A stretch of DNA of 64,000 nt from Alphaproteobacteria bacterium (GCA_963667785.2 CAXXMU010000005.1:1-64000); one strand, 5' to 3'. Positions 1 through 64,000 are shown, numbered from the stretch's first letter. The notes: generated from the sequence alone by a model not told the origin. Made by a program: numbers and translations.

Positions 1-65
1 TCTGGTGGTTCGGCCAGCGCTCGATCGAGAAGCGGCGCGCCCAGGGCGTGCCGGGGCTGAAGTGA
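1..65 (+). CDS. 3' end of putative holin-like membrane protein
   Basis: Frame reads WWFGQRSIEKRRAQGVPGLK-stop; WWFGxR resembles 3TM holin C-termini; lysis-module position. Confidence 0.4.
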   Translation, partial: WWFGQRSIEKRRAQGVPGLK

Positions 66-91
66 GCGCCGCCGGGGGGGGCTGATCCGGC

Positions 92-503
92 ATGGCCATT
101 CCTGACGGCGACGCCTGGCAGGCGTTCGCCAGCTTCGGGGGCGTGATCGTCTTCCTCGGCGCCGTCGTGGTCGCGCTCCGGCGCCTCGGCGTCATGGGCA
201 CGCGGCCCGGCGCCGGCGCCCAAGCCGGCCGCCCAAACGACAGCCCCGGCCTCCGCATCGGAGTCGGACCTCACCGATATCAAGGAGGGCATAGCCGACG
301 TCAAGGAGCGCCTCGCGCGCGTGGAAACCAAGCTCGAATCCCGCAGCGTCGACCACCTTTGGAAGGAACATCGCAAGGTGGAGACGATCGCCAACGAGAA
401 CCGCACCGCCCTGGCCAAGCAGGAAGGGGTGCTGGAGGAGCTGCGCCCGCTCTTGCGATCGCTCAACGAGTATCTCACCCGCGGGAAGGGGGAGGCTGAA
501 TGA
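92..503 (+). pseudogene. DUF2730-like membrane/coiled-coil phage protein split by a 1-nt frameshift
   Basis: N-terminal TM in frame of 92; removing one C at 206-208 joins PAPAPKPAAQ...DLTDIKEGIADVKERLARVETK to ORF 321-503. Confidence 0.6.
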
Positions 504-802
504 CGTCGTGGGCGCAATGGGAAGAGGAGCGCTGCCGGCTCGACTGCCTGCGCCTGCTCGACGAGCTCCCCGCCTATTCGGCAAACCACCGCACGCTCGC
601 CGCCGCGTTGCAAACCCGCGGCCACAACCCCTCCGCCGACGCCCTGGCCGACACCCTCAACTGGCTCGCGGCGCGCGGCCTCCTGGAGACCCGCGAGGAG
701 GCCGGGTACGTCGTGGCGCGGCTGACCGATCGCGGCGCCGACGTCGCGGCCGGGCGCGAGACCGTGCCCGGCGTGGCGCGGCCGATGCCGGGCGATGGCT
801 GA
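500..802 (+). CDS. Mu gp26-like winged-helix protein
   Basis: 100 aa, LNWLAARGLL...ARLTDRGADVAAGR..VPGV pattern; precedes terminase small subunit. Confidence 0.75.
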   Translation: MTSWAQWEEERCRLDCLRLLDELPAYSANHRTLAAALQTRGHNPSADALADTLNWLAARGLLETREEAGYVVARLTDRGADVAAGRETVPGVARPMPGDG

Positions 803-1361
803 CCCCGGCCGGGTGACGCGCGGCCGCATGGGCCGCGTCGACCAGCTCCGCGAGACTCTGCGCGACGCGATCCACAAGTCGCTGCGTGCCGGCGTGCCGC
901 AGAAGACGATCCTCCAGGAAGTGAACGCGGCGCTGGCGGAGAGCGGCGGCCAGCCGATCAGCGCGGCGAGCCTCAACCGCTATGTCAACCGCCCGGCGAT
1001 CCGCGCCTTGGCCGAGCGCGCGCGGATCGCATGCGAGATCGGCGACGCGATCGCCCGCTCGGCCGAGGAGGGCGGCGGCACCAACCTCGACCGGGGGCTC
1101 GTGCAGGCGGGGCAGACCCTTGCCATGGAGGCGCTGGCCGAGATCGACTGGGACGGGTTCGAGCCCGAGGACCGCGTGAAGATGGTCGCCAATTTCGGGC
1201 TGGCCGTTCGACGCTTCGCGGCGAGCGCCGCCGTCACCGATGCCCGCGAGCGTGCGATCCGCGCGGAGGTCGCCGAGAGGGTGACGGAGGAAGCGAAGCG
1301 CCAGGGGCTGTCGCCCGACACCGCTGCGGCCATCCGCGCGGCGATCGAGGGCGCGTCATGA
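795..1361 (+). CDS. Terminase small subunit (Mu gp27/DUF3486-like)
   Basis: GRMGRVDQL, ISAASLNRY, GLSPDTAAAIR motifs; position. Confidence 0.75.
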   Translation: MADPGRVTRGRMGRVDQLRETLRDAIHKSLRAGVPQKTILQEVNAALAESGGQPISAASLNRYVNRPAIRALAERARIACEIGDAIARSAEEGGGTNLDRGLVQAGQTLAMEALAEIDWDGFEPEDRVKMVANFGLAVRRFAASAAVTDARERAIRAEVAERVTEEAKRQGLSPDTAAAIRAAIEGAS

Positions 1362-2767
1362 TAGCGCCTATGGGCCTGCTGCCCTATCAGGTGTCTTGGG
1401 TGCGGGACCGGACGCCGCTCAAGGTGTACCGGAAGAGCCGGCGGATCGGCATCAGCTGGAGCGAGGCCTACGCGGCGGTGATGCACGCCGCAGAGGATCG
1501 AGGCACGGTCCGGTACCTCTCTTTCCGAAAGGACATCACGCGGCAATTCATCGACGATTGCGCATATTGGGTGGGCGTCGCGAACGCCGCGGCCGGCGAG
1601 GTCGGCGAGCATGTCGTGCATGACGAGGACGACGATATCCACGTCTTCGACATCCGATTCGCAAATGGCCGCCGGATCGAGGCGCTCTCCAACGCGCCCG
1701 CCGGGTTCCGCAGCGGCGGCAAGGCCGGTGATTGGGCCATCGTCGACGAGGCGGAGTTCGTGAAGAACGTCGAGGACGTGCTCGCGTCCGCTCTCGCCTA
1801 TCTGATCTGGGGCGGAGAGGTGCACATCATCTCGTCGGTCGATATCGACGGATCCGAGTTCGATCGCCTGTGCAAGGACGTCCGCGAGGGGCGCAAGCCG
1901 GGCTCGCTGCATGACACGACGTTCCGCGACGCTATCGACCAAGGGCTTTACCGGCGGATATGCGCGGCGGCCGCGCGCCACTGGACGGAGGGGGGCGAGG
2001 CCGCCTGGGAGGCCGGTGTTCGCGCCACTTACGGCGAGCGCGCCGCGCAGGAGCTCGATTGCCTCACGCGCAGCGGCGACGAATTCTGGCTCTCCTGGAA
2101 GCTCATCCATGACGCCGAGCACGAGGACGCCGGCCGGCCCGAGCTGGCCGGCGGTGGCGCGACCTGGCTGGGCGTCGATATCGCCGCGAGGCGCAACCTC
2201 TGGGCGGCGGCCGATCTCGAGCAGGTCGGCGACGTCCTGTGGACGCGGCAGATCGCCGAGCTGCGCCCGGCGCCGCTGCGCCAGCAGCTCGCGACGCTGC
2301 GGACGATGCTGGCCGGCCGGCGCCTGGTCCGGCTCGCAGCCGACCAGACCGGCATGGGGGAATTCGCGGTCGAGGCCTACGCGGACGAATGGGGATCGTG
2401 CGTCGAAGGCGTCCTACTGTCCTCGCCCCGCCGCCTCGCCGTTGCGACCGCGCTGAAAGCCACCATGGAGGATCGTCGGCTGCGCATTCCGGTGTCGGAA
2501 AAGCTGCGGACCGATCTGCGCTCGATCCGGACCGAGCAGGGCGCCACGGGCGCCCCGCGGCTGGTGGGACATACCTCCAGCGACGATAGCCATGGAGACC
2601 GCTTCTGGGCGCTGGCGCTGGCCTGCGCCGCCGCTGCGGAACGGGTCGAGCGCTTCGGGCTTCACCGGATCGACAACCACCGCCAGCCCTCGCCCTCGTC
2701 GCGCCAGCCCACCGGGCGGCGGGGCAACGCGCCCTCGATGCGCTGGCAGCCGGGCGGGCTCGCGTGA
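1358..2767 (+). CDS. Terminase large subunit (Mu gp28-like)
   Basis: LLPYQ..W, KSRRIGISW Walker A variant, AIVDEA Walker B, LGVDIA, DQTGMG, HGDRFWALALA; ATG 1358 overlaps upstream stop. Confidence 0.92.
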   Translation: MIAPMGLLPYQVSWVRDRTPLKVYRKSRRIGISWSEAYAAVMHAAEDRGTVRYLSFRKDITRQFIDDCAYWVGVANAAAGEVGEHVVHDEDDDIHVFDIRFANGRRIEALSNAPAGFRSGGKAGDWAIVDEAEFVKNVEDVLASALAYLIWGGEVHIISSVDIDGSEFDRLCKDVREGRKPGSLHDTTFRDAIDQGLYRRICAAAARHWTEGGEAAWEAGVRATYGERAAQELDCLTRSGDEFWLSWKLIHDAEHEDAGRPELAGGGATWLGVDIAARRNLWAAADLEQVGDVLWTRQIAELRPAPLRQQLATLRTMLAGRRLVRLAADQTGMGEFAVEAYADEWGSCVEGVLLSSPRRLAVATALKATMEDRRLRIPVSEKLRTDLRSIRTEQGATGAPRLVGHTSSDDSHGDRFWALALACAAAAERVERFGLHRIDNHRQPSPSSRQPTGRRGNAPSMRWQPGGLA

Positions 2768-4380
2768 TCGCCGAATCCTACGAGCTGCTCGCCCGGGGCG
2801 TGCAGGCGCTGGCGGCCGCCCTGGCGCCCCGGCGCGATCTCGGCCGGCGCACCGCGGCGCCCTCCGTCGTGGGGCTGCGGCGCGCCCAGCAGTGGCGCTC
2901 GGTCGTCACCACGCTCACGCCGGAGCGCCTGCGCTCGATCTATCTGCAGGTCGCCCAGGGCGCCTGGTGCCCGGACTTCTTCGAGCTCGCGGAAGAGATC
3001 GAGGAGCGGGACGCGCACTACCGCGGCGTGCTGCAGCAGCGCCGCCTCCGCGCCGCCTCCGCGCCCGTGGACGTGCTGCCGGCGTCGGATGACGACGCCG
3101 ACGTGGAGCTCGCCGACGAGGTGCGCGAGCGGGTGATGCAGGGGCCGGGCTGGCACGACATGCTGCTCGACCTGCTGGACGGCATCGGCAAGGGCGTCTC
3201 CTGCCAGGAGATCGTCTGGGCCCGGCAGGGCGATCGCTGGGTCCCGGCGGCCTACCACCGGATCGATCCGCGCTGGCTGGTGTTCTCGGCCGAGGACGGC
3301 GAGACGCCGCTCCTGCTCCGCGACGAGCCCGGCGCGGGCTCCGGCACCGGCGGCTGGGACGGCAACGCGGACCCGCTGGCGGCGGGCAAGTTCGTCTACC
3401 ACCGCCACCGCTCCAAGAGCGGGCTGCCCGTCCGGGGCGGCCTCGCCTACGTCGCGGCCACCATGTGGCTGCTGAAGTCGACGGCGATCCGCGACTGGTG
3501 GGCCTATGGCGAGGTGTTCGGCATTCCCGTGCGCGTCGGCAAGTACGGCCCCAACGCCACCGACGAGGACATCCAGACCCTGGTCGAGGCGATCGCGGCG
3601 CTGGCGTCGGACGCCGGCGCCACCATCCCCGACACGATGCAGATCGAGTTCATCCAGGCGGCGCGGAGCGGCGGATCGTCGGACTCGCTCTTCCCGGCCC
3701 AGGCGCGCTGGTGCGACGAGCAGGTGTCGAAGGCCGTGGTGGGCCAGACCATGACCGCCGACGACGGCTCGAGCCTGAGCCAGGCGCAGGTGCACGCCGA
3801 CGTCCGGGACGACCTGGTCGGGGACGACGTGCGCCAGATGTGCGAGACGATCACCGCCGCCGTCATCGCGCCGTACTGCGAGCTGAACTTCGCCCCGCGC
3901 CCGGCCGGCTGGCCGCGCCTGGCGCTCCCGCCTCGCGAAGAGGCGCTCGAGATGGCCGCCGTGGCGGAGGGCGCCCGCGTCGGCCTGCTGATCCCCCAGA
4001 CCTGGGTGCGGGGCCGCATGGGCATCCCCGAGCCCAAGGAAGGCGAGCCGGTCCTCACCGGCCTCCCGGCCGGCCAGGCGGCGGCGGAGCCGCCCGAAGA
4101 GGGCGACGAGCCTGAGGACGATGACGGCGGGGAGGAGGAGCCGCCCGCGCCCAACGTCGCGCTGAGCGCGGCCGAGGCGATCGACGCGGCGCTGGAGGCC
4201 GGCGGCGGCTGGGACGTGCTCGCGGACGACCTGATCGGGCCGGTGGCGGACGCGCTCGAGGCGGCGCAGGACGCCGATTCGTTCCTGGCGCTTCTCGCCG
4301 AAGCCGGCACCCCGGAGCGCCTCGGGCGCGACCTGGCCCACCGGCTCTTCCGGGCCAGGGTGGACGGCGAGACCGGCTGA
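2764..4380 (+). CDS. Portal protein (Mu gp29/DUF935)
   Basis: EEIEERDAHY, DGIGKGVSCQEIVW, FGIPVRVGKY, VSKAVVGQTMT. Confidence 0.92.
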   Translation: MIAESYELLARGVQALAAALAPRRDLGRRTAAPSVVGLRRAQQWRSVVTTLTPERLRSIYLQVAQGAWCPDFFELAEEIEERDAHYRGVLQQRRLRAASAPVDVLPASDDDADVELADEVRERVMQGPGWHDMLLDLLDGIGKGVSCQEIVWARQGDRWVPAAYHRIDPRWLVFSAEDGETPLLLRDEPGAGSGTGGWDGNADPLAAGKFVYHRHRSKSGLPVRGGLAYVAATMWLLKSTAIRDWWAYGEVFGIPVRVGKYGPNATDEDIQTLVEAIAALASDAGATIPDTMQIEFIQAARSGGSSDSLFPAQARWCDEQVSKAVVGQTMTADDGSSLSQAQVHADVRDDLVGDDVRQMCETITAAVIAPYCELNFAPRPAGWPRLALPPREEALEMAAVAEGARVGLLIPQTWVRGRMGIPEPKEGEPVLTGLPAGQAAAEPPEEGDEPEDDDGGEEEPPAPNVALSAAEAIDAALEAGGGWDVLADDLIGPVADALEAAQDADSFLALLAEAGTPERLGRDLAHRLFRARVDGETG

Positions 4381-4381
4381 G

Positions 4382-5509
4382 ATGGCCCGCCCCTTCGGGG
4401 TTCTGCCGAAGGCGGCGCTCCGCTACCTGCGCGGCAAGGGCCTCAAGACCAGCCGCCACTGGACCGACGTCTTTCGCGAGGAGCATGCCGTGGGGTTCAC
4501 GGCGGCGCGGATGACGCGCCTCTCCCTCATCCAAGAGACGCACCGGGAGCTGGTGAAGGCGCTCGAGGCGGGCGAGACCATGGAGACTTTCCGCTCCCGC
4601 CTGCGGCCCTTCCTGGAGCGGCGCGGCTGGGCGCGCGACATCGCCGAGGCGCCGCGCGGCGGCGACATCCCGACGCGGCTGAAGCGGATCTACCAGGCCA
4701 ACATGCGCACCTCGCGGGCGGCCGGCCAGTGGGACCGCATCCAGCGCACCAAGCAGCTGATGCCCTTCCTGGTCTACGAGCTCGGCCCGAGCCGGGACCA
4801 CCGTCCGGAGCACGAGGCCTGGGCCGGAACCTGCCTGCCGGTCGACCATCCCTTCTGGCGGCGCGCCATGCCGCCCAACGGCTGGGGCTGCAAGTGCCGG
4901 GTCCGCCAGATCACGCGGGCCGAGCGCGACCGCCTGGTGAAGGAGGGCAAGGTCACGACCGAGGCGCCCAGGCTGCGCACGCGCGAGTGGACCAACCCCG
5001 TGACCGGCGAGGTCCACCAGGTGCCGGTCGGGATGGACCCCGGCTGGGACACCAACCCCGGCTACGAGCGGGCGAAGGGCGTCTCCGAGGCCGGGCTCGA
5101 CCGCCTCGATTCGGTGCTGGACGACATGGGCGCGGACCAGGGCGGCCGCTGGGGACGGCGCTATACCCGGGAGCTGATGTCGGGCGGCTCGTTCAAGCGC
5201 TTCGTCCGCTACCCCCGCAAGGGCGAGGTCATGCCGATCGGCGTGCTCCCGGCGCGCCCGGAGGGCGTGCGGAGCCGGCTGCTGACGCTGCAGGGCTTCG
5301 CCGCCCGCAAGCCGCATGGCGGCAAGAGGCTCAGGGCGGCCGCCTGGCTCCTGGCGCAGCGGATCATGGACGCGGCCGGCGCGCCCGCCGCCGCCGGCAA
5401 GCCCGGCCGCTGGCGCTGGGACGCGACGGTCGACGGAAAGCGCTACCGGCTGGTGACGCAGGAGCGGGACGGGCGGCTCACCGTGGTGACGATGCACGAG
5501 AGGACGTAG
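4382..5509 (+). CDS. Head morphogenesis protein MuF (gp30)
   Basis: RLKRIYQANMRTSRAAGQW, HRPEHEAW, PPNGWGCKCRV, DPGWDTNPG. Confidence 0.9.
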   Translation: MARPFGVLPKAALRYLRGKGLKTSRHWTDVFREEHAVGFTAARMTRLSLIQETHRELVKALEAGETMETFRSRLRPFLERRGWARDIAEAPRGGDIPTRLKRIYQANMRTSRAAGQWDRIQRTKQLMPFLVYELGPSRDHRPEHEAWAGTCLPVDHPFWRRAMPPNGWGCKCRVRQITRAERDRLVKEGKVTTEAPRLRTREWTNPVTGEVHQVPVGMDPGWDTNPGYERAKGVSEAGLDRLDSVLDDMGADQGGRWGRRYTRELMSGGSFKRFVRYPRKGEVMPIGVLPARPEGVRSRLLTLQGFAARKPHGGKRLRAAAWLLAQRIMDAAGAPAAAGKPGRWRWDATVDGKRYRLVTQERDGRLTVVTMHERT

Positions 5510-5766
5510 CGCCGGGCCGGGGCACCCCGACCCCGCGAGGCCTTGTCCCGACTGGCATGCCAACGGTTCGCGCGCCGAAGCGCGCAGTGCGGTCCAGGTC
5601 CGCTCAAGAGGCTCGGTTTCCTGGCATCGGAGCCCGGCGCTACGGGGCCAGCATGGTGGGCCGGCGCCCTCCGGTCAACATCTCGGTTTTGGAACAAAAC
5701 GTCTCCCGATCCCGGTGTAGGCTCTGCGCCCATGAACTCGCGCACCCCGCAACCTCGGTAGGCGTC

Positions 5767-6747
5767 ATGGACCCGGAAGCTCAAGTCGCCCTCTCTCCCC
5801 TCGTGCTCGCGTTGAACCTGGCGGCGATGGCCGGCGACGACGCGGCACCCCTCACCACCGAGGTGATTCCACCTCCCAACGGAGACGGCATCATCCAGGG
5901 CCGCGACGGCCGGCGCTACCGGATCGCGGACACGGCCGCGCTCGCGGCGCGGATCAACGCCCAGCAGGTGGTGCCGCGCCTCGACTTCGACCACCGGAGC
6001 GAGCGCAGCTCGCCCACCTTCTCCGGCAGCACGGCGGCCGACGGGTGGCTGAAGAACGCGCGCCCCAACGCGCGGGGCGGCATCGATGCGGACCTCGACC
6101 TGAACGCCTGGGCGGCGATGAACCTGCGGTCCGGGTCCTACCGCTACCTGTCGCCGGCGCTCCTGCACCGCACCGACATGGAGGTCACCGGCCTCTCGTC
6201 GGTCGCTTTCGTGAACGACCCCAACTTCAACCTGCCGGCGCCCACCATCCACAGCGCCGGCCCGGGCGCAGAGGGCGCCCCGGACGCGGGCGAGCGCGAG
6301 AAGGCGCTCGAGGCGCGCGAGAAGGCGGCAGACGAGCGGGCGCTGAACGCGGCGACGCGGGCCGTCGAGGCGGCGGCGGCCGACGGGAAGATCCCGGCGG
6401 CCGCCAAGGACGCCCACATCGAGACGATCAAGTCGCACAGGGACGGCATCGATGCCGGGCTGAACGCCTTCGAGAAGCTGATCGCGGCCTCGGCCGAGGC
6501 GGCGCCCGGCGGCGGGGGCGCAGGCGGCCTCGACGCCGACGCGCTCAAGACGCTGGGCACGCGGGTCGGGCCGGCCGGCGCGCCGAACGCCGGCGCCGGC
6601 GCGAACGCGACCTTCCCGGCCCCGGCGGGAACGCAGCCGCCCGAGGCGGAGCGGCTCTCGCTCCACCAGAAGATCGCCGACTACGCGCGCCAGAACGGTG
6701 TGAGCTACCGCGACGCGGTGCTCCACTTCGGCGCGATGGGGCACTGA
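5767..6747 (+). CDS. Mu gpI-like prohead protease/scaffold
   Basis: GRDGR, LDFDH, AADGWL, YRYLSP, AFVNDPN; true start probably ATG 5767 inside ORF 4729-6747. Confidence 0.85.
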   Translation: MDPEAQVALSPLVLALNLAAMAGDDAAPLTTEVIPPPNGDGIIQGRDGRRYRIADTAALAARINAQQVVPRLDFDHRSERSSPTFSGSTAADGWLKNARPNARGGIDADLDLNAWAAMNLRSGSYRYLSPALLHRTDMEVTGLSSVAFVNDPNFNLPAPTIHSAGPGAEGAPDAGEREKALEAREKAADERALNAATRAVEAAAADGKIPAAAKDAHIETIKSHRDGIDAGLNAFEKLIAASAEAAPGGGGAGGLDADALKTLGTRVGPAGAPNAGAGANATFPAPAGTQPPEAERLSLHQKIADYARQNGVSYRDAVLHFGAMGH

Positions 6748-6750
6748 GCC

Positions 6751-7128
6751 ATGTCCGGGATCGTCGCCGACACGGTAACGTCGCAGCCGCTCCTCACCGT
6801 CACGGCCGAGGCCTCCGGCGCCACCGACAAGTTCCGCCGCTTCGTCCTCGCGGACGGCACCCGCTCGGTCGAGGGCAAGCGGCCGCTCGGCGTCTGCCGC
6901 GTCAAGTCGTCAACCGACGGCGACCTGATCCCCGTGGACGTGGCCGGCATCGTCCTGGTCGAGGCCGGCGCCGCGATCGCGCTCGCCGACGGCGAGAAGA
7001 AAGTGCAGTCCGACGCCCAGGGGCGGGCGGTCGCCGCCGCCGGCGCCAACCCCGTCGCCGGCGTCGTCCTCGCCGCCGCCGCCGCGGCCGGCGACATCGT
7101 TCCCATCCTGCTGGCGGGAGGCCCCTGA
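6751..7128 (+). CDS. Capsid cement/decoration protein (DUF2190-like)
   Basis: 125 aa, LGV..GD.IPVDVAGIVLVEAGAAI...SDAQGRAV...AAAAGDIV. Confidence 0.75.
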   Translation: MSGIVADTVTSQPLLTVTAEASGATDKFRRFVLADGTRSVEGKRPLGVCRVKSSTDGDLIPVDVAGIVLVEAGAAIALADGEKKVQSDAQGRAVAAAGANPVAGVVLAAAAAAGDIVPILLAGGP

Positions 7129-7130
7129 TC

Positions 7131-8105
7131 GTGGACCCTGACGTGCACATCGCCCTGAACGCAGCCGACGGGCAGCAGCTCTCGAACCCGGCCGCGCGGG
7201 TCATCGACCCGATCCTGACCACGGCCGCGCGGGGCTACGTGAACGCCCAGCTCGTCTACCGCGCCCTCTTCCCCCAGGTCACCACGAGCGCCCGCGGCGG
7301 CGTGCGGATCGAGTTCGACCGCACCGACTTCCGCAAGGTCAACACCCGCCGCGCGCCGGGCGCCACCACCCAGGACATCCAGTTCGGCCATGAGGGCAAG
7401 AAGTTCGCCCTCACCCAGCACCGGCTGATGGGCAAGGTGCCGGTGGAGACGGCCGAGGAGGCCATGACGGTCGCCGGGATCGACATGGGCATGCGCACGG
7501 TGACCGGCGTGCAGAACATCATCGGGCTCGAGCGCGAGATCCAGGCGGCCGAGCTCGCCACCGCGTCCGCCACCTACGACGCGACCCACGTGGTCACCCT
7601 CGCCGGCAACAGCCAGTGGAGCGACGGGAACTCGACGCCCACCGCCAACGTCATGACCGCCATCGAGGCGATCCGCTCGGCGACGGGCATGCGGCCGAAC
7701 ACGGTCGTCATGGGCGGCGCCGTCTACTCGAAGATCCGCACGCACAAGGAAGTGCTGCAGCAGATCCGCTACGACGGCGGCAAGCAGATCGCGACCAGGG
7801 ACGACCTGGCGCGGCTCTGGGACATCGAGCGCGTCTTCGTCGGCGACGCGATCTACGTCGACGACGACGACAGCCCCAGCGACGTCTGGGGCAAGGACGT
7901 GGTGATCGCCTACTCCGCGGTCGGCTCGATCTCCCGCTACGAGCCCTCCTACGGCTACGGCTACAACCTCTCCGGCACGCCGATGGTCGAGCAGGCCTAC
8001 TACGACCGGGACAAGAACTCCTGGCTCTACCCGGTGACGGAGGAGTGGACCAACGAGGTGGTCGGCAAGGACGCCGGCTACCTGATCAAGGCGGCCATCG
8101 CCTGA
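7131..8105 (+). CDS. Major capsid protein
   Basis: ARVIDPILTTAARGY, RAPGA, GMRPNTVVMG, VWGKDVVIAY, PSYGY, AGYLIK; GTG start 7131. Confidence 0.85.
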   Translation: MDPDVHIALNAADGQQLSNPAARVIDPILTTAARGYVNAQLVYRALFPQVTTSARGGVRIEFDRTDFRKVNTRRAPGATTQDIQFGHEGKKFALTQHRLMGKVPVETAEEAMTVAGIDMGMRTVTGVQNIIGLEREIQAAELATASATYDATHVVTLAGNSQWSDGNSTPTANVMTAIEAIRSATGMRPNTVVMGGAVYSKIRTHKEVLQQIRYDGGKQIATRDDLARLWDIERVFVGDAIYVDDDDSPSDVWGKDVVIAYSAVGSISRYEPSYGYGYNLSGTPMVEQAYYDRDKNSWLYPVTEEWTNEVVGKDAGYLIKAAIA

Positions 8106-8458
8106 TGACGGACAAAGCCCCCGAGAGCCGCCTCCTCACAGCGATCACCAACGTCCACCTCGACGGGGCGGCGCACGCTCCCGGCGCGGTCTTCGATGCC
8201 CCGGAGGAGATCGCGGCGCAGCTGATCTCCCTCGGCGCCGCCCGCCACGCCGAGGAGGGCGACGGCGTCGACCTCGAGCGCGTGAACGGGATCGGCCCGA
8301 AGACGGCCGACGCCCTGCGCGAGGCGGGCGTGCCCGACCTCGAGCGCCTGGCCGACGTCCCCGACGAGGCGCTGCCCGCCCTCGGCGGGATCGTGAAGAA
8401 GGACGCCGACGCCGTCCGCGCCTGGCGCGCCGAGGCGCGGGAGCTGCTGTCGCAATGA
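8105..8458 (+). CDS. Small head-associated protein with helix-hairpin-helix motif
   Basis: HLDG..HAPGAVF N-terminus plus LERVNGIGPKTADAL HhH. Confidence 0.65.
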   Translation: MTDKAPESRLLTAITNVHLDGAAHAPGAVFDAPEEIAAQLISLGAARHAEEGDGVDLERVNGIGPKTADALREAGVPDLERLADVPDEALPALGGIVKKDADAVRAWRAEARELLSQ

Positions 8459-8754
8459 CGCGCTGGCGCGTCGCTCCCGCCGGCCCCGCCGCCGTCGATA
8501 CCTGCGGCCTGCACATCCCGCCCGGCGGGATCGAGCGGGAGCTGGACGCGGACACCCTCCGGCTGCTCTCCGGAGACGCCCGCGTGACGGTGGAGGAGGC
8601 CGCCCCGGAGGCCCGGGAGGAGGCGCAGGCCGCCCAGGAGGCCCAGGAGGAGGCGCAGGCCGCCCAGGAGGCCCAGGAGGAGGCGCAGGCCGCCCAGGAG
8701 GCCCAGGAGGCCGCCAGGGCCGCTCCCGCGAAGACGCGAGCCAAGCCCCGCTGA
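8455..8754 (+). CDS. Mu gp35/HI1506-like protein with EAQ tandem repeats
   Basis: CGLHIP...LRLLSGDARVTVEE then (EEAQAAQEAQ)x3; position after capsid. Confidence 0.55.
   Translation: MTRWRVAPAGPAAVDTCGLHIPPGGIERELDADTLRLLSGDARVTVEEAAPEAREEAQAAQEAQEEAQAAQEAQEEAQAAQEAQEAARAAPAKTRAKPR
8611..8710 (+). repeat. 30-bp coding tandem repeat, about 3.3 copies
   Basis: gcccaggaggaggcgcaggccgcccaggag at 8611 (1 mismatch), 8641, 8671, partial 8701. Confidence 0.95.
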
Positions 8755-8765
8755 CCGGTGCCGCC

Positions 8766-9215
8766 GTGGGCACCGTCTACCTCACACCGGAGCGGCTCGC
8801 GGCCATCATCGGCGAGAGGAGCCTGGTCGTCGCCGCGCCGAATCCCGACGACGCGAAGGGGTACGACGCCGCCACGGTCTCGACCGCGATCGGCGCCGTC
8901 TCCGACATGGTCGACGCGCGGCTCCGGACCCGCTACGGCATCCCCCTCGACGACGTGCCGGAGTTCCTCAGCCGCGCCGTGGCGCGCCTCGTGCATCTGG
9001 AGCTCGTCGACGCCACCGCGTGGACGGAGCTGATCGAGAACCGCGCCGTGGAGGCGCGGAAGATCGTGGACGGACTCGCGAGCGGCAAGCTGCAGATCGG
9101 CGCCGATCTCGACGGGGACGGCACCCCGAACGAGCGCACCACCCACGGCCGCGCGGTGGTGAGCGCGCCGGCGGAGCGCATCTTCCGCCGCCGCGACACC
9201 CGCGGGATCGTCTGA
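8766..9215 (+). CDS. Head-tail adaptor (Mu gp36/DUF1320-like)
   Basis: YLTPERL, VDARLRTRYGIPL..VPEFL, ASGKLQIG. Confidence 0.8.
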   Translation: MGTVYLTPERLAAIIGERSLVVAAPNPDDAKGYDAATVSTAIGAVSDMVDARLRTRYGIPLDDVPEFLSRAVARLVHLELVDATAWTELIENRAVEARKIVDGLASGKLQIGADLDGDGTPNERTTHGRAVVSAPAERIFRRRDTRGIV

Positions 9216-9721
9216 TGGCGCGGGGCGCCTCCGTCACGATCGACGCCGGCGAGGTCACGGCGCTCGCGCGCCGCCTGCGGGCGGCCGCTGCGGCGCCCAC
9301 GGCCCCGCTGATGGAGGCGCTCGCGGCCGCCGGCGAGAGCGCCACCAGGGCGCGGCTCGCCGCAGGCGGCCCCGCGCCGGACGGCAGCGACTGGCCTGCG
9401 CGCAACCCGGCCTACGTCAACCCCGCTCCGATGCTCAACCGCGAGGGCGGCCTGGTCGATTCCCTCGCGAGCGAGGCGGCGGCGGATTCGGCCGCGTGGG
9501 GCTCCAACCTGATCTACGCCCGCATCCACCAGCTCGGCGGGACCATCGTGCCGAAGCAGGCCGACGCGCTGCGGTTCATGCTGGGCGAGGAGATGGTCAC
9601 GGCGAAGTCGGTCACGATCCCGGCGCGGCCCTATCTCGGCTGGGGCGCGGACGAGGTGCGCATGGCCGAGGACGTCCTGGAGGCGTGGCTCGACCAGGCC
9701 CTGGGGAGCGGCGGCGGATGA
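9215..9721 (+). CDS. Virion morphogenesis/tail completion protein (Mu gpG/P2 gpS-like)
   Basis: PDGSDW, GSNLIYARIHQLGG, VTIPARPYLG. Confidence 0.88.
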   Translation: MARGASVTIDAGEVTALARRLRAAAAAPTAPLMEALAAAGESATRARLAAGGPAPDGSDWPARNPAYVNPAPMLNREGGLVDSLASEAAADSAAWGSNLIYARIHQLGGTIVPKQADALRFMLGEEMVTAKSVTIPARPYLGWGADEVRMAEDVLEAWLDQALGSGGG

Positions 9722-10278
9722 GCGTGGGCGACGTCCTGGAGCGGCAGATCGCCGCCCGGCTGCGCGATGCCACGGCCGCGCCCCTGGACACGCTGCATAC
9801 GGTCGAGGTCTGGGACGGCGCCTGGGACGTGCTGGCCTCGCCCCGGCGCATGTCCTTCCGCGCGCCGGCGGCGCTGGTCTCGGCCACCGCCTTCGAGCTG
9901 GTCGACCGGGGCCGGCCGGCGTTCCCTCCGCGCCAGCTGCAGCGCGGCGACGAGCCGCCGCCCCCGTGCCTCCAAGTCCGCGTCGACGTGGCGCTCACCT
10001 TCGTCTCGGACGATCCCTCCGCGTCGCAGCGGGCGCGCGACGTCCTCGAGCTGGCCGCCGCCGCCCTTCCGCTGCTGATCGACGCCGCGGTGGAGGACCC
10101 CATCCGGGGCACCAACCTCTACGCGAAGACGCTCTACGAGGCCGGCATGAGCGCCTTCGCCCTGCTGGGCCGGCGGACGGTCGAGCTCGCGGCCGCCCCT
10201 CCGGCGCCCCGGCTCCCGGAGAGCGTGCGGGGCCAGGGCGGGTGCCTCCCCGGGGAGGTGGTGTGGACCGATGGATGA
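9718..10278 (+). CDS. Putative tail terminator (Mu gp37-like)
   Basis: TVEVWDGAWD...RAPAALVS; position; coupled to both neighbours. Confidence 0.55.
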   Translation: MSVGDVLERQIAARLRDATAAPLDTLHTVEVWDGAWDVLASPRRMSFRAPAALVSATAFELVDRGRPAFPPRQLQRGDEPPPPCLQVRVDVALTFVSDDPSASQRARDVLELAAAALPLLIDAAVEDPIRGTNLYAKTLYEAGMSAFALLGRRTVELAAAPPAPRLPESVRGQGGCLPGEVVWTDG

Positions 10279-10669
10279 GGGCTCCTACCAGGAGGTGCTG
10301 CTGCGTTTATCGGCCCTTGAACGGCGGGTGAACGCCCTCTTCAGGGTCGGCGTCGCGGCCGAGGTGACGCTCGATCCCTACCGCGTCCGCCTCGACATCG
10401 GCCCCGGCGAGGACGGCGAGGAGGTCCTCACCGATCCGCTGCCGGTCCTGGTGCCGGCGGCGGGCGGCATCCGCATCTGGTCGCCCGTCGCGGTCGGCGA
10501 GCGCTGCGCCATGCTCTCGCCCGGCGGCGAGGACTTCTCGGCCTTCGTCCTGCCGGCGCTCTACAGCGACGCGTTCGGGGCTCCCGACGCGACGGCTCGC
10601 GCCATGACGATCGTGTCGCCGACGACGATCACGTTCAAAGGCGCCAGCGACACGTTTGTGGTGCGGTGA
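10271..10669 (+). CDS. Baseplate spike protein (P2 gpV-like, short)
   Basis: LERRVNALFRVGV, IWSPVAVGERCAMLSPGG, FVLPALYSD; only 132 aa. Confidence 0.85.
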   Translation: MDEGSYQEVLLRLSALERRVNALFRVGVAAEVTLDPYRVRLDIGPGEDGEEVLTDPLPVLVPAAGGIRIWSPVAVGERCAMLSPGGEDFSAFVLPALYSDAFGAPDATARAMTIVSPTTITFKGASDTFVVR

Positions 10670-10941
10670 TGGCGCGGATCGCCCTCGCCACCCTCGACAC
10701 GGCCGGCGGCCTCATCGGCAACTCGCAGGGGGTGGCGTCCACCATCAACGGCAGGCCGATCGCGGTCGAAGGCGATATCGTGGCCCCCCATCCGCCCTGC
10801 CCCGAGAGCCCGGCCCACTGCGCCGCGACGATGGCCGCGAGCGCCGCCAGCACCATCAACGGCAGGCGGATCACGCTGGCGGGCGATCCGGCCACGTGCG
10901 GCCACGGCGCCACGGGCGCCGCCGCATCGACGATCGTGTGA
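10669..10941 (+). CDS. PAAR spike-tip protein
   Basis: INGRPIAVEGD, HPPCP..H, INGRRITLAGDPATCGH. Confidence 0.88.
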   Translation: MARIALATLDTAGGLIGNSQGVASTINGRPIAVEGDIVAPHPPCPESPAHCAATMAASAASTINGRRITLAGDPATCGHGATGAAASTIV

Positions 10942-10950
10942 GGGCTGACC

Positions 10951-12018
10951 GTGACACGGGTCATGAGCCGCGACGGCTCCCGCATCCTGGACGGCGCGGA
11001 GAGCGCCCGGCAGCGCCTGGGCGACGCGCTCCGCATCCGCCGCGGCACCTATCCCTGGCTGCGCGACTACGGCTCCCGCCTCGACGACCTGATCGACCTG
11101 AACATGGACGGCGACTTCGAGACCCGGGTCTACGCCGCCGTCGCCGACACGGTCGCCCACGCGCCCAACGGGCTCGGCGACATCGCCCTGCGGGAGGTGC
11201 GCCTGCACCGGGACCCGGACGGCGGCGATCTCGCCGAGGTGGAGGTGTTCGCCGACTGGATCGCGCCGGACGGCAGCGGGGGCGAATTCGGGCTGCGCCA
11301 GGCGCTCGGGGCGCCCCGCCCTCCGGCCAGCACGCTCTACACCGCGACCCCCGTCGGCCTCCACACGATCGATCCCGCGACCGGCGCCGCCGCGCGGGTG
11401 GGGAGCGCGCTCGACTACGGCCTGGGCGCCCCCGTCATGCCCACCGCGCTCGCCTGGGACGGGCGCATCCTGTGGATGACCGTCCGGCTCCCCGGCAGGC
11501 TCTACGCGGTCGACCGGGCCACCGGGGTGGCGGAGAGGATTCCCGGGCCGGACAACTTCGGGATCGGCGAGAGCCGGCCCGAGGCGATGGCGTGGGCCTC
11601 CTGGCGCCTGCTGATGCTGGGCGACGACACGGACGCCCTCTGGGCGCTCGACCGGAGCTCGGCCGAGGCCGCGCGCGTCCACGCCATCGACCGCTTCGGC
11701 GTCGGCGAGCACCAGCCGGACGGCGCCGCCTGGGACGGCTGGCGCCTGTGGATGGTGGGCGGCATCAACGACGCCCTGCACCGGCTCGACGTCGATACCG
11801 GGCAGGCGATCAGGGCCGGCGAGGCCTACCGCTTCGGCCAGGACCTGGACGGCGGCGGCGAGCTGGCCTGGGCCCCGCACCGCCTGCTGATGATGCGCGG
11901 CGGCGCCATGCTCTACGAGCTCGACCGCGTGAGCGGGGAGGCCGCGCCGCTCGTCGCGATCGCGGGGCTCGACGGGACGGCCGGCGGCCTGGTGTGGGCG
12001 CCGGAGGCGGACGAATGA
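10951..12018 (+). CDS. Baseplate wedge gpW/GP25-like domain fused to beta-propeller-like repeats
   Basis: RQRLGDAL...GTYPWLRDYGSRL..LID N-terminus; five LxxxDxxxGxAxxx-type repeats follow. Confidence 0.7.
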   Translation: MTRVMSRDGSRILDGAESARQRLGDALRIRRGTYPWLRDYGSRLDDLIDLNMDGDFETRVYAAVADTVAHAPNGLGDIALREVRLHRDPDGGDLAEVEVFADWIAPDGSGGEFGLRQALGAPRPPASTLYTATPVGLHTIDPATGAAARVGSALDYGLGAPVMPTALAWDGRILWMTVRLPGRLYAVDRATGVAERIPGPDNFGIGESRPEAMAWASWRLLMLGDDTDALWALDRSSAEAARVHAIDRFGVGEHQPDGAAWDGWRLWMVGGINDALHRLDVDTGQAIRAGEAYRFGQDLDGGGELAWAPHRLLMMRGGAMLYELDRVSGEAAPLVAIAGLDGTAGGLVWAPEADE

Positions 12019-13241
12019 CCGCCGGCGTCGACCTGAGCCGGCTCTCCCGGCCGGAAGTGCCGGGGCTGCTGAAGAGCCTCGACGCGGTGCACGGGGAGAT
12101 GCTCGCCTGGCTCGCCGCCAATTACGACTGGACGCTCACCGCCGACGGCTCCGATCCGGCCTGGAGGGTGAGCCGCCTCCTCGCCTCGCGCGAGGCCATG
12201 ATCCGCCAGGGCATCGCGGATTCGCTCGCGCAGGCGTCGCTCGCCTATGCCGCCGGCGAGAACCTGGACCATATCGGGGCGAGCTACTACGGCCTCGAGC
12301 GCCTGGAGGGCGAGGGCGACGACGCCTACCGCCTGCGCCTGGCGGCGGCGACCGAGCGCTACGCGGTCGGCCTTTCCGGCCCGTGGTACGAATCCGTGGC
12401 GCGCGGGGTGGTCGGCGCCGCCGACGCCAGGGTGACCTCGCCCGCTCCGGGCGACATCACGATCTACATCCTGGCCAACGAGGCCCTGCTGGACGCCGAC
12501 GGCGACCCGGTCTACGCAGACGGCATCCCGACGCAGGCCCTGCTCACGGCGGTGACGGCCGCCGTCACCGCCAAGGAGGCCCGCCAGCAGACCGACGTGG
12601 TGACGGTCTCGGCCTGCACGCGCGTCGCCTACAGCATCGCCGTGACGCTCACCATTCGGACCGAGCCTGACTCGGCGGCGGTGCTCGCTGCCGCCCGCGA
12701 GGGGCTGGCCGGCCTCACCCGCGACGTCGACAGGCTCGGCGGGGCGCTCACGCCGGAGCTGATCGCCGGCGCCGCAATCGATCCGGCGCAAGTGACGGCC
12801 GCCGAAATCATCATCCGCCATGAGGCGCCCGTCGCCGCCACGCTGAGCGTCGGCGCGGGCAACGCGGCGCTGGCATTCACCGCAGATGCGGCGGGCGCCG
12901 GCGGCAACGCCATCACTGTGGCGCTGGTCGACCCCGGCGGAAACGATCAGGCTCTCGCCGTGGCCGTGGCCGAACAGGCGATCACCGTCTCGCTGGCGAC
13001 CGGCAACGCAGGCGCCATCACCAGCACCGGCGCGGAGGTCCTGGCGGCCGTGAACGCGCACGCCGGCGCCTCGGCACTGGTCACGGCTGCGAACGCCGCA
13101 GGCTCGGACGGCACCGGCGTGGTCGCGGCGAAGGCCGCCACGCCTCTCGCGGGCGGCGCACCGAACAGCGTGGTGAGCGGGATCCCCGCCGTGGACAGCG
13201 TCGCGCCCAAGGCGCGCATGCTCACGGTGGCGGCGGCATGA
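12015..13241 (+). CDS. Baseplate J-like protein with inserted sheath-like domain
   Basis: VDLSRL, SDPA, LAYAAGENLDHIG, ERLEGEGDDAYRLR, VTSPAPGDI; ATG 12015. Confidence 0.85.
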   Translation: MTAGVDLSRLSRPEVPGLLKSLDAVHGEMLAWLAANYDWTLTADGSDPAWRVSRLLASREAMIRQGIADSLAQASLAYAAGENLDHIGASYYGLERLEGEGDDAYRLRLAAATERYAVGLSGPWYESVARGVVGAADARVTSPAPGDITIYILANEALLDADGDPVYADGIPTQALLTAVTAAVTAKEARQQTDVVTVSACTRVAYSIAVTLTIRTEPDSAAVLAAAREGLAGLTRDVDRLGGALTPELIAGAAIDPAQVTAAEIIIRHEAPVAATLSVGAGNAALAFTADAAGAGGNAITVALVDPGGNDQALAVAVAEQAITVSLATGNAGAITSTGAEVLAAVNAHAGASALVTAANAAGSDGTGVVAAKAATPLAGGAPNSVVSGIPAVDSVAPKARMLTVAAA

Positions 13242-13840
13242 CCGGGATCGCGCCCAGGACGGCGAGCGCGGTCGAGCGCGGCCTGGACGAGACTGCTGCG
13301 GCGCGCACGGCCGCGCTGCCCGCCCACCTCCCCGTCACGGCCTGGGACGCGGAGCGGATACCGGGTGCCTGGCTGGCGGTGCTGGCATGGGCGCTCTCCG
13401 TCGACCTGTGGGACGCGACCTGGGAGGACGACCGCAAGCGCCGCGCCATCGCGGCCGCCATCGACCAGCACCGGCTCAAGGGCACGCCGGCGGGGCTCGA
13501 GCTGGCGCTCGACCTGGTCGGCGCCGACTACGAGATCACCGAGCGGCCCGGCGGCGCCCGCTTCGTCGTCGCCGTCCACGTCTACAACCTCGGCAGCATC
13601 GCCCTCGACGGCCAGACCCGGCTGATCGCGGCCATCAACCGGGTGAAGCGCGCCAGCGTGCACATCCAGCTCTCGACCGATGACGGCGGCGTCCTCGACA
13701 TCCTCGTCGCCGGCGGGATCGGCGCGGCGCTGCCCGCGCCGGAGCCCGCGACGCTCACGGTCGATGCCGCCTACGACAACGTGCTGACGTGGGGCGGCCA
13801 GCCCCTCACGTGGGGCGGCGAGGAGCTGACATGGGGTTAG
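13238..13840 (+). CDS. Tail protein I (P2 gpI-like)
   Basis: WLAVLAWALSVDLWDATW...KR..I..AI..HRLKGT; INRVKRASVH. Confidence 0.9.
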   Translation: MTGIAPRTASAVERGLDETAAARTAALPAHLPVTAWDAERIPGAWLAVLAWALSVDLWDATWEDDRKRRAIAAAIDQHRLKGTPAGLELALDLVGADYEITERPGGARFVVAVHVYNLGSIALDGQTRLIAAINRVKRASVHIQLSTDDGGVLDILVAGGIGAALPAPEPATLTVDAAYDNVLTWGGQPLTWGGEELTWG

Positions 13841-13860
13841 GCGAGGGGAGGCGCTGAGCG

Positions 13861-15471
13861 ATGGTGGCAGTGCCGCAGCAACCGACCGCGGGGGCGCCGG
13901 ACGATACGGACCTGCTCAGCTTCTATCCGGCAGATGGCAGCGCCCCAAAGACGCGCGAGCTCAAGGGCGGCCTGCTGCCCTGGCTCAAGAGGACGCTCGC
14001 GGGCCGCGACGAGGATTTCTACGGCTCGTTCCAGAACGCCAGCGCGTTCCTCGCCGCCGGCACGTTGGAGCGCCGCGGGGAGTGGTCGATCGCGAACGTT
14101 GCGGCGGGCGCGCCCGATGTGGACGACGACATCCTCCTCTCCCAGATCGTGGACGGCAACTACACGGTCTGCTTCTCGACCCGGATGCGCAGCGATCCGG
14201 ACAACAACGTCTGGGCGCTGGCAGCGAGGACGACGGCGGCGGACTTCCCGGTCGGCCGCAAGATCGTCGGTCGCGTCCCCGGCGTCGCCTCCCGCTACGC
14301 GACGATGACGCTGACGGCGGCCGGCACGGTCGTCGGCGCCGGCGATGCCGAGTACGTCTACGCGGCGGCGACGATCGACGAGGTCGGCGACCTCTTCGAT
14401 CACGACGACTGGAACGTGTTCAGCGAGGTCGTGCCGCCGGACATCGGCATCGATTCGGCGCTGATCCGCAGCCTCGGCTCGCTCTGGGACCGGATGCTCG
14501 TCACGCTGGAGGGCACGGCTTCAATCCTCAAGCGCGCCCGGCAGATCATCCAGGGCAACAACGAGACGCAGACCCTGAGCGTCACGCGGGTGGCGGGCAA
14601 TCCCGCCGCCGCCGGGGAGATCTACCTCGGCAATCTCGCCAACGGCATCGGCCAGCTGCTGTTCTGGCCGCCTTCGGCCACGAAGGACGGCACGGCCTTC
14701 GAGCTCGAGGACCTGCGGGAATACCAGAGCGGCGATTTCCTCTCCTACGGCGGCCTCGAATGGGAGATCGGCGCCCAGCCGTGGGTCACGTTCCAGGGCA
14801 GCATCCTGACCGCCACCGTGATGCTCGCCGACGGCTACGTCTACGACGCGGCCGACGTGCCGGCGCTGAACGCGGCGGCGGATTTCGTGCTGGAGGGCCG
14901 CGACATCCACCTCGGCCTGGTGGTCGCGGCGATCCTCAAGCGCGCCGCCAACAACCTCGGCGGGAAGGGCGGCGCTGCCGGCAAGATATGGGCTTATCTC
15001 TCCAGCGACACGGACGCCACCTGGCGGCGCCTGCTGGACGTGCTGAAGGCCGACGCTGACACGGCCGCGAAGAGGGGCGACTACCACGCGGCGCTCGGCC
15101 CCTCGGCCAAGGTCCTGGTGAACGGGGCGTCGACCCAGATCTCCAAGAACTGGACGCAGGTCGACCTCGGGGCGGCGGAGGACTACGGCGATTATTCGAT
15201 CCTCGCCGTCACCCTGAAGGAGCAGGCGGACCGGAAGGACACGACCACGGCGTGGTTCTCGACCTCGCGGATCGCCGCGCTGGACGCGGCCTCCGTCGCC
15301 GGCCAGACGTGGTACGACAACGCCCGTGACCCCTATATCGAGCCAGCCACGAGCGACATCGCCGGGGGGAAGATCATCCTCGGGAAGGGCGCCGCCGGCC
15401 GCTACGTCATGCTGGCGCACGACAAGAACGCGGCGGAAAACTACGACCTGACGATCGAGGGAATCAGATGA
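13861..15471 (+). CDS. Hypothetical beta-rich virion protein (possible second fibre)
   Basis: 536 aa, GGAGG RBS, sits between gpI-like and fibre genes. Confidence 0.55.
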   Translation: MVAVPQQPTAGAPDDTDLLSFYPADGSAPKTRELKGGLLPWLKRTLAGRDEDFYGSFQNASAFLAAGTLERRGEWSIANVAAGAPDVDDDILLSQIVDGNYTVCFSTRMRSDPDNNVWALAARTTAADFPVGRKIVGRVPGVASRYATMTLTAAGTVVGAGDAEYVYAAATIDEVGDLFDHDDWNVFSEVVPPDIGIDSALIRSLGSLWDRMLVTLEGTASILKRARQIIQGNNETQTLSVTRVAGNPAAAGEIYLGNLANGIGQLLFWPPSATKDGTAFELEDLREYQSGDFLSYGGLEWEIGAQPWVTFQGSILTATVMLADGYVYDAADVPALNAAADFVLEGRDIHLGLVVAAILKRAANNLGGKGGAAGKIWAYLSSDTDATWRRLLDVLKADADTAAKRGDYHAALGPSAKVLVNGASTQISKNWTQVDLGAAEDYGDYSILAVTLKEQADRKDTTTAWFSTSRIAALDAASVAGQTWYDNARDPYIEPATSDIAGGKIILGKGAAGRYVMLAHDKNAAENYDLTIEGIR

Positions 15472-15487
15472 CGAAGGATCGCGAGCC

Positions 15488-17218
15488 ATGACGGCGCGCC
15501 TCCGCCTCACGGACGGCGGCCGCAACGCCATGGCCGACGCCGCGAACGTCGGCATCCAGGCGGTGCAGATCAGGAAGCTGGCGCTCGGCGACGGCAGCGG
15601 GCCGGGCGGCGTCGCCGACGACGCCCGCACCACGCTCCGCAGCCAGCGGGACGTCGCTGCGGTCACCGGCACCGCCGATGCGGGCCGGATCGCCGTCCGG
15701 GCGACGATCGCCGGCCCGAACGCCTACGCCATCACCGAGATGGGGCTGTTCGCGCGGATCGGCGCCGACGGCGACGAGTTCCTCTTAGCCTACTGGACCG
15801 ACGACGGCACGGTGTTCCTCAACAAGCCGGCCGACCTGAATCTGATCGTCGCGGCCTCCATAGCGATCGTCCGCAGCTCCGCCGCCGTCACCGTCACGGT
15901 CGATCCCGCGATGACCGTCGTCGCCGGAGCCGAGGGGGGCATCACGGGCCCCGTCGACGCCAAGGCGGCCGCCTACACCGTCGTCGTCGGCGACGACGGC
16001 AAGACCATCGCGGTCGACGCCAGCGGCGCGGCCCGCACGGTCACCCTCCCCGACCTCGGCGCCGCCGACGACGGCTTCACCATCACGGTGCTGAAGAGCG
16101 ACAACACCGACAACGCCGTGACGATCGACGGCGACGGGAACGACCAGATCAACGGGGCCGCCACCTACAAGCTGGAGAGCCAGTTCGCCGCCGCGATCCT
16201 GAAGTGGACCGGCGCCGAGTGGCTGGCGGTCGGCGGCGCCGCTCCGGACTGGGTCGCCGCCTACGTGGCGGAGAACGCCTCCGGCGGCCTCCTGGGCGCC
16301 GTCGACGCCAAGGCGGTCAACTACGCTGTCGTCGCCGGCGACGACGGCAAGACCATCGAGGTGGACGCCAGCGGGGGGGCCCGCACTGTCACCCTCCCCG
16401 ACCTCGGCGCCGGCGACGACGGCTTCACCGTCACGGTGCTGAAGAGCGACAATTCGGCCAACGCCGTGACGATCGACGGGAACGGCAACGACACCCTGAA
16501 CGGGGCCGCCACCTACAGCCTCAAGGAGCAGTACGAGGCCGTCATCCTCAAATGGACCGGATCGGAGTGGCTGGCCATCGGCGGCGCGACGGGAGCGCTC
16601 CTGCGGGATTTTTTCGGGGGCGCTAGCAGTCGGGAGTTCACGACCGCTGGCGCCCACAACTACACGTGGGAGTGGAACACGTCGAAGGGGCTGGCGATCA
16701 TTGAAGGCGGCGGCGGCGGCGGCGGTGGCGGCGGTGGCGGCGGAACGGGGAGCCACGGCGGGGTGGACGGAACTGACGGCAGCGCGGGCGGCTCGAGCTC
16801 GGTGACTCATGCCGGGACGACCTCCACCGCTCAGGGAGGCGACCCCGGCGGAGGCGGAGACGGCGGGCGGTACTTCGGCGATCCACGTTCCAGCGTTGGC
16901 CCCAGCGCCGACGGTGATGGCGGCGATGCCGAGCGGTCGGGTGGTGACGGTGGCGCCGCGGGTGCGTCCAACAGTGCCGGTGCGCCGAATGGCGAACCGC
17001 AAACTCCGGCTTATGCGGGAGGCGATGGAGGAGATGGCCATATCGTCATTCGGTGGCTGGACAACGTGCAGAAAGGGACCGTGATTGCGCTCACGGTCGG
17101 TGCCGGCGGCGACGCGGGCGACGGCGGCGCCGCCGCGCCGGGAGGTCAGGATCAGACCGCCGGCTCCGACGGCACACCGGGCACGACAGGCCGGGTGCGG
17201 CTGATACCCCTGTTCTAG
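15488..17218 (+). CDS. Tail fibre: gpH-type N-terminus, two 116-aa repeats, glycine-rich C-terminus
   Basis: LTDGGR, LALGDG, YAITEMGLF; duplicated VDAK..Y.V..GDDGKTI.VDAS unit; FTTAGAHNYTW...GGGGGGG. Confidence 0.85.
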   Translation: MTARLRLTDGGRNAMADAANVGIQAVQIRKLALGDGSGPGGVADDARTTLRSQRDVAAVTGTADAGRIAVRATIAGPNAYAITEMGLFARIGADGDEFLLAYWTDDGTVFLNKPADLNLIVAASIAIVRSSAAVTVTVDPAMTVVAGAEGGITGPVDAKAAAYTVVVGDDGKTIAVDASGAARTVTLPDLGAADDGFTITVLKSDNTDNAVTIDGDGNDQINGAATYKLESQFAAAILKWTGAEWLAVGGAAPDWVAAYVAENASGGLLGAVDAKAVNYAVVAGDDGKTIEVDASGGARTVTLPDLGAGDDGFTVTVLKSDNSANAVTIDGNGNDTLNGAATYSLKEQYEAVILKWTGSEWLAIGGATGALLRDFFGGASSREFTTAGAHNYTWEWNTSKGLAIIEGGGGGGGGGGGGGTGSHGGVDGTDGSAGGSSSVTHAGTTSTAQGGDPGGGGDGGRYFGDPRSSVGPSADGDGGDAERSGGDGGAAGASNSAGAPNGEPQTPAYAGGDGGDGHIVIRWLDNVQKGTVIALTVGAGGDAGDGGAAAPGGQDQTAGSDGTPGTTGRVRLIPLF

Positions 17219-17254
17219 GGTGACCGCACGCCCCATTTCCCGGCCGTTTCAGCC

Positions 17255-17329
17255 CCGATTCCGGACCGATTTTCCAGCCGATTCCCAGCGACATTTGCGC
17301 CGATTCCGCCCGACTTTTGCGCGCCTACA
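17255..17329. repeat. Putative transposon right end: three ~22-bp transposase-binding repeats and terminal ACA
   Basis: ccgattccggaccgattttccag 17255, ccgattcccagcgacatttgcg 17278, ccgattccgcccgacttttgcg 17300, then cgcctaca. Confidence 0.72.
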
Positions 17330-17404
17330 GCCTACGCGCGGGAAGCGACGGCCGGCACCATCGCCACCAGCGGCTATAGATCGCCGTATGCTTGTGAATG
17401 GGGC

Positions 17405-17560
17405 TGGCGCTCCGGGGGTCGGAAACCCGCCTTAGGTCAGGTCGACGCGTTTTAGGCTCTCGCCCTGGACATGAGCGTCGCCCCCGGAGCATGGGAGATC
17501 CCGCCGGACTTTCGGGGGCGGGGCCCGCCTGAGGTGGAGCTTCCGAACTCCAAGGCGGAA
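17405..17560 (+). ncRNA. Candidate C4/ash-type antisense RNA region
   Basis: gctccgggg/ccccggagc stem; tcggaaacccgccttagg complementary to downstream cctgaggtggagcttccga; TATGCT just upstream. Confidence 0.33.
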
Positions 17561-17606
17561 GGGTGGCGGGGAAAGGGCGGGGCGTTAAGAGGGATGCGGA
17601 TACCTA

Positions 17607-17888
17607 TCAGTCGTCGTCCGGATCATCGCCGTCATCAAATTCTGGACTCCACGGCGACTTTGTGCCGAAGCGCCGATCAAGTTGGCTCAACCGCGTCGGT
17701 GAAAGTCTCTCATCGGAGGACTCATCAATCGTCTCGATCGCACGACCATCACGCTTCCCCTTCGGGAAGGAAAGCCGCACGAACGGTCCCCACTCATTCT
17801 TGTCTGACTCGACAGAGCCACCCTTGCTCTTCAGCCAAGCGCAGTACTCCCCGAACGTCGGGGACTTTTGAAACGGGTGAGAAGTCAT
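17607..17888 (-). CDS. HicA-like small protein (putative toxin)
   Basis: 93 aa from ATG 17888 (TGATG overlap): PTFGEYCAWLKSKG...ERLSPTRLSQLDRRFG. Confidence 0.5.
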   Translation of the reverse strand: MTSHPFQKSPTFGEYCAWLKSKGGSVESDKNEWGPFVRLSFPKGKRDGRAIETIDESSDERLSPTRLSQLDRRFGTKSPWSPEFDDGDDPDDD

Positions 17889-18187
17889 CAGGCAGCGAGC
17901 GCACGCAGACCGACCCCGTCCGGCAAGGGATAGATGCGGCCGCGCTGGACACCGTCGGCTGCGTCCCACATATCGTGATATCGCTGTGGCGCGGGTTCGA
18001 TATCCCCGAAGGGCTGGCCTGTGCGGACAATAGAATCATCTCGCTCGGCTCGATAGGCAGTTTGCAACCGCCGGAACAGTTCGTCCATGTCGCGGCCCTG
18101 CGCACCGATATCGTATTCGAGGCAGACGGCCACGATCTTGTCATCTTCCGTGAAGATCACGAATCTCGTGCTGTCCTGGGCAGCCAT
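17888..18187 (-). CDS. HicB-like antitoxin (no DNA-binding domain)
   Basis: IVAVCLEYDIGAQGRDMDEL. Confidence 0.65.
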   Translation of the reverse strand: MAAQDSTRFVIFTEDDKIVAVCLEYDIGAQGRDMDELFRRLQTAYRAERDDSIVRTGQPFGDIEPAPQRYHDMWDAADGVQRGRIYPLPDGVGLRALAA

Positions 18188-18558
18188 CTTTCGATTCCCC
18201 TCATTCTACAATTGGAAGAACGTCGACGGTTGTTACAGCCGTCGTGCGCTCAAACGATCTGTTTGCATTAGAGTGTGTATCCCGCTCAGCGTCAAGCGGC
18301 ATCAGTGTCTCCCGCGCAGGCAAATTGCCACTTCGGCCCGGGCGGCACAAGCACCGTTCCCCCGCACATTCTCAGCGCCGCCTCTTCTGCAGCACGCACT
18401 TCCCGCAGGCCCGGAAAGGTGGCCGCCCGCCGTCCCACGTCACGAGGAAATGAATGAAACGACGGGCGGCCGGGTAACGCGGGAGCAAGGCATCAACCTC
18501 TCCCGCCTCGCGCGGTGCCGCCTCCCCGCGCACGGCACCGGCAAGCTCGTTCGATCAG

Positions 18559-19992
18559 CTAGCGACTCCCTCCGAACGCGCCGATCATGTCGGTCCTCTT
18601 GACGGTCCCGGCCATGTGCTCGTGCTTCGCGCCCATGAACAGGCCGGTGACGAAACCCTGCTCGTAGCCGTCGCCCTTCACGTTCCAGAACCCAAGTCCG
18701 CTGACCGCGACCTTGTAGTCGATGTTGCGCGTGTGGAACCAGCGGTCGTCGGAATCGGACTCGACTCGGTTCACGAAGTAGATGTCGTCGAAGCTCAGGC
18801 TGTGTTCGCTGCCGGCGGTTGCCAGCGTGCGCAGGTCGACCTCGAGCGCGGCATCCCCTGCGATCGGCGACGGGCCGGAGAAGCCCACCAGGCCGCCGCT
18901 CCACCTGGCCCTGCCGTACAGGCTGGTGTTCTCGGCCAGCGTCGTCTCCGGTGCGACGCCGTTGGCCCACGGTTGCGGCAGTCCATTGAACAGGGCGACG
19001 CCGAAGCGCATGTTCCCATCCTCCGATTCCCCCATGACGTGGAAGGCGGTGTCCGACCATTCGCCCCAATCGTTGTAGAGATCGGTGCGCTGGCTCATGT
19101 ACATGATCTGCAGCACTTCCCGGTCGATCTTGCTGATGACGTGACCGAAATTCGGAATGTACTCGCCGGCACCCCCCATGATGCTGTCGGGGAACTCGAC
19201 ACTGTCCACATGGCCCCAAATGCCGAGCGCGTGCAGGAGCTCATGGATGATCACCTTGCGCGGCAACATGTACTCGGACGTGTCGAAGTCGTCGGGAATG
19301 TAGACGACCGATGAATTGGTGCGGTTGAGGAGCCGCGCCCTGTCGTTCACCGCACATGCCGCCGCCGTGGCACTGCATTTCGAAGCGATCGCCTGTGGCG
19401 TTTCCAGCATCACGACGATCTCGCCATAATTGGCGAAGTCCGACGTGCGTCTCCCTCCTTGGATAATCTGAAACTCCGGCGGCAGAGCATCGTTCAGTAT
19501 CCGGACGCTGCTACGCAGGGCCTGCAATATCCCCGCGTTCTTCGCGAGCGCGAAGTCAGAGTCCACATATAGGGTCGGCTGAACGCGGAAGGGAAAGAAG
19601 CCGTTGCCCCGCAGCCCGAACCGATCGGTTCCGTTGCGGGTCTGCAGATCCTCTTCATAGTTTTCCAGCCGATCCACCCCCACGCCGTCTCGACTCGCAC
19701 CCAGGAAGTAGCGGATTCCGCCTTCCGTCAGGGTGTGGCGCAGGATCTCCCGCGGCTCCAGGTCCCCGCCGATGTAGTAGAGTGTCGGGGCGTCGCCGCG
19801 CCTCATGTAGTAGGCGTGCGAGGCCGTTTCGTATGGCGTGTAGCTATGCCGCTCTCCCGCCGAATTCGAGTAGTCGAGCTGGCTTTCCAACCCTGTCGAA
19901 GCATCCTCATTCCCGCCGCTGCAGGCAGCCAGAACGAACAGGCCGGAGACGGCCACAAGGGCCAGCCTCGGCCAGCGCTTCATCATGGACAT
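18559..19992 (-). CDS. Surface lipoprotein: metzincin metalloprotease plus C-terminal TbpB-like barrel
   Basis: Lipobox LAAC; HELLHALGIWGH, Met-turn SIMG; C-terminus GLFMGAKHEHMAGT...GAFGGSR. Confidence 0.8.
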   Translation of the reverse strand: MSMMKRWPRLALVAVSGLFVLAACSGGNEDASTGLESQLDYSNSAGERHSYTPYETASHAYYMRRGDAPTLYYIGGDLEPREILRHTLTEGGIRYFLGASRDGVGVDRLENYEEDLQTRNGTDRFGLRGNGFFPFRVQPTLYVDSDFALAKNAGILQALRSSVRILNDALPPEFQIIQGGRRTSDFANYGEIVVMLETPQAIASKCSATAAACAVNDRARLLNRTNSSVVYIPDDFDTSEYMLPRKVIIHELLHALGIWGHVDSVEFPDSIMGGAGEYIPNFGHVISKIDREVLQIMYMSQRTDLYNDWGEWSDTAFHVMGESEDGNMRFGVALFNGLPQPWANGVAPETTLAENTSLYGRARWSGGLVGFSGPSPIAGDAALEVDLRTLATAGSEHSLSFDDIYFVNRVESDSDDRWFHTRNIDYKVAVSGLGFWNVKGDGYEQGFVTGLFMGAKHEHMAGTVKRTDMIGAFGGSR

Positions 19993-20004
19993 GGTTTCCC
20001 CCTA

Positions 20005-20166
20005 TCATTTCTTCTTGTCCGCCATGCACTTCCCGCAGAGTGGGCCCTTGGTGTTCTTCCTCCTGCCGCAGCCCTGGCAGAGGCCGGCGGTGCGCCAGCG
20101 CTTGCGGGCGGCGCCCTTCGTCTCGCCGCGGCGGCGGCGCGGGGAGGCGCGGCTCTTGTCCGTCAC
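20005..20166 (-). CDS. Small basic CxxC-CxxC zinc-finger protein
   Basis: GLCQGCG...LCGKC; start uncertain (GTG 20166 or ATG 20223). Confidence 0.45.
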   Translation of the reverse strand: MTDKSRASPRRRRGETKGAARKRWRTAGLCQGCGRRKNTKGPLCGKCMADKKK

Positions 20167-20237
20167 CCCAGTCCCGTCGCTCGCATTACGCTCCGGTCCG
20201 ATCGACAGGCCGTGCGCAAGCATTCGCGGATGTCGCT

Positions 20238-20501
20238 TCAGATATTCGGATCAAGCGGCAGCAGCTCGATTTCGAAACGTGCAAGGACCCTCTCAAGTAG
20301 CTCCAATTGTACTTGAGTATACGCGCCATCCCGCACAGGACACGGGATCACGAATGGGGTCTTGTCGCCGGGAGCCAGAAAGCCCATTTCGGTCGCGCTA
20401 TCCAGTTCCTCGTATCGCTCGCATCCTCGGGCAACGAGATTCGCCTCGACGATCTTGATGTCGACTATCAGCAGCCCTCCGCCACCCATGGCATTCCCCA
20501 C
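20238..20501 (-). CDS. HicA-like small protein (putative toxin)
   Basis: IVEANLVARGCE...PFVIPCP...LLERVL; overlaps HicB-like gene; start uncertain. Confidence 0.4.
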   Translation of the reverse strand: MGNAMGGGGLLIVDIKIVEANLVARGCERYEELDSATEMGFLAPGDKTPFVIPCPVRDGAYTQVQLELLERVLARFEIELLPLDPNI

Positions 20502-20806
20502 CTTGTCGGCTCGACGGGCGACACAACTCCCAAGCGAAGCCGCGCTGCCCGCCTTTTCTCCAGCCGTTGGCTGAACTTGCTAAAAGTCCCTTGTGGGGCA
20601 TATGCCACATCCCGGCCGTACTGCACCTTGACGAGCCTGTCCAGCGCAGGCCCTACGGCTGCGAATGCCGTTTCCAGGTCTGCGTGTGCTACACACAGAC
20701 CTGGAATCCGCTTGTCGACCGAAATGAAGAAGTGGGCACCATCCACATAGACGTGGACGACCTTCACCCTTCTGGGTGGCCCTTCGCCAAACAGCCACTT
20801 CCACAT
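20468..20806 (-). CDS. HicB/DUF1902-like protein
   Basis: FFISVDKRIPGLCVAHADLETAFAAV; ATG 20806. Confidence 0.55.
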   Translation of the reverse strand: MWKWLFGEGPPRRVKVVHVYVDGAHFFISVDKRIPGLCVAHADLETAFAAVGPALDRLVKVQYGRDVAYAPQGTFSKFSQRLEKRRAARLRLGVVSPVEPTRWGMPWVAEGC

Positions 20807-20986
20807 GGCGAACTCTCCCCAAGCCCGATCATGTTCCTCTTCGAGGTCGCACCTTGCGCCGCTGCGCGGTCGACGGCCGCAGGGTAGCATTTCCTGGTCG
20901 TTTCGTCGATACGGTTATCATTGCATGGGCTTGCGACCGCTGCGTATATACGCCGTCGTTGAGCCAATGTGTATATACAAGCCTCA

Positions 20987-22366
20987 TCAGAACAGCCGCA
21001 CGAAGCGCAGCTCCCCCCGCGTCCGCTCGAAGTCGTGGAGCTGCGCGTTGGTATCCCGCTTCTCGTAGACGAGCGAGACCTCCGGGCTGAAGCCCAGCAC
21101 CGTGATGCCCCGGTTGTGCAGCGAGGCGCGCAGGCTGCGGGTGCGGTCCACCCGCGCGCCGTTGTCCGGCACGTGCGGGAACCAGCCGCTGCCGTAATCC
21201 GTCCGCCGGTACTCGGCGCCGCCGCCCAGGGTGAAGCCCTCGGGCAGGATCACCGAGACGCCCGCGCCGATGCGCCTGCTCAGGTTGCGCGCCCGCGTAG
21301 ACCTCGGCCGCTCCCGCCCGTAGCCGGCGGAGAGGTCCACCCGCAGCGTCGGCGTGATGACCCACCCGGCGCCCAGCGAGAGATCCGCCACCGGGCCGTC
21401 GAGGGAGGTCTGCGTGCGGTAGCGCCGCCCCTGCCACGAGGCGCCGCCGCTCAGCGTCAGGTGCGTATTGAAGCGGTGGCCCACCTCGAGGCGCGTGCCC
21501 AGCGCGTGGTGGTCCTTCACCGTTCCGGCCCAGCGCTGGCTCGCGGTGGCGAGCACGCTTGCCTCGGTATCCCGGTCGAGCAGCACGCGCGGGCCGAGAT
21601 GGACCGAGGCGTAGGTCTCGTCGAAGCGCGAGTGGCTGTACTCCCGCCGCGAGGCGGTGCCGCCGGCGCGGAGCCGCGTCTGCGGCCCGAGCGGCGCCTG
21701 GTACTCCGCCCCGCCCCAGACCGAGAGGCCGATGCCCGAGGTGACCAGGTCCTCCTCGTCCCGCACGAAGGGGAGGCCGTAGATGTAGATGATCCGCTCG
21801 CCCGAGGTGCCGCCGAGGTTGCTGTCCGGCAGGAGCGCGAGGCCGGCGTTGTAGCTCCAGCGCCGGCGCGCGCGGATCGCCTCGAGGAAGCGCCGGACGT
21901 TGGCCACGACGGGCGGCGGCACGTCGCCCGCCAGCACCCACTCGAAGTGCTCGCGGGCGAGGTCGTCCTCCCCCTGGTGGTAGAAGGCGCGCGCGAGCTC
22001 CAGCCGCACCCGCACCAGCGAGGGGTCGCGGTTGAGGATGACGCGGAAGGCGGCGATCGAGAGGTCCAGCAGCAGCGCGCGCTCGTCTTCCGGGAGACCG
22101 GGCCGCTGGGAGGCCTGCGTGGCGGACAGGCCGAGGAGGAAGAGCGCGTCGTTGCGCCGGGGGTGGTCGGGATGCTGCTCTACCAGCGGGTTGAGGATCG
22201 CCAGCGCGTCCTCGAAGCGGCCTGCGTCCACCAGCCTCTCCGCCACCGCGAGAGCCTCGGACACGGTGAGGGATGTCGGCGCGGCCTCGTCCGCGGCCGC
22301 GCCCCAGGCGGGGAGCAGGATGCAGGCGCAGAGGGCGAGGGTGCGGCAGAGGGGGGCGAGGGGCAT
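20987..22366 (-). CDS. Slam/DUF560 outer-membrane translocon (T11SS)
   Basis: Signal peptide; TPR-like RVRLELARAFY...AREHFEWVLAG..PPPV..NVRRFL; LPDSNL; barrel ending ELRFVRLF. Confidence 0.88.
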   Translation of the reverse strand: MPLAPLCRTLALCACILLPAWGAAADEAAPTSLTVSEALAVAERLVDAGRFEDALAILNPLVEQHPDHPRRNDALFLLGLSATQASQRPGLPEDERALLLDLSIAAFRVILNRDPSLVRVRLELARAFYHQGEDDLAREHFEWVLAGDVPPPVVANVRRFLEAIRARRRWSYNAGLALLPDSNLGGTSGERIIYIYGLPFVRDEEDLVTSGIGLSVWGGAEYQAPLGPQTRLRAGGTASRREYSHSRFDETYASVHLGPRVLLDRDTEASVLATASQRWAGTVKDHHALGTRLEVGHRFNTHLTLSGGASWQGRRYRTQTSLDGPVADLSLGAGWVITPTLRVDLSAGYGRERPRSTRARNLSRRIGAGVSVILPEGFTLGGGAEYRRTDYGSGWFPHVPDNGARVDRTRSLRASLHNRGITVLGFSPEVSLVYEKRDTNAQLHDFERTRGELRFVRLF

Positions 22367-22393
22367 GGCGGGCCGGGACGGTGGAATCGGCGG

Positions 22394-22427
22394 AAAGAAA
22401 AAGGGCGGCGACCGAAGCCGCCGCCCT
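22394..22427 (-). terminator. Intrinsic terminator after lipoprotein gene
   Basis: Minus strand agggcggcggc-ttcg-gtcgccgccc followed by TTTTTCTTT. Confidence 0.8.
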
Positions 22428-22480
22428 CCGGGGGAGGCTGGGGTTGCCAACCCCTCCCGGCACCCGCTTACGGATGGCCT

Positions 22481-24334
22481 CTAGTTGGAGGCCGGAACGA
22501 GAGTGGCACCGAAGGCGCCGACGATGTGGGCCCGCGAGCCGATCGAGGCGTCGAACGTGCCAGTGACGGCCCCCGGCTGAGCGGTGGAGCTACCGTCCGT
22601 CGGCTGCGGACCACGCCAGGTGTAGTTCCAAGTCCCTGCACCCTTCGCGGCACCACCCAGCGACCACGTGGCCACGGCGGGGGTCTGACCCGTGGCACCG
22701 GTCTGCGCCACGAAGTCAGTGGGCGATGGCGTGCCAGCAGTGGCACCGTTGGCATCCACTGCCGCCAGCGTCACCTTCCACTTGCTCAGGCTCTCACCGC
22801 CCGACATGAAGTCGGTGATCTCACCGGTGAGCTTCACACCGTTGTCATCCTCCGTGTCGTCGGCGGGGGTGTTGTCGATGTCGAAATCCGCCGTGAGCGT
22901 CGCCGTGGCCGTCCAGTGCGCGGCCTCGGCCGTGTCTTCGAGCGTGTCGGCCATGCTGTACTTGCCGGCAGCCGCGCCCTTGTAGGTGGCCTTTCCATCG
23001 ACGTTACCGACGGTGGGATCGCTGTCGCCACCCGCAATATCCTGCTCCAAGTCACCATGGCCCATGGCGAAGGTGTCGAACGAGTACGTGCCGTCGGCGT
23101 CCAGCCACCAGCCCAGGGACAGATAGGCGGCATCCTGAACGTCTATCATGGCGTTCGCATCCGTGGGGGCAAATCTCCACTGGGGAGTATCCGACGGCGC
23201 CGTTACCGAACCGTCGGAGTTGCGGGCCGGCAGGTCACAGTCTCCGGCCGGACCCGTACAGGTGAACGTGCCCGATACACCGCGAACCGAGCCGGTGAAC
23301 GAATGGACATCGTCGGCTTCACCTGTTCCCTTGGGATCGGTCGCGGAGACGGCACTGTCTCTCATGACGTCTGTCCACTGGATTTCCTGCGCGTTTTTCG
23401 TGCCCCTGTTCGGATCCACAGTGTACTTGCGCGTGTTGTTCTCCACGATGCCGTTGTACAGCACGCCGATGAGCGTCGGCGTCGCGTTCGCGATGTCGCT
23501 GTAGACGACGAGCGTGTTGTCGCCGTCGATCCCGCTCTTCGTCAACGTCCTGCCGCGCCAGCCCGCGGGCATACCCGATTCCGCCCCGCCGTCCGTATAG
23601 CCGGTGGACTTCACCACCAGCTCGGACGCCGACGCTTCCACCTTGTAATCCGGCGCCTCGCCGCCGGCCGCCCGAATGGCCGTGTTGACCTTCTTGGCCT
23701 TGGCGATCGCGGCCGCGCTCTTGCTGTCGTCGGCGTCCTGGTCGATCTTCGCCTGAAGGTCGTCGGCGCGCTTCGTCTCGGCGGCCAGATCCTCCGTCAG
23801 CTCGTCCACCTTGTCGTTGGCCGCATCGAGCTGCGTCTGCAGATCGGTCGCGTTGTCCTGCGCCGTCGAGAGCTCGCCCTCCAGGCGGGTCACCTCGGCC
23901 ATCTCCGCATCGAGCTTCGTCTGCAGATCGGCCGCGTTGTCCTTCGACGTCGAGAGCTCGCCCTCCAGGCGGGTCACGTTGCCGTTCGCCGTGGCAAGCT
24001 CGCCCTCCAGGCGCGTCACCTCGGCCATCTCCGCATCGAGCTTCGTCTGCAGATCGGCCGCGTTGTCCTGCGACGCCGACAGCTCGCCCGTGAGGCGGGT
24101 CACCTCGCCGTTGGCCGTGGCCAGATCGGTCTCCAGCTTGTCGAGGGCCGCCGGCGTGAGGATGCCGTCGCCGTCATACGCAGCGAGCAATGCCTCAAGC
24201 TGCTTCTCGGCCTCGTCGGCCCGCGTGTTCGCGGCGTTCTCGCCCGAGCTGGAGCAGCCGTACATGACGGCCGAAAGCGCGACGATCGAGGCCGCCGCCA
24301 TCAAGCTGCGAGTCAGGGGGGTCTTCTTTCTCAT
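22481..24334 (-). CDS. Surface lipoprotein: coiled-coil stalk plus TbpB-like barrel (T11SS cargo)
   Basis: Lipobox MYGC; repeated DLQTKLDAEMAEVTRLEGEL; GKATYKGAAAGKY, ATLTADF, GTFDA...GAFGA; adjacent to Slam. Confidence 0.82.
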   Translation of the reverse strand: MRKKTPLTRSLMAAASIVALSAVMYGCSSSGENAANTRADEAEKQLEALLAAYDGDGILTPAALDKLETDLATANGEVTRLTGELSASQDNAADLQTKLDAEMAEVTRLEGELATANGNVTRLEGELSTSKDNAADLQTKLDAEMAEVTRLEGELSTAQDNATDLQTQLDAANDKVDELTEDLAAETKRADDLQAKIDQDADDSKSAAAIAKAKKVNTAIRAAGGEAPDYKVEASASELVVKSTGYTDGGAESGMPAGWRGRTLTKSGIDGDNTLVVYSDIANATPTLIGVLYNGIVENNTRKYTVDPNRGTKNAQEIQWTDVMRDSAVSATDPKGTGEADDVHSFTGSVRGVSGTFTCTGPAGDCDLPARNSDGSVTAPSDTPQWRFAPTDANAMIDVQDAAYLSLGWWLDADGTYSFDTFAMGHGDLEQDIAGGDSDPTVGNVDGKATYKGAAAGKYSMADTLEDTAEAAHWTATATLTADFDIDNTPADDTEDDNGVKLTGEITDFMSGGESLSKWKVTLAAVDANGATAGTPSPTDFVAQTGATGQTPAVATWSLGGAAKGAGTWNYTWRGPQPTDGSSTAQPGAVTGTFDASIGSRAHIVGAFGATLVPASN

Positions 24335-24402
24335 GGCGTTGCCCAGTCCTTCCATTAGGTTGCCGGTTGCCGCCCCGACTCGGCAGGGCGTGAGCCAATG
24401 GC

Positions 24403-24432
24403 AGATTGCCAAAGCGGAAATAGCGTTGTCAA
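24403..24432 (-). promoter_or_regulatory. Putative sigma70 promoter of lipoprotein-slam unit
   Basis: TTGACA-18bp-CAATCT on minus strand. Confidence 0.4.
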
Positions 24433-24522
24433 CGGCGAATTTCGCAGATGGCCGAGCCTCCGAGCCGGACAGCCATTCCGCCCCATTCTAGAGCATGTCC
24501 GCTTTATGCGGAAACGCTCCAG

Positions 24523-25150
24523 CTCCTTTGTCGCTCACGAGCTTCTTTATCGCTCACGGCAGCCGGCCGTCGCGCGATTCCGCGCGCCTGCCGGCGCCGT
24601 CGCGCGTCCACGCGCGCGGAGCGCACGATGCGGGCGCGCCGCATGCGCGGCGGGCCGCAGTCGCGGCCTGTCGCGTATCCGGCAAAGACGGATACGCTCT
24701 AGCTAGAGCACGTTTCGTTCAGACACGATCGCAGCGAGTTGCTGCGGGTGCCCAATCTTCGTGCGGTGTTGCCCGAGCTTCCCCCACCTCACCCCGGCCC
24801 TCTCCGCCCCCAGGGGCGGAGAGGGAGTAACGCGCGCTCATGCGCGCGTTTCCGCGCGACGCGCTCGCTCCGCGAGCTTTGCTCGGGGGCGGAGAGGGAG
24901 AGAAGGCGGCGCCGTCACGTTCCCCCTCCGCCTTTGGGGGAGGGGGACAGGGGGAGGTGGGAGTCAAGCCGTGGTGACCTCGTATGGTCGGATAATGCTC
25001 TAGCTTCTTTATCGCTCACGAGCTTCTTTATCGCTCACGGCAGCCGGCCGTCGCGCGTCCACGCGCGCGGAGCGCACGATGCGGGCGCGCCGCATAAGCG
25101 GCGGGCCGCAGTCGCGGCCTGTCGCGTATCCGTCAAGGACGGATACGCTC
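24523..25150. repeat. Direct repeats of ~150-180 bp flanking a MITE-like element
   Basis: cttctttatcgctcacggcagccggccgtcgcgcg...ggatacgctc at ~24523-24699 and ~25004-25150. Confidence 0.85.
24703..25003. mobile_element. MITE/RIME-like element with CTAGAGCA...TGCTCTAG ends and internal BoxC-like palindromes
   Basis: 8-bp terminal inverted repeat; ccctctccgcccccaggggcggagaggg hairpin with an inverted relative near 24920-24960. Confidence 0.65.
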
Positions 25151-25208
25151 CAAGAGCATCCACCCGGCGCGGGCGAATCGCGCCTGCGGCGGCGCGGGCG
25201 GCGGGTTT

Positions 25209-25967
25209 TCACGCCGTCGGCCGCCTCGCGTGGGCCGGCAGCGGGGCGTCCTGCCACCACGCCCGCTTGCCCTGCGGCACAGGCTCCGGCTCGTCGAGCC
25301 AGCCCTCCCCGCTCAGCCAGGTCGCCGGGTGGCGGATGTACTGCGCGTCCTTGCCCTTCACCGCCTCGGCGTAGCGCTTGATGCCGGCGAGCAGGGTGTC
25401 GGCGTCGGTCTTCCTGAGCGCGGCCCGGTATGCCTTCCTCGCCTGCCCCTTGGCCACCTTGCGGGGGACGTGCTCCCACCACGCCTCGAAATCCGCTTCG
25501 CCGATCGAATCAGATTCTTTCTTCTGTTCTGGTTCTGGAGTCTGGCTCTGGCTAGCAGAGCGTTCGCACCTCCGTTCCTGCTGCGCTTTCGATGCGTTCG
25601 CACATGCGTTCGGAGGTGCGGTCGCATCTGCGATCGCATCGTTTCTGCCCTTGCCATGACGGATGCGAGCGGACTCCCGCGCCTTCTCGCTGCGCTCGCG
25701 CTGAGCGGCAATTTCCTCCGTGGCCCGCTTGTTCGTCCAGCCGTCCGTCCCGAGCTCCCAGAACTCCGCCAACACCGTGCGGATGGCTTCGTGCTCGTCA
25801 GGCTCCGTCGCCCTCAGAAGCCTGAATATCCTCCGCTCGTCCGCCGGCAGCGGTTTCTCCGTGGCGTAGCAGGCGTCCATGAGGAGGCGGTAGGCACCGT
25901 GCTCCAGGATGGACAGGTGGCCGGTGTCTCGCTGGTAGTCGCCGATGAAGTGCTTGTAGAAGATCAT
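25209..25967 (-). CDS. Phage replication initiator (YdaU/DUF1376 family)
   Basis: FYKHFIGDYQRDTGHLSILEHGAYRLL; FEAWW...PRKVAK; YIRHPATWLSGEGW. Confidence 0.88.
   Translation of the reverse strand: MIFYKHFIGDYQRDTGHLSILEHGAYRLLMDACYATEKPLPADERRIFRLLRATEPDEHEAIRTVLAEFWELGTDGWTNKRATEEIAAQRERSEKARESARIRHGKGRNDAIADATAPPNACANASKAQQERRCERSASQSQTPEPEQKKESDSIGEADFEAWWEHVPRKVAKGQARKAYRAALRKTDADTLLAGIKRYAEAVKGKDAQYIRHPATWLSGEGWLDEPEPVPQGKRAWWQDAPLPAHARRPTA
25593..25640. promoter_or_regulatory. Putative replication-origin iterons inside rep
   Basis: TGCGnTCGsA at 25593, 25605, 25617, 25629 (12-bp period). Confidence 0.6.
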
Positions 25968-25977
25968 GCGCGCGGCC

Positions 25978-27381
25978 TCACACCGGGTCCGAGAACCGCA
26001 TCGTGGGCCCGTCCCAGCGTAGCGGGATGGTGTCCGCCCGGCCGTGCCGGTTCTTCGCGACGATCAGCTCGGCGCCGCCCCGCACCAGATCCATGCGCTC
26101 CTGCCAGGCGGCGTGGTCGGCCTCCCGCGAGGGATCGGGCTGCGACTGCTTGAGAAAATACTCCTCGCGGTAGATCATGCCGACGGTGTCGGCGTCCTGC
26201 TCGATCGAGCCGGAATCCCGGAGGTCGGCCAAGGTGGGGCGCTTCGAATCCCTGCGGTTGGGATCGCGGTTCAGCTGGCTCAGCAGCACCACCGGGATTC
26301 GCAGTTCCTTGGCGAGGCTCTTGAGCGCGCCCGTGATCTCGGCGATCTGGTAGACCCGCAGCGCCTTCTGCATGGACGGCGACGGCCGGATGAGCTGCAG
26401 ATAGTCCACGACCAGAAGGGCCAGACCCTTCCGCTTCCACCGCCGCGCGTCGGACCCTATCCGCTCCACCGTCTGCCCGCCGGCGTCGGAGAACTGCAGG
26501 GGCAGGTCGGCCAGATCGTGCCGCGCACGATAGATCGCGTCGAACTCGCGCTGCTCGAGCCGGCCGGTCCGCACCCGATGATGTTCCAGGCGGGCCTCTC
26601 CGGCCAACGCGCGCATGGTCAGTTGCTCGGCGGACATTTCCAGCGACACGTAGCCCGTCATCGCCCCCGCCCGAGCGGCCGCGAGCGCCCACTCCAGCCC
26701 CATCGCCGTCTTGCCCATGCCGGTGGATCCGGCGACCACAACGAGGTCCGGGGCCTGCAAGCCGCCGACCGCATCGTCCACGCTCGCCAGCCCGGTGCTG
26801 ATGCCGGGCAGCGCTCCGTCGAGCTTGTAGGCCCGCTCGACCCGGGCGAGCGCCTGATCGGCCGCAGCCGCCATGTCCAGGCGCTGCGCGCGCGCCTCGG
26901 CACCGTCGTCCAGCAACGTGCGAAGAGCCGCCTCCGCATCCTCGATCAGCTCCGTCGCCGATCGGTCGAGCGGGGCGGCAGCGGCCTTCTCGGCTGCGTC
27001 TTCGGCGAGCGCGATGAGCCCGCGCCGCAGCGCCATATCGTGGATGGCGCGCCCGTAGTGCTCGGCGTTGATCACGGTCACGGCGGATGCCGCGAGCCGC
27101 GCCAGGTACTGGCCGCCGCCGGCCTCCTCCAGCGCCTCGTCGTTCTCGAAGTGGTGGTTGAGCGTCACGGGGTTGGCGATCTCCGCCCGCCCCATCAGCG
27201 TCAGCACCGCGTCGTAGATGCGGCCGTGAACCGGCAACGCGAAGTGGTCGGCGCGCAGAAATGCGCTGACCAGGTGCGCTGCCTCGTTGTTGACCAGAAG
27301 CGCGCCGAGAAGCGCTTGCTCCGCTTCCAGGTTGGTCGGCATGGGCCGGTGGTGGTCGCCGACCTTCTCGGTGGCGCTCAT
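25978..27381 (-). CDS. dnaB: Phage-borne replicative DNA helicase
   Basis: EAEQALLGALL, AGSTGMGKT, SLEMS, VVDYLQL, LSQLNR, DLRDSGSIEQDAD, KNRHG. Confidence 0.95.
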   Translation of the reverse strand: MSATEKVGDHHRPMPTNLEAEQALLGALLVNNEAAHLVSAFLRADHFALPVHGRIYDAVLTLMGRAEIANPVTLNHHFENDEALEEAGGGQYLARLAASAVTVINAEHYGRAIHDMALRRGLIALAEDAAEKAAAAPLDRSATELIEDAEAALRTLLDDGAEARAQRLDMAAAADQALARVERAYKLDGALPGISTGLASVDDAVGGLQAPDLVVVAGSTGMGKTAMGLEWALAAARAGAMTGYVSLEMSAEQLTMRALAGEARLEHHRVRTGRLEQREFDAIYRARHDLADLPLQFSDAGGQTVERIGSDARRWKRKGLALLVVDYLQLIRPSPSMQKALRVYQIAEITGALKSLAKELRIPVVLLSQLNRDPNRRDSKRPTLADLRDSGSIEQDADTVGMIYREEYFLKQSQPDPSREADHAAWQERMDLVRGGAELIVAKNRHGRADTIPLRWDGPTMRFSDPV

Positions 27382-27483
27382 GGTCCACCGACGAATTCGG
27401 AGAGCGGCCGGGAGCCCAGCTCCGCGTTCTGCGGGGCCGAGGCCGCCAGCGCGTCCCAGTCCACAGTCTTCACGGGCCCCCGG

Positions 27484-27669
27484 TCACGGCGTCGCGGCCT
27501 TTCGGATCGCTTCCACGCCACCCATCTCACGGACGGCCTTCTTGATCTGCGTCCGCCGCCGCCCCAGACTCTCCGCGGTTTCCTGCAGCGATAGCCCCTC
27601 GCGGATGCGCTGACGGATGCGCTTCTTGGCGGCTTCGTCAAGGCGGGGGCCACGGTTCGGGTCAGCCAT
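27484..27669 (-). CDS. Small HTH protein
   Basis: EGLSLQETAESLGRRRTQIKK. Confidence 0.6.
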   Translation of the reverse strand: MADPNRGPRLDEAAKKRIRQRIREGLSLQETAESLGRRRTQIKKAVREMGGVEAIRKAATP

Positions 27670-27843
27670 GTGTCCGCGCCCCCTCGCCTCGACGTGATCC
27701 TGCCGGCGCCCGCTGCGCCTTCACCCGGAGGTACTCGGTCTCGATCACATAGGCCGGGGCCTTGGGATGGCCGACCGGGCGTTGGTCCGTCGCGTAGAAC
27801 ACAGGTGGCCCGCCAAAGACGAAGATTTGCTTCTCTCGCCCTT

Positions 27844-28194
27844 TCACGGCAGCTTCTCCAGCACGAGAAGCCGGTGCACCTTGGTGACGCCGCAGCCGGC
27901 ATTCACCGTGAAGAACGGTGGTGCCAGGCGCCCACCCTCCCGGCCCATCGCATCCTCTCCGCGATGGGTGGCTTCGATGTCCCTCACCAAGTGCGAGAGC
28001 TGCGTGACGATCACCGGAAACGGCAGCACGTTGCCGCCCTTGAGCCATTCCAGGTGCTCGTAGACCTCTGGTGGCTCCGCGCCCGTGTCGGCGAAGATCG
28101 CCGCGTCCGGCATCGGCTCGATTTCCCCGTGCGCCGCCATCAGCGCCATGGTGGTGGACTGGACTCCGGCGCCGAGGCTGATGACCTCGATCAT
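27844..28194 (-). pseudogene. Truncated PAPS-reductase-like (PP-loop) phage protein
   Basis: VISLGAGVQSTTMALM, AIFADTGAEP..VYEHLEWL; stops at 116 aa. Confidence 0.65.
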
Positions 28195-28703
28195 GCCGGC
28201 TTCTGCCCCATCTCCCGCGCGTGGCCTTCCAGCCGGCGCGAGAGCTCCAGCAGGCGGGGTGCGGTCTCGGCGCGGTCGCGGTGATCGAAGCCGCCGTCGC
28301 GCGAGCGCTGCAGAAGATCGTGGGCCGCCGCGATCAGATCGCCCGCGATGCCTTCCGGGTCGGCTTGGGAAGTGGGAACAGAGACGCGCTCCACGCCGCC
28401 GAGGCCGGCCGGCGCGAGGATCTCGCAGACGAAGGCCGGGCCGAAGTAGGCGCAGACGCGGAGCATGTGGCCCCAGTGCGGCATGGTCTCGGCGTCCCGC
28501 CACGCCTTGACAGTGCGAGCCTGAACCTCGATCGCGCCCGCGAGATCGGCGACCGACACCTTGCCCGCGCCCAGGCCCACCCGGCGCCGGAAGGCGTCGA
28601 GGAACGCCTCGGCGGCGAGGTCATGGGTAATCAGGGTCGGATCGGCCATGGATTCGCCGGACGACTCGGCGGGAACCTCGGCGAGGTGAGGGCGTCCGGT
28701 CAT
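28191..28703 (-). CDS. CII-like phage regulator
   Basis: HTH VADLAGAIEVQARTVKAW; DGGFDHRDR; follows cro genes. Confidence 0.55.
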   Translation of the reverse strand: MTGRPHLAEVPAESSGESMADPTLITHDLAAEAFLDAFRRRVGLGAGKVSVADLAGAIEVQARTVKAWRDAETMPHWGHMLRVCAYFGPAFVCEILAPAGLGGVERVSVPTSQADPEGIAGDLIAAAHDLLQRSRDGGFDHRDRAETAPRLLELSRRLEGHAREMGQKPA

Positions 28704-28912
28704 GCCGCCTCGCCTTCGGCCTTCGGGTCGCAGAGAAGGTCGGCGGGCGTCACGGCACCATCGGTGGCCGCGAGAATGCGGAGAAGAATCGCACGGCGCG
28801 GATAGCGGGCACCGGAGACGTATCGGGAAACCGCCGGGGCGCCGACGCCGATGAGAGCGCCGAAGGCCTCGTAGGTGAGGTTCTGTTCGGAAAGATACTG
28901 GGAGAGCTTCAC
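28700..28912 (-). CDS. Cro-like XRE HTH protein
   Basis: MKLSQYL...FGALIGV..PAVSRYVSGARYP...TDGAVTPADL. Confidence 0.8.
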   Translation of the reverse strand: MKLSQYLSEQNLTYEAFGALIGVGAPAVSRYVSGARYPRRAILLRILAATDGAVTPADLLCDPKAEGEAA

Positions 28913-29115
28913 GCCGCGTCCTCGGTCTCTTGGCCGAGAAGATCATCGGGGACGTGGATGCCCCGCTCTTCAGCGGCCTTGACGATCCGGTAGTGGAGCC
29001 GCGCCGGAAACCTGCCGTCGCGCTTCCAGTTCGAAACCGCGCTGGGTCCGACGTTGAAGATGCGCGCCATGGCGCTGGTGCCACCGAAGGCGGCGATGAT
29101 TTGGGAGACGTTCAT
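28909..29115 (-). CDS. Cro-like HTH protein
   Basis: IIAAFGGTSAMARIFNVGPSAVSNWKRDGRFP. Confidence 0.8.
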   Translation of the reverse strand: MNVSQIIAAFGGTSAMARIFNVGPSAVSNWKRDGRFPARLHYRIVKAAEERGIHVPDDLLGQETEDAA

Positions 29116-29150
29116 GCGGGTTGAATATCAGGTTACATGAAGTTCCGCAA
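29111..29150 (-). promoter_or_regulatory. PR-like promoter with two operators
   Basis: TTGCGG-17bp-TATTCA 6 nt before ATG; TTCA-N7-TGAA 29111-29125 and ATCA-N7-TGAA 29127-29141. Confidence 0.7.
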
Positions 29151-29199
29151 GCGAAAACCTGAATAGGGCAAGGAGTGCGTCGCCCGTACGCTTGGACAG

Positions 29200-29484
29200 A
29201 TGCCTAAGACCGACCGACCAGAAGGGTATGTCGAGCAAGTAGGGCGGCGATTGCTGGCCGCTCGACTGGATCTTGGGTTGGACGCCGTGGAGGTCTGCCG
29301 GGCGATCAACGTTCAGCCCAACACCTATTCGCAATGGGAAAATGGTAAATACTTGATACCATTACACGCGGCTATGCGCCTCAAGGAACGGTACGGCATT
29401 TCGCTCGACTGGCTTTACGCAGGTGATGCGCGCGGCATGCCGCGACACTTTTCTGAGGAAACGATACAAGCCGGCGGGTCATGA
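29200..29484 (+). CDS. Short XRE-family phage repressor
   Basis: VGRRLLAARLDLGL...TYSQWENG...YGISLDWLYAG; divergent from cro; no S24 domain. Confidence 0.85.
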   Translation: MPKTDRPEGYVEQVGRRLLAARLDLGLDAVEVCRAINVQPNTYSQWENGKYLIPLHAAMRLKERYGISLDWLYAGDARGMPRHFSEETIQAGGS

Positions 29485-29556
29485 TCCTCCGGCTGCGCCG
29501 CCGGTAGATTCCAAGGCCATCTCTCTAACGATCAGCCTCGCACGCCGAACGGATCA

Positions 29557-29608
29557 TTCATGTAAGATGAAAAAATAGCTTGCACCGTTCAGCAAAGATG
29601 AATATTCT
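29557..29608 (+). promoter_or_regulatory. PL-like promoter with two operators
   Basis: TTGCAC-17bp-TATTCT; TTCA-N7-TGAA at 29557-29571 and 29588-29602. Confidence 0.75.
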
Positions 29609-29642
29609 CCCCCCACTGAGTTGCAGGGGGAGGCATTGAGCA

Positions 29643-30554
29643 GTGACCACGCAGGCATCGGGCACCGCCGAGGGCGGCGAACTCATCACCCAGGCCGAGG
29701 CCGCCGAGCGGAGGCTGGCGGAGACCAACCCGGCCCCGCCGGCGCTCCCTGCCGACGCCCGCGACGACGGCCCGCTCATGGCTGCCATCCAACGGGCCGC
29801 CTGCGACCCGAACTTCGACGTGGAGAAACTTCGGGCACTGCGGGAAATCCAGCGAGACTGGGACGCCGAGCAGGCGAAGAAGGCCTACGACGACGCCCTG
29901 TCCCGCGCCCAGGCCGCCATGCCCATCGTCGAGAAGAACAAGCACACGCATTTCGGCGAGGGCGACAAGGAGGTGGACTACTGGTACGCCGACTACGGCG
30001 CTCTGGTCGACGCGGTGAAGCCGGCGCTGACCGCCGAAGGCTTCTCCTTCGATCACAAGATCGTGCAGGAGATCGTGGGCGAGGGGCAGCGGATCACCGT
30101 CACCTGCTTCTTGAAGCGCGCCGGCCATAGCGAATCCGTCACGATGTTCGCGCCCCCCGAGGGCAGCCCCGGCATGAACGTCATCCAGAAGATCAAGTCC
30201 ACCACGACCTCTCTGAAGCGCGCGACGCTCGAGGCCATTACCGGCGCGGCCACCGAGGACGGGGACGACGACGGCCGCGGCGCGGGTGCGGAGGAGGAGA
30301 AGCTCAGCCTCTCCGAAGTCGCCTTCCTCAACGCCGAGCTGGAGGCACTGAACGCCGACCGGGCGCGCTTCCTCAACCATCTCGGCGTCGAGGCGCTGGA
30401 AGACCTGCCATCGTCCCGGTTCAACGAGGCGAAGGTGGCGCTGGAGGCGAAGCGCCAGGCGATGGAGCGTCAGCAGGGCGACGACTCCGGCCCGCCGGCC
30501 GCAGCCGAAGGCGCGACCGACCCCAACGCCGACAACCCCCTGATGGGAGGCTGA
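29643..30554 (+). CDS. ERF-family ssDNA annealing recombinase
   Basis: YWYADY, VKPALTAEGFSF, VTCFLKRAGHSES, STTTSLKR, DDDG. Confidence 0.8.
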   Translation: MTTQASGTAEGGELITQAEAAERRLAETNPAPPALPADARDDGPLMAAIQRAACDPNFDVEKLRALREIQRDWDAEQAKKAYDDALSRAQAAMPIVEKNKHTHFGEGDKEVDYWYADYGALVDAVKPALTAEGFSFDHKIVQEIVGEGQRITVTCFLKRAGHSESVTMFAPPEGSPGMNVIQKIKSTTTSLKRATLEAITGAATEDGDDDGRGAGAEEEKLSLSEVAFLNAELEALNADRARFLNHLGVEALEDLPSSRFNEAKVALEAKRQAMERQQGDDSGPPAAAEGATDPNADNPLMGG

Positions 30555-30557
30555 GCG

Positions 30558-31022
30558 ATGGCGGGCAGCGTCAACAAGGTCGTCCTGGTCGGCAATCTGG
30601 GGCGCGATCCTGAGACCCGGCAGACCCAGGACGGCAGGCCGATCTGCAACTTCACGCTGGCCACCAGCGAGACCTGGAAGGACAAGCAGACCGGCGAGAG
30701 GCGCGAGCGCGTCGAGTGGCACCGCGTCGTGATCTTCAACGAGCACCTCGCCGAGATCGCGCAGCGCTACCTGCGCAAGGGCTCCAAGGTCTATCTCGAA
30801 GGCCAGCTGCAGACCCGCAAGTGGACCGACCAGTCGGGGCAGGAGCGCCACACCACCGAGGTGGTGCTGCAGAACTTCCGGGGTGAGATCGTCATGCTCG
30901 GCGACGGCAAGGGCAGCGCCGGCGAGGGAGAGGAGAAGCCCGCCTACGGCTCGCACAGGGGTGGCGAGGTGCCGGCCGCGGCGAGCGCGCCCAACGACCC
31001 GTCGGACGAGATTCCCTTCTGA
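30558..31022 (+). CDS. ssb: Single-stranded DNA-binding protein
   Basis: [19 protein letters not shown]...EWHRVV...DEIPF. Confidence 0.97.
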
Positions 31023-31035
31023 GGGGCGTGGCGTG

Positions 31036-31836
31036 ATGCTCGAAATTGTGGACTGCGAGCAGAACTCGCCGGAATGGGTAGAGGCCCGGCTCGGTCTTCC
31101 CACCGCCTCGGAGTTTGCGAGCATCGTGGCCGACTGGGAAGCCGCGAATGCCGAGCTGGCCCGGTGGCAGCGCAACCGAGCGATCATAGCAGCAGTGCAC
31201 GACGGCCGCAGCCGCAAGGAGGTGGCGGAGGAGCTCGGGCTGACCGCCTCGACCATCTCGGCAATCGTCAAGAAGGGTGAACCCGACGAGTTTTCGCGGC
31301 CGCGCGCCAAGCTCAGCGCGACCTATCTGCGGAAGCTGGCGGGCGAGCGAATCACCGGCCGCCCCGCTGTGAACGTCTCAACCGCTGCCACGCGGCGCGG
31401 TCACCAGATGGAGCCGAAAGCCCGCGCCCTCTATGAGTTCGCGAACGGAGTCGCGGTCGAGCGCGTCGGGCTGATCAAGAACCACGGAGTGGGCTACTCG
31501 CCCGACGGCCTGGTGGGCGAGCTGGGCCTGCTCGAGATCAAGTCGATGGAGCCCCACATTTTGATCGAACACTGGGAGGCGGGCAGCGTTCCGCCCGAGC
31601 ACGCCGCGCAGATTCAGGGCGGCATGTGGGTGGCCGAGCGGGAATGGCTGGACTTCTGCGGCTATTGCCCCGGCATGTTGCCGCTGGATTTTCGGGTCGC
31701 GCGCGACGACGAGTTCATCACGCAGACGCTGGTTCCCGCCATCGTGGCATTTCGCCAGGAACTCGAGAATCTGGTCGCGCGGCTTTCCCGCGGCGTGAAG
31801 CCTCCAGGCGAGTTAGACGAGGAGAAGGCGGGATGA
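31036..31836 (+). CDS. YqaJ/lambda-exonuclease family protein with HTH insertion
   Basis: EQNSPEW..AR.G.PTASEF, RGHQMEP.AR, YSPDGLV, LEIK, QIQGGMWV. Confidence 0.88.
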   Translation: MLEIVDCEQNSPEWVEARLGLPTASEFASIVADWEAANAELARWQRNRAIIAAVHDGRSRKEVAEELGLTASTISAIVKKGEPDEFSRPRAKLSATYLRKLAGERITGRPAVNVSTAATRRGHQMEPKARALYEFANGVAVERVGLIKNHGVGYSPDGLVGELGLLEIKSMEPHILIEHWEAGSVPPEHAAQIQGGMWVAEREWLDFCGYCPGMLPLDFRVARDDEFITQTLVPAIVAFRQELENLVARLSRGVKPPGELDEEKAG

Positions 31837-32129
31837 GCGATTGGGCCTGTGACGTCACGGTCACCGTCCACGATACCGAGATCGAGCTGCTCGTGAGCGG
31901 CCGGCCGGTGCGGAACGACACCTCCGTCGGGGAGCCGCACGGTTGGTCGCTCGAGGACGCGCACCTGCAATGGCAGGACGAGACGCCGGTACAGGACGCG
32001 GCGCTCGAGGTCGTCGGCAAGGAGGCGGTCGAGGCGGCGATCACCCGCGCCAACGAGCGGCTGCTCGACGAGGGGCCGCCCGGCCCGGATCCCGACTACC
32101 TGCGCGACCTGCAGGAGGAAGCGGCATGA
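31833..32129 (+). CDS. Hypothetical phage protein
   Basis: ATGA-coupled; ends GPDPDYLRD. Confidence 0.55.
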   Translation: MSDWACDVTVTVHDTEIELLVSGRPVRNDTSVGEPHGWSLEDAHLQWQDETPVQDAALEVVGKEAVEAAITRANERLLDEGPPGPDPDYLRDLQEEAA

Positions 32130-32413
32130 GCCGGTACGACAACCTCCCTTTCCTGGAGACACCGAGCGATATCGAGCGCTTCGTCGAGAAGGCGCGCTAC
32201 GGGGACGCGGCCCTCTATCCGTGCGACCCGCAGATGGCAGCGGAGTCGCCCCTGGCGCAGTGCAGGGCCCTCGCGTGGCGGCTGGCGTGCCAGGGCCTGG
32301 TCGCGCTCTTCAAGATGCGGGCGGAGGATGACCGTCTGCACTCCGTCATGCTGAGGCTCGGGCCGGAGACCGCCAAGCAGCTCGGCAGGCCTCAGTACCA
32401 GATCGAGCCATGA
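32126..32413 (+). CDS. Hypothetical phage protein
   Basis: ATGA-coupled, GGAGG RBS. Confidence 0.55.
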   Translation: MSRYDNLPFLETPSDIERFVEKARYGDAALYPCDPQMAAESPLAQCRALAWRLACQGLVALFKMRAEDDRLHSVMLRLGPETAKQLGRPQYQIEP

Positions 32414-32922
32414 CCGCGCCCCGCATCTTGCGCTTCCGCTGGGACGGCCGGGTCATGGTTCCGGTCTACCCTGGGGTCGCCGCCAAGCAGTACGAGGTCG
32501 GAGAGGTCTATCCGCTCGAAGTCCGTGAGGATCGGTCGATCAACAGCCACCGTCACTTCTTCGCGGTCGTCCGCGAGGGCTGGCAGAACCTGCCGGAAGC
32601 GCAAGCGCAGCGGTTCCCGACCGAGGACCATCTTCGGAAGTGGCTCCTGATCCGCACGGGCTTCCGGGACGAACGCAGCATCCCCCTTGCCTCCAAGGCC
32701 GAGGCGCAGCGCGTCGCCGCGTTCGTCAAGCCGCTCGACGACTTTGCGGTCGTGGTGGCACGGGAGGCGACGGTGACCGTGCTGACCGCGAAGAGCCAGT
32801 CCGTGAAGGCCATGGGCAGGGCGGAGTTCCAGAAGTCGAAGGACGCCGTGCTCGACGAGCTCGCCGCGATGATCAGCGTTGATCGGAAGGCGCTGGAACA
32901 GAACGCGGGGAAGGCCGCATAG
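32410..32922 (+). CDS. DUF1367/NinB-like phage protein
   Basis: RSINSHRHFFA, EDHLRKWLLIRTG, AKSQS..AM...EFQ. Confidence 0.6.
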   Translation: MTAPRILRFRWDGRVMVPVYPGVAAKQYEVGEVYPLEVREDRSINSHRHFFAVVREGWQNLPEAQAQRFPTEDHLRKWLLIRTGFRDERSIPLASKAEAQRVAAFVKPLDDFAVVVAREATVTVLTAKSQSVKAMGRAEFQKSKDAVLDELAAMISVDRKALEQNAGKAA

Positions 32923-33228
32923 GTGGGTGAGATCGCTGAAATGATGCTCGACGGCACCATGTGCGAGGGGTGCGGCGAGTTCCTGAGTGGCGAAGCGAGC
33001 GGCCACCCCGACCACTGCTCGGCGCAATGCGCCCGCGAACGCGGGGCCGACTGGTGGCTCGAGCTGAAGGGCTACGAGGCCGGCGCCGCGCCCTCTCGCA
33101 AGGCTCGCAAGCGGAGGCGGCCGAAAGGCCCGCGCGACACCGCCTGCCCGGTCTGCGACAAGATGTTTCGGGGGCAGGAAGGCATGGAGAACCACCGCCG
33201 CATGAAGCACGGGGGAGGAGCCGCATGA
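32923..33228 (+). CDS. Phage zinc-finger protein
   Basis: MGEIAEMMLDGTMCEGCG and CPVC...H...KH. Confidence 0.65.
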   Translation: MGEIAEMMLDGTMCEGCGEFLSGEASGHPDHCSAQCARERGADWWLELKGYEAGAAPSRKARKRRRPKGPRDTACPVCDKMFRGQEGMENHRRMKHGGGAA

Positions 33229-33548
33229 GACGCCGCCGCTTCCCGCCCCGCGTCTATGCCGAAATCGTGAAGCGGCAGGACGGGATCTGCGCGTGCGGGT
33301 GCGGAGAGGCGCTGGGCACCGACCCGCGCGACATCCAGTACGACCACGAAATCCCGCTCTGGAAAGGCGGTGAGGACACGCCGGAGAATCTCCGTGCGCT
33401 GCGGAAGAAGCACCATCTGGCCAAGACCATCGGCGAGGCCAAGGACCGCGCGAAGTTCCGGCGGATCGCCGAGCGCGGCGGGATGACGAAGCGGAGGATG
33501 AGTCGGCACGACCGCGACCTCGCCCGGTATCTGGAGGAGCGCACATGA
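33225..33548 (+). CDS. HNH endonuclease
   Basis: QDGICACGCG, YDHEIPL..GG.D..ENL...HH..KT. Confidence 0.8.
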   Translation: MRRRRFPPRVYAEIVKRQDGICACGCGEALGTDPRDIQYDHEIPLWKGGEDTPENLRALRKKHHLAKTIGEAKDRAKFRRIAERGGMTKRRMSRHDRDLARYLEERT

Positions 33549-33802
33549 CCTCCCCCAAGATACCCTTGGCCGACATGCCGGCATGGCCCCGGTTTCTTTG
33601 CGAGTACGAGGCGGCCGCCTATGTCCGCCTCTCCGTCAACACCTTCAGGGACGGCGTCGGCACCATCTGGCCGAATGCGGTCCGCGTCGGCCGGCGCAAG
33701 CTCTACGACCGGCTCGCGCTGGACCGCTCGGTCGACGAGCTCTCGAAGGGCCAGACGGGTGCGCCCGCCGTTGACAAGGAGGGTGACTTTGCACTTGGCT
33801 GA
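33545..33802 (+). CDS. Excisionase-like HTH protein
   Basis: EAAAYVRLSVNTF, VGRRKLYDRLALD; just before integrase. Confidence 0.75.
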   Translation: MTSPKIPLADMPAWPRFLCEYEAAAYVRLSVNTFRDGVGTIWPNAVRVGRRKLYDRLALDRSVDELSKGQTGAPAVDKEGDFALG

Positions 33803-33806
33803 GGAC

Positions 33807-34901
33807 ATGCGTCGGCAGCTTCCGCCCTACGTCTACCGCGAACGCTCGCGGCATGGTCGATCGGTGCTGTACTTCCGCCGCGGCAAGGGGCGGCGGATCA
33901 GGCTGCCCGACGTTCCGACGTCGCCCGAGTTCGATGCGGCGTATCGCGCCGCGCTGACCGGCGAGGCGCCGCCGGGGTCACCCGATCAGGCCCCGCCGCC
34001 TCATTCGCTGCGCTGGCTGATCGACCGCTACCGGGAGAGTGCTGCCTGGCGGCAACTGTCCCCCGGCACGCGCCGACAGCGGGAGGGGGTCTTCCTGCGC
34101 GCCATCCGGCAGGCGAACAACCCGCCCTTCGCCGCGATCACCCGGGCCCACATCCAGGCCGTGCTGGACAAGCGGGCGGACAGGCCGGCCTCGGCCAACA
34201 CCTTCCTCAACGCGATACGAGGACTGTTCGCGTGGGCCGTGCTGAACGGGCATGTCGAGCACGACCCGACCGCCGGCGTCCGGCGCGTGCGGTATCGGAG
34301 CGCCGGCTTCGCTCCGTGGACGCCGGAGGACGTGCATGCGTTCCGCGCGCGCCATCCGATCGGCACCAAGGCGCACCTCGTCATGGAGTTCATCCTGCTC
34401 ACCGGCCTGCGCCGCTCCGATGTCGTGCGGGCCGGCCGCCAGCACCTGCGCGGCGACGTGCTCACGATCCGCACCGCGAAGACGGGGGCGGTGGTCACGA
34501 TGCGGCTTCCGCAGCACCTGCTCGACCTGATCGAGCGCTCGCCGTCGGGGGGCATGCACTTCGTGGTCAGCGAGCACGGGCGCCCGTTCACGGTGGCGAG
34601 CTTCGGCAACTGGTTCAGCGCCCGGTGCCGCGAGGCAGGCGTCGAGAAGAGCGCGCACGGGCTCCGCAAGCTGTCCGCGACGCTCGCGGCCAACGGCGGC
34701 GCGACCGCGCATCAGCTCAAGGCGCAGTTCGGCTGGAGCAAGCTCGAGCAGGCGGAGGTCTACACGGCCAGCGCCAACAGGACTCGGCTGGGGAAGGAAT
34801 CGTCGGAGATCGTGGCGGGGCAGATCGAGAACGCCATTCCCCGCACCTTGGTTTCGGAGGCCCCGCACCCTGCAAAAGGTGCTCTCAAATCATGCAGTTA
34901 G
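33807..34901 (+). CDS. Tyrosine recombinase/integrase
   Basis: TGLRRSD, KTG, HGLRK, FGWS...VY; arm-binding N-terminus RHG..YFRR. Confidence 0.95.
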   Translation: MRRQLPPYVYRERSRHGRSVLYFRRGKGRRIRLPDVPTSPEFDAAYRAALTGEAPPGSPDQAPPPHSLRWLIDRYRESAAWRQLSPGTRRQREGVFLRAIRQANNPPFAAITRAHIQAVLDKRADRPASANTFLNAIRGLFAWAVLNGHVEHDPTAGVRRVRYRSAGFAPWTPEDVHAFRARHPIGTKAHLVMEFILLTGLRRSDVVRAGRQHLRGDVLTIRTAKTGAVVTMRLPQHLLDLIERSPSGGMHFVVSEHGRPFTVASFGNWFSARCREAGVEKSAHGLRKLSATLAANGGATAHQLKAQFGWSKLEQAEVYTASANRTRLGKESSEIVAGQIENAIPRTLVSEAPHPAKGALKSCS

Positions 34902-35193
34902 AAATGCGGTGCGAACTCGGGCAGAGTCCATAGCAATCCATCTCATCACGATGTTTCCGAGATGTCTACCTCGGAGACGCTCGCAGCGATAACCCGCGAA
35001 TGCGGCCGCCTGCCGAGACCGGTTGCCATGGTTGCTGCCGGGGGTCGTCCGGGCTCTCTGTCCCGCTCCACTGCAGCCCTCCCGCACATCCTGGCGACAT
35101 CCTCCCTGTCGTAGGGCATGCTGTCACCGAAGCACGCCACAACTATGGCGCCGATGCAAGGGATTAATCGACATTAATTTATCCCGCCTCCGC

Positions 35194-35886
35194 TCAACTT
35201 GCGCCGGCATCGAGGGCGTAGCCGGCGGAGCGGACGGTGCGGATCAGGTCCGGCCTATCCTGGCCGTTGAGCGCCTGGCGCAGGCGGCGGACGTGGACAT
35301 CGACGGTGCGGCTCTCGATGAAGATGTCCGGCCCCCAGACGGAATCCAGCAACTGCTCGCGCGAGAAGACGCGGCCGGGGTGCTCCATCAGGTGGCGCAG
35401 GAGGCGGAACTCGGTGGGGCCGAGGTGGATGGCGGCGTCCTCGCGCGTGACCCGGTGGGCGGCGAGGTCCATGCGGAGGTCGGCGTAGGTGAGCACCTCG
35501 TCGCCCAGCGCAGGCCGCAGGCGGCGCAGGATCGCGCGGATGCGGGCGAGAAGCTCGGCGGGCGAGAAGGGCTTGACCACGTAGTCGTCGGCGCCGCCGT
35601 CGAGCCCGCGCACCCGGTCGGCCTCCTCGCCGCGCGCGGTCAGCATGACGATGGGGAGCGGCTGCGGGTCGGAGCGGCGGCGCACGCGGCGGCAGACCTC
35701 GATGCCGCTGAGGGTCGGCAGCATCCAGTCGAGCACCATCAGGTCGGGGCGGCGCTCTTCGACCATGAGCAGCGCCTCCTCGCCGTCGACGGCCTCGCCC
35801 ACCTCGAAGCCGGCCTTCTCCAGGTTGTAGCGGAGCAGCGTGAGGAGGGCGGCCTCGTCCTCGACGATCAGGATGTAGGGCTTCAT
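35194..35886 (-). CDS. phoB: Phosphate regulon response regulator
   Basis: ILIVEDE, LDWMLP, GADDYVVKPFS, HLGPTEFRLL, RTVDVHVRRLR. Confidence 0.96.
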   Translation of the reverse strand: MKPYILIVEDEAALLTLLRYNLEKAGFEVGEAVDGEEALLMVEERRPDLMVLDWMLPTLSGIEVCRRVRRRSDPQPLPIVMLTARGEEADRVRGLDGGADDYVVKPFSPAELLARIRAILRRLRPALGDEVLTYADLRMDLAAHRVTREDAAIHLGPTEFRLLRHLMEHPGRVFSREQLLDSVWGPDIFIESRTVDVHVRRLRQALNGQDRPDLIRTVRSAGYALDAGAS

Positions 35887-36611
35887 GACGCGGGCGCCTC
35901 CGTCTCGCCGTCGGCCTGGTGGAAGGACGTGACGTCGCCCTTGGGGCGTTCCTCCTCCACGGGCGTGCCGGTCACCACGTAGCTGACGGTCTCGGCGATG
36001 TTGGTGGCGTGGTCGCCGATCCGCTCGATGTTCTTGGCGATGAAGAGGAGGTGCGCGCACGGCGTGATGCGGCGCGGGTCCTCCATCATGTAGGTGAGCA
36101 GCTCGCGGAAGAGGCTGTTGTAGGATTCGTCCACGTCCTCGTCGCGGCGCCAGACGGCCATGGCGCGGTCCACGTCGCGGTCGCGGAAGGAATCGAGCAC
36201 GTCCTTGATCATGCCCTGGGCGACGCCGGCCATGCGCGAGATCGCGTGGGTGAGGCGGATGGGGTCGATCTCCTGGATGGCGATGGAGCGCTTGGCGACG
36301 TTGGCGGCGTAGTCTCCCATGCGCTCGAGGTCGCTCGCGACCTTGAGCGAGGCGGTGATGACGCGCAAGTCAACCGCCACCGGCTGGCGCAGCGCGAGGA
36401 TGCGGACCGCGAGGTGGTCGATCTCGGCCTCCAGCGCGTCGACGCGGCGGTCCTCGGTGATGACGCGGGAGGCGAGCTCGTCGTCGCGGCGGACGAGCGC
36501 GGCGATGGAGGCGGCGAGCTGCTGCTCGACGATGCCGCCCATCTCCAGGATCGCGTTGTTCATGCGATCCAGCTCCTCGTCGTAGGCCTTGACCGTGTGC
36601 TCCGCCGCCAT
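35883..36611 (-). CDS. phoU: Phosphate signalling protein
   Basis: HTVKAYDEEL, DLERMGDYAAN, IERIGDHATNIAE. Confidence 0.97.
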   Translation of the reverse strand: MAAEHTVKAYDEELDRMNNAILEMGGIVEQQLAASIAALVRRDDELASRVITEDRRVDALEAEIDHLAVRILALRQPVAVDLRVITASLKVASDLERMGDYAANVAKRSIAIQEIDPIRLTHAISRMAGVAQGMIKDVLDSFRDRDVDRAMAVWRRDEDVDESYNSLFRELLTYMMEDPRRITPCAHLLFIAKNIERIGDHATNIAETVSYVVTGTPVEEERPKGDVTSFHQADGETEAPAS

Positions 36612-36655
36612 CGGTCGCTCTCCTCAGTTCCCGGCCTTCGCCTCGTTCCCCGCGC

Positions 36656-37507
<852 letters not shown>

Positions 37508-37526
37508 GATACCACTCCCTGCCCGC

Positions 37527-38837
37527 CTAGAAGCGGACCTCGAACCTGCGCCTGAGATAGATCGCCACCGCGTTCATGGCGATGAGGAAGGCCAGCAGCA
37601 CGAGGATCGCCGCCGAGACCTTCTCGACGAAGCCACGCTCCGGGCTGTCCGCCCAGAGGAAGATCTGAACGGGGAGCGCCGTCGCCGGGTCGAAGGGGCC
37701 GCCGGGGATGTCGACGATGAAGGCCACCATCCCGATCATCAAGAGCGGCGCGGTCTCGCCCAGCGCCCTCGCCATGCCGATGATCGTGCCGGTGAGGATG
37801 CCGGGCGTGGCCAGCGGCAGCACGTGGTGGAAGACCATCTGGATGGGCGAGGCGCCGACGCCGTAGGCGCCCTCGCGGATCGAGGGCGGCACCGCCTTCA
37901 GCGCGGAGCGCGCCGCGATGATGATCGTCGGCAGCGTCATCAGGGTGAGCGTCAGCCCGCCCACGATGGGCGCCGACCGCGGCAGGTGAAAGAGGTTGAT
38001 GAACACCGCGAGCCCCAGCAGACCGAACACGATGGACGGCACCGCCGCGAGGTTGTTGATGTTCACCTCGATCATGTCGGTGATGCGGTTCTTAGGCGCG
38101 AACTCCTCGAGATAGATTGCCGCGGTCACGCCGATCGGGAAGGTCAGCACCAGCGTGACCAGCAACATGTAGAACGAGCCCGCGATGGCGCCGCCGATGC
38201 CGGCGATCTCCGGCTCCCGCGAATCCGCATTCGTGAAGAACGCGCCGTTGAATCCGGTCTCGATGAAGCCGGCGGCATCGAGCCTGTCGATCCAGCCCAA
38301 CTGCTGGTCGTCGAGGCGTCGCTCGTCCTCCGGCACGTCGCGCGGCGCGCTTCCCTTGTTGAGCATGTCCAGGTCGCTCGACGCGGTAAGCCAGACGCGC
38401 CACGTGGTGCCGACGATCGAGGGATCGTCAACCAGCAGCTCCCGCAACTCGAAGCGCGCAGCCGTGCTCACGAGCTTCAGGAGCTTGCGCCGCTCCTTCC
38501 GCGTGGTCACCTCGGGGAAGGCAGCGAAGACGGCTTCCCGCAAGAGCTTGCCGTAATCCGCGCGCTGCAGCTCTTCGGCGGTGGGCGCCTCGCCCACGCC
38601 GAGGACCTTGGGATCGAAATCGACCTCGAGCGCGACCGATGTCCTGACGAAGGCAGGGTAGCCCTCGGCGATGACGCTGCCGATCAGCAGCGCAAGGAAG
38701 CCGAGTGCCACGAAGACGGCGACAAGGCCGTAGGCCTTGAAGCGGCGCTCGGCACGGTAGCGCCGGCGCAGCCTGCGCTTCGTCCAATCCGCGTCCTGCC
38801 AGGCTCCGGCGAGCCGCGGTTCTGCGATGTCAATCAT
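37527..38837 (-). CDS. pstA: Phosphate ABC permease
   Basis: [25 protein letters not shown]. Confidence 0.96.
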
Positions 38838-40212
38838 ACTGCTCCCGATACTTGCGCGCGATGTGGAGCGCGAAGATGTTGAGCGCCAGCGTCACGACGA
38901 AGAGCATGAGCCCGAGCGCGAAGGCCGCCAGCGTCTTGGCGCTGTCGAACTCCTGATCGCCCACTAGCAGCGTCACGATCTGCACCGTGACAGTGGTCAC
39001 CGCATCGAGCGGATTGGCGGTGAGGTTGGCGGCGAGGCCCGCGGCCATCACCACGATCATGGTCTCGCCGATGGCCCGGCTCACGGCGAGAAGGCAGGCG
39101 GCGACGATCCCGTGCAACGCCGCCGGCAGGATCACCTTGACCACGGTCTCCGACTTGGTGGCCCCCATGGCGAGCGAGCCCTCGCGCAGCGAATTCGGCA
39201 CGGCGACGATGGCGTCATCGCTCAGCGACGAGATGAAGGGGATGATCATGATGCCCATGACGACGCCGGCGGCGAGCGCGCTTTCGGACGCCACGTCGAG
39301 GCCGATCGATTCGCCGATTCCCCTGAACGTCGGCGCCACCACCAGCGCAGCGAAGAAGCCGTAGACCACCGTGGGCACGCCGGCCAGGATCTCCAGGATC
39401 GGCTTGGTCACGTTGCGGAAGCGGGGGCTGGCGAACTCGGCCATGTAGATGGCGGCGAAGAGGCCGACCGGGAGCGCCACCAGCATCGCGATCAGCGTGA
39501 TCATCAGCGTGCCGGTGAAGAGCGGTATCGCGCCGAAGGCGCCGGTGCTGCCCACTTGGTCCGCACGGATGGCGGTCTGCGGGCTCCATTTCAGGCCGAA
39601 GAGGAAGTCCCAGAAGGGGATGATCGAGAAGAAGCGGATCGATTCGAACAGCACCGAGAGGACGATGCCGATGGTGGTGACGATCGCGACGCAGGAGGAC
39701 AGGATGAGCGCGATGTTCACGAAGCGCTCGACCTTGTTGCGCGCCCGCAAGGAAGGCGCAATGCGGCGCCAGGCCCAGCCGAAGCCGGCGCCTCCCACGG
39801 CGAGCCCGATCGCCAGCACCGCGGCCTGGGCGGTGGCTTTCATGCTGGCGTAGCGGTCCGCCGCGGCCTGCAGGGCCGGGTCCACCTCGCGGCTCACCAC
39901 GTCGCCCGATGCCAGGTTGCGCACGTCGTTGAGAAGGAGGCCGATCATCGCCTCCGACTGCTCCGCCACCACCGGCCCGAGCGTGGAGAGCAGCAGTGCC
40001 TCCAGGATCGGCGCCTCGATGATCAGCCAGACGACGAGGACGATGCCGGAAGGAATCCCGCACCAGAGCGCCATGTACCAGCCGTGATAGCCCGGCATCG
40101 AGTGGAGCTTGCCGAGATTGGAGCCGGCCGCGCTCAGCGCCCGGCGACGACCGAAATAGAGGCCGATGACCGCCAGCGCTAGAATCGCGATGAGGAGGAT
40201 GGTGAGCTGCAC
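38830..40212 (-). CDS. pstC: Phosphate ABC permease
   Basis: KPILEILAGVPTVVYGFF, SRAIGETMIV. Confidence 0.96.
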   Translation of the reverse strand: MQLTILLIAILALAVIGLYFGRRRALSAAGSNLGKLHSMPGYHGWYMALWCGIPSGIVLVVWLIIEAPILEALLLSTLGPVVAEQSEAMIGLLLNDVRNLASGDVVSREVDPALQAAADRYASMKATAQAAVLAIGLAVGGAGFGWAWRRIAPSLRARNKVERFVNIALILSSCVAIVTTIGIVLSVLFESIRFFSIIPFWDFLFGLKWSPQTAIRADQVGSTGAFGAIPLFTGTLMITLIAMLVALPVGLFAAIYMAEFASPRFRNVTKPILEILAGVPTVVYGFFAALVVAPTFRGIGESIGLDVASESALAAGVVMGIMIIPFISSLSDDAIVAVPNSLREGSLAMGATKSETVVKVILPAALHGIVAACLLAVSRAIGETMIVVMAAGLAANLTANPLDAVTTVTVQIVTLLVGDQEFDSAKTLAAFALGLMLFVVTLALNIFALHIARKYREQYD

Positions 40213-40289
40213 GCCGTCCGGCCGTCCCCGCGGCTTGCGCTCGGTCGAGCGAGCGCGAGCCCAGCGTGTTATCGGGCCGGTTCAGGAAT

Positions 40290-40318
40290 AAGTCAGATTT
40301 GTTACGCTATTATGACGG
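40290..40318 (-). promoter_or_regulatory. Pho box upstream of pstC
   Basis: CCGTCAT-aata-GCGTAAC-aaat-CTGACTT, 11-bp period. Confidence 0.6.
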
Positions 40319-41785
40319 CGCCCCCGGCGCGGCGGCCGTCGTGCCACCGGCCGGACCCTCGCTGCTCCCCGCTACCGCTGCGTCCTGCGCGCCCTCAGCC
40401 GGCTGCAGGTAGACCGTGAACGTGCTGCCTTGGCCGGGGGCGCTGTCGACGGTGAGCGCGCCGCGGTGCCGGTTCACGATGTGCTTGACGATGGCGAGCC
40501 CGAGCCCGGTGCCGCCGAGCTCGCGCGAGCGCGCCTTGTCGACTCGGTAGAAGCGTTCCGTGAGCCGCGGCAGGTGCTCGCGCGGGATCCCCGCACCCTG
40601 GTCGACGACGGAGACCGAGACCGCGCCGTCCCTCCCCGCCGCCCAGCCGGTCGCCTGCGCCTCCGCGACCCGGCGCGCCTCCACCCTCACCGTGCCCCGG
40701 TCGTCGCCATACTTGATCGCGTTGTCGACGAGGTTGAGGAACACCTGGGTGAGCTCGTCGCCGTCGCCGATCACCGCCGGCAATGCGTCCTCGGCGTCGA
40801 TGGCGACCGCGACGCCGCGCCTCTCGGCCTGCCAGGCGAGGGTGTTCCGGACATGGGTGAGCAGGGAGGGGAGCGGCACCGAGTCCGTGGGCGGCGTGTG
40901 CTCGTTCATCTCGATGCGCGAGAGCGAGAGCAGGTCCTCGACCAGGCGCGCCATGCGCTTGCCGTGCTGGTCCATGATGGCGAGGAAGCGCTCCCGCGCC
41001 TCCGCGTCGTCGCGGGCCGAGCCCTGCAGCGTCTCGATGAAGCCCATCAGGGTGGCGAGCGGGGTGCGGATTTCGTGGCTCGCATTGGCGACGAAATCGG
41101 CCCGCATCTGGTCGGTGCGGCGCACCGCCGTCAAGTCGACGAGCGCGAGCAGCAGCGCGGCCCCGCCCTCTCTCGGCTCCGGCAGTGGCTCGACCCGCGC
41201 CGCGAAGGTGCGCTCGACGGGCGCCTGCAGGGTGAACTCGATGTCGCGCCCGCCGCCGCCGTCGATGGTCTGCTCCACCGCCTCGATGAGCTGCGGATTG
41301 CGCAGGGAGGCGGAGATGTGCCGCCCGCTCACCTCGTCGCCCAGCAGCGACGTCGCCGCCCGGTTGGCGCGGACGATCTTGCGGTCGGCACCCAGCAGGA
41401 GCAGCGGCTCGGGCAATGCGTCGAGCGCGCGATCGAGCTCGGCACGCTCGCCGGCGAGCCGCGCCCGGCCCTCCGCAGCGGCGCGCAGGTGGCGTTCGAT
41501 CGCGATCGCGAGCTCACGGGTCAGCGTCCCCGCCGGCGCGTTCTCTCCGCTGCCGGTCCCTTCCCCGGCGGATGTCTCCACGTGGCGCGCCAGCAGGCCG
41601 ACCTCCCTGAGCGCCACGTAGGCCACCAGGGCCGCCAGCAGGCTGAGGCCGGCCCAGGCTGCGGCCGCGGGGACGGGCGGCGTGAGATCGAGCAGGGCCA
41701 GCAGGAGGAAGGCGAGCCCGAGCGGGAGCGACGCCGCAAGGCTGATCCGTGCCCACCGGCGGAGCGGAACAACGTGCGCCGCCAT
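40310..41785 (-). CDS. phoR: Phosphate regulon sensor kinase
   Basis: PAS; DFVANASHEIRTPL; NLVDNAIKY; RLTERFYRVD; GGTGLGLAIVKH. Confidence 0.93.
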   Translation of the reverse strand: MAAHVVPLRRWARISLAASLPLGLAFLLLALLDLTPPVPAAAAWAGLSLLAALVAYVALREVGLLARHVETSAGEGTGSGENAPAGTLTRELAIAIERHLRAAAEGRARLAGERAELDRALDALPEPLLLLGADRKIVRANRAATSLLGDEVSGRHISASLRNPQLIEAVEQTIDGGGGRDIEFTLQAPVERTFAARVEPLPEPREGGAALLLALVDLTAVRRTDQMRADFVANASHEIRTPLATLMGFIETLQGSARDDAEARERFLAIMDQHGKRMARLVEDLLSLSRIEMNEHTPPTDSVPLPSLLTHVRNTLAWQAERRGVAVAIDAEDALPAVIGDGDELTQVFLNLVDNAIKYGDDRGTVRVEARRVAEAQATGWAAGRDGAVSVSVVDQGAGIPREHLPRLTERFYRVDKARSRELGGTGLGLAIVKHIVNRHRGALTVDSAPGQGSTFTVYLQPAEGAQDAAVAGSSEGPAGGTTAAAPGAPS

Positions 41786-41849
41786 CGTTCGGCTCCCTCC
41801 GCTCGGTGATCCGTCTACCTGAGTCTATCAAAGGGCGCAGGGTGCAGGC

Positions 41850-41867
41850 ATGACGAATATATGTCAG
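41850..41867 (-). promoter_or_regulatory. Pho box upstream of phoR
   Basis: CTGACAT-atat-TCGTCAT versus CTGTCAT-N4-CTGTCAT consensus. Confidence 0.7.
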
Positions 41868-41947
41868 CCGGAGGGCAGCGGCGAGGGCGGCCGGCGCACG
41901 AAACGCCGGCCGTGACCGTGGCGAGAAATCCGGGCTAATGTCGCGCC

Positions 41948-44683
41948 ATGCCCGAGGACGCCGAGGCGAAAGCGCCCGCCGCGCCACACGCCGCCCGCGG
42001 CGCTCGCCGGGGTCGGCCGCGCGCCCGCCGCGTCGAGACGGCGACGCCGATGATGGCGCAGTATCTCGAGATCAAGGGCAGCCATCCGGACCACCTTCTC
42101 TTCTACCGGATGGGGGATTTCTACGAGCTCTTCTTCGACGATGCGCGCGAGGCGGCAGACGCGCTCGACATCGCGCTGACCAAGCGCGGCCTCCACCAGG
42201 GGCAGGAGGTGCCCATGTGCGGAGTGCCCGTCGTGAGCGCCGAGGGCTACCTCCAGCGGCTCATCCGCAAGGGCTTCAGGGTCGCGGTATGCGAGCAGGT
42301 CGAGGACCCGGCGGAGGCCCGCAAGCGCGGGCCCAAGGCGGTCGTGCGCCGCGAGGTGATCCGGCTGGTGACGCCGGGAACGCTGAGCGAGGATGCGCTG
42401 CTCGATGCGCGGGCGGCGAACCATCTCGCCGCGCTCGCCCGGGCGGAGGGCGCGCTGGCGCTCGCCTGGGCCGAGATGTCCACCGGCGAATTCGCGGTGA
42501 TGGAGGTCTCCGAGGCCGCGCTGCCGGCAGCCCTTGCCCGCCTCGAGCCCGGTGAGATCTTGGTGCCGGAGCCGCTGCTGGAGACGCCGGCGCTCTTCGA
42601 GCTCTTCGCCGAGTGGAAGCGGGCGCTCACGCCGCAGCCGCGCTCGCTCTTCGACAGCGTTGCCGCGGGCCGCGACCTCGCCGCGTTCTATGGCGTCGCC
42701 TCCCTCGACGGCCTCGGCAGCTTCGGCCGCGCCGAGCTCGCCGCGGCCGGCGCCATCCTCGGCTACCTGCGCCTCACCCAGAACGGCCGCCTCCCCCGGC
42801 TCGCGCGGCTCCGAGCGACGCAGGCCGGCGCGTCGATGGCGATCGACGCCGCGACCAGGCGCAATCTCGAGCTTACGGCGGCGCTCGACGGCGGCAGCGC
42901 GGGAAGCCTGCTCGCCGTCATCGACCGCACCGTGACCGGCGCCGGTGCCAGGCTGCTCAGGGCGCAGCTCACCGCACCGCTCACCGACCCTGCCGCGATC
43001 GGCGAGCGGCTCGATGCCGTCGGCTTCCTGATCGAGGCGGAGCGTGCACGCCACAATCTCCGCGAACGGCTCCGCCGCTGCCCGGACGTGGAGCGTGCGC
43101 TCTCCCGCCTCGGGCTCGGCCGGGGCGGCCCGCGCGACCTCGCCGCCGTGCGCGATACGCTGGGCCAGGTTCCGGCAATCCGCGAAGCGCTCGGCAGCGC
43201 CGCGGACGGCAGCCTGCAGGCGCCGCCGAAGGCGCTCCAGACGCACGCGCAGGCGCTCGGTCACCACGAGGCCCTGGCCGAGCGGCTCGCCCGGGCGCTG
43301 GTGGCGAGCCCGCCGCTCGCCATCCGGGACGGCGGCGCGATCGCGCGCGGCTACGACCAGGCGCTCGACGACCTGGTGGAGCTGCGCGACCACAGCCGAC
43401 GCCTGATCGGCGAGCTGGAGGCCCGCTACCGCGCGGAGACCGGCGTGGGCGCGCTCAAGGTGCGCCACAACAACGTGCTCGGCTACTACGTAGAGACGCC
43501 GGCTGCGCGGGCCGGCGCGCTGCCGGAGCAGTTCATTCACCGGCAGACCATGGCCAGCGCCATGCGCTACACCACGGTGGAGCTGGGCGAGCTCGAGGCG
43601 CGGATCAACGGCGCGGCCGAGAGGGCCCTTGCCCTCGAGCAGCAGCACTTCGACGACCTCCGCGCCGACGTCCTGCGCCGGGCCGACGACATCGCGCGCA
43701 CGGCCGGGGCGCTGGCCGCGCTCGACGTGGCCCAGGGGCTCGCGCATCTTGCGGTCGGGCGGCGTTACACGCGGCCCGTCGTCGACGACACCACGGCCTT
43801 CGAGATCGAGGGCGGGCGCCACCCGGTCGTGGAGGCGGTGGGCGCCGGCGGCGATGCGCCCTTCGTCCCCAACGATTGCGACCTCGGTACGGCGGCCCGC
43901 ATCTGGCTCGTCACCGGCCCCAACATGGCAGGCAAGAGCACCTTCCTGCGCCAGAATGCGCTGATCGCGGTGCTGGCCCAGATGGGCTCGTTCGTCCCCG
44001 CCACCTCCGCCCGCATCGGCGCGGTCGACCGACTCTTCTCCCGCGTCGGCGCGGCGGACGACCTCGCGCGCGGGCGCTCTACCTTCATGGTGGAGATGGT
44101 GGAGACCGCCGCCATCCTCAATCAGGCCGGCGAGCGGGCGCTGGTGATCCTCGACGAAATCGGTCGCGGCACCGCCACCTACGACGGCCTCTCCATCGCC
44201 TGGGCGGCGATCGAGCATCTGCACGATGGCAACCGCTGCCGGGCGCTGTTCGCCACCCATTATCACGAGCTCACCGTGCTCGCCCGGAAGCTGGACGGGC
44301 TGGCCTGTCACACCATGCGGATCAAGGAGTGGCAGGGCTCGGTCGTCTTCCTGCACGAGGTGGCGCAGGGCGCGGCCGACCGCTCCTACGGTATCCATGT
44401 GGCGCGCCTCGCCGGCCTGCCCGAGGCGGTGCTGGCCCGCGCCGAGGAGGTGCTGGCGCTGCTCGAGCAGGGCGATCAGGCCGCCGCCGCCGCCCGGCTC
44501 GCGAACGACCTCCCGCTCTTCCAGTCCCGCCCGCCGGCGGAGCCCGCCCCGGCGGAACCCGCGCCCGACCCGCTCCGCGCCCGCCTCGCGGCGATCAACC
44601 CGGACGACCTCACCCCGCGCGCTGCGCTGGAGATCCTCTACGAGCTTCGCGCGGCGCTCGAAGACGACCAAAGTCCTGACTGA
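41948..44683 (+). CDS. mutS: DNA mismatch repair protein
   Basis: [42 protein letters not shown]. Confidence 0.98.
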
Positions 44684-44847
44684 GTCCCGAAGGCGTGCCG
44701 GCAGATTGCGGCAAGACTTGTGACCGTGAGGTCAATGAGACGACATAGATTTAGTGCCCGCATGTTATAGCAAAAAACATGACCATAGGGCTAACAGGCC
44801 GGTATAAAGTCTAGTGAGGGAGATCAACAACGGTTCCGCCAGGGGCC

Positions 44848-47800
44848 ATGAAATCACCACCGTTCATCTGCGAGTGTCCGAGCGCTGTCGATGAGGCCGC
44901 TTCTATGCCTGTGACACGCGGGGAGGACGTGCGCCCGCTTGCCGCCGGGCGGAGCCCGGCGCCGCCTCCCGGTATCCGCCTGGCGCGGCCCGTGTTTTCC
45001 TGCGCCCGGATCGCTCCACCCCTTCTCGGCATCGCTGCGATGCTCGGGCTTGCGGCCTGCCAGGGGCAGCACACGCTTCAGCTTGCAGACGGAGAGGAGC
45101 GTCCGGACCTTTCCCACACCGAGAACGTCTCCGGCGAGCCCATCGTTTCCGGCGGGGATGAGTCGTCCGGCGAGCCGGCGACGACTGAAACGACCGGGAC
45201 CGGCGGCGGACCATCCGACGATGCCGGTCAAGACGATGACGAATTGCAGGACGACCAGCCATCGTCGGAGGCTGCCGTGGTGCTCGGCACGGCTGCAGGC
45301 GGCTCACGCCTGGTCCAGCTACCGCGCAACAACCCGACTGCTACCGACCTTCTCGATCACTGGGGGCATCGGCAGAGTGACGGAATCGCGGATGGTCTCT
45401 CGCTGGCCGAACCCGCCGACGGGGCCGATGCGGCGGACCTGCGGCGCCTGCAAGCGGCTGCGCAGACGGATGACGGGCCACCGGTGGCCCCCGATCTTCA
45501 GGAGGGCGACGAGGTCCGTGTGCTGGGCGCGCGCCGCGGGGTGACTTACGGGCGCTGGAGCGGCGGGCCGGCCGACACGCTCTCGATCGAATTCGACGTC
45601 TCGCGAGCAAGCTGGCGGGTGCGCAACGATCCCGCCTTCCGCGCCATGCTGAAGCGGGCCGGCAAGGCGTGGAGCCACCGCATCGCCGACACCTGGTCCA
45701 CGTGGGAGCGGCAGGAAGGCGACTTCAAGGGCTATTACATCGACGGCGGCGATCACACCCAGGTCTACGTCGGAGCCGGCGGCGAGATCAGCACCGGCCT
45801 CGAAATAGACGTCAAGGACGAAGACCTTTCGGAGGGAACTGCCGGCTGGGCGAACGAGGGAGCCCGACGGCCTGGCGGAGCGTGGGAGCCTCGGTTCGGA
45901 TCGATCGAGATCGACAGCGACTTCCTTCGGGATGCCGGGGAGGCCAATTTGTTCAGTACGCTGGCCCACGAGATCGGCCACGTGCTGGGAGCATGGAAGG
46001 GAGGCGCAGAGACAGAGGGCTACGTCCCCTATACGGACACCGAAGCGGGCACCTGGACGGGGCCGAACGTGACTGCCCTCTATGGCGGCCCCGCGCCGTT
46101 CCAGGACGCCGCCAATTCGCATGACTGGGTGGACGGCGAGCGCGATCCGCTGGCAATGGAGTACGACTTCGCCCACAGCGGCGTCTGCGCCTCGCTCATG
46201 GCCTACTGTGGCAGTGGTGAGGCGTTAGAGCCGTATCTGCCTCACGCGATCGACTTCGCGTTCCTCGCCGACCTCGGCATGACGGTGAATGACGAGACCG
46301 AGCGGCCCGAGACCTACGGCCTCGGGGGCTGGACCGACTACGCCGCCTTCACGCTCGCCGTCTCGCGCGACCTGCACGTGGCGCGCGCGGACCCGCAGCC
46401 GCATTACGACGGCGCAGCCAATCCGTGGCGGACGCTCGAAATCACCGATCTCCTGCGGGTGGGTGCCGACGCCTTCGGCTACCGCAGCACGGGCGACATC
46501 GGCATGTCCTATCCCTCGGCCGAGTCCATGGGAAGGGTCTGCTACGCGGGCGGGCTGATCGGCGCCGCAATCGATTATGACGGGATGCCGCCCGTCACCG
46601 GAGACGCCAATCTTGCGATCGATCTCGGGACGCTGGACGGCACGGCGAGTTTCACCTCGCTGGCGGTCGCCGCTGACGGAATGCCCGAGACCTTCGCCGA
46701 CGGCGCCCTCTACTATCCGCTCACCATTGCGGACAACGCGATTCGCGGAACGGAGGCGGAGTCGACGCTGTCTGCGGACTTCTACGGACCCAAACACGAG
46801 GACGTTGCGGGAACGCTCCACGATCCGAGGGCGGGTCTGCTGGCGAGCTTCGGGGCGACCCACGACGACCGGCCCGACCGCGAGGGCGTGATCGATGCCG
46901 CGACGTACCTGACGGGTCGGACCTATCAGAGCGACGCGGCCGGCTCGGCCGACGACGTCTGGACCGACTACTGGTGTGTGGAGGGGTCTTCCTGCGAAAC
47001 GAACGTATTCAGGTCGGGCTCGTGGAGTGGTCGGACGGCGACAACGCGAGACGCTGTCGTTGCCGCCACGGCCGGATGGGACGGGCGCGAAGCGGCGATA
47101 CTCGTGGCGGACCGCGATGTCTTGCGGATCGAGCGGCAGACGGCCGCATCCACCGACGGCCGCCGGGGACGTCATGTCGTCGACGGCTACTTCGGGATCA
47201 TGGAACACGGCGCGTTCGGAGTCGGGTTCGAGAAGTACAGCAGCGAATGGACGGACTCGATCGGCACGCCCGGGGGTCACTATCGCTGGTGGAAGGGTGC
47301 CCAAGGGGCAATGTCGGGCCACCCTCCGGATGTTCGCGCGCAATGGTCCGGCCTCATGCTCGGATACCAGGGCAGGCACGACGCGCACGACGACCCGTTT
47401 GTGGAGGGCGTCGCGACCGTCGACTTCCACCTGGCTCCGAGCCGCGTGGACGTGACGTTCTCGGATATCGCGAGCCGGGATGGCCGGCGGACCCTGCCCG
47501 ACATCAGATTCCGGGGGCTCGAAGCGCGGGCCAACGGGACCATCTGGGGCAACCCTGAGAGTGGATGGCTGCGGGGATCCTTTGTCGGCCCCGAGCACGA
47601 GGAGGCGGTCGGCATCTTCTCTCACTCCGCGACCGTCGTGCGGGGCAGCTTCGGCGCAGGGGCCGTCCCGGACACCTTTACGCTGGAGGAAACGGGCGCC
47701 GTCTCGTTTATCGGAGAGTACAGCGACAGCTCCGGAACGAAATCGATCTATGCATACGACGATTGGGGATACTGGGGCCGGCAGTTCGGGGGGACCGTGT

Positions 47801-48216
47801 TCACGGCAGTCATCGAGCAAGACATCAGGCGCGAAGGCGATATCACCACCTACTATGCGCCAAGCACGAGTGTTTCCGGAACACGGAGCGGGAACAATCC
47901 GGTATCCGGAGAGGCCGTATGGCGCGGGGGTGTGCGGGCATTCAGCACGGGCGCCTCGGGCTACCTGCCCGTGAGCGGTAGCGCCCGGCTGGAGGTCGAC
48001 TTCTCCGACTCGACGGTGGACGTTGACTTCACCGATTTCGACAGGGGGCACGGCAACTTGTCGTGGCAGGGGCTGCAGATGACGGCGGGCTCGTTCCGCG
48101 ACGCGCAGAGCCAGCCGACCATCGAGGGGGCGTTCTACGGAACGGACCATCAAGGGGCGGCCGGCAGTTTCGATCGCGACAATCTCAAGGGCGTTTTCGG
48201 CGCCGTCCGCGACTGA
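44848..48216 (+). CDS. Large lipoprotein: leishmanolysin(M8)-like metalloprotease plus three TbpB-like barrels
   Basis: Lipobox LAAC; HEIGHVLG...FAHSG...SLM; three FxGxxHx..G...FGA barrel ends; start codon uncertain. Confidence 0.75.
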   Translation: MKSPPFICECPSAVDEAASMPVTRGEDVRPLAAGRSPAPPPGIRLARPVFSCARIAPPLLGIAAMLGLAACQGQHTLQLADGEERPDLSHTENVSGEPIVSGGDESSGEPATTETTGTGGGPSDDAGQDDDELQDDQPSSEAAVVLGTAAGGSRLVQLPRNNPTATDLLDHWGHRQSDGIADGLSLAEPADGADAADLRRLQAAAQTDDGPPVAPDLQEGDEVRVLGARRGVTYGRWSGGPADTLSIEFDVSRASWRVRNDPAFRAMLKRAGKAWSHRIADTWSTWERQEGDFKGYYIDGGDHTQVYVGAGGEISTGLEIDVKDEDLSEGTAGWANEGARRPGGAWEPRFGSIEIDSDFLRDAGEANLFSTLAHEIGHVLGAWKGGAETEGYVPYTDTEAGTWTGPNVTALYGGPAPFQDAANSHDWVDGERDPLAMEYDFAHSGVCASLMAYCGSGEALEPYLPHAIDFAFLADLGMTVNDETERPETYGLGGWTDYAAFTLAVSRDLHVARADPQPHYDGAANPWRTLEITDLLRVGADAFGYRSTGDIGMSYPSAESMGRVCYAGGLIGAAIDYDGMPPVTGDANLAIDLGTLDGTASFTSLAVAADGMPETFADGALYYPLTIADNAIRGTEAESTLSADFYGPKHEDVAGTLHDPRAGLLASFGATHDDRPDREGVIDAATYLTGRTYQSDAAGSADDVWTDYWCVEGSSCETNVFRSGSWSGRTATTRDAVVAATAGWDGREAAILVADRDVLRIERQTAASTDGRRGRHVVDGYFGIMEHGAFGVGFEKYSSEWTDSIGTPGGHYRWWKGAQGAMSGHPPDVRAQWSGLMLGYQGRHDAHDDPFVEGVATVDFHLAPSRVDVTFSDIASRDGRRTLPDIRFRGLEARANGTIWGNPESGWLRGSFVGPEHEEAVGIFSHSATVVRGSFGAGAVPDTFTLEETGAVSFIGEYSDSSGTKSIYAYDDWGYWGRQFGGTVFTAVIEQDIRREGDITTYYAPSTSVSGTRSGNNPVSGEAVWRGGVRAFSTGASGYLPVSGSARLEVDFSDSTVDVDFTDFDRGHGNLSWQGLQMTAGSFRDAQSQPTIEGAFYGTDHQGAAGSFDRDNLKGVFGAVRD

Positions 48217-48325
48217 ACGACACTCTCCCACCGCACATCGGCCCCTTGATGCGAGCCCGGACTGACCCGGGCCGCCGCGCCGGTGTAGGATCGGGGCCCG
48301 AACAGCAGCGGGGTCGCAACAGGCG

Positions 48326-49192
48326 ATGAAGCCGCCCCCTTTCGCCTACGAATGCCCGACCGAGGTGGCGGACGCCGTCGCCCTGCTGGCCGCGCACGGC
48401 GGCGAGGCCAGGCCGCTCGCCGGCGGGCAGAGCCTGGTGCCGCTGCTCAACTTCCGCCTGGCGCGGCCGGCCATGCTGGTCGATCTCAACCGCATCGAGG
48501 CGCTCCGCTCCGTCACGGTCGAGGGTGGTGTGCTCCGCATCGGCGCCATGGCCCGCCAGGCGGAGGTCGAGTCCGATCCGGTAGTGGCCCGCGGCTGGCC
48601 GATCCTCGCCGAGGCCATCGGCCACATCGCCCATCCCCAGATTCGCAACCGCGGCACCGTCGGCGGCAGCCTCGCGCTGAACGACCCGGCGGCCGAGCTG
48701 CCGGCGGTGATGCTGGCCGTCGATGCGGAGATGCGCGCAGAGGGGCCTGCGGGACAGCGCAGCATCGCGGCACGCGATTTCTTCGCGGGCATGATGGAGA
48801 CGGCGCTGGCGCCGGACGAGCTGCTCACCGAGATCAGGGTGCCGGCGCTGCCCGCAGGCACCGGCTGGGGTTTCGAGGAGGCCGCGCGGCGTGCGGGCGA
48901 CTTCGCGCTGGTTGCGGCCTGCGTCCTGCTGAGCCCCGGCGCGGACGGCGAGCTCGCGGCCCGCGTCGTGCTCACCGGTATCGGCGCGGGACCGGCGCGA
49001 GCGCGCGAGGCGGAGGCGATTCTCGTCGAGCGCGGCTGGGGCGGCGATGCCTGCGAGGCGGCGGGCGCCGCTGCGGCAGCGGCGTCCGAGCCTGCGGATG
49101 ACCCGCACGCGCCGGCGTGGTATCGGCGCAGGCTCGTGGCGGCGCTGACCGCGCGCGCAAGCCGGCGGGCACTCCAGCGGATGGGGCGCTGA
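48326..49192 (+). CDS. Xanthine dehydrogenase-family FAD subunit (CoxM-like)
   Basis: LAGGQSLVP, QIRNRGTVGGS, GDFA. Confidence 0.92.
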   Translation: MKPPPFAYECPTEVADAVALLAAHGGEARPLAGGQSLVPLLNFRLARPAMLVDLNRIEALRSVTVEGGVLRIGAMARQAEVESDPVVARGWPILAEAIGHIAHPQIRNRGTVGGSLALNDPAAELPAVMLAVDAEMRAEGPAGQRSIAARDFFAGMMETALAPDELLTEIRVPALPAGTGWGFEEAARRAGDFALVAACVLLSPGADGELAARVVLTGIGAGPARAREAEAILVERGWGGDACEAAGAAAAAASEPADDPHAPAWYRRRLVAALTARASRRALQRMGR

Positions 49193-49681
49193 ATGGCGGA
49201 CGAGCGGCGCGGCGTTCGCGTGACGATCAACGGCGCGGCCTGCGAGGGCCGCGTCGAGCCCAGGCTGCTGCTCTCGGACTTCATCCGGCACGAGGCGGGG
49301 CTCACCGGCACCCATGTCGGCTGCGAGCACGGCGTCTGCGGCGCCTGCACGGTGCTCCTCGACGGCGCGCCCGTGCGCTCCTGCCTCATGTTCGCGGTGC
49401 AGGCCGACGGCGCCGCGGTCGAGACCGTGGAATCGCTCGCCGACGGCTATACGCTCCACCCCCTGCAGGAGGCCTTCCGCCGCGAGCACGGGCTGCAATG
49501 CGGCTACTGCACGCCCGGCATCCTGATGACCCTGAAACCCTTCCTCGCCGCGCATCCGGAGCCGACGGAGGCCGAGATTCGCCGGGCGCTCGCCGGCACT
49601 CTCTGCCGCTGCACCGGCTACCAGCAGATCGTGGCGGCGGTGCGCCTAGCGGCCGCGATGCTGCGCGGGGACGCGTCGTGA
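49193..49681 (+). CDS. 2Fe-2S subunit (CoxS-like)
   Basis: GCEHGVCGACTV, QCGYCTPG, CRCTGY. Confidence 0.94.
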   Translation: MADERRGVRVTINGAACEGRVEPRLLLSDFIRHEAGLTGTHVGCEHGVCGACTVLLDGAPVRSCLMFAVQADGAAVETVESLADGYTLHPLQEAFRREHGLQCGYCTPGILMTLKPFLAAHPEPTEAEIRRALAGTLCRCTGYQQIVAAVRLAAAMLRGDAS

Positions 49682-51996
49682 CCACCCGGCTGATCGGCGA
49701 GCCGGTGGAACGCCGCGAGGACGCGCGGCTGCTCACCGGCCGCGCGCGCTTCATCGACGACATCCGGCTGCCGAACATGCTGCACGCGGCGGTGATGCGC
49801 AGCCCCCACGCCAAGGCGCGGTTCACGCGGGTGGATGCCGGCGAAGCGCTCGCGCTTGCCGGCGTGCACGCGGTGCTGACCCACGAGGACCTGGGTCCCG
49901 CGAATGCGCCCATGCCGCTCCTGAACGATAACCCGGGCTTCATCCATCCGCGCACCCATCGGGCCCTCGCACCGGGCCAGGTGCGCTTCGTCGGCGAGGC
50001 GGTGGCGCTGGTGGTGGCCGACAGCCGCTATCTGGCCGAGGACGCGCTGGACCTGATCGAGGTCGACTACGAGCCGGAGACGCCTGCGGTGGAGCTTGTG
50101 GCGGCGGCGGAGCCGGGCGTGCCGCTCGTCCACGACGATACGGACACGAACGTCGCCTGCCGCACGGTCGACGAGAGCGGCGATATCGACGGCGCCTTCG
50201 CCGCGGCAGATGTCGTCCTGCGCGAGGAGCTCCGTCCCGAACGCGGCGCCGCCCAGCCGATGGAGACCCGGGGCGTCGTCGCCAGCTACGACGCGAGCCT
50301 CGAGCAGCTCACGATCTGGGACACGACGCAGGCACCGGTGTCGGCCCGCGGCGTCATCGCGGAGAAGCTGGGGCTGCCCGAGGCCGCCATCACCGTGATC
50401 GCGCCGGATGTGGGCGGCGGCTTCGGCGTCAAGATCTTCCTGGTCTACCCGGAGGAGCTGCTGATCCCCTTCGCCGCGCGCCTGCTTGGCCGGCCGGTCA
50501 AGTGGATCGAGGACCGCCGCGAGCACTTCATCGGCTCGAACCACGAACGGCTGATGGTGCATCGGATCGAGGTGGCTGTGGCGAGCGACGGGCGCATCCT
50601 CGGCATCAAGGACCACTTCCTCTACGACAGCGGCGCCTACTGCCCCTACGGGCCGATCAACGCGGAGTGCGCCCAGGCCATCCTGCCGGGCCCCTACAGA
50701 ATCCCGGCGGTGCGGACGGAATACGCCGCCGTCTACACCAACACGCCGATCGTGAGCCCCTACCGCGGCGCGGGCCAGCCGCACGGCAACTTCGTGATGG
50801 AAGCGGCCATGAACCACGTGGCGCGGGAGCTCGGTCTCGATGCGGCCGAGATCAGGCGGCGCAACCTGGTGCGGCCGGAAGACTGCCCGTGGGATTCGGG
50901 CCGCATCTTCCAGGGCAACACGCCGCTCGTGCACCGCGACGCCGACTATCCGGCACAATTGGAACAGGTGCTCCAGGCGCTCGACTATGACCGCATCAAG
51001 CGCGGCCAGCCGGCCGAGCGCGCGCAGGGCATCCATCGGGGCGCCGGCATCGCCTTCTTCGCCGAGGGCACCGGCATCTCGCCCTACGAAGGGGTCGAGG
51101 TGCGGGTGGAGCCCACCGGCCATGTCCATGTGACGACGGGCTATCCCTCGCAGGGGCAGGGCCACCACACCACGCTCTCGCAGATCGTAGCGGAGACCCT
51201 CGCCGTTCCGCCCGAGCAGGTGGTGGTCGAGAGCGGGCGGAGCGACCGCTTCGCCTGGGGTGTCGGCACCTTCGCGAGCCGGGCTGCGGTCGTCGGCGGC
51301 AACGCCGCGCTGGGGGCGGCACAAACGGTCCGCGCGCGGGCACTCGAGCTTGCCTCGGACGAGCTGGAGGCGGCGCCTGAGGACCTGGTGCTGGCGGATG
51401 GCGCGGTGCACGTGAAGGGCGCGCCAGGGCTGGCGGTGACGCTCGCCGCCCTTGCACGCCAAGCCGATCCCATCAACACGCTGGCCGCCGGCAGCGAGCC
51501 GGGCTTGCGCGCCGCCGACTACTACCGCTCGCCCGATGGCGCGATTGCGAGCGGCGTGCACGGCGTGGTGGTGGTCGTCGACATCGCCACCGGCATGGTG
51601 GAGATCGAGAAGTACGTCGTGGTCCACGACTGCGGCGTGATGATCAACCCCACCATCGTGGCCGGGCAGATCCTGGGCGGCACGGCGCAGGGGATCGGCG
51701 GCGCCTTCTACGAGAAGCTCCGCTTCGACGAGGCCGGCCAGCCGCTGGTGACGACCTTCATGGACTACCTGATCCCCACCGCCATGGAGATACCGCCGAT
51801 CGAGATCCATCACATGGAGAGCCGCTCCAGCCTCAACCCCTTGGGCGTCAAGGGCGTGGGCGAGGGCGGCGCGATCCCGGCGGCGGCAGCCTTCTGCGGC
51901 GCGGTCGAGGACGCGCTGGAGCCCTTCGGCGCGCGCGTCCGGGCCCATCCGCTCGACCCGCCCGCCATCCTGGCGATGATCGAGGGCGCCGCCTGA
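49678..51996 (+). CDS. Molybdopterin subunit (CoxL form II-like, substrate unknown)
   Basis: RREDARLLTG, VGGGFG, PYRGAG, QGQGH, KGVGEGG; GTG 49678. Confidence 0.92.
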   Translation: MTTRLIGEPVERREDARLLTGRARFIDDIRLPNMLHAAVMRSPHAKARFTRVDAGEALALAGVHAVLTHEDLGPANAPMPLLNDNPGFIHPRTHRALAPGQVRFVGEAVALVVADSRYLAEDALDLIEVDYEPETPAVELVAAAEPGVPLVHDDTDTNVACRTVDESGDIDGAFAAADVVLREELRPERGAAQPMETRGVVASYDASLEQLTIWDTTQAPVSARGVIAEKLGLPEAAITVIAPDVGGGFGVKIFLVYPEELLIPFAARLLGRPVKWIEDRREHFIGSNHERLMVHRIEVAVASDGRILGIKDHFLYDSGAYCPYGPINAECAQAILPGPYRIPAVRTEYAAVYTNTPIVSPYRGAGQPHGNFVMEAAMNHVARELGLDAAEIRRRNLVRPEDCPWDSGRIFQGNTPLVHRDADYPAQLEQVLQALDYDRIKRGQPAERAQGIHRGAGIAFFAEGTGISPYEGVEVRVEPTGHVHVTTGYPSQGQGHHTTLSQIVAETLAVPPEQVVVESGRSDRFAWGVGTFASRAAVVGGNAALGAAQTVRARALELASDELEAAPEDLVLADGAVHVKGAPGLAVTLAALARQADPINTLAAGSEPGLRAADYYRSPDGAIASGVHGVVVVVDIATGMVEIEKYVVVHDCGVMINPTIVAGQILGGTAQGIGGAFYEKLRFDEAGQPLVTTFMDYLIPTAMEIPPIEIHHMESRSSLNPLGVKGVGEGGAIPAAAAFCGAVEDALEPFGARVRAHPLDPPAILAMIEGAA

Positions 51997-52130
51997 CACG
52001 GAATCCGGTGCGGCGCCCCGCGGAGACGGGGCTTGACCTGCCCGTACGGGGGCATCAGAGTGGCGGGCAGCAAGGGCGGCGCACCTGCAACGGCGGGGTC
52101 GCGCGCCGCGCGTGGCGACGGGAGTAGATC

Positions 52131-52277
52131 ATGTTCAGCCCGATGAAGCTGCTTATCCTCGTGGTGCTGATCGCGGCCGTCTGGTTCGGGTTCAAGGCAA
52201 TCAGCCGGGTGCGCAAGGCCAAGGCCGCCGAGCCGCTCGAGCACGAGGAGCACCAGAACATCGACGACAATCGCTAG
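52131..52277 (+). CDS. 48-aa single-TM membrane protein (absent from ORF track)
   Basis: MFSPMKLLILVVLIAAVWFGFKAISRVRKAKAAEPLEHEEHQNIDDNR; GGAG RBS. Confidence 0.65.
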   Translation: MFSPMKLLILVVLIAAVWFGFKAISRVRKAKAAEPLEHEEHQNIDDNR

Positions 52278-52379
52278 CCGGCACGCTTGCGCGGCTGCCG
52301 CGGGGCATCCGCACCGTTGACCACGCCCGGCGCGGGGGGCATTGTCCGCCCGCCCGATCACCCGACCCGATGACCTTCG

Positions 52380-53252
52380 ATGGACGACAGCCACAGCGAC
52401 CGGTCGTTCCAGTCGCTCATCTTCGGCCTGCAGTCGTACTGGGCCGAGCGGGGCTGCGTCATCCTGCAGCCCTACGACATGGAGGTCGGCGCCGGCACCT
52501 TTCATCCCGCGACGACGCTGCGCAGCCTGGGCCCTGAGCCCTGGGCTGCTGCCTACGTGCAGCCCTCGCGCCGGCCTGCCGACGGGCGCTACGGCGAGAA
52601 CCCGAACCGGCTCCAGCACTACTACCAGTTCCAGGTGATCCTGAAGCCGGCGCCGGCGGACGTGCAGGACCAGTATCTCGGCAGCCTGGGGGCGCTCGGC
52701 ATCGACGTGCGTGCCCACGACATCCGCTTCGTCGAGGACGACTGGGAGAGCCCGACGCTGGGCGCCTGGGGGCTGGGCTGGGAGGTCTGGTGCGACGGCA
52801 TGGAGGTGACCCAGTTCACCTACTTCCAGCAGGTGGGCGGCATCGACTGCGACCCGGTGCCGGTGGAGCTCACCTACGGCATGGAGCGGCTCGCCATGTA
52901 CGTGCAGGGCGTGGACGACGTCTACGATCTCGACTGGGACGGCTGCGGCACCCGCTATGGCGACGTGTTCCTGCGCGCCGAGCGCGAGTTCTCGGCCTTC
53001 AACTTCGAGCACGCCGACGTCGACCGCCTGCGCCGCCACTTCGAGGATGCGGAGGCGGAATGCACGGCCCTGCTGGCGACGGACCCGCCGCTCGCGCTGC
53101 CGGCCTACGACCAGTGCATGAAGGCGAGCCACCTCTTCAACCTGCTGGATGCGCGCGGCGCGATCAGCGTGGTGGAGCGGGCGGCCTATATCGGCCGCGT
53201 CCGCGCGCTCGCCAAGGCGTGCTGCGAGGCCTGGCTGGCGGGGGCGGAATAG
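52380..53252 (+). CDS. glyQ: Glycine-tRNA ligase alpha subunit
   Basis: [49 protein letters not shown]. Confidence 0.98.
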
Positions 53253-53255
53253 GCC

Positions 53256-55343
53256 ATGCCCGACCTATTGCTGGAGGTGCTGTCGGAGGAAATCCCGGCG
53301 CGCATGCAGGCGGGCGGGGCCGCGGAGCTTGAGCGGCAGGTTCGGTCGCGGCTCGACGAGGCCCGGCTCACGTTCGACGCCGACGACGTGACATCCTACG
53401 CGACGCCCCGGCGTCTGGCCCTGCTGGTGCGCGGCCTGCCGGGTGTGCAGCCTGACATCACGGTGGAGCGGAAGGGGCCGCGCGTCGAGGCGCCCGAGAA
53501 GGCAATCAAGGGGTTCCTGAAGTCCACCGGGCTCTCGCTCGCCGACTGCGAGCAGCGGGAGACGCCGAAGGGCCCGGTCTGGTTCGCGGTCAGCCAGGAG
53601 GAGGGGCGGCCCACCGGTGAACTCCTCGCCGACCTGCTGCCCGAGGCGCTGGCCGCCGTCTCCTGGCCCAAGTCCATGCGCTGGGAGGAGAGCGGCACGC
53701 GCTGGGTGCGGCCTGTCCGCTCGATCCTCTGCCTGCTGGACAATCAGGTCGTGCCCTTCCGCTTCGGTGGGGTCGAAAGCGGCCGCACCACGCTCGGCCA
53801 CCGCTTCCTCTCCTCGGGGACGCTGACGATTGCGAATGCCGGCATTTACGCGGCCACGCTGGAGCGGGCCAGGGTCGTGCTGGACCCGCAGGAGCGCGCG
53901 CAAGCAGTCGGGAACGGCATGTCGGCCCTAGCCGAGGGCGGGGGTCCAACGCCGGAGCCAGACCACGGGTTGGTGGACGAGAACGCAGGCCTCGTTGAAT
54001 GGCCGGTGGTGCTGATGGGCAGCATCGACGAGCGCTTCATGGACCTGCCACCCGAGGTGCTGCGCTCGGCCATGAGCAAACACCAGCGCTATTTCAGCGT
54101 GCGTGGCAGCGATGGGAAGCCAGCGCCTCACTTCGTCATGGTGGCCGATGGCGCGACCGATGACAGCAACAACGCAGTCGTCGCCGGAAACGAGCGGGTG
54201 CTGCGTGCCCGCCTCTCGGACGCCCGCTTCTTCTGGGATCAAGACAGGCGGCAGAAGCTGGAAGACTACCTGCCGGCGCTTGAGGGCGTCGTCTTCCACG
54301 CCCGCCTCGGCTCCATGCGCAAGAAGGCCGACCGAATCGCAAGGCTGGCGCACATCCTCTGCCCAGCGGTTTCAGGCGCCAACCCGGACGACGCGGCACG
54401 GGCGGGTCTTCTTTGCAAAGCTGACCTCGTGACCCAGATGGTCAGCGAGTTCCCCGATCTTCAAGGGACCATGGGCCGCTATTACGCACGCCTCGACGGC
54501 GAGCCGCATTCGGTTTTTGAGGCTATCGCCGATCATCACGCGCCGAAGGGGCTAGGCGATTCCCGCCCGACCGCGCCGGTGAGTGTCGCGGTGGCGCTCG
54601 CCGACAAGCTCGATACGCTCGCCGGGTTCTTCGCCATTGAGGAGCGGCCGACCGGCTCCAAGGACCCCTTCGCGCTCCGCCGCGCAGCGTTTGGCGCGAT
54701 TCGGCTCATCATCGAGAACGTTTACAGCCTGCCCCTCAAGCGAGCGTTTTCCAACGCTCTTGCTGGCTACGACGACATTCTGCCCGAAGAGCCGGGACCA
54801 GAGGCCACACGCGACGCGCTGCTCGCCTTCTTCGCCGACCGATTCAAAGTGCACCTGCGAGAGCAAGGCGTGCGCCATGATCTGGTGAGTGCCGTTTTCG
54901 GTGTCCGGGGCGAAGACGACCTAGTGCGTTTGCGAGCACGCGTCATCGCGCTTGAGCGCTTCCTCAGCGGCGAGGACGGTGCCAACCTACTCACCGCCTA
55001 CCGCCGCGCCGCCAACATCCTCCGCATCGAGGAAAAGAACGACGGCATGCGTTACGACGGCGAGCCCGATCCCGATCTGTTCAAGGACGAGAAGCCGGAG
55101 GAGCAAGCTCTCTACAGCAGCATTGCCGTAGCCAACGCGATGATCGAACCGGCGTTGGAGCGAGAACTGTTCGAGGAGGCGATGGAGGCCATGGCGTCAC
55201 TCCGCGAGCCCGTCGACGCCTTCTTTGACCACGTCACGGTCAATAGTGACGAGCCCGAACTCCGCCACAATCGCTTGCTGATGCTCTCGCAGATTCGCGC
55301 CACGCTGGACCGCGTCGCCGACTTCTCCAAGATCGAGGGCTGA
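53256..55343 (+). CDS. glyS: Glycine-tRNA ligase beta subunit
   Basis: SEEIPARMQ, TPRRL, GNERVLRARLSDA, PTGSKDPFALRR, ADFSKI. Confidence 0.97.
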   Translation: MPDLLLEVLSEEIPARMQAGGAAELERQVRSRLDEARLTFDADDVTSYATPRRLALLVRGLPGVQPDITVERKGPRVEAPEKAIKGFLKSTGLSLADCEQRETPKGPVWFAVSQEEGRPTGELLADLLPEALAAVSWPKSMRWEESGTRWVRPVRSILCLLDNQVVPFRFGGVESGRTTLGHRFLSSGTLTIANAGIYAATLERARVVLDPQERAQAVGNGMSALAEGGGPTPEPDHGLVDENAGLVEWPVVLMGSIDERFMDLPPEVLRSAMSKHQRYFSVRGSDGKPAPHFVMVADGATDDSNNAVVAGNERVLRARLSDARFFWDQDRRQKLEDYLPALEGVVFHARLGSMRKKADRIARLAHILCPAVSGANPDDAARAGLLCKADLVTQMVSEFPDLQGTMGRYYARLDGEPHSVFEAIADHHAPKGLGDSRPTAPVSVAVALADKLDTLAGFFAIEERPTGSKDPFALRRAAFGAIRLIIENVYSLPLKRAFSNALAGYDDILPEEPGPEATRDALLAFFADRFKVHLREQGVRHDLVSAVFGVRGEDDLVRLRARVIALERFLSGEDGANLLTAYRRAANILRIEEKNDGMRYDGEPDPDLFKDEKPEEQALYSSIAVANAMIEPALERELFEEAMEAMASLREPVDAFFDHVTVNSDEPELRHNRLLMLSQIRATLDRVADFSKIEG

Positions 55344-55346
55344 ACC

Positions 55347-58040
55347 GTGGCCGCGTGGGTCTACCGCTTCGGCGGCGGCGAGGCGGACGGCGATGCCGGC
55401 ATGCGTGCGCTCTTGGGCGGCAAGGGTGCGAACCTCGCCGAGATGGCCGCCAACGGTCTCCCCGTCCCGCCCGGCTTCACCATCACGACGGCGCTCTGCA
55501 ACGCCTACTATGAGGCGGGGCGCACGCTGCCTGCGGGCCTCGATACGGAGATCGCGGCCGGCCTCGCCCATGTCGAGCGGATCGCGGGCGCGGGCTTCGG
55601 CGATCCGGAGCATGTATTGCTGGTCTCGGTGCGCTCGGGCGCGCGCGCGTCCATGCCCGGCATGATGGATACCGTGCTCAATCTCGGGCTCAACGACGAG
55701 ACCGCGGACGGTCTCGCGCGCGCGAGCGGCGATGCCCGCTTCGCCTACGACAGCTACCGCCGCCTGATCCAGATGTACGGCGACGTCGTGCTCGGCGTGC
55801 CCCACCGCGCCTTCGAGGAGCTGCTGGAGCGGGAGAAGGAGGCGCGGGGCTATCGCCTCGACACCGAGATGGAGGCCGGCGACTGGGCCCGCCTGATCGA
55901 CGCCTACAAGGCGCTGGTGCGGGAGGAGACGGGCGGCGACTTCCCGCAGGACGCGCGGGCGCAGCTCCGGGGCGCCATCCGCGCGGTCCTCGATTCATGG
56001 ATGAACGCGCGCGCCGTCACCTACCGCAGGCTGCACGGCATCCCGGCGGACTGGGGCACCGCGGTCACGGTCCAGACCATGGTCTTCGGCAACATGGGGG
56101 ACGACTGCGCCACCGGCGTCGCCTTCACGCGCGACCCGTCCACCGGCGAGGCGGCGCTCTACGGCGAATACCTGGTCAACGCGCAAGGCGAGGACGTGGT
56201 GGCCGGCATCCGCACGCCGCGCGCCGTGACCGAGGCGGGTCGCGAGGCGAGCGGCAGCGAGCCGCCCTCGCTTGAGCAGGGCATGCCGGGCGCCTTCGCC
56301 GAATTGCAGGCGGTCATGGCGCGGCTTGAGCGCCACTACCGGGACATGCAGGATGTCGAGTTCACGGTGCAGCAGGGCACGCTCTGGATCCTCCAGACGC
56401 GCGCCGGCAAGCGCACCGCCGCCGCCGCGCTGAAGATCGCCGTCGACATGGCGCGGGACGGGCTGGTGAGCGAGGCGGAGGCGCTCGCGCGGGTCGATCC
56501 GCTGGCCCTCGAGCAGCTGCTGCACCCGACCCTCGACCCGGCGGCGCCGCGCCGGGTGCTGGCGCGGGGGCTGCCGGCCTCACCGGGAGCCGCCTCCGGC
56601 GCAGTCGTCTTCGACGCCGACGAGGCGGAGGACCGCGCCGCCCGCGGCGAGGCCGTGATCCTGCTCCGCACCGAAACCAGCCCCGAGGACATCCACGGGA
56701 TGCACGCGGCACGCGGCATCGTCACCAGCCGCGGCGGCATGACGAGCCACGCCGCCGTCGTCGCCCGCGGCATGGGGCGCCCCTGCATCACCGGCGCGGG
56801 CGAGCTTCGCATCGACGAGGCGGCGCGCACGTGCCATGCCGGCGACGCGGTGATCGCGGCGGGCGACGTGGTCACCATCGACGGCGCCAGCGGCGAGCTG
56901 CTCGATGGCGCGGTGCCCACCATCGAGCCCGCGCTCTCCGACGACTTCACCACTCTCATGGGATGGGCGGACGCCGCGCGCCGCCTGCGAGTCCGCGCCA
57001 ACGCCGAGACGCCGGCCGATGCGGAGACCGCGCTCCGCTTCGGCGCGGAGGGGATCGGGCTCTGCCGCACCGAGCACATGTTCTTCGACGACGAGCGCAT
57101 CGTGCCCGTGCGCGAGATGATCGTGGCAGCCGACGCGGACGGCCGGCGCGCCGCGTTAGCGAAGCTGCTGCCGACCCAGCGCGCCGACTTCGCCGCGCTC
57201 TTCCGCATCATGGCCGGCCTGCCGGTGACCGTCCGCCTGCTCGACCCGCCGCTGCACGAGTTCCTGCCGCGCTCCGAGGCCGAGATCGCGGGCGTCGCCG
57301 CCGCCGCCGGGGTCACCGTGGAGGCGCTGCGCGGCCGCATCGCCCAGCTCCACGAGACCAACCCGATGCTGGGGCATCGCGGCTGCCGCCTCGGCATCTC
57401 CTACCCCGAGATCTACGAGATGCAGGCGCGCGCCGTCTTCGAGGCGGCGGCGGACGCAGGCGGCACGCAGCCGGTCGAGCTCGAGATCATGATTCCGCTG
57501 GTGGTGGGCAAGCGCGAGCTCGACATCCTCAAAGCGGCGATCGAGCGCGTCCACGACGCGGTGGAGGCGGAGACCGGCGCCGGCGTCGCCTACACGATCG
57601 GCACCATGATCGAGCTGCCGCGCGCAGCCCTCAGGGCCGGCGAGATCGCCGAGAGCGCGTCCTTCTTCAGCTTCGGCACCAACGACCTGACCCAGACCGC
57701 CTTCGGCATCTCGCGCGACGATGCGGCGAGCTTCATCGGCGACTACGAGCGGGCCGGAATCCTGCCGCGCGACCCCTTCGCCAGCCTCGACCGCGACGGC
57801 GTCGGCGAGCTTGTCCGCATCGCCGCCGAGCGCGGCCGCGAGAGGCGGCCCGACCTCAAGCTCGGCATCTGCGGCGAGCACGGCGGCGATCCGGCGTCGA
57901 TCGCCTTCTTCGAGGAGGTCGGCCTCGACTACGTGTCGTGCTCTCCCTACCGCGTGCCGGTGGCGCGCCTCGCGGCCGCCCAGGCCGCCATCCGGCGGGC
58001 GAGCGGCAACGGCGGGCTCAGGGAAGAGCGGGAGGAATAA
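55347..58040 (+). CDS. ppdK: Pyruvate phosphate dikinase
   Basis: LLGGKGANLAEM, RSGARASMPGMMDT, GGMTSHAAVVARG, GICGEHGGDP. Confidence 0.98.
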   Translation: MAAWVYRFGGGEADGDAGMRALLGGKGANLAEMAANGLPVPPGFTITTALCNAYYEAGRTLPAGLDTEIAAGLAHVERIAGAGFGDPEHVLLVSVRSGARASMPGMMDTVLNLGLNDETADGLARASGDARFAYDSYRRLIQMYGDVVLGVPHRAFEELLEREKEARGYRLDTEMEAGDWARLIDAYKALVREETGGDFPQDARAQLRGAIRAVLDSWMNARAVTYRRLHGIPADWGTAVTVQTMVFGNMGDDCATGVAFTRDPSTGEAALYGEYLVNAQGEDVVAGIRTPRAVTEAGREASGSEPPSLEQGMPGAFAELQAVMARLERHYRDMQDVEFTVQQGTLWILQTRAGKRTAAAALKIAVDMARDGLVSEAEALARVDPLALEQLLHPTLDPAAPRRVLARGLPASPGAASGAVVFDADEAEDRAARGEAVILLRTETSPEDIHGMHAARGIVTSRGGMTSHAAVVARGMGRPCITGAGELRIDEAARTCHAGDAVIAAGDVVTIDGASGELLDGAVPTIEPALSDDFTTLMGWADAARRLRVRANAETPADAETALRFGAEGIGLCRTEHMFFDDERIVPVREMIVAADADGRRAALAKLLPTQRADFAALFRIMAGLPVTVRLLDPPLHEFLPRSEAEIAGVAAAAGVTVEALRGRIAQLHETNPMLGHRGCRLGISYPEIYEMQARAVFEAAADAGGTQPVELEIMIPLVVGKRELDILKAAIERVHDAVEAETGAGVAYTIGTMIELPRAALRAGEIAESASFFSFGTNDLTQTAFGISRDDAASFIGDYERAGILPRDPFASLDRDGVGELVRIAAERGRERRPDLKLGICGEHGGDPASIAFFEEVGLDYVSCSPYRVPVARLAAAQAAIRRASGNGGLREEREE

Positions 58041-58914
58041 CCCGCGCCTCGCCGGCGGTGAGCGGCACGCCCGCCTCGGCGGCGGCGGCGATCCTCTCCA
58101 GCCGCAGCACGGCGAGCGCGACATCGCCCTGGCCCGAGCGGATCTCGCCCACCTCCCGCTCACCCGCCATGATCGGCGTGCCGGCCGGCGGCAGCGGGCC
58201 TTCGAGCGCCACCGGCGCAAGCTGCCGGCGCACCAGGCCGCGATGCTTGGTGCGGGCCGTCAGCTCCTGGCCGACGTAGCAGCCCTTGGCGAAGTCGACA
58301 CCGTTGAGCGCCTCGAAGCCGCACTCCATCAGCGTCGCCCGGCCGATTTCCATGTCGCGGCTGCCGTCGGGCGCGCCACGGGCGATGCGGTGGCGCTCGT
58401 AGTCGGCGACGCTGCCCCGGGCGAAGCCCGCCTGCTGCAGGAACGCGAGATCCCGCGCCCGGGGCAGGACCGCGCGGAGCCCGAGCGCCGTGCCGCGCGG
58501 GTCGCGCATGAGCGTGCCGCCTTCGCAAGGCACGGCGGCGCCCGCGCCGGGCGGCAAGGCGAACGCGCCTGCGCCGTCGCCGTCCTCGCCGCCGAAGAGC
58601 GCGACGACGCGAAAATCCTCGGTCGCGTCGGCGAGCGAGACATCGGCGCGCAAGCGATAGGCCACGAGCCGCTGCCCGAGATCGGCGGTGCGCGCACCCT
58701 CGCAGTCGAGCAGGTAGCCCTCGCCCTCGCGCAACACGAAGAAATCGTGCAGGTACTTGCCCTGCGGCGTGAGCAGCGCCGCATAGACGGCGCGCCCGCC
58801 GGACACGCGCTCGATATCGTTCGAAACGAGCCCCTGGAGGAAGGGGCTGGCCTCGGGGCCCGCCACGGAGACGATGCCGCGCTCTTTCAGGACCACGTAG
58901 AGAGGAGTGCTCAT
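58018..58914 (-). CDS. ygfZ: Folate-binding Fe-S repair protein
   Basis: FLQGLVSND, LLTPQGK, KGCYVGQE. Confidence 0.93.
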   Translation of the reverse strand: MSTPLYVVLKERGIVSVAGPEASPFLQGLVSNDIERVSGGRAVYAALLTPQGKYLHDFFVLREGEGYLLDCEGARTADLGQRLVAYRLRADVSLADATEDFRVVALFGGEDGDGAGAFALPPGAGAAVPCEGGTLMRDPRGTALGLRAVLPRARDLAFLQQAGFARGSVADYERHRIARGAPDGSRDMEIGRATLMECGFEALNGVDFAKGCYVGQELTARTKHRGLVRRQLAPVALEGPLPPAGTPIMAGEREVGEIRSGQGDVALAVLRLERIAAAAEAGVPLTAGEARVIPPALP

Positions 58915-59039
58915 CGCCTGGACCGGGGGCCTCCGGAGGTTCGTTGCGGCGGGGTGGCTACTATAGACCCGCCGGGCGGCGGGCCAAACGCCGGGCGCTT
59001 GAGGGTATGAAACGACCTGGCGGTGTGCGAGGTTGAGCC

Positions 59040-59990
59040 ATGACCGGGCTCACCCGCATCGGCGGCAACGTGCTCTCGGGCATGGCGCTCGACCGGGCCG
59101 CCCACCGGCGGACCGACGCGGCGTGGCTCGCGGCCCGTCACGAGGACCCGGCGACCCGCTACGTCGCGATCTGGCGGCAGAACACGGTCATCCGGCTCGG
59201 GCCCGAGCCGCGCGCCGTGATCCACTACCGCGAGACCCTGGACGGGCTGCTCGACGCGCGCGCCGAGACCTCCCTGCTGGGCGTCGAGACTGAAGACGGC
59301 GCCGCCGGGGCGGCGTACTTCGTCGTCGATGTTTCCCACGTGGAGGCCGAGACCCTGCTCGCGCGCTCGCCCGGCGGCGAGCTGATGGACCTCAGGGAAC
59401 TGGTGCAGATCGTGCCGGGAACGGATGCGGCGCTCGTCGCCTATGCGCGGGGGCTGACCTACTGGCACCGCCGGCACCGCTTCTGCGGCGCCTGCGGCGC
59501 GCCTGCGGCAGCACTCGAGGCCGGGCATCAGCGGCGCTGCACGGACGAGGCCTGCGGGGCAGTCCACTTCCCCCGGACCGACACGGCGGTGATCACGCTG
59601 GTCCACGACGGCGACGAGTGCCTGCTCTGCCGCCAGTCGCGCTGGCCGCCGGGGATGCACTCGACCCTCGCGGGCTTCCTGGAGCCGGGCGAAAGCCTGG
59701 AGGAGTGCGTGGCCCGCGAGATCGAGGAGGAGAGCGGCGTCGTCGTGGGCGATGTCCGCTATCATTCCTCGCAGCCCTGGCCCTTCCCCGGCACGCTCAT
59801 GGTGGGCTTCATGGCGCAGGCGCTCTCCCGCGAGATCGCGGTCGACGAGATCGAGCTGGAATACGCCCATTGGTACGAGCGGCGCGACCTGCTCGGCCGC
59901 CGCGACAGCGACGAGTTCCGCCTGCCGGGCCGCTATTCCATCTCGCGGCGCCTGATCGAGGACTGGCTCGCCGGCCGCATCCCTCCTTGA
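59040..59990 (+). CDS. nudC: NADH pyrophosphatase
   Basis: FCGACG zinc ribbon, FPRTD, GFLEPGESLEECVAREIEEESG, SQPWPFP. Confidence 0.95.
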   Translation: MTGLTRIGGNVLSGMALDRAAHRRTDAAWLAARHEDPATRYVAIWRQNTVIRLGPEPRAVIHYRETLDGLLDARAETSLLGVETEDGAAGAAYFVVDVSHVEAETLLARSPGGELMDLRELVQIVPGTDAALVAYARGLTYWHRRHRFCGACGAPAAALEAGHQRRCTDEACGAVHFPRTDTAVITLVHDGDECLLCRQSRWPPGMHSTLAGFLEPGESLEECVAREIEEESGVVVGDVRYHSSQPWPFPGTLMVGFMAQALSREIAVDEIELEYAHWYERRDLLGRRDSDEFRLPGRYSISRRLIEDWLAGRIPP

Positions 59991-60012
59991 GCCCGTTGCG
60001 TCGCAGGGCGCG

Positions 60013-60041
60013 TTGACAGCGGCGGGAGGCACGCTTATACA
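60013..60041 (+). promoter_or_regulatory. sigma70 promoter of rpmH operon
   Basis: TTGACA-17bp-TATACA. Confidence 0.7.
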
Positions 60042-60091
60042 GCGGCGGCTCCGGCGCCCATGCGGGACGGAGCGCGAAGCGGAGGCGGGGC

Positions 60092-60226
60092 GTGAAGCGG
60101 ACCTACCAGCCGAGCAACATCGTGCGCAAGCGGCGTCACGGCTTCAGGCAGCGCATGAAGTCGGTCGCCGGCCGGCGCGTGCTCGCGCGCAGGCGCGCCA
60201 AGGGGCGGAAGCGGCTCGCCCTCTAA
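60092..60226 (+). CDS. rpmH: 50S ribosomal protein L34 (absent from ORF track)
   Basis: [44 protein letters not shown]. Confidence 0.97.
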
Positions 60227-60368
60227 CGCCGGCGCGGCCGCGCAGGCGCGCCACCTATCGTTTCCCCCGACTGTCGGCTGATCGCGCCAGAGGCGCGTGG
60301 ACATCACATCGCGCCAGAGGCGCGTGGAGGAAGGCGCGCCGAAGGTGCGCGGAGTTCGGGTGACGGCG

Positions 60369-60797
60369 ATGCGCATTGCCACGCTCAAGAAGCGACAGGA
60401 CTTCCTGCGGGTGCGGGCGGCGGGGCGCAAGTGGGCGGCGCCGGGGATGGTCCTGCAGGCGGCGCCGGCGCCCGAGGCCGAGGCCAAGAGCGACCAGGTG
60501 CGGGTCGGCTACACGGCGAGCCGGCGCATCGGCAACGCGGTCGCCCGCAACCGCGCCAAGCGCCGATTGCGCGCGGCGGTGGCCCATGTTATGCCGGCCT
60601 CGGCGCAGTGTGGCAGCGACTATGTCGTCATCGCGCGCGCCGCCACGCTGACCCGCCCGTTCGACGCGCTGATCGGCGACCTGTCCGCGGCGCTCGCGCG
60701 CGTCGGCGCGCGGGCGGACAATCGAGCGGCGGAGGGGAGGCGGCAGGCCGCCGCAGACCGTCCGCACGCAGCGGGCCCGAAAGCGGGAGACGCATGA
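60369..60797 (+). CDS. rnpA: Ribonuclease P protein component
   Basis: [30 protein letters not shown]; start uncertain. Confidence 0.93.
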
Positions 60798-61060
60798 AGC
60801 CGATAGCGGTACTGTTCGTGGGCCTGATCCGCGGATATCAGTATTTCCTCTCGCCCCTTCTGCCGCCGAGCTGCCGGTTCGAGCCGACCTGCTCACACTA
60901 CGCGGTCGACGCGCTCAGGCAGCACGGCGCGCTCGTGGGGCTGGCGCTCGCGACCTGGCGCATTCTCCGCTGCAACCCGTACTGCGCCGGCGGGGTCGAC
61001 CTCGTGCCCGAGCGACCGCTCCGCCTCTTCGGCGCCATGAGGGTCCGCGCCCCGCGCTGA
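60794..61060 (+). CDS. yidD: Membrane protein insertion efficiency factor
   Basis: YQYFLSP...[11 protein letters not shown]...RILRCNP. Confidence 0.95.
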
Positions 61061-61080
61061 CAGGGGCGAGCGAGCGTCAC

Positions 61081-63768
61081 ATGTTCGGCAGCGGCCAAGA
61101 CAAGCGCAATCTCCTGATCGCGATCGGGGCGATCTTCGTCGTCCTGGTCGGCTGGCAGTTCCTCATGCCCGCGCTCTTCCCGCCGGACGAGCGGCCGAGG
61201 CGCGTCGTGGAGCAGACCGACCGCGCGCCCTCGCCGGCGGATCAGGCGGCGGCAGGCCCGGCGCCGGGCGTGGAGGCACCGGCCGAAGGGCTGGGCCAGG
61301 CCGGTATCGACAGCCCGCGGGTGACGATCGATTCGCCCAGGCTCAGCGGCTCGATCTCCCGGCTCGGCGGGCGCATCGATTCCGTCACGCTCCTCGACTA
61401 TCACGAGACCGCGGACGAGGAGAGCCCGAACATCGTGCTGCTCCAGCCGCGCGACGCCGTGCGCCCCTACTTCGCCGATTTCGGCTGGCTCACCGCGGCC
61501 GAGGGCATCGCGCTGCCGCAGCCCGATACCCTCTGGGCGGCCGACAGCGGGACGCTCTCGCCCGGCAAGCCGGTCACGCTGCGGTGGGACAACGGCGCCG
61601 GGCTCTCGTTCACCCGCAAGATCGAGATCGACGAGAACTTCGTCTTCACCGTCACCCAGTCGGTGCTCAACACCACCGGCGGCCCGCTCGCGCTCACGCC
61701 CTATTCGCTGGTCGCGCGCTTCAGCGACGCCACCGAGTCCATCCTGCCGTTCAAGCCGCTCTTCATCTTCCAGGACGGCGCCCTCGGCATCTTCGGCGAG
61801 GACTACCGGGACGCCGACTACGAGGAGATGCGCGACGCCTTCGACGCGGGCGAGGGCTACCGCTACGAGGCTACCGGCGGCTGGCTGGGGCTGACGGACA
61901 AGTACTGGCTGGTGGCGCTGATCCCCGACCAGGAGGTCGCCTTCAAGGGCAGCTTCGAGTACGTGCCGGTGGACGGCGGCAACGCCGATTCCTTCCAGAC
62001 CATCTACGAGGCGGAACCGCTCACCGTGAATCCGGGGCAGTCGGTCTCGCTCACCTCGCACCTCTTCGCCGGCGCCAAGGAGATCAGCCTCCTCGACGAC
62101 TACGAGGAGTCGCTGGGCGTGGACCGGCTGGACCTCTCGGTCGACTTCGGGCCGGCCTGGTTCCTGTCGAAGCCGTTGTTCTACGTCATCGACTTCTTCA
62201 ACCGGGCCACCGGCAACTTCGGCGTCGCCATCCTGCTGCTGACGATCTGCGTGCGCGTGCTGCTGTTCCCGCTCGCCAACAAGGCCTACGCGTCGATGAG
62301 CCGCATGCGCAAGCTGCAGCCCGAGATGATCCGCCTGCGCGAGCGCTACAAGGACGACAAGCAGCGGGCAAACACCGAGCTGATGAAGCTCTACCGCGAG
62401 CAGAAGGCCAATCCGGTCGCGGGCTGCCTGCCGCTGCTGGCGCAGATTCCGGTGTTCTTCGCCCTCTACTACATGCTGTTCGTCACCATCGAGATGCGGC
62501 ATGCGCCCTTCTTCGGCTGGATCCACGACCTGTCTGCGCCAGACCCGCTGACCTTCATCACCGCCTTCGGCTTCCTCGAGTGGCCGGCGCCGGAGTTCCT
62601 GCTGGTCGGTATCTGGCCGCTCATCTTCGGCGCGACCATGTGGCTGCAGATGAAGCTCAACCCGCAGCCGATGGAGCCGATCCAGCAGAAGATCCTGATG
62701 GCGCTGCCCATCATCTTCCTCTTTCTGTTCGCGCGCTTCCCGGCCGGGCTGGTGGTCTATTGGACCTGGAACAACGTGCTCTCGATCGGCCAGCAGTGGC
62801 TGATCATGCGGCGCATGGGCATCACCCGCCAAAGCCTCGCCGAGGACGCCGAGAAGATAAAGAAGATCAAGGAGGCGGCGGAGAAAGGCGAGCTGCTGAA
62901 GCCGAGCCGGTCGAGCCGCAAGAAGAGCACGCGCAGCGGGGCTGCCAAGGAAGGCGCGCGCCCCCGCGGCGAGGGCACAGCGCGGCGCGATGGCGACGCA
63001 CGGCGGGCCGGTGCCGCGCGCACCGGCAAGGCCCAGTCCCGGCCCAGCGACGCGCGGCGGGACGGAGGCGCGCGCGAGGATCGCCAGGCACGCCGCGACG
63101 GGCCTGCGCGCCGGGACGACGCGCCCCGCCGCAAGCCTGCCGCGGCGCAGGCGCCGGGTGGCGCGCAGAAGAGCCGCAGCAAGGACCCCGCCCGCAAGGG
63201 TCCCGCCCGCAAGCGCACTCCCCAGGCCGAGGAGGCACGCGGCGCCAAGCGGACGCGGTCCGCCCGGCCGGAGAAGACGCGGAGCGAGAGCGCAACGACG
63301 ACCGCCAAACAGGCCGCCGCCAAGCAGGCCGCCGCCGAGCGGGCGCGGCAGGCGCGGCGCAAGGCCATGGCCCGCAAGCAGCAGCGCAAGGCGGCGGCGA
63401 GCCGGCGCAAGCAGGCGCCCACCGCCGACCAGCCGACCAGCCTGATGGAGCGACTGAAGGTCGGTCTCGGCATACCGCCGTCGGAGGCCGAAATGGCCGC
63501 CAGGCGCAGGCCGGCACCCGCGTCCGAGGAAAAGCCCAGGAAGTCGCGCCGGCAGCGCAAGGCGGAGCGCGCCGCCGCCCGCGGCACCGACGCGAGCGAG
63601 GCCCCGGCCGAGAGCCGGGCGGATGCGCCGCCCGCCGATGCGGCGGCGGACGACGCGGGCGCACAGGAGACACCTCCGGGCACGCCCGGCGACGGCGGCG
63701 AATGGACGAGCCAGGACAGGCCGAGGCGGCGGCGGCAGAGAACGCGGAAGCGCGCGCGACGGCGATAG
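61081..63768 (+). CDS. yidC: Membrane protein insertase with very long basic C-terminal tail
   Basis: [53 protein letters not shown]. Confidence 0.95.
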
Positions 63769-64000
63769 AGGAGGGCCGCCGGCTGTTCGCCAGGCCCTGC
63801 CGCTTCGTCGCGGGCGCCGCCGGGCCGGAGGCGCTGCCCGCGCCCGGGCTGCCCGAGATCGCCTTCGCCGGCCGCTCCAACGTCGGCAAGTCGAGCCTCG
63901 TCAACGCGCTCACCGGCCGGCGCGCGCTCGCCCGCACCTCCAACACGCCGGGGCGCACGCGGGAGCTCAACTTCTTCGAGCTGGACGGGCGCCTGATGCT
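63702..64000 (+). CDS. engB: Ribosome biogenesis GTPase YihA/EngB (cut by window end)
   Basis: [35 protein letters not shown]. Confidence 0.93.

Follow-up and report, generated by a model that had tools for sequence, protein, structure and literature searches.

Phage Mu carries one rightward late arm, in which sheath L, tube M, the tape measure and the hub lie between the neck and the spike, and its late operons are served by Plys, PI, PP and Pmom under the activator C. In phage P2 the tail genes are ordered as an S-type protein, V-W-J-I and the fibres, and as FI-FII-E-T-U-(X)-D. Ochrobactrum phage POA1180 (Abaiavirus; KX669658), called a myovirus in its paper, has transposase genes of the MuA/MuB type and a head like that of Mu (terminase, portal, head-morphogenesis, protease, capsid); according to its annotation, gpV-W-J-I and the fibres come straight after a virion-morphogenesis (Tail_S-type) protein and a hypothetical protein, and a P2-type trunk (sheath, tube, chaperone, tape measure, U, X, D) comes after the fibres on the same strand, in P2 order. 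Burkholderia phage KS10 is described in its paper as a transposable phage with a capsid module split by ~11 kb and the first ~17 kb inverted relative to Mu. The late genes of this myophage occupy two arms separated by the early region; F, portal and terminase sit on the early arm, apart from the rest of the head module, and the tail genes form one run ordered as in Mu.

The prophage analyzed here shares with Mu a GemA protein, the head and neck families gp27, Portal_Mu, F, I protease, gp36 and G/Tail_S, as well as TG...CA ends, a 5-bp target duplication and several late operons; a DDE_2 transposase (35% identity), a MuB-like ATPase and a Gam-like protein are seen in a sister copy in the same genome. 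Unlike in Mu, the arms diverge, the trunk proteins are of P2 type and the genes are ordered differently. The P2 tail families are present, with the S-type completion protein followed by V-W-J-I and the fibres, and with FI-FII-E-T-U-(X)-D. However, P2 is not transposable, has another head and keeps its two tail blocks adjacent and co-directional, whereas here the trunk is at the far end of the prophage from the baseplate and fibers, and on the other strand. The head and neck-to-fiber order of POA1180 recur here, and its type of transposase genes recurs in the sister copy (MuA, 35% identity), but proteins of the two phages resemble each other little and the trunk is found at the other prophage end, on the other strand, after GemA. 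Late genes on two arms are also seen in KS10; in contrast to KS10, the tail trunk alone sits on the early arm, and head, neck, baseplate and fibers form one block.

Right arm of the prophage

The window, a stretch of 64,000 nucleotides, is bases 1-64000 of contig C5 (CAXXMU010000005.1), and the prophage is cut by the contig start. From C5:1 onward, on the plus strand, we found gp27, terminase, portal, F, protease, capsid, neck, gpV-PAAR-W-J-I and fibers, up to the end at 17329 (Table 1). Pfam and PHROGs searches bore out the gene content and order that the original prediction had given for 7131-17329. The Mu-like head module (gp27, portal, F, I protease and gp36) was recognized by PF11985, PF06074, PF04233, PF10123 and PF07030, all above cut-offs, and the baseplate genes V-(PAAR)-W-J-I, then the fibers, occupy 10271-17218. 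Comparison of its N-terminus with that of the protease at locus L013 suggests that the protease starts at the ATG at 5767. The major capsid protein has 529 relatives at E≤1e-30. The gpW-like protein carries a C-terminal extension of ~230 aa with Trp-rich repeats, and gpJ has an extra C-terminal domain of ~108 aa in common with the sheath protein. The first fiber is only 32% identical (aa) to that of the sister copy; the second holds an internal 305-bp repeat (15935-16239 / 16283-16587).

An overlap between a 'gp37-like' gene and gpV had also been noted. The overlap exists and measures 8 bases (ATGGATGA), but the label is not backed by any family match: the 186-aa product matched nothing in Pfam or PHROGs, its fold model (pLDDT 60.6) gave no significant structural match, and tblastn against POA1180 found no match. 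It has 18 relatives besides the window's own. Position 17329 proved to be a real transposon end, as had been claimed: three copies in the genome share TGTAGGCGCGCAAAAG... as far as that base, and past it their sequences differ.

Table 1. Features of the prophage (window coordinates unless the C6 trunk module is indicated)
Feature	Position	Strand	Evidence or remark
Small late protein	500..802	+	phrog_436 (9e-25); 98% aa identity to C1:207861-208157
Mu gp27-like small terminase subunit	795..1361	+	PF11985 4e-22; phrog_426
Large terminase subunit	1370..2767	+	Terminase_6C 1e-7; phrog_5909, phrog_2; start uncertain (1031 or 1370)
Mu-type portal	2764..4380	+	Portal_Mu 9e-91
Mu F-like minor head protein	4382..5509	+	PF04233 3e-13; phrog_220 2e-71
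36-bp candidate late-promoter motif, TTTTGGAACAAA-N14-CGGTGTAGGC	5687..5722	+	45 bp upstream of protease start
Mu I-like head protease/scaffold	5767..6747	+	Mu-like_Pro 1e-14; phrog_328
Head cement/decoration-like protein	6751..7128	+	Phage_cement_2 2e-8; phrog_673
Major capsid protein	7143..8105	+	phrog_1005 2e-83
Helix-hairpin-helix protein, 117 aa	8105..8458	+	HHH_5 4e-8
99-aa protein	8455..8754	+	No Pfam/PHROG family match; conserved in L013
Mu gp36-like head-tail adaptor	8766..9215	+	PF07030 (Phage_Mu_Gp36) 1e-15; phrog_195
Phage_tail_S (P2 gpS / Mu G family) tail completion/neck protein	9215..9721	+	PF05069 3e-22; phrog_26 1e-30
186-aa neck-region protein	9718..10278	+	Position
Short gpV-like spike, OB domain	10271..10669	+	Phage_base_V 1.8e-4, below Pfam cut-off; phrog_9992 2e-10
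PAAR spike tip	10666..10941	+	PAAR_motif 2e-8
gpW-like wedge / sheath-initiator N-terminus	10951..12018	+	phrog_43 3e-13, residues 3-91
gpJ baseplate wedge	12015..13241	+	Baseplate_J 2e-14
gpI baseplate protein	13238..13840	+	Tail_P2_I 3e-23
Probable tail fiber	13861..15471	+	By position; no Pfam/PHROG family match
Tail fiber, collar-type N-terminus	15488..17218	+	phrog_3737 2e-12
Right transposon end, inward TGTAGGCGCGCAAAAGTCGGGCGG	17306..17329	-	Identical in three elements, divergence immediately outside
5-bp target-site duplication GCCTA	17330..17334	.	Partner C6:1194138-1194142
gpD	C6 trunk module		Phage_GPD 1.3e-6, below Pfam cut-off; phrog_52 3e-33
gpX	C6 trunk module		Phage_tail_X 2e-14
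gpU	C6 trunk module		Phage_P2_GpU 4e-15
Tape measure, 966 aa	C6 trunk module		PhageMin_Tail 1e-13
Chaperone E	C6 trunk module		Phage_TAC_7 7e-15
Tube	C6 trunk module		Phage_tube 4e-20
Sheath, 615 aa	C6 trunk module		Sheath_1C below Pfam cut-off; phrog_23 3e-57

Tail trunk and left arm on contig C6

The original prediction held that this phage lacks sheath, tube, tape measure and hub. In a profile search of contig and genome, C5 gave no match to Phage_sheath_1, Phage_tube, Phage_GPD or PhageMin_Tail, and the full module was found on contig C6. Since the window begins at contig base 1, the absence is true of the window and of C5, not of the prophage. Seven P2-type trunk proteins, all uninterrupted, were identified with Pfam and PHROGs at C6:1194398-1201709, inside the element's ends; matches to the sheath and tube families fall at C6:1199357-1200698 (minus strand), ~5 kb short of the contig end, with an identical copy at C6:518230-519571. 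They belong to a left arm at C6:1194143-1205778 that runs to the end of the contig on the opposite strand. Starting from C6:1194143, its order is gpD, gpX, gpU, tape measure, chaperone E, tube, sheath and an 86-aa ORF, then GemA, DUF1643 and further early genes, on the minus strand to the C6 end; the trunk module is downstream of the early genes and co-directional with GemA. Of the explanations offered for the missing genes, a trunk to the left of the window is the one that fits: it is there, inverted, behind the early genes.

C5:17329 is the outer right end of the prophage and C6:1194143 the outer left end. The left end, TGTAGGGACG..., has GCCTA just before it and the right end, ...GCGCCTACA, has GCCTA just after it. 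Both outer ends are TGTAGG...CA, that is, 5'-TG...CA-3' with imperfect terminal inverted repeats, reading inward TGTAGGCGCGCAAAAGTCG... from C5:17329 and TGTAGGGACGCATAAGTCG... from C6:1194143. The prophage center between the C6 end and C5:1 is absent from the assembly and measures ~9.9 kb by comparison with the sister copy, which has MuB, MuA, regulators, a Dam methylase and lysis genes in that stretch. Comparison of host-flank synteny over 20 same-genus genomes was uninformative. That the end of C6 and the start of C5 belong together is suggested by the shared 5-bp duplication, by the end sequences and by the way the sister is laid out. What lies in the window is very probably the right arm of a single Mu-type transposable prophage (~39 kb) that encodes a complete contractile tail and was split over two contigs by the assembly.

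The sister copy is fully assembled (C6:485923-524784, 38,862 bp, CTCAA on both sides) and has its late genes on two divergent arms flanking the early region. Its fiber-to-terminase arm matches the window at 94.6% (1439-10585) and 98.4% (10943-12804), its genes are arranged alike, and no sheath gene separates the neck from gpV; the other arm encodes MuA (DDE_2 1.7e-45, HTH_Tnp_Mu_2, Mu-transpos_C), a MuB-like AAA protein (AAA_22), Gam-like, DUF1643 and GemA, then the trunk module. A third element, also fully assembled (C1:174072-213279, GCGAC on both sides), has a KS10-type layout, split inside the head module. A dN/dS comparison between the two sister copies, as had been suggested, gave 0.04 for the Phage_tail_S gene but says little overall, because identity is 99-100% for most genes, and for several that are short or mosaic the ratio is near or above 1 (HHH 2.2, gpV 1.0, fibers 1.0-1.2).

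The passage from neck to gpV that had first drawn attention recurs in the sister copy, in POA1180 and in a distant relative, contig L016 of MAG G152 (MuF-capsid-gp36-TailS-p186-gpV-gpW-gpJ-gpI-fiber). A neck followed directly by gpV-W-J-I and fibers is the native P2-type order, and a clean deletion, one of the explanations put forward, is not needed. The only sheath locus of G152 is on another contig, L054, which reads MuA-MuB-GemA-sheath-tube-chaperone-tape measure, co-directional; IMG/VR contig L057 is likewise co-directional (MuA 75%, MuB 83%, GemA 57%, sheath 86%, tube 82%). The trunk follows directly after GemA in four independent sequences: the two copies here, L054 and L057.

A candidate late promoter

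A 36-bp motif, composed of TTTTGGAAYAAA, 14 bases and CGGKGTAGSC and ending in a -10-like TAGSCT, is placed ahead of the lysis, protease and sheath operons. The 4.09-Mb genome has five matches, all inside the two sister prophages and all pointing at late genes: 5687-5722 in the window, C6:496960-496995, C6:504198-504233, C6:517176-517211 and C6:1201717-1201752. The window's single match compares with none in 100 shuffles. The motif also precedes the L013 protease gene and the L057 sheath gene, and in the sheath copies here, the L057 sheath and the L013 protease the start codon lies ~7 bases past TAGSCT. A sigma-70 consensus scan of 5400-17600 found no promoter. Position and conservation make the motif a candidate for a shared late promoter.

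Alternative explanations and meaning of the arrangement

The whole genome contains one DDE_2 transposase gene, in the sister copy, and tblastn with MuA, MuB, lysozyme and repressor of the sister and the C1 element returned no further genomic copy. The prophage is also a mosaic of its neighbors: the left arm is 99.2% identical to the sister over 11,512 bp, the first 800 bases of C5 are, at the protein level, ~98% identical to the C1 element, and TerL shares 57% identity with the sister TerL. Such observations would fit a defective remnant, in which the arms are one insertion whose center (transposase, repressor, lysis genes) was deleted or scrambled, with no replication or lysis of its own and at most contributing parts to, or recombining with, the sister. 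We consider this unlikely, given that all ~27 genes seen across both arms are uninterrupted, that the ends and the target duplication are intact, and that an assembly is expected to break within near-identical prophage repeats; the final 127 bases of C6 recur exactly in the sister.

The lack of trunk genes in the window and C5 had also raised the idea of a stub-tailed particle, or of a transposable satellite with its own head, baseplate and fibers that would rely on a helper for sheath, tube and tape measure. This is now highly improbable, as sheath, tube and tape-measure genes stand in the left arm of the same prophage and the trunk set of this transposition unit is complete. Moreover, the sister shows both arms on one contig, the sheath operon and the head operons carry the same motif, and the genes present include those for a Tail_S neck protein and for a wedge of the gpW, sheath-initiator-like type. 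A helper-dependent satellite was rejected, head, neck, baseplate, fibers and trunk all lying within one pair of ends. A P2-like trunk beside a Mu-like head, with a sheath only ~35% identical to that of any cultured phage, might instead suggest a separate element (a tailocin or P2-like remnant) merely adjoining Mu-like prophages. The probability of this is negligible: the trunk is enclosed, in both copies, by the TG...CA ends and by the 5-bp duplications, is co-directional with GemA in all four sequences in which it directly follows that gene, and is a block without accompanying baseplate or fiber genes.

We therefore retain a single transposable prophage with a complete contractile tail. Its head genes are Mu-like, as are the transposition genes seen in the sister, and its tail is P2-like in content and V-W-J-I order, with the FI-FII-E-T-U-X-D block shifted from 'after the fibers' to 'after the early operon', in a divergent arm. 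Such a move may have been tolerated because, as in Mu, the late genes would form distinct operons that each depend on an activator. Since the same 36-bp motif fronts each of them, the lysis arm, the protease-to-fiber arm and the sheath operon would be turned on at the same time, and the products of both arms would make up a normal myovirus particle.

The gene order is unusual, yet has precedent; this variant of it is new, split late modules being known from KS10 and the neck-to-gpV adjacency from POA1180. Tentatively, and with considerable doubt, these elements may represent an undescribed lineage of transposable myophages that joins Mu-type transposition and head to a P2-type tail, with the trunk operon behind the early/middle operon in a divergent arm. 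In such a lineage the trunk operon would be transcribed from the compact late promoter that also serves the head operons, the ~7-base spacing would give a leaderless transcript, and, the operon being co-directional with early transcription, read-through could provide sheath and tube earlier or in larger amounts. The arrangement persists across ~50% protein divergence and has at least three independent sources.

A prophage cut by the start of a contig

Since the window comprises bases 1-64000 of contig CAXXMU010000005.1 (C5), the prophage at its left end is cut by the contig start. Reading frames were chosen by third-position G+C, as raw ORF lists are noisy at the G+C content of the window (about 72%). 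Pfam and PHROGs resolved the phage genes into a gap-free plus-strand series (see table) in which the gene for a 186-aa protein overlaps the gpV gene by 8 bases; apart from the label "gp37-like" for that protein, the original description of these genes was correct. On the whole of C5, no family match was found for sheath, tube, GPD or tape measure. The same family search of the whole genome located P2-type sheath and tube genes twice on another contig, C6, in identical copies, one of them about 5 kb from the contig end. Thus the reported lack of sheath, tube, tape measure and hub holds for the window and for C5 but not for the prophage, whose trunk lies at the end of C6. By its own criterion, the presence of trunk genes in the left arm, the original prediction of a phage that lacks a tail trunk is refuted; the appearance arose from the contig boundary together with an unusual gene order.

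That order is documented by a fully assembled sister copy on C6. By BLAST, window 1439-10585 corresponds to C6:501256-492097 at 94.6% identity and window 10943-12804 has a 98.4% match; genes follow one another as in the window, with no sheath between neck and gpV. The second arm of the sister lies on the opposite strand, beyond the central regulatory region, and encodes MuA (DDE_2, 1.7e-45, with Mu I-gamma and C-terminal domains), a MuB-like AAA protein, GcrA-like, Gam-like, DUF1643 and GemA proteins and, after GemA, the sheath, tube, chaperone, 966-aa tape measure, gpU, gpX and gpD. Over 11,512 bp, this arm (C6:513153-524659) shows 99.2% identity to C6:1205778-1194268, the very end of the contig, where each trunk protein was confirmed with Pfam and PHROGs and all are intact; the sheath measures 615 aa and the tube 185 aa.

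The signature of Mu is a pair of TG...CA ends with 5-bp duplications. Three elements of the genome share the end TGTAGGCGCGCAAAAG..., which in the window runs up to base 17329, and a fuzzy search found a diverged inverted copy of it at C6:1194143. The flanks of these two ends match at five of five positions, for which we calculate a chance of about 1 in 1,000, and a single insertion also agrees with the orientation, the content and the homology to the sister. The window's element would therefore consist of C6:1194143-1205778 (11,636 bp), an unassembled centre, and C5:1-17329. Judged from the sequence, the C6 end and the C5 start are one insertion, the 5-bp flanks being decisive. Measured against the sister, some 9.9 kb of the centre is missing; it is nowhere else in the assembly, in which we found one DDE_2 gene and no additional copy of MuA, MuB, lysozyme or repressor. 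The main caveat is that the window's element is known without its own transposase, repressor and lysis genes.

The contig break is plausibly due to repeats, since the last 127 bases of C6 are an exact repeat in the sister copy and the proteins encoded within the first 800 bases of C5 share about 98% identity with those of a third element, on contig C1. For the terminal 31-127 bases of C6, the sister has the only other copy; for the initial 31-127 bases of C5 there was none, and no bridging contig was found in the assembly. Host-flank synteny was assessed in 20 genomes of the same genus with the proteins encoded at C6:1191920-1192954 and window 18562-19350. The former had one weak match (37% identity), the latter belongs to a multi-copy family (14/20 genomes, many paralogues), and no shared locus was readable in these genomes. 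Just outside the sister's end (C6:524863-525105) lies a ~230-bp repeat that is dispersed in both orientations (80-97% identity), is also present at window 24703-25004 and more than 50 other sites, and looks like a REP or MITE element. Also outside the prophage, a 459-aa host gene (window 20987-22222, minus strand) has 94% DNA identity to C6:1124068-1125303 and is a recent duplicate.

Coordinates of phage genes, element ends, candidate promoter motifs and shared-domain sites (unprefixed coordinates refer to the window)
Feature	Coordinates	Strand	Remarks
gp27-like small terminase	795-1361	+	Pfam/PHROGs
Large terminase	ends 2767	+	Pfam/PHROGs
Mu portal	2764-4380	+	Pfam/PHROGs
Mu F	4382-5509	+	Pfam/PHROGs
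Mu I-type protease	ends 6747	+	Pfam/PHROGs
Cement-like protein	6751-7128	+	Pfam/PHROGs
Major capsid	7143-8105	+	Pfam/PHROGs
HHH protein, then 99-aa protein	between capsid and gp36	+	
gp36	8766-9215	+	Pfam/PHROGs
Phage_tail_S	9215-9721	+	Pfam/PHROGs
186-aa protein	9718-10278	+	no family
Short gpV	10271-10669	+	Pfam/PHROGs
PAAR	10666-10941	+	Pfam/PHROGs
gpW-like, long C-terminal extension	10951-12018	+	Pfam/PHROGs
gpJ	12015-13241	+	Pfam/PHROGs
gpI	13238-13840	+	Pfam/PHROGs
Two fibre genes	last ends 17218	+	
Sheath and tube, sister	C6:518230-519571	+	P2-type
Sheath and tube, contig end	C6:1199357-1200698	-	identical copy
Window's element	C6:1194143 ... C5:17329		flanks GCCTA (C6:1194138-1194142, C5:17330-17334)
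Sister copy	C6:485923-524784		38,862 bp; CTCAA both sides
Third element	C1:174072-213279		39,208 bp; GCGAC both sides
Motif before lysis arm	C6:504198-504233		
Motif before protease gene	5687-5722; C6:496960-496995		
Motif before sheath gene	C6:517176-517211; C6:1201717-1201752		
gpJ/sheath shared domain	12836-13159; C6:517422-517745; C6:1201183-1201506		window: gpJ residues ~274-382; C6: sheath N-terminus

Individual proteins of the particle

The label "gp37-like" for the 186-aa protein proved unsupported. It matched no Pfam family even at E<=1, none of 50,697 phage records and none of 150 related genomes, and its AlphaFold model is of low confidence (pLDDT 60.6), without a significant fold match (best Foldseek E-value 0.087; best VIA Z 4.0, to unrelated proteins). 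Tail-terminator and collar chains reached only Z 2.1-3.3 in VIA, and the name "terminator" is likewise unproven. A homologue, P0122 (64% identity), has a PKD domain added at its C-terminus (K319L-like_PKD, 1.4e-11), which hints that this neck-region protein may be exposed on the particle surface.

Several other proteins have unusual additions. The gpW-like wedge protein measures 351-355 aa vs the usual ~120-150 (149 aa in the C1 element), and its C-terminal ~230 aa (window 11250-12018) hold five or six Trp-rich repeats (..AWDGxxLWM..) that had no Pfam match, suggesting a beta-propeller-like add-on. One domain, approximately 105 aa long (..GAGNAxLxFxADAAGxxGNxITVALxDPG...ITVSLAT...ALVTA..) is common to the C-terminus of the window's gpJ and an N-terminal insertion of the sheath (82% nt identity; 53% aa over 206 residues). 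It occurs twice in tandem in the sheath and once in the MAG relative, and the sister's gpJ (297 aa vs 408) lacks it. Most probably it decorates the particle surface and was transferred from one tail protein to another. The distal fibre gene contains an internal 305-bp direct repeat (window 15935-16239 and 16283-16587, 84% identity), one unit of which has, by BLAST, 83% identity to fibres in the C6 and C1 elements as well.

Co-resident prophages and relatives

Mu-type portal genes are present on C5, C6, C1 and C8, at least four in all; besides the elements in the table, the regions concerned are C8:115067-115969 and C1:1-8030. One arm of the C1 element carries early genes, lysis, terminase, portal and F, and the other protease, capsid, a Mu-type sheath (490 aa), tube, tape measure, hub, baseplate and fibres. 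Its terminal 1,048 bp and the window's fibre end share 98.9% identity. In the window's element, every gene that was identified on the two arms is open, and the two sister copies are mosaic: nucleotide identity is 99.9% for the portal and 99.5% for the capsid, and amino acid identity falls to 82% in the gpV region, 57% for TerL, 43% for gp27 and 32% for the first fibre. The proposed dN/dS comparison of the two copies was mostly uninformative, divergence being near zero or mosaic (capsid 0.08; Tail_S 0.04, with dS 0.145). On these alignments, the mosaic pattern indicates recent exchange among co-resident prophages and not decay; it is not proof of activity.

The original prediction asked whether the adjacency of neck and gpV reflects a clean deletion and recurs in related elements. 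It recurs in the sister, in a MAG locus (L016) and in the Ochrobactrum phage POA1180. The last, called a "myovirus" (PMC5492332), has annotated MuA/B-like transposases and a Mu-like head; after the head follow a virion-morphogenesis protein, a hypothetical protein, V-W-J-I, fibres, sheath, tube, tape measure and U-X-D. The adjacency is P2-type order and not a deletion scar. Using tblastn with the proteins of the window's element, we examined 36 capsid-related loci in GTDB species representatives. L016 keeps the gene order of the window as far as the fibres, with no sheath, and the single sheath locus of its MAG lies on another contig in the co-directional order MuA-MuB-GemA-sheath (51% identity)-tube-chaperone-tape measure. 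In two loci of one MAG (L029, L050) the capsid is followed by gpJ and, in L050, then by sheath and chaperone, as in P2. The sheath lies ~3.2 kb after the capsid gene in 19 loci (L031-L049; Photorhabdus, Xenorhabdus, Pectobacterium, Brenneria and other enterobacteria), a C1-type sheath ~2.2 kb after it in L021 and L025, and a sheath match ~3 kb downstream in L026; the remaining 11, several of them short, gave no tail match at E<=1e-5. Among 30 IMG/VR loci with sheath relatives, one (L057, 67-86% identity) reads MuA-MuB-GemA-sheath-tube, and the other 29 show <=41% identity in P2-like contexts.

The closest cultured relatives are distant (capsids ~40%, sheaths ~35%, MuA ~35% identity). Closer relatives of the capsid and 186-aa proteins occur in ENA assemblies (P0005, P0009, P0011-P0014, P0126-P0135), on contigs of 40 kb to 1.8 Mb. 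The capsid protein alone retrieved one IMG/VR contig and nothing in GTDB representatives; sheath and tube alignments retrieved nothing in JGI metagenome contigs, nor did the tube alignment in IMG/VR. The sheath protein matched 8 of 400 genomes of the phylum, at 33-36% identity only. A split of late modules is not without precedent: in phage KS10 the capsid module is divided by ~11 kb and the first ~17 kb are inverted, a layout called unique at publication (PMC2628397); the C1 element has this KS10-type layout. For a transposable phage with its tail trunk behind the early operon, we found no description in open-access full text.

A candidate late promoter on both arms

In the sister copy, the sheath gene and the leading gene of the lysis arm are both preceded by the motif TTTTGGAAYAAA-N14-CGGKGTAGSC, with the same spacing. 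This motif occurs five times in the 4.09-Mb genome, always in the two sister elements and directed towards late genes, and its exact 12-mer half-site is found only at these five places. The window contains one match vs none in 100 shuffles, and IMG/VR relatives keep the motif before the protease gene (L013) and the sheath gene (L057). In the 3' part, TAGSCT agrees with a -10 hexamer at the T, the A and the final T. The 5' part lies at too great a distance upstream to be a -35 box and thus, by analogy with the C-dependent late promoters of Mu, looks like an activator site. A sigma-70 consensus scan of window 5400-17600 gave no promoter-like sites. An ATG lies 6-8 bases after TAGSCT in both sheath copies, the L057 sheath and the L013 protease, a distance that suggests leaderless or nearly leaderless transcripts. 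In L013 the protease ATG directly follows the motif, and window 5723-5766 has ~35 extra bases between motif and protease start, including a 9-codon mini-ORF (ATG 5732). A run of ~13 G (C6:516903-516916) right before an 86-aa ORF upstream of the sheath motif, and a 9-C run in the lysis-arm leader (C6:504168-504176), could be slippage-prone tracts or assembly errors. This ORF (C6:516915-517175) and a Cys-rich region upstream of it are candidate activators.

With such a motif, the trunk operon would share a late regulon with the lysis, head and baseplate operons, and would therefore be able to sit on the other arm. If each late operon has its own copy of the shared candidate promoter motif, rearrangements may be tolerated in Mu-like phages, an explanation that the motif makes directly testable.

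As far as its sequence tells, the window's element is a complete transposable prophage with a Mu head and a P2 tail, its genes in a rearranged order and with a candidate late promoter shared between operons, and represents a second kind of split late-gene layout beside that of KS10. A module missing from a prophage fragment should first be tested against the true ends of the element. Three to four related transposable prophages share one 4.1-Mb genome with mosaic exchange, and such co-resident Mu-like prophages offer a natural system for studying recombination among them.
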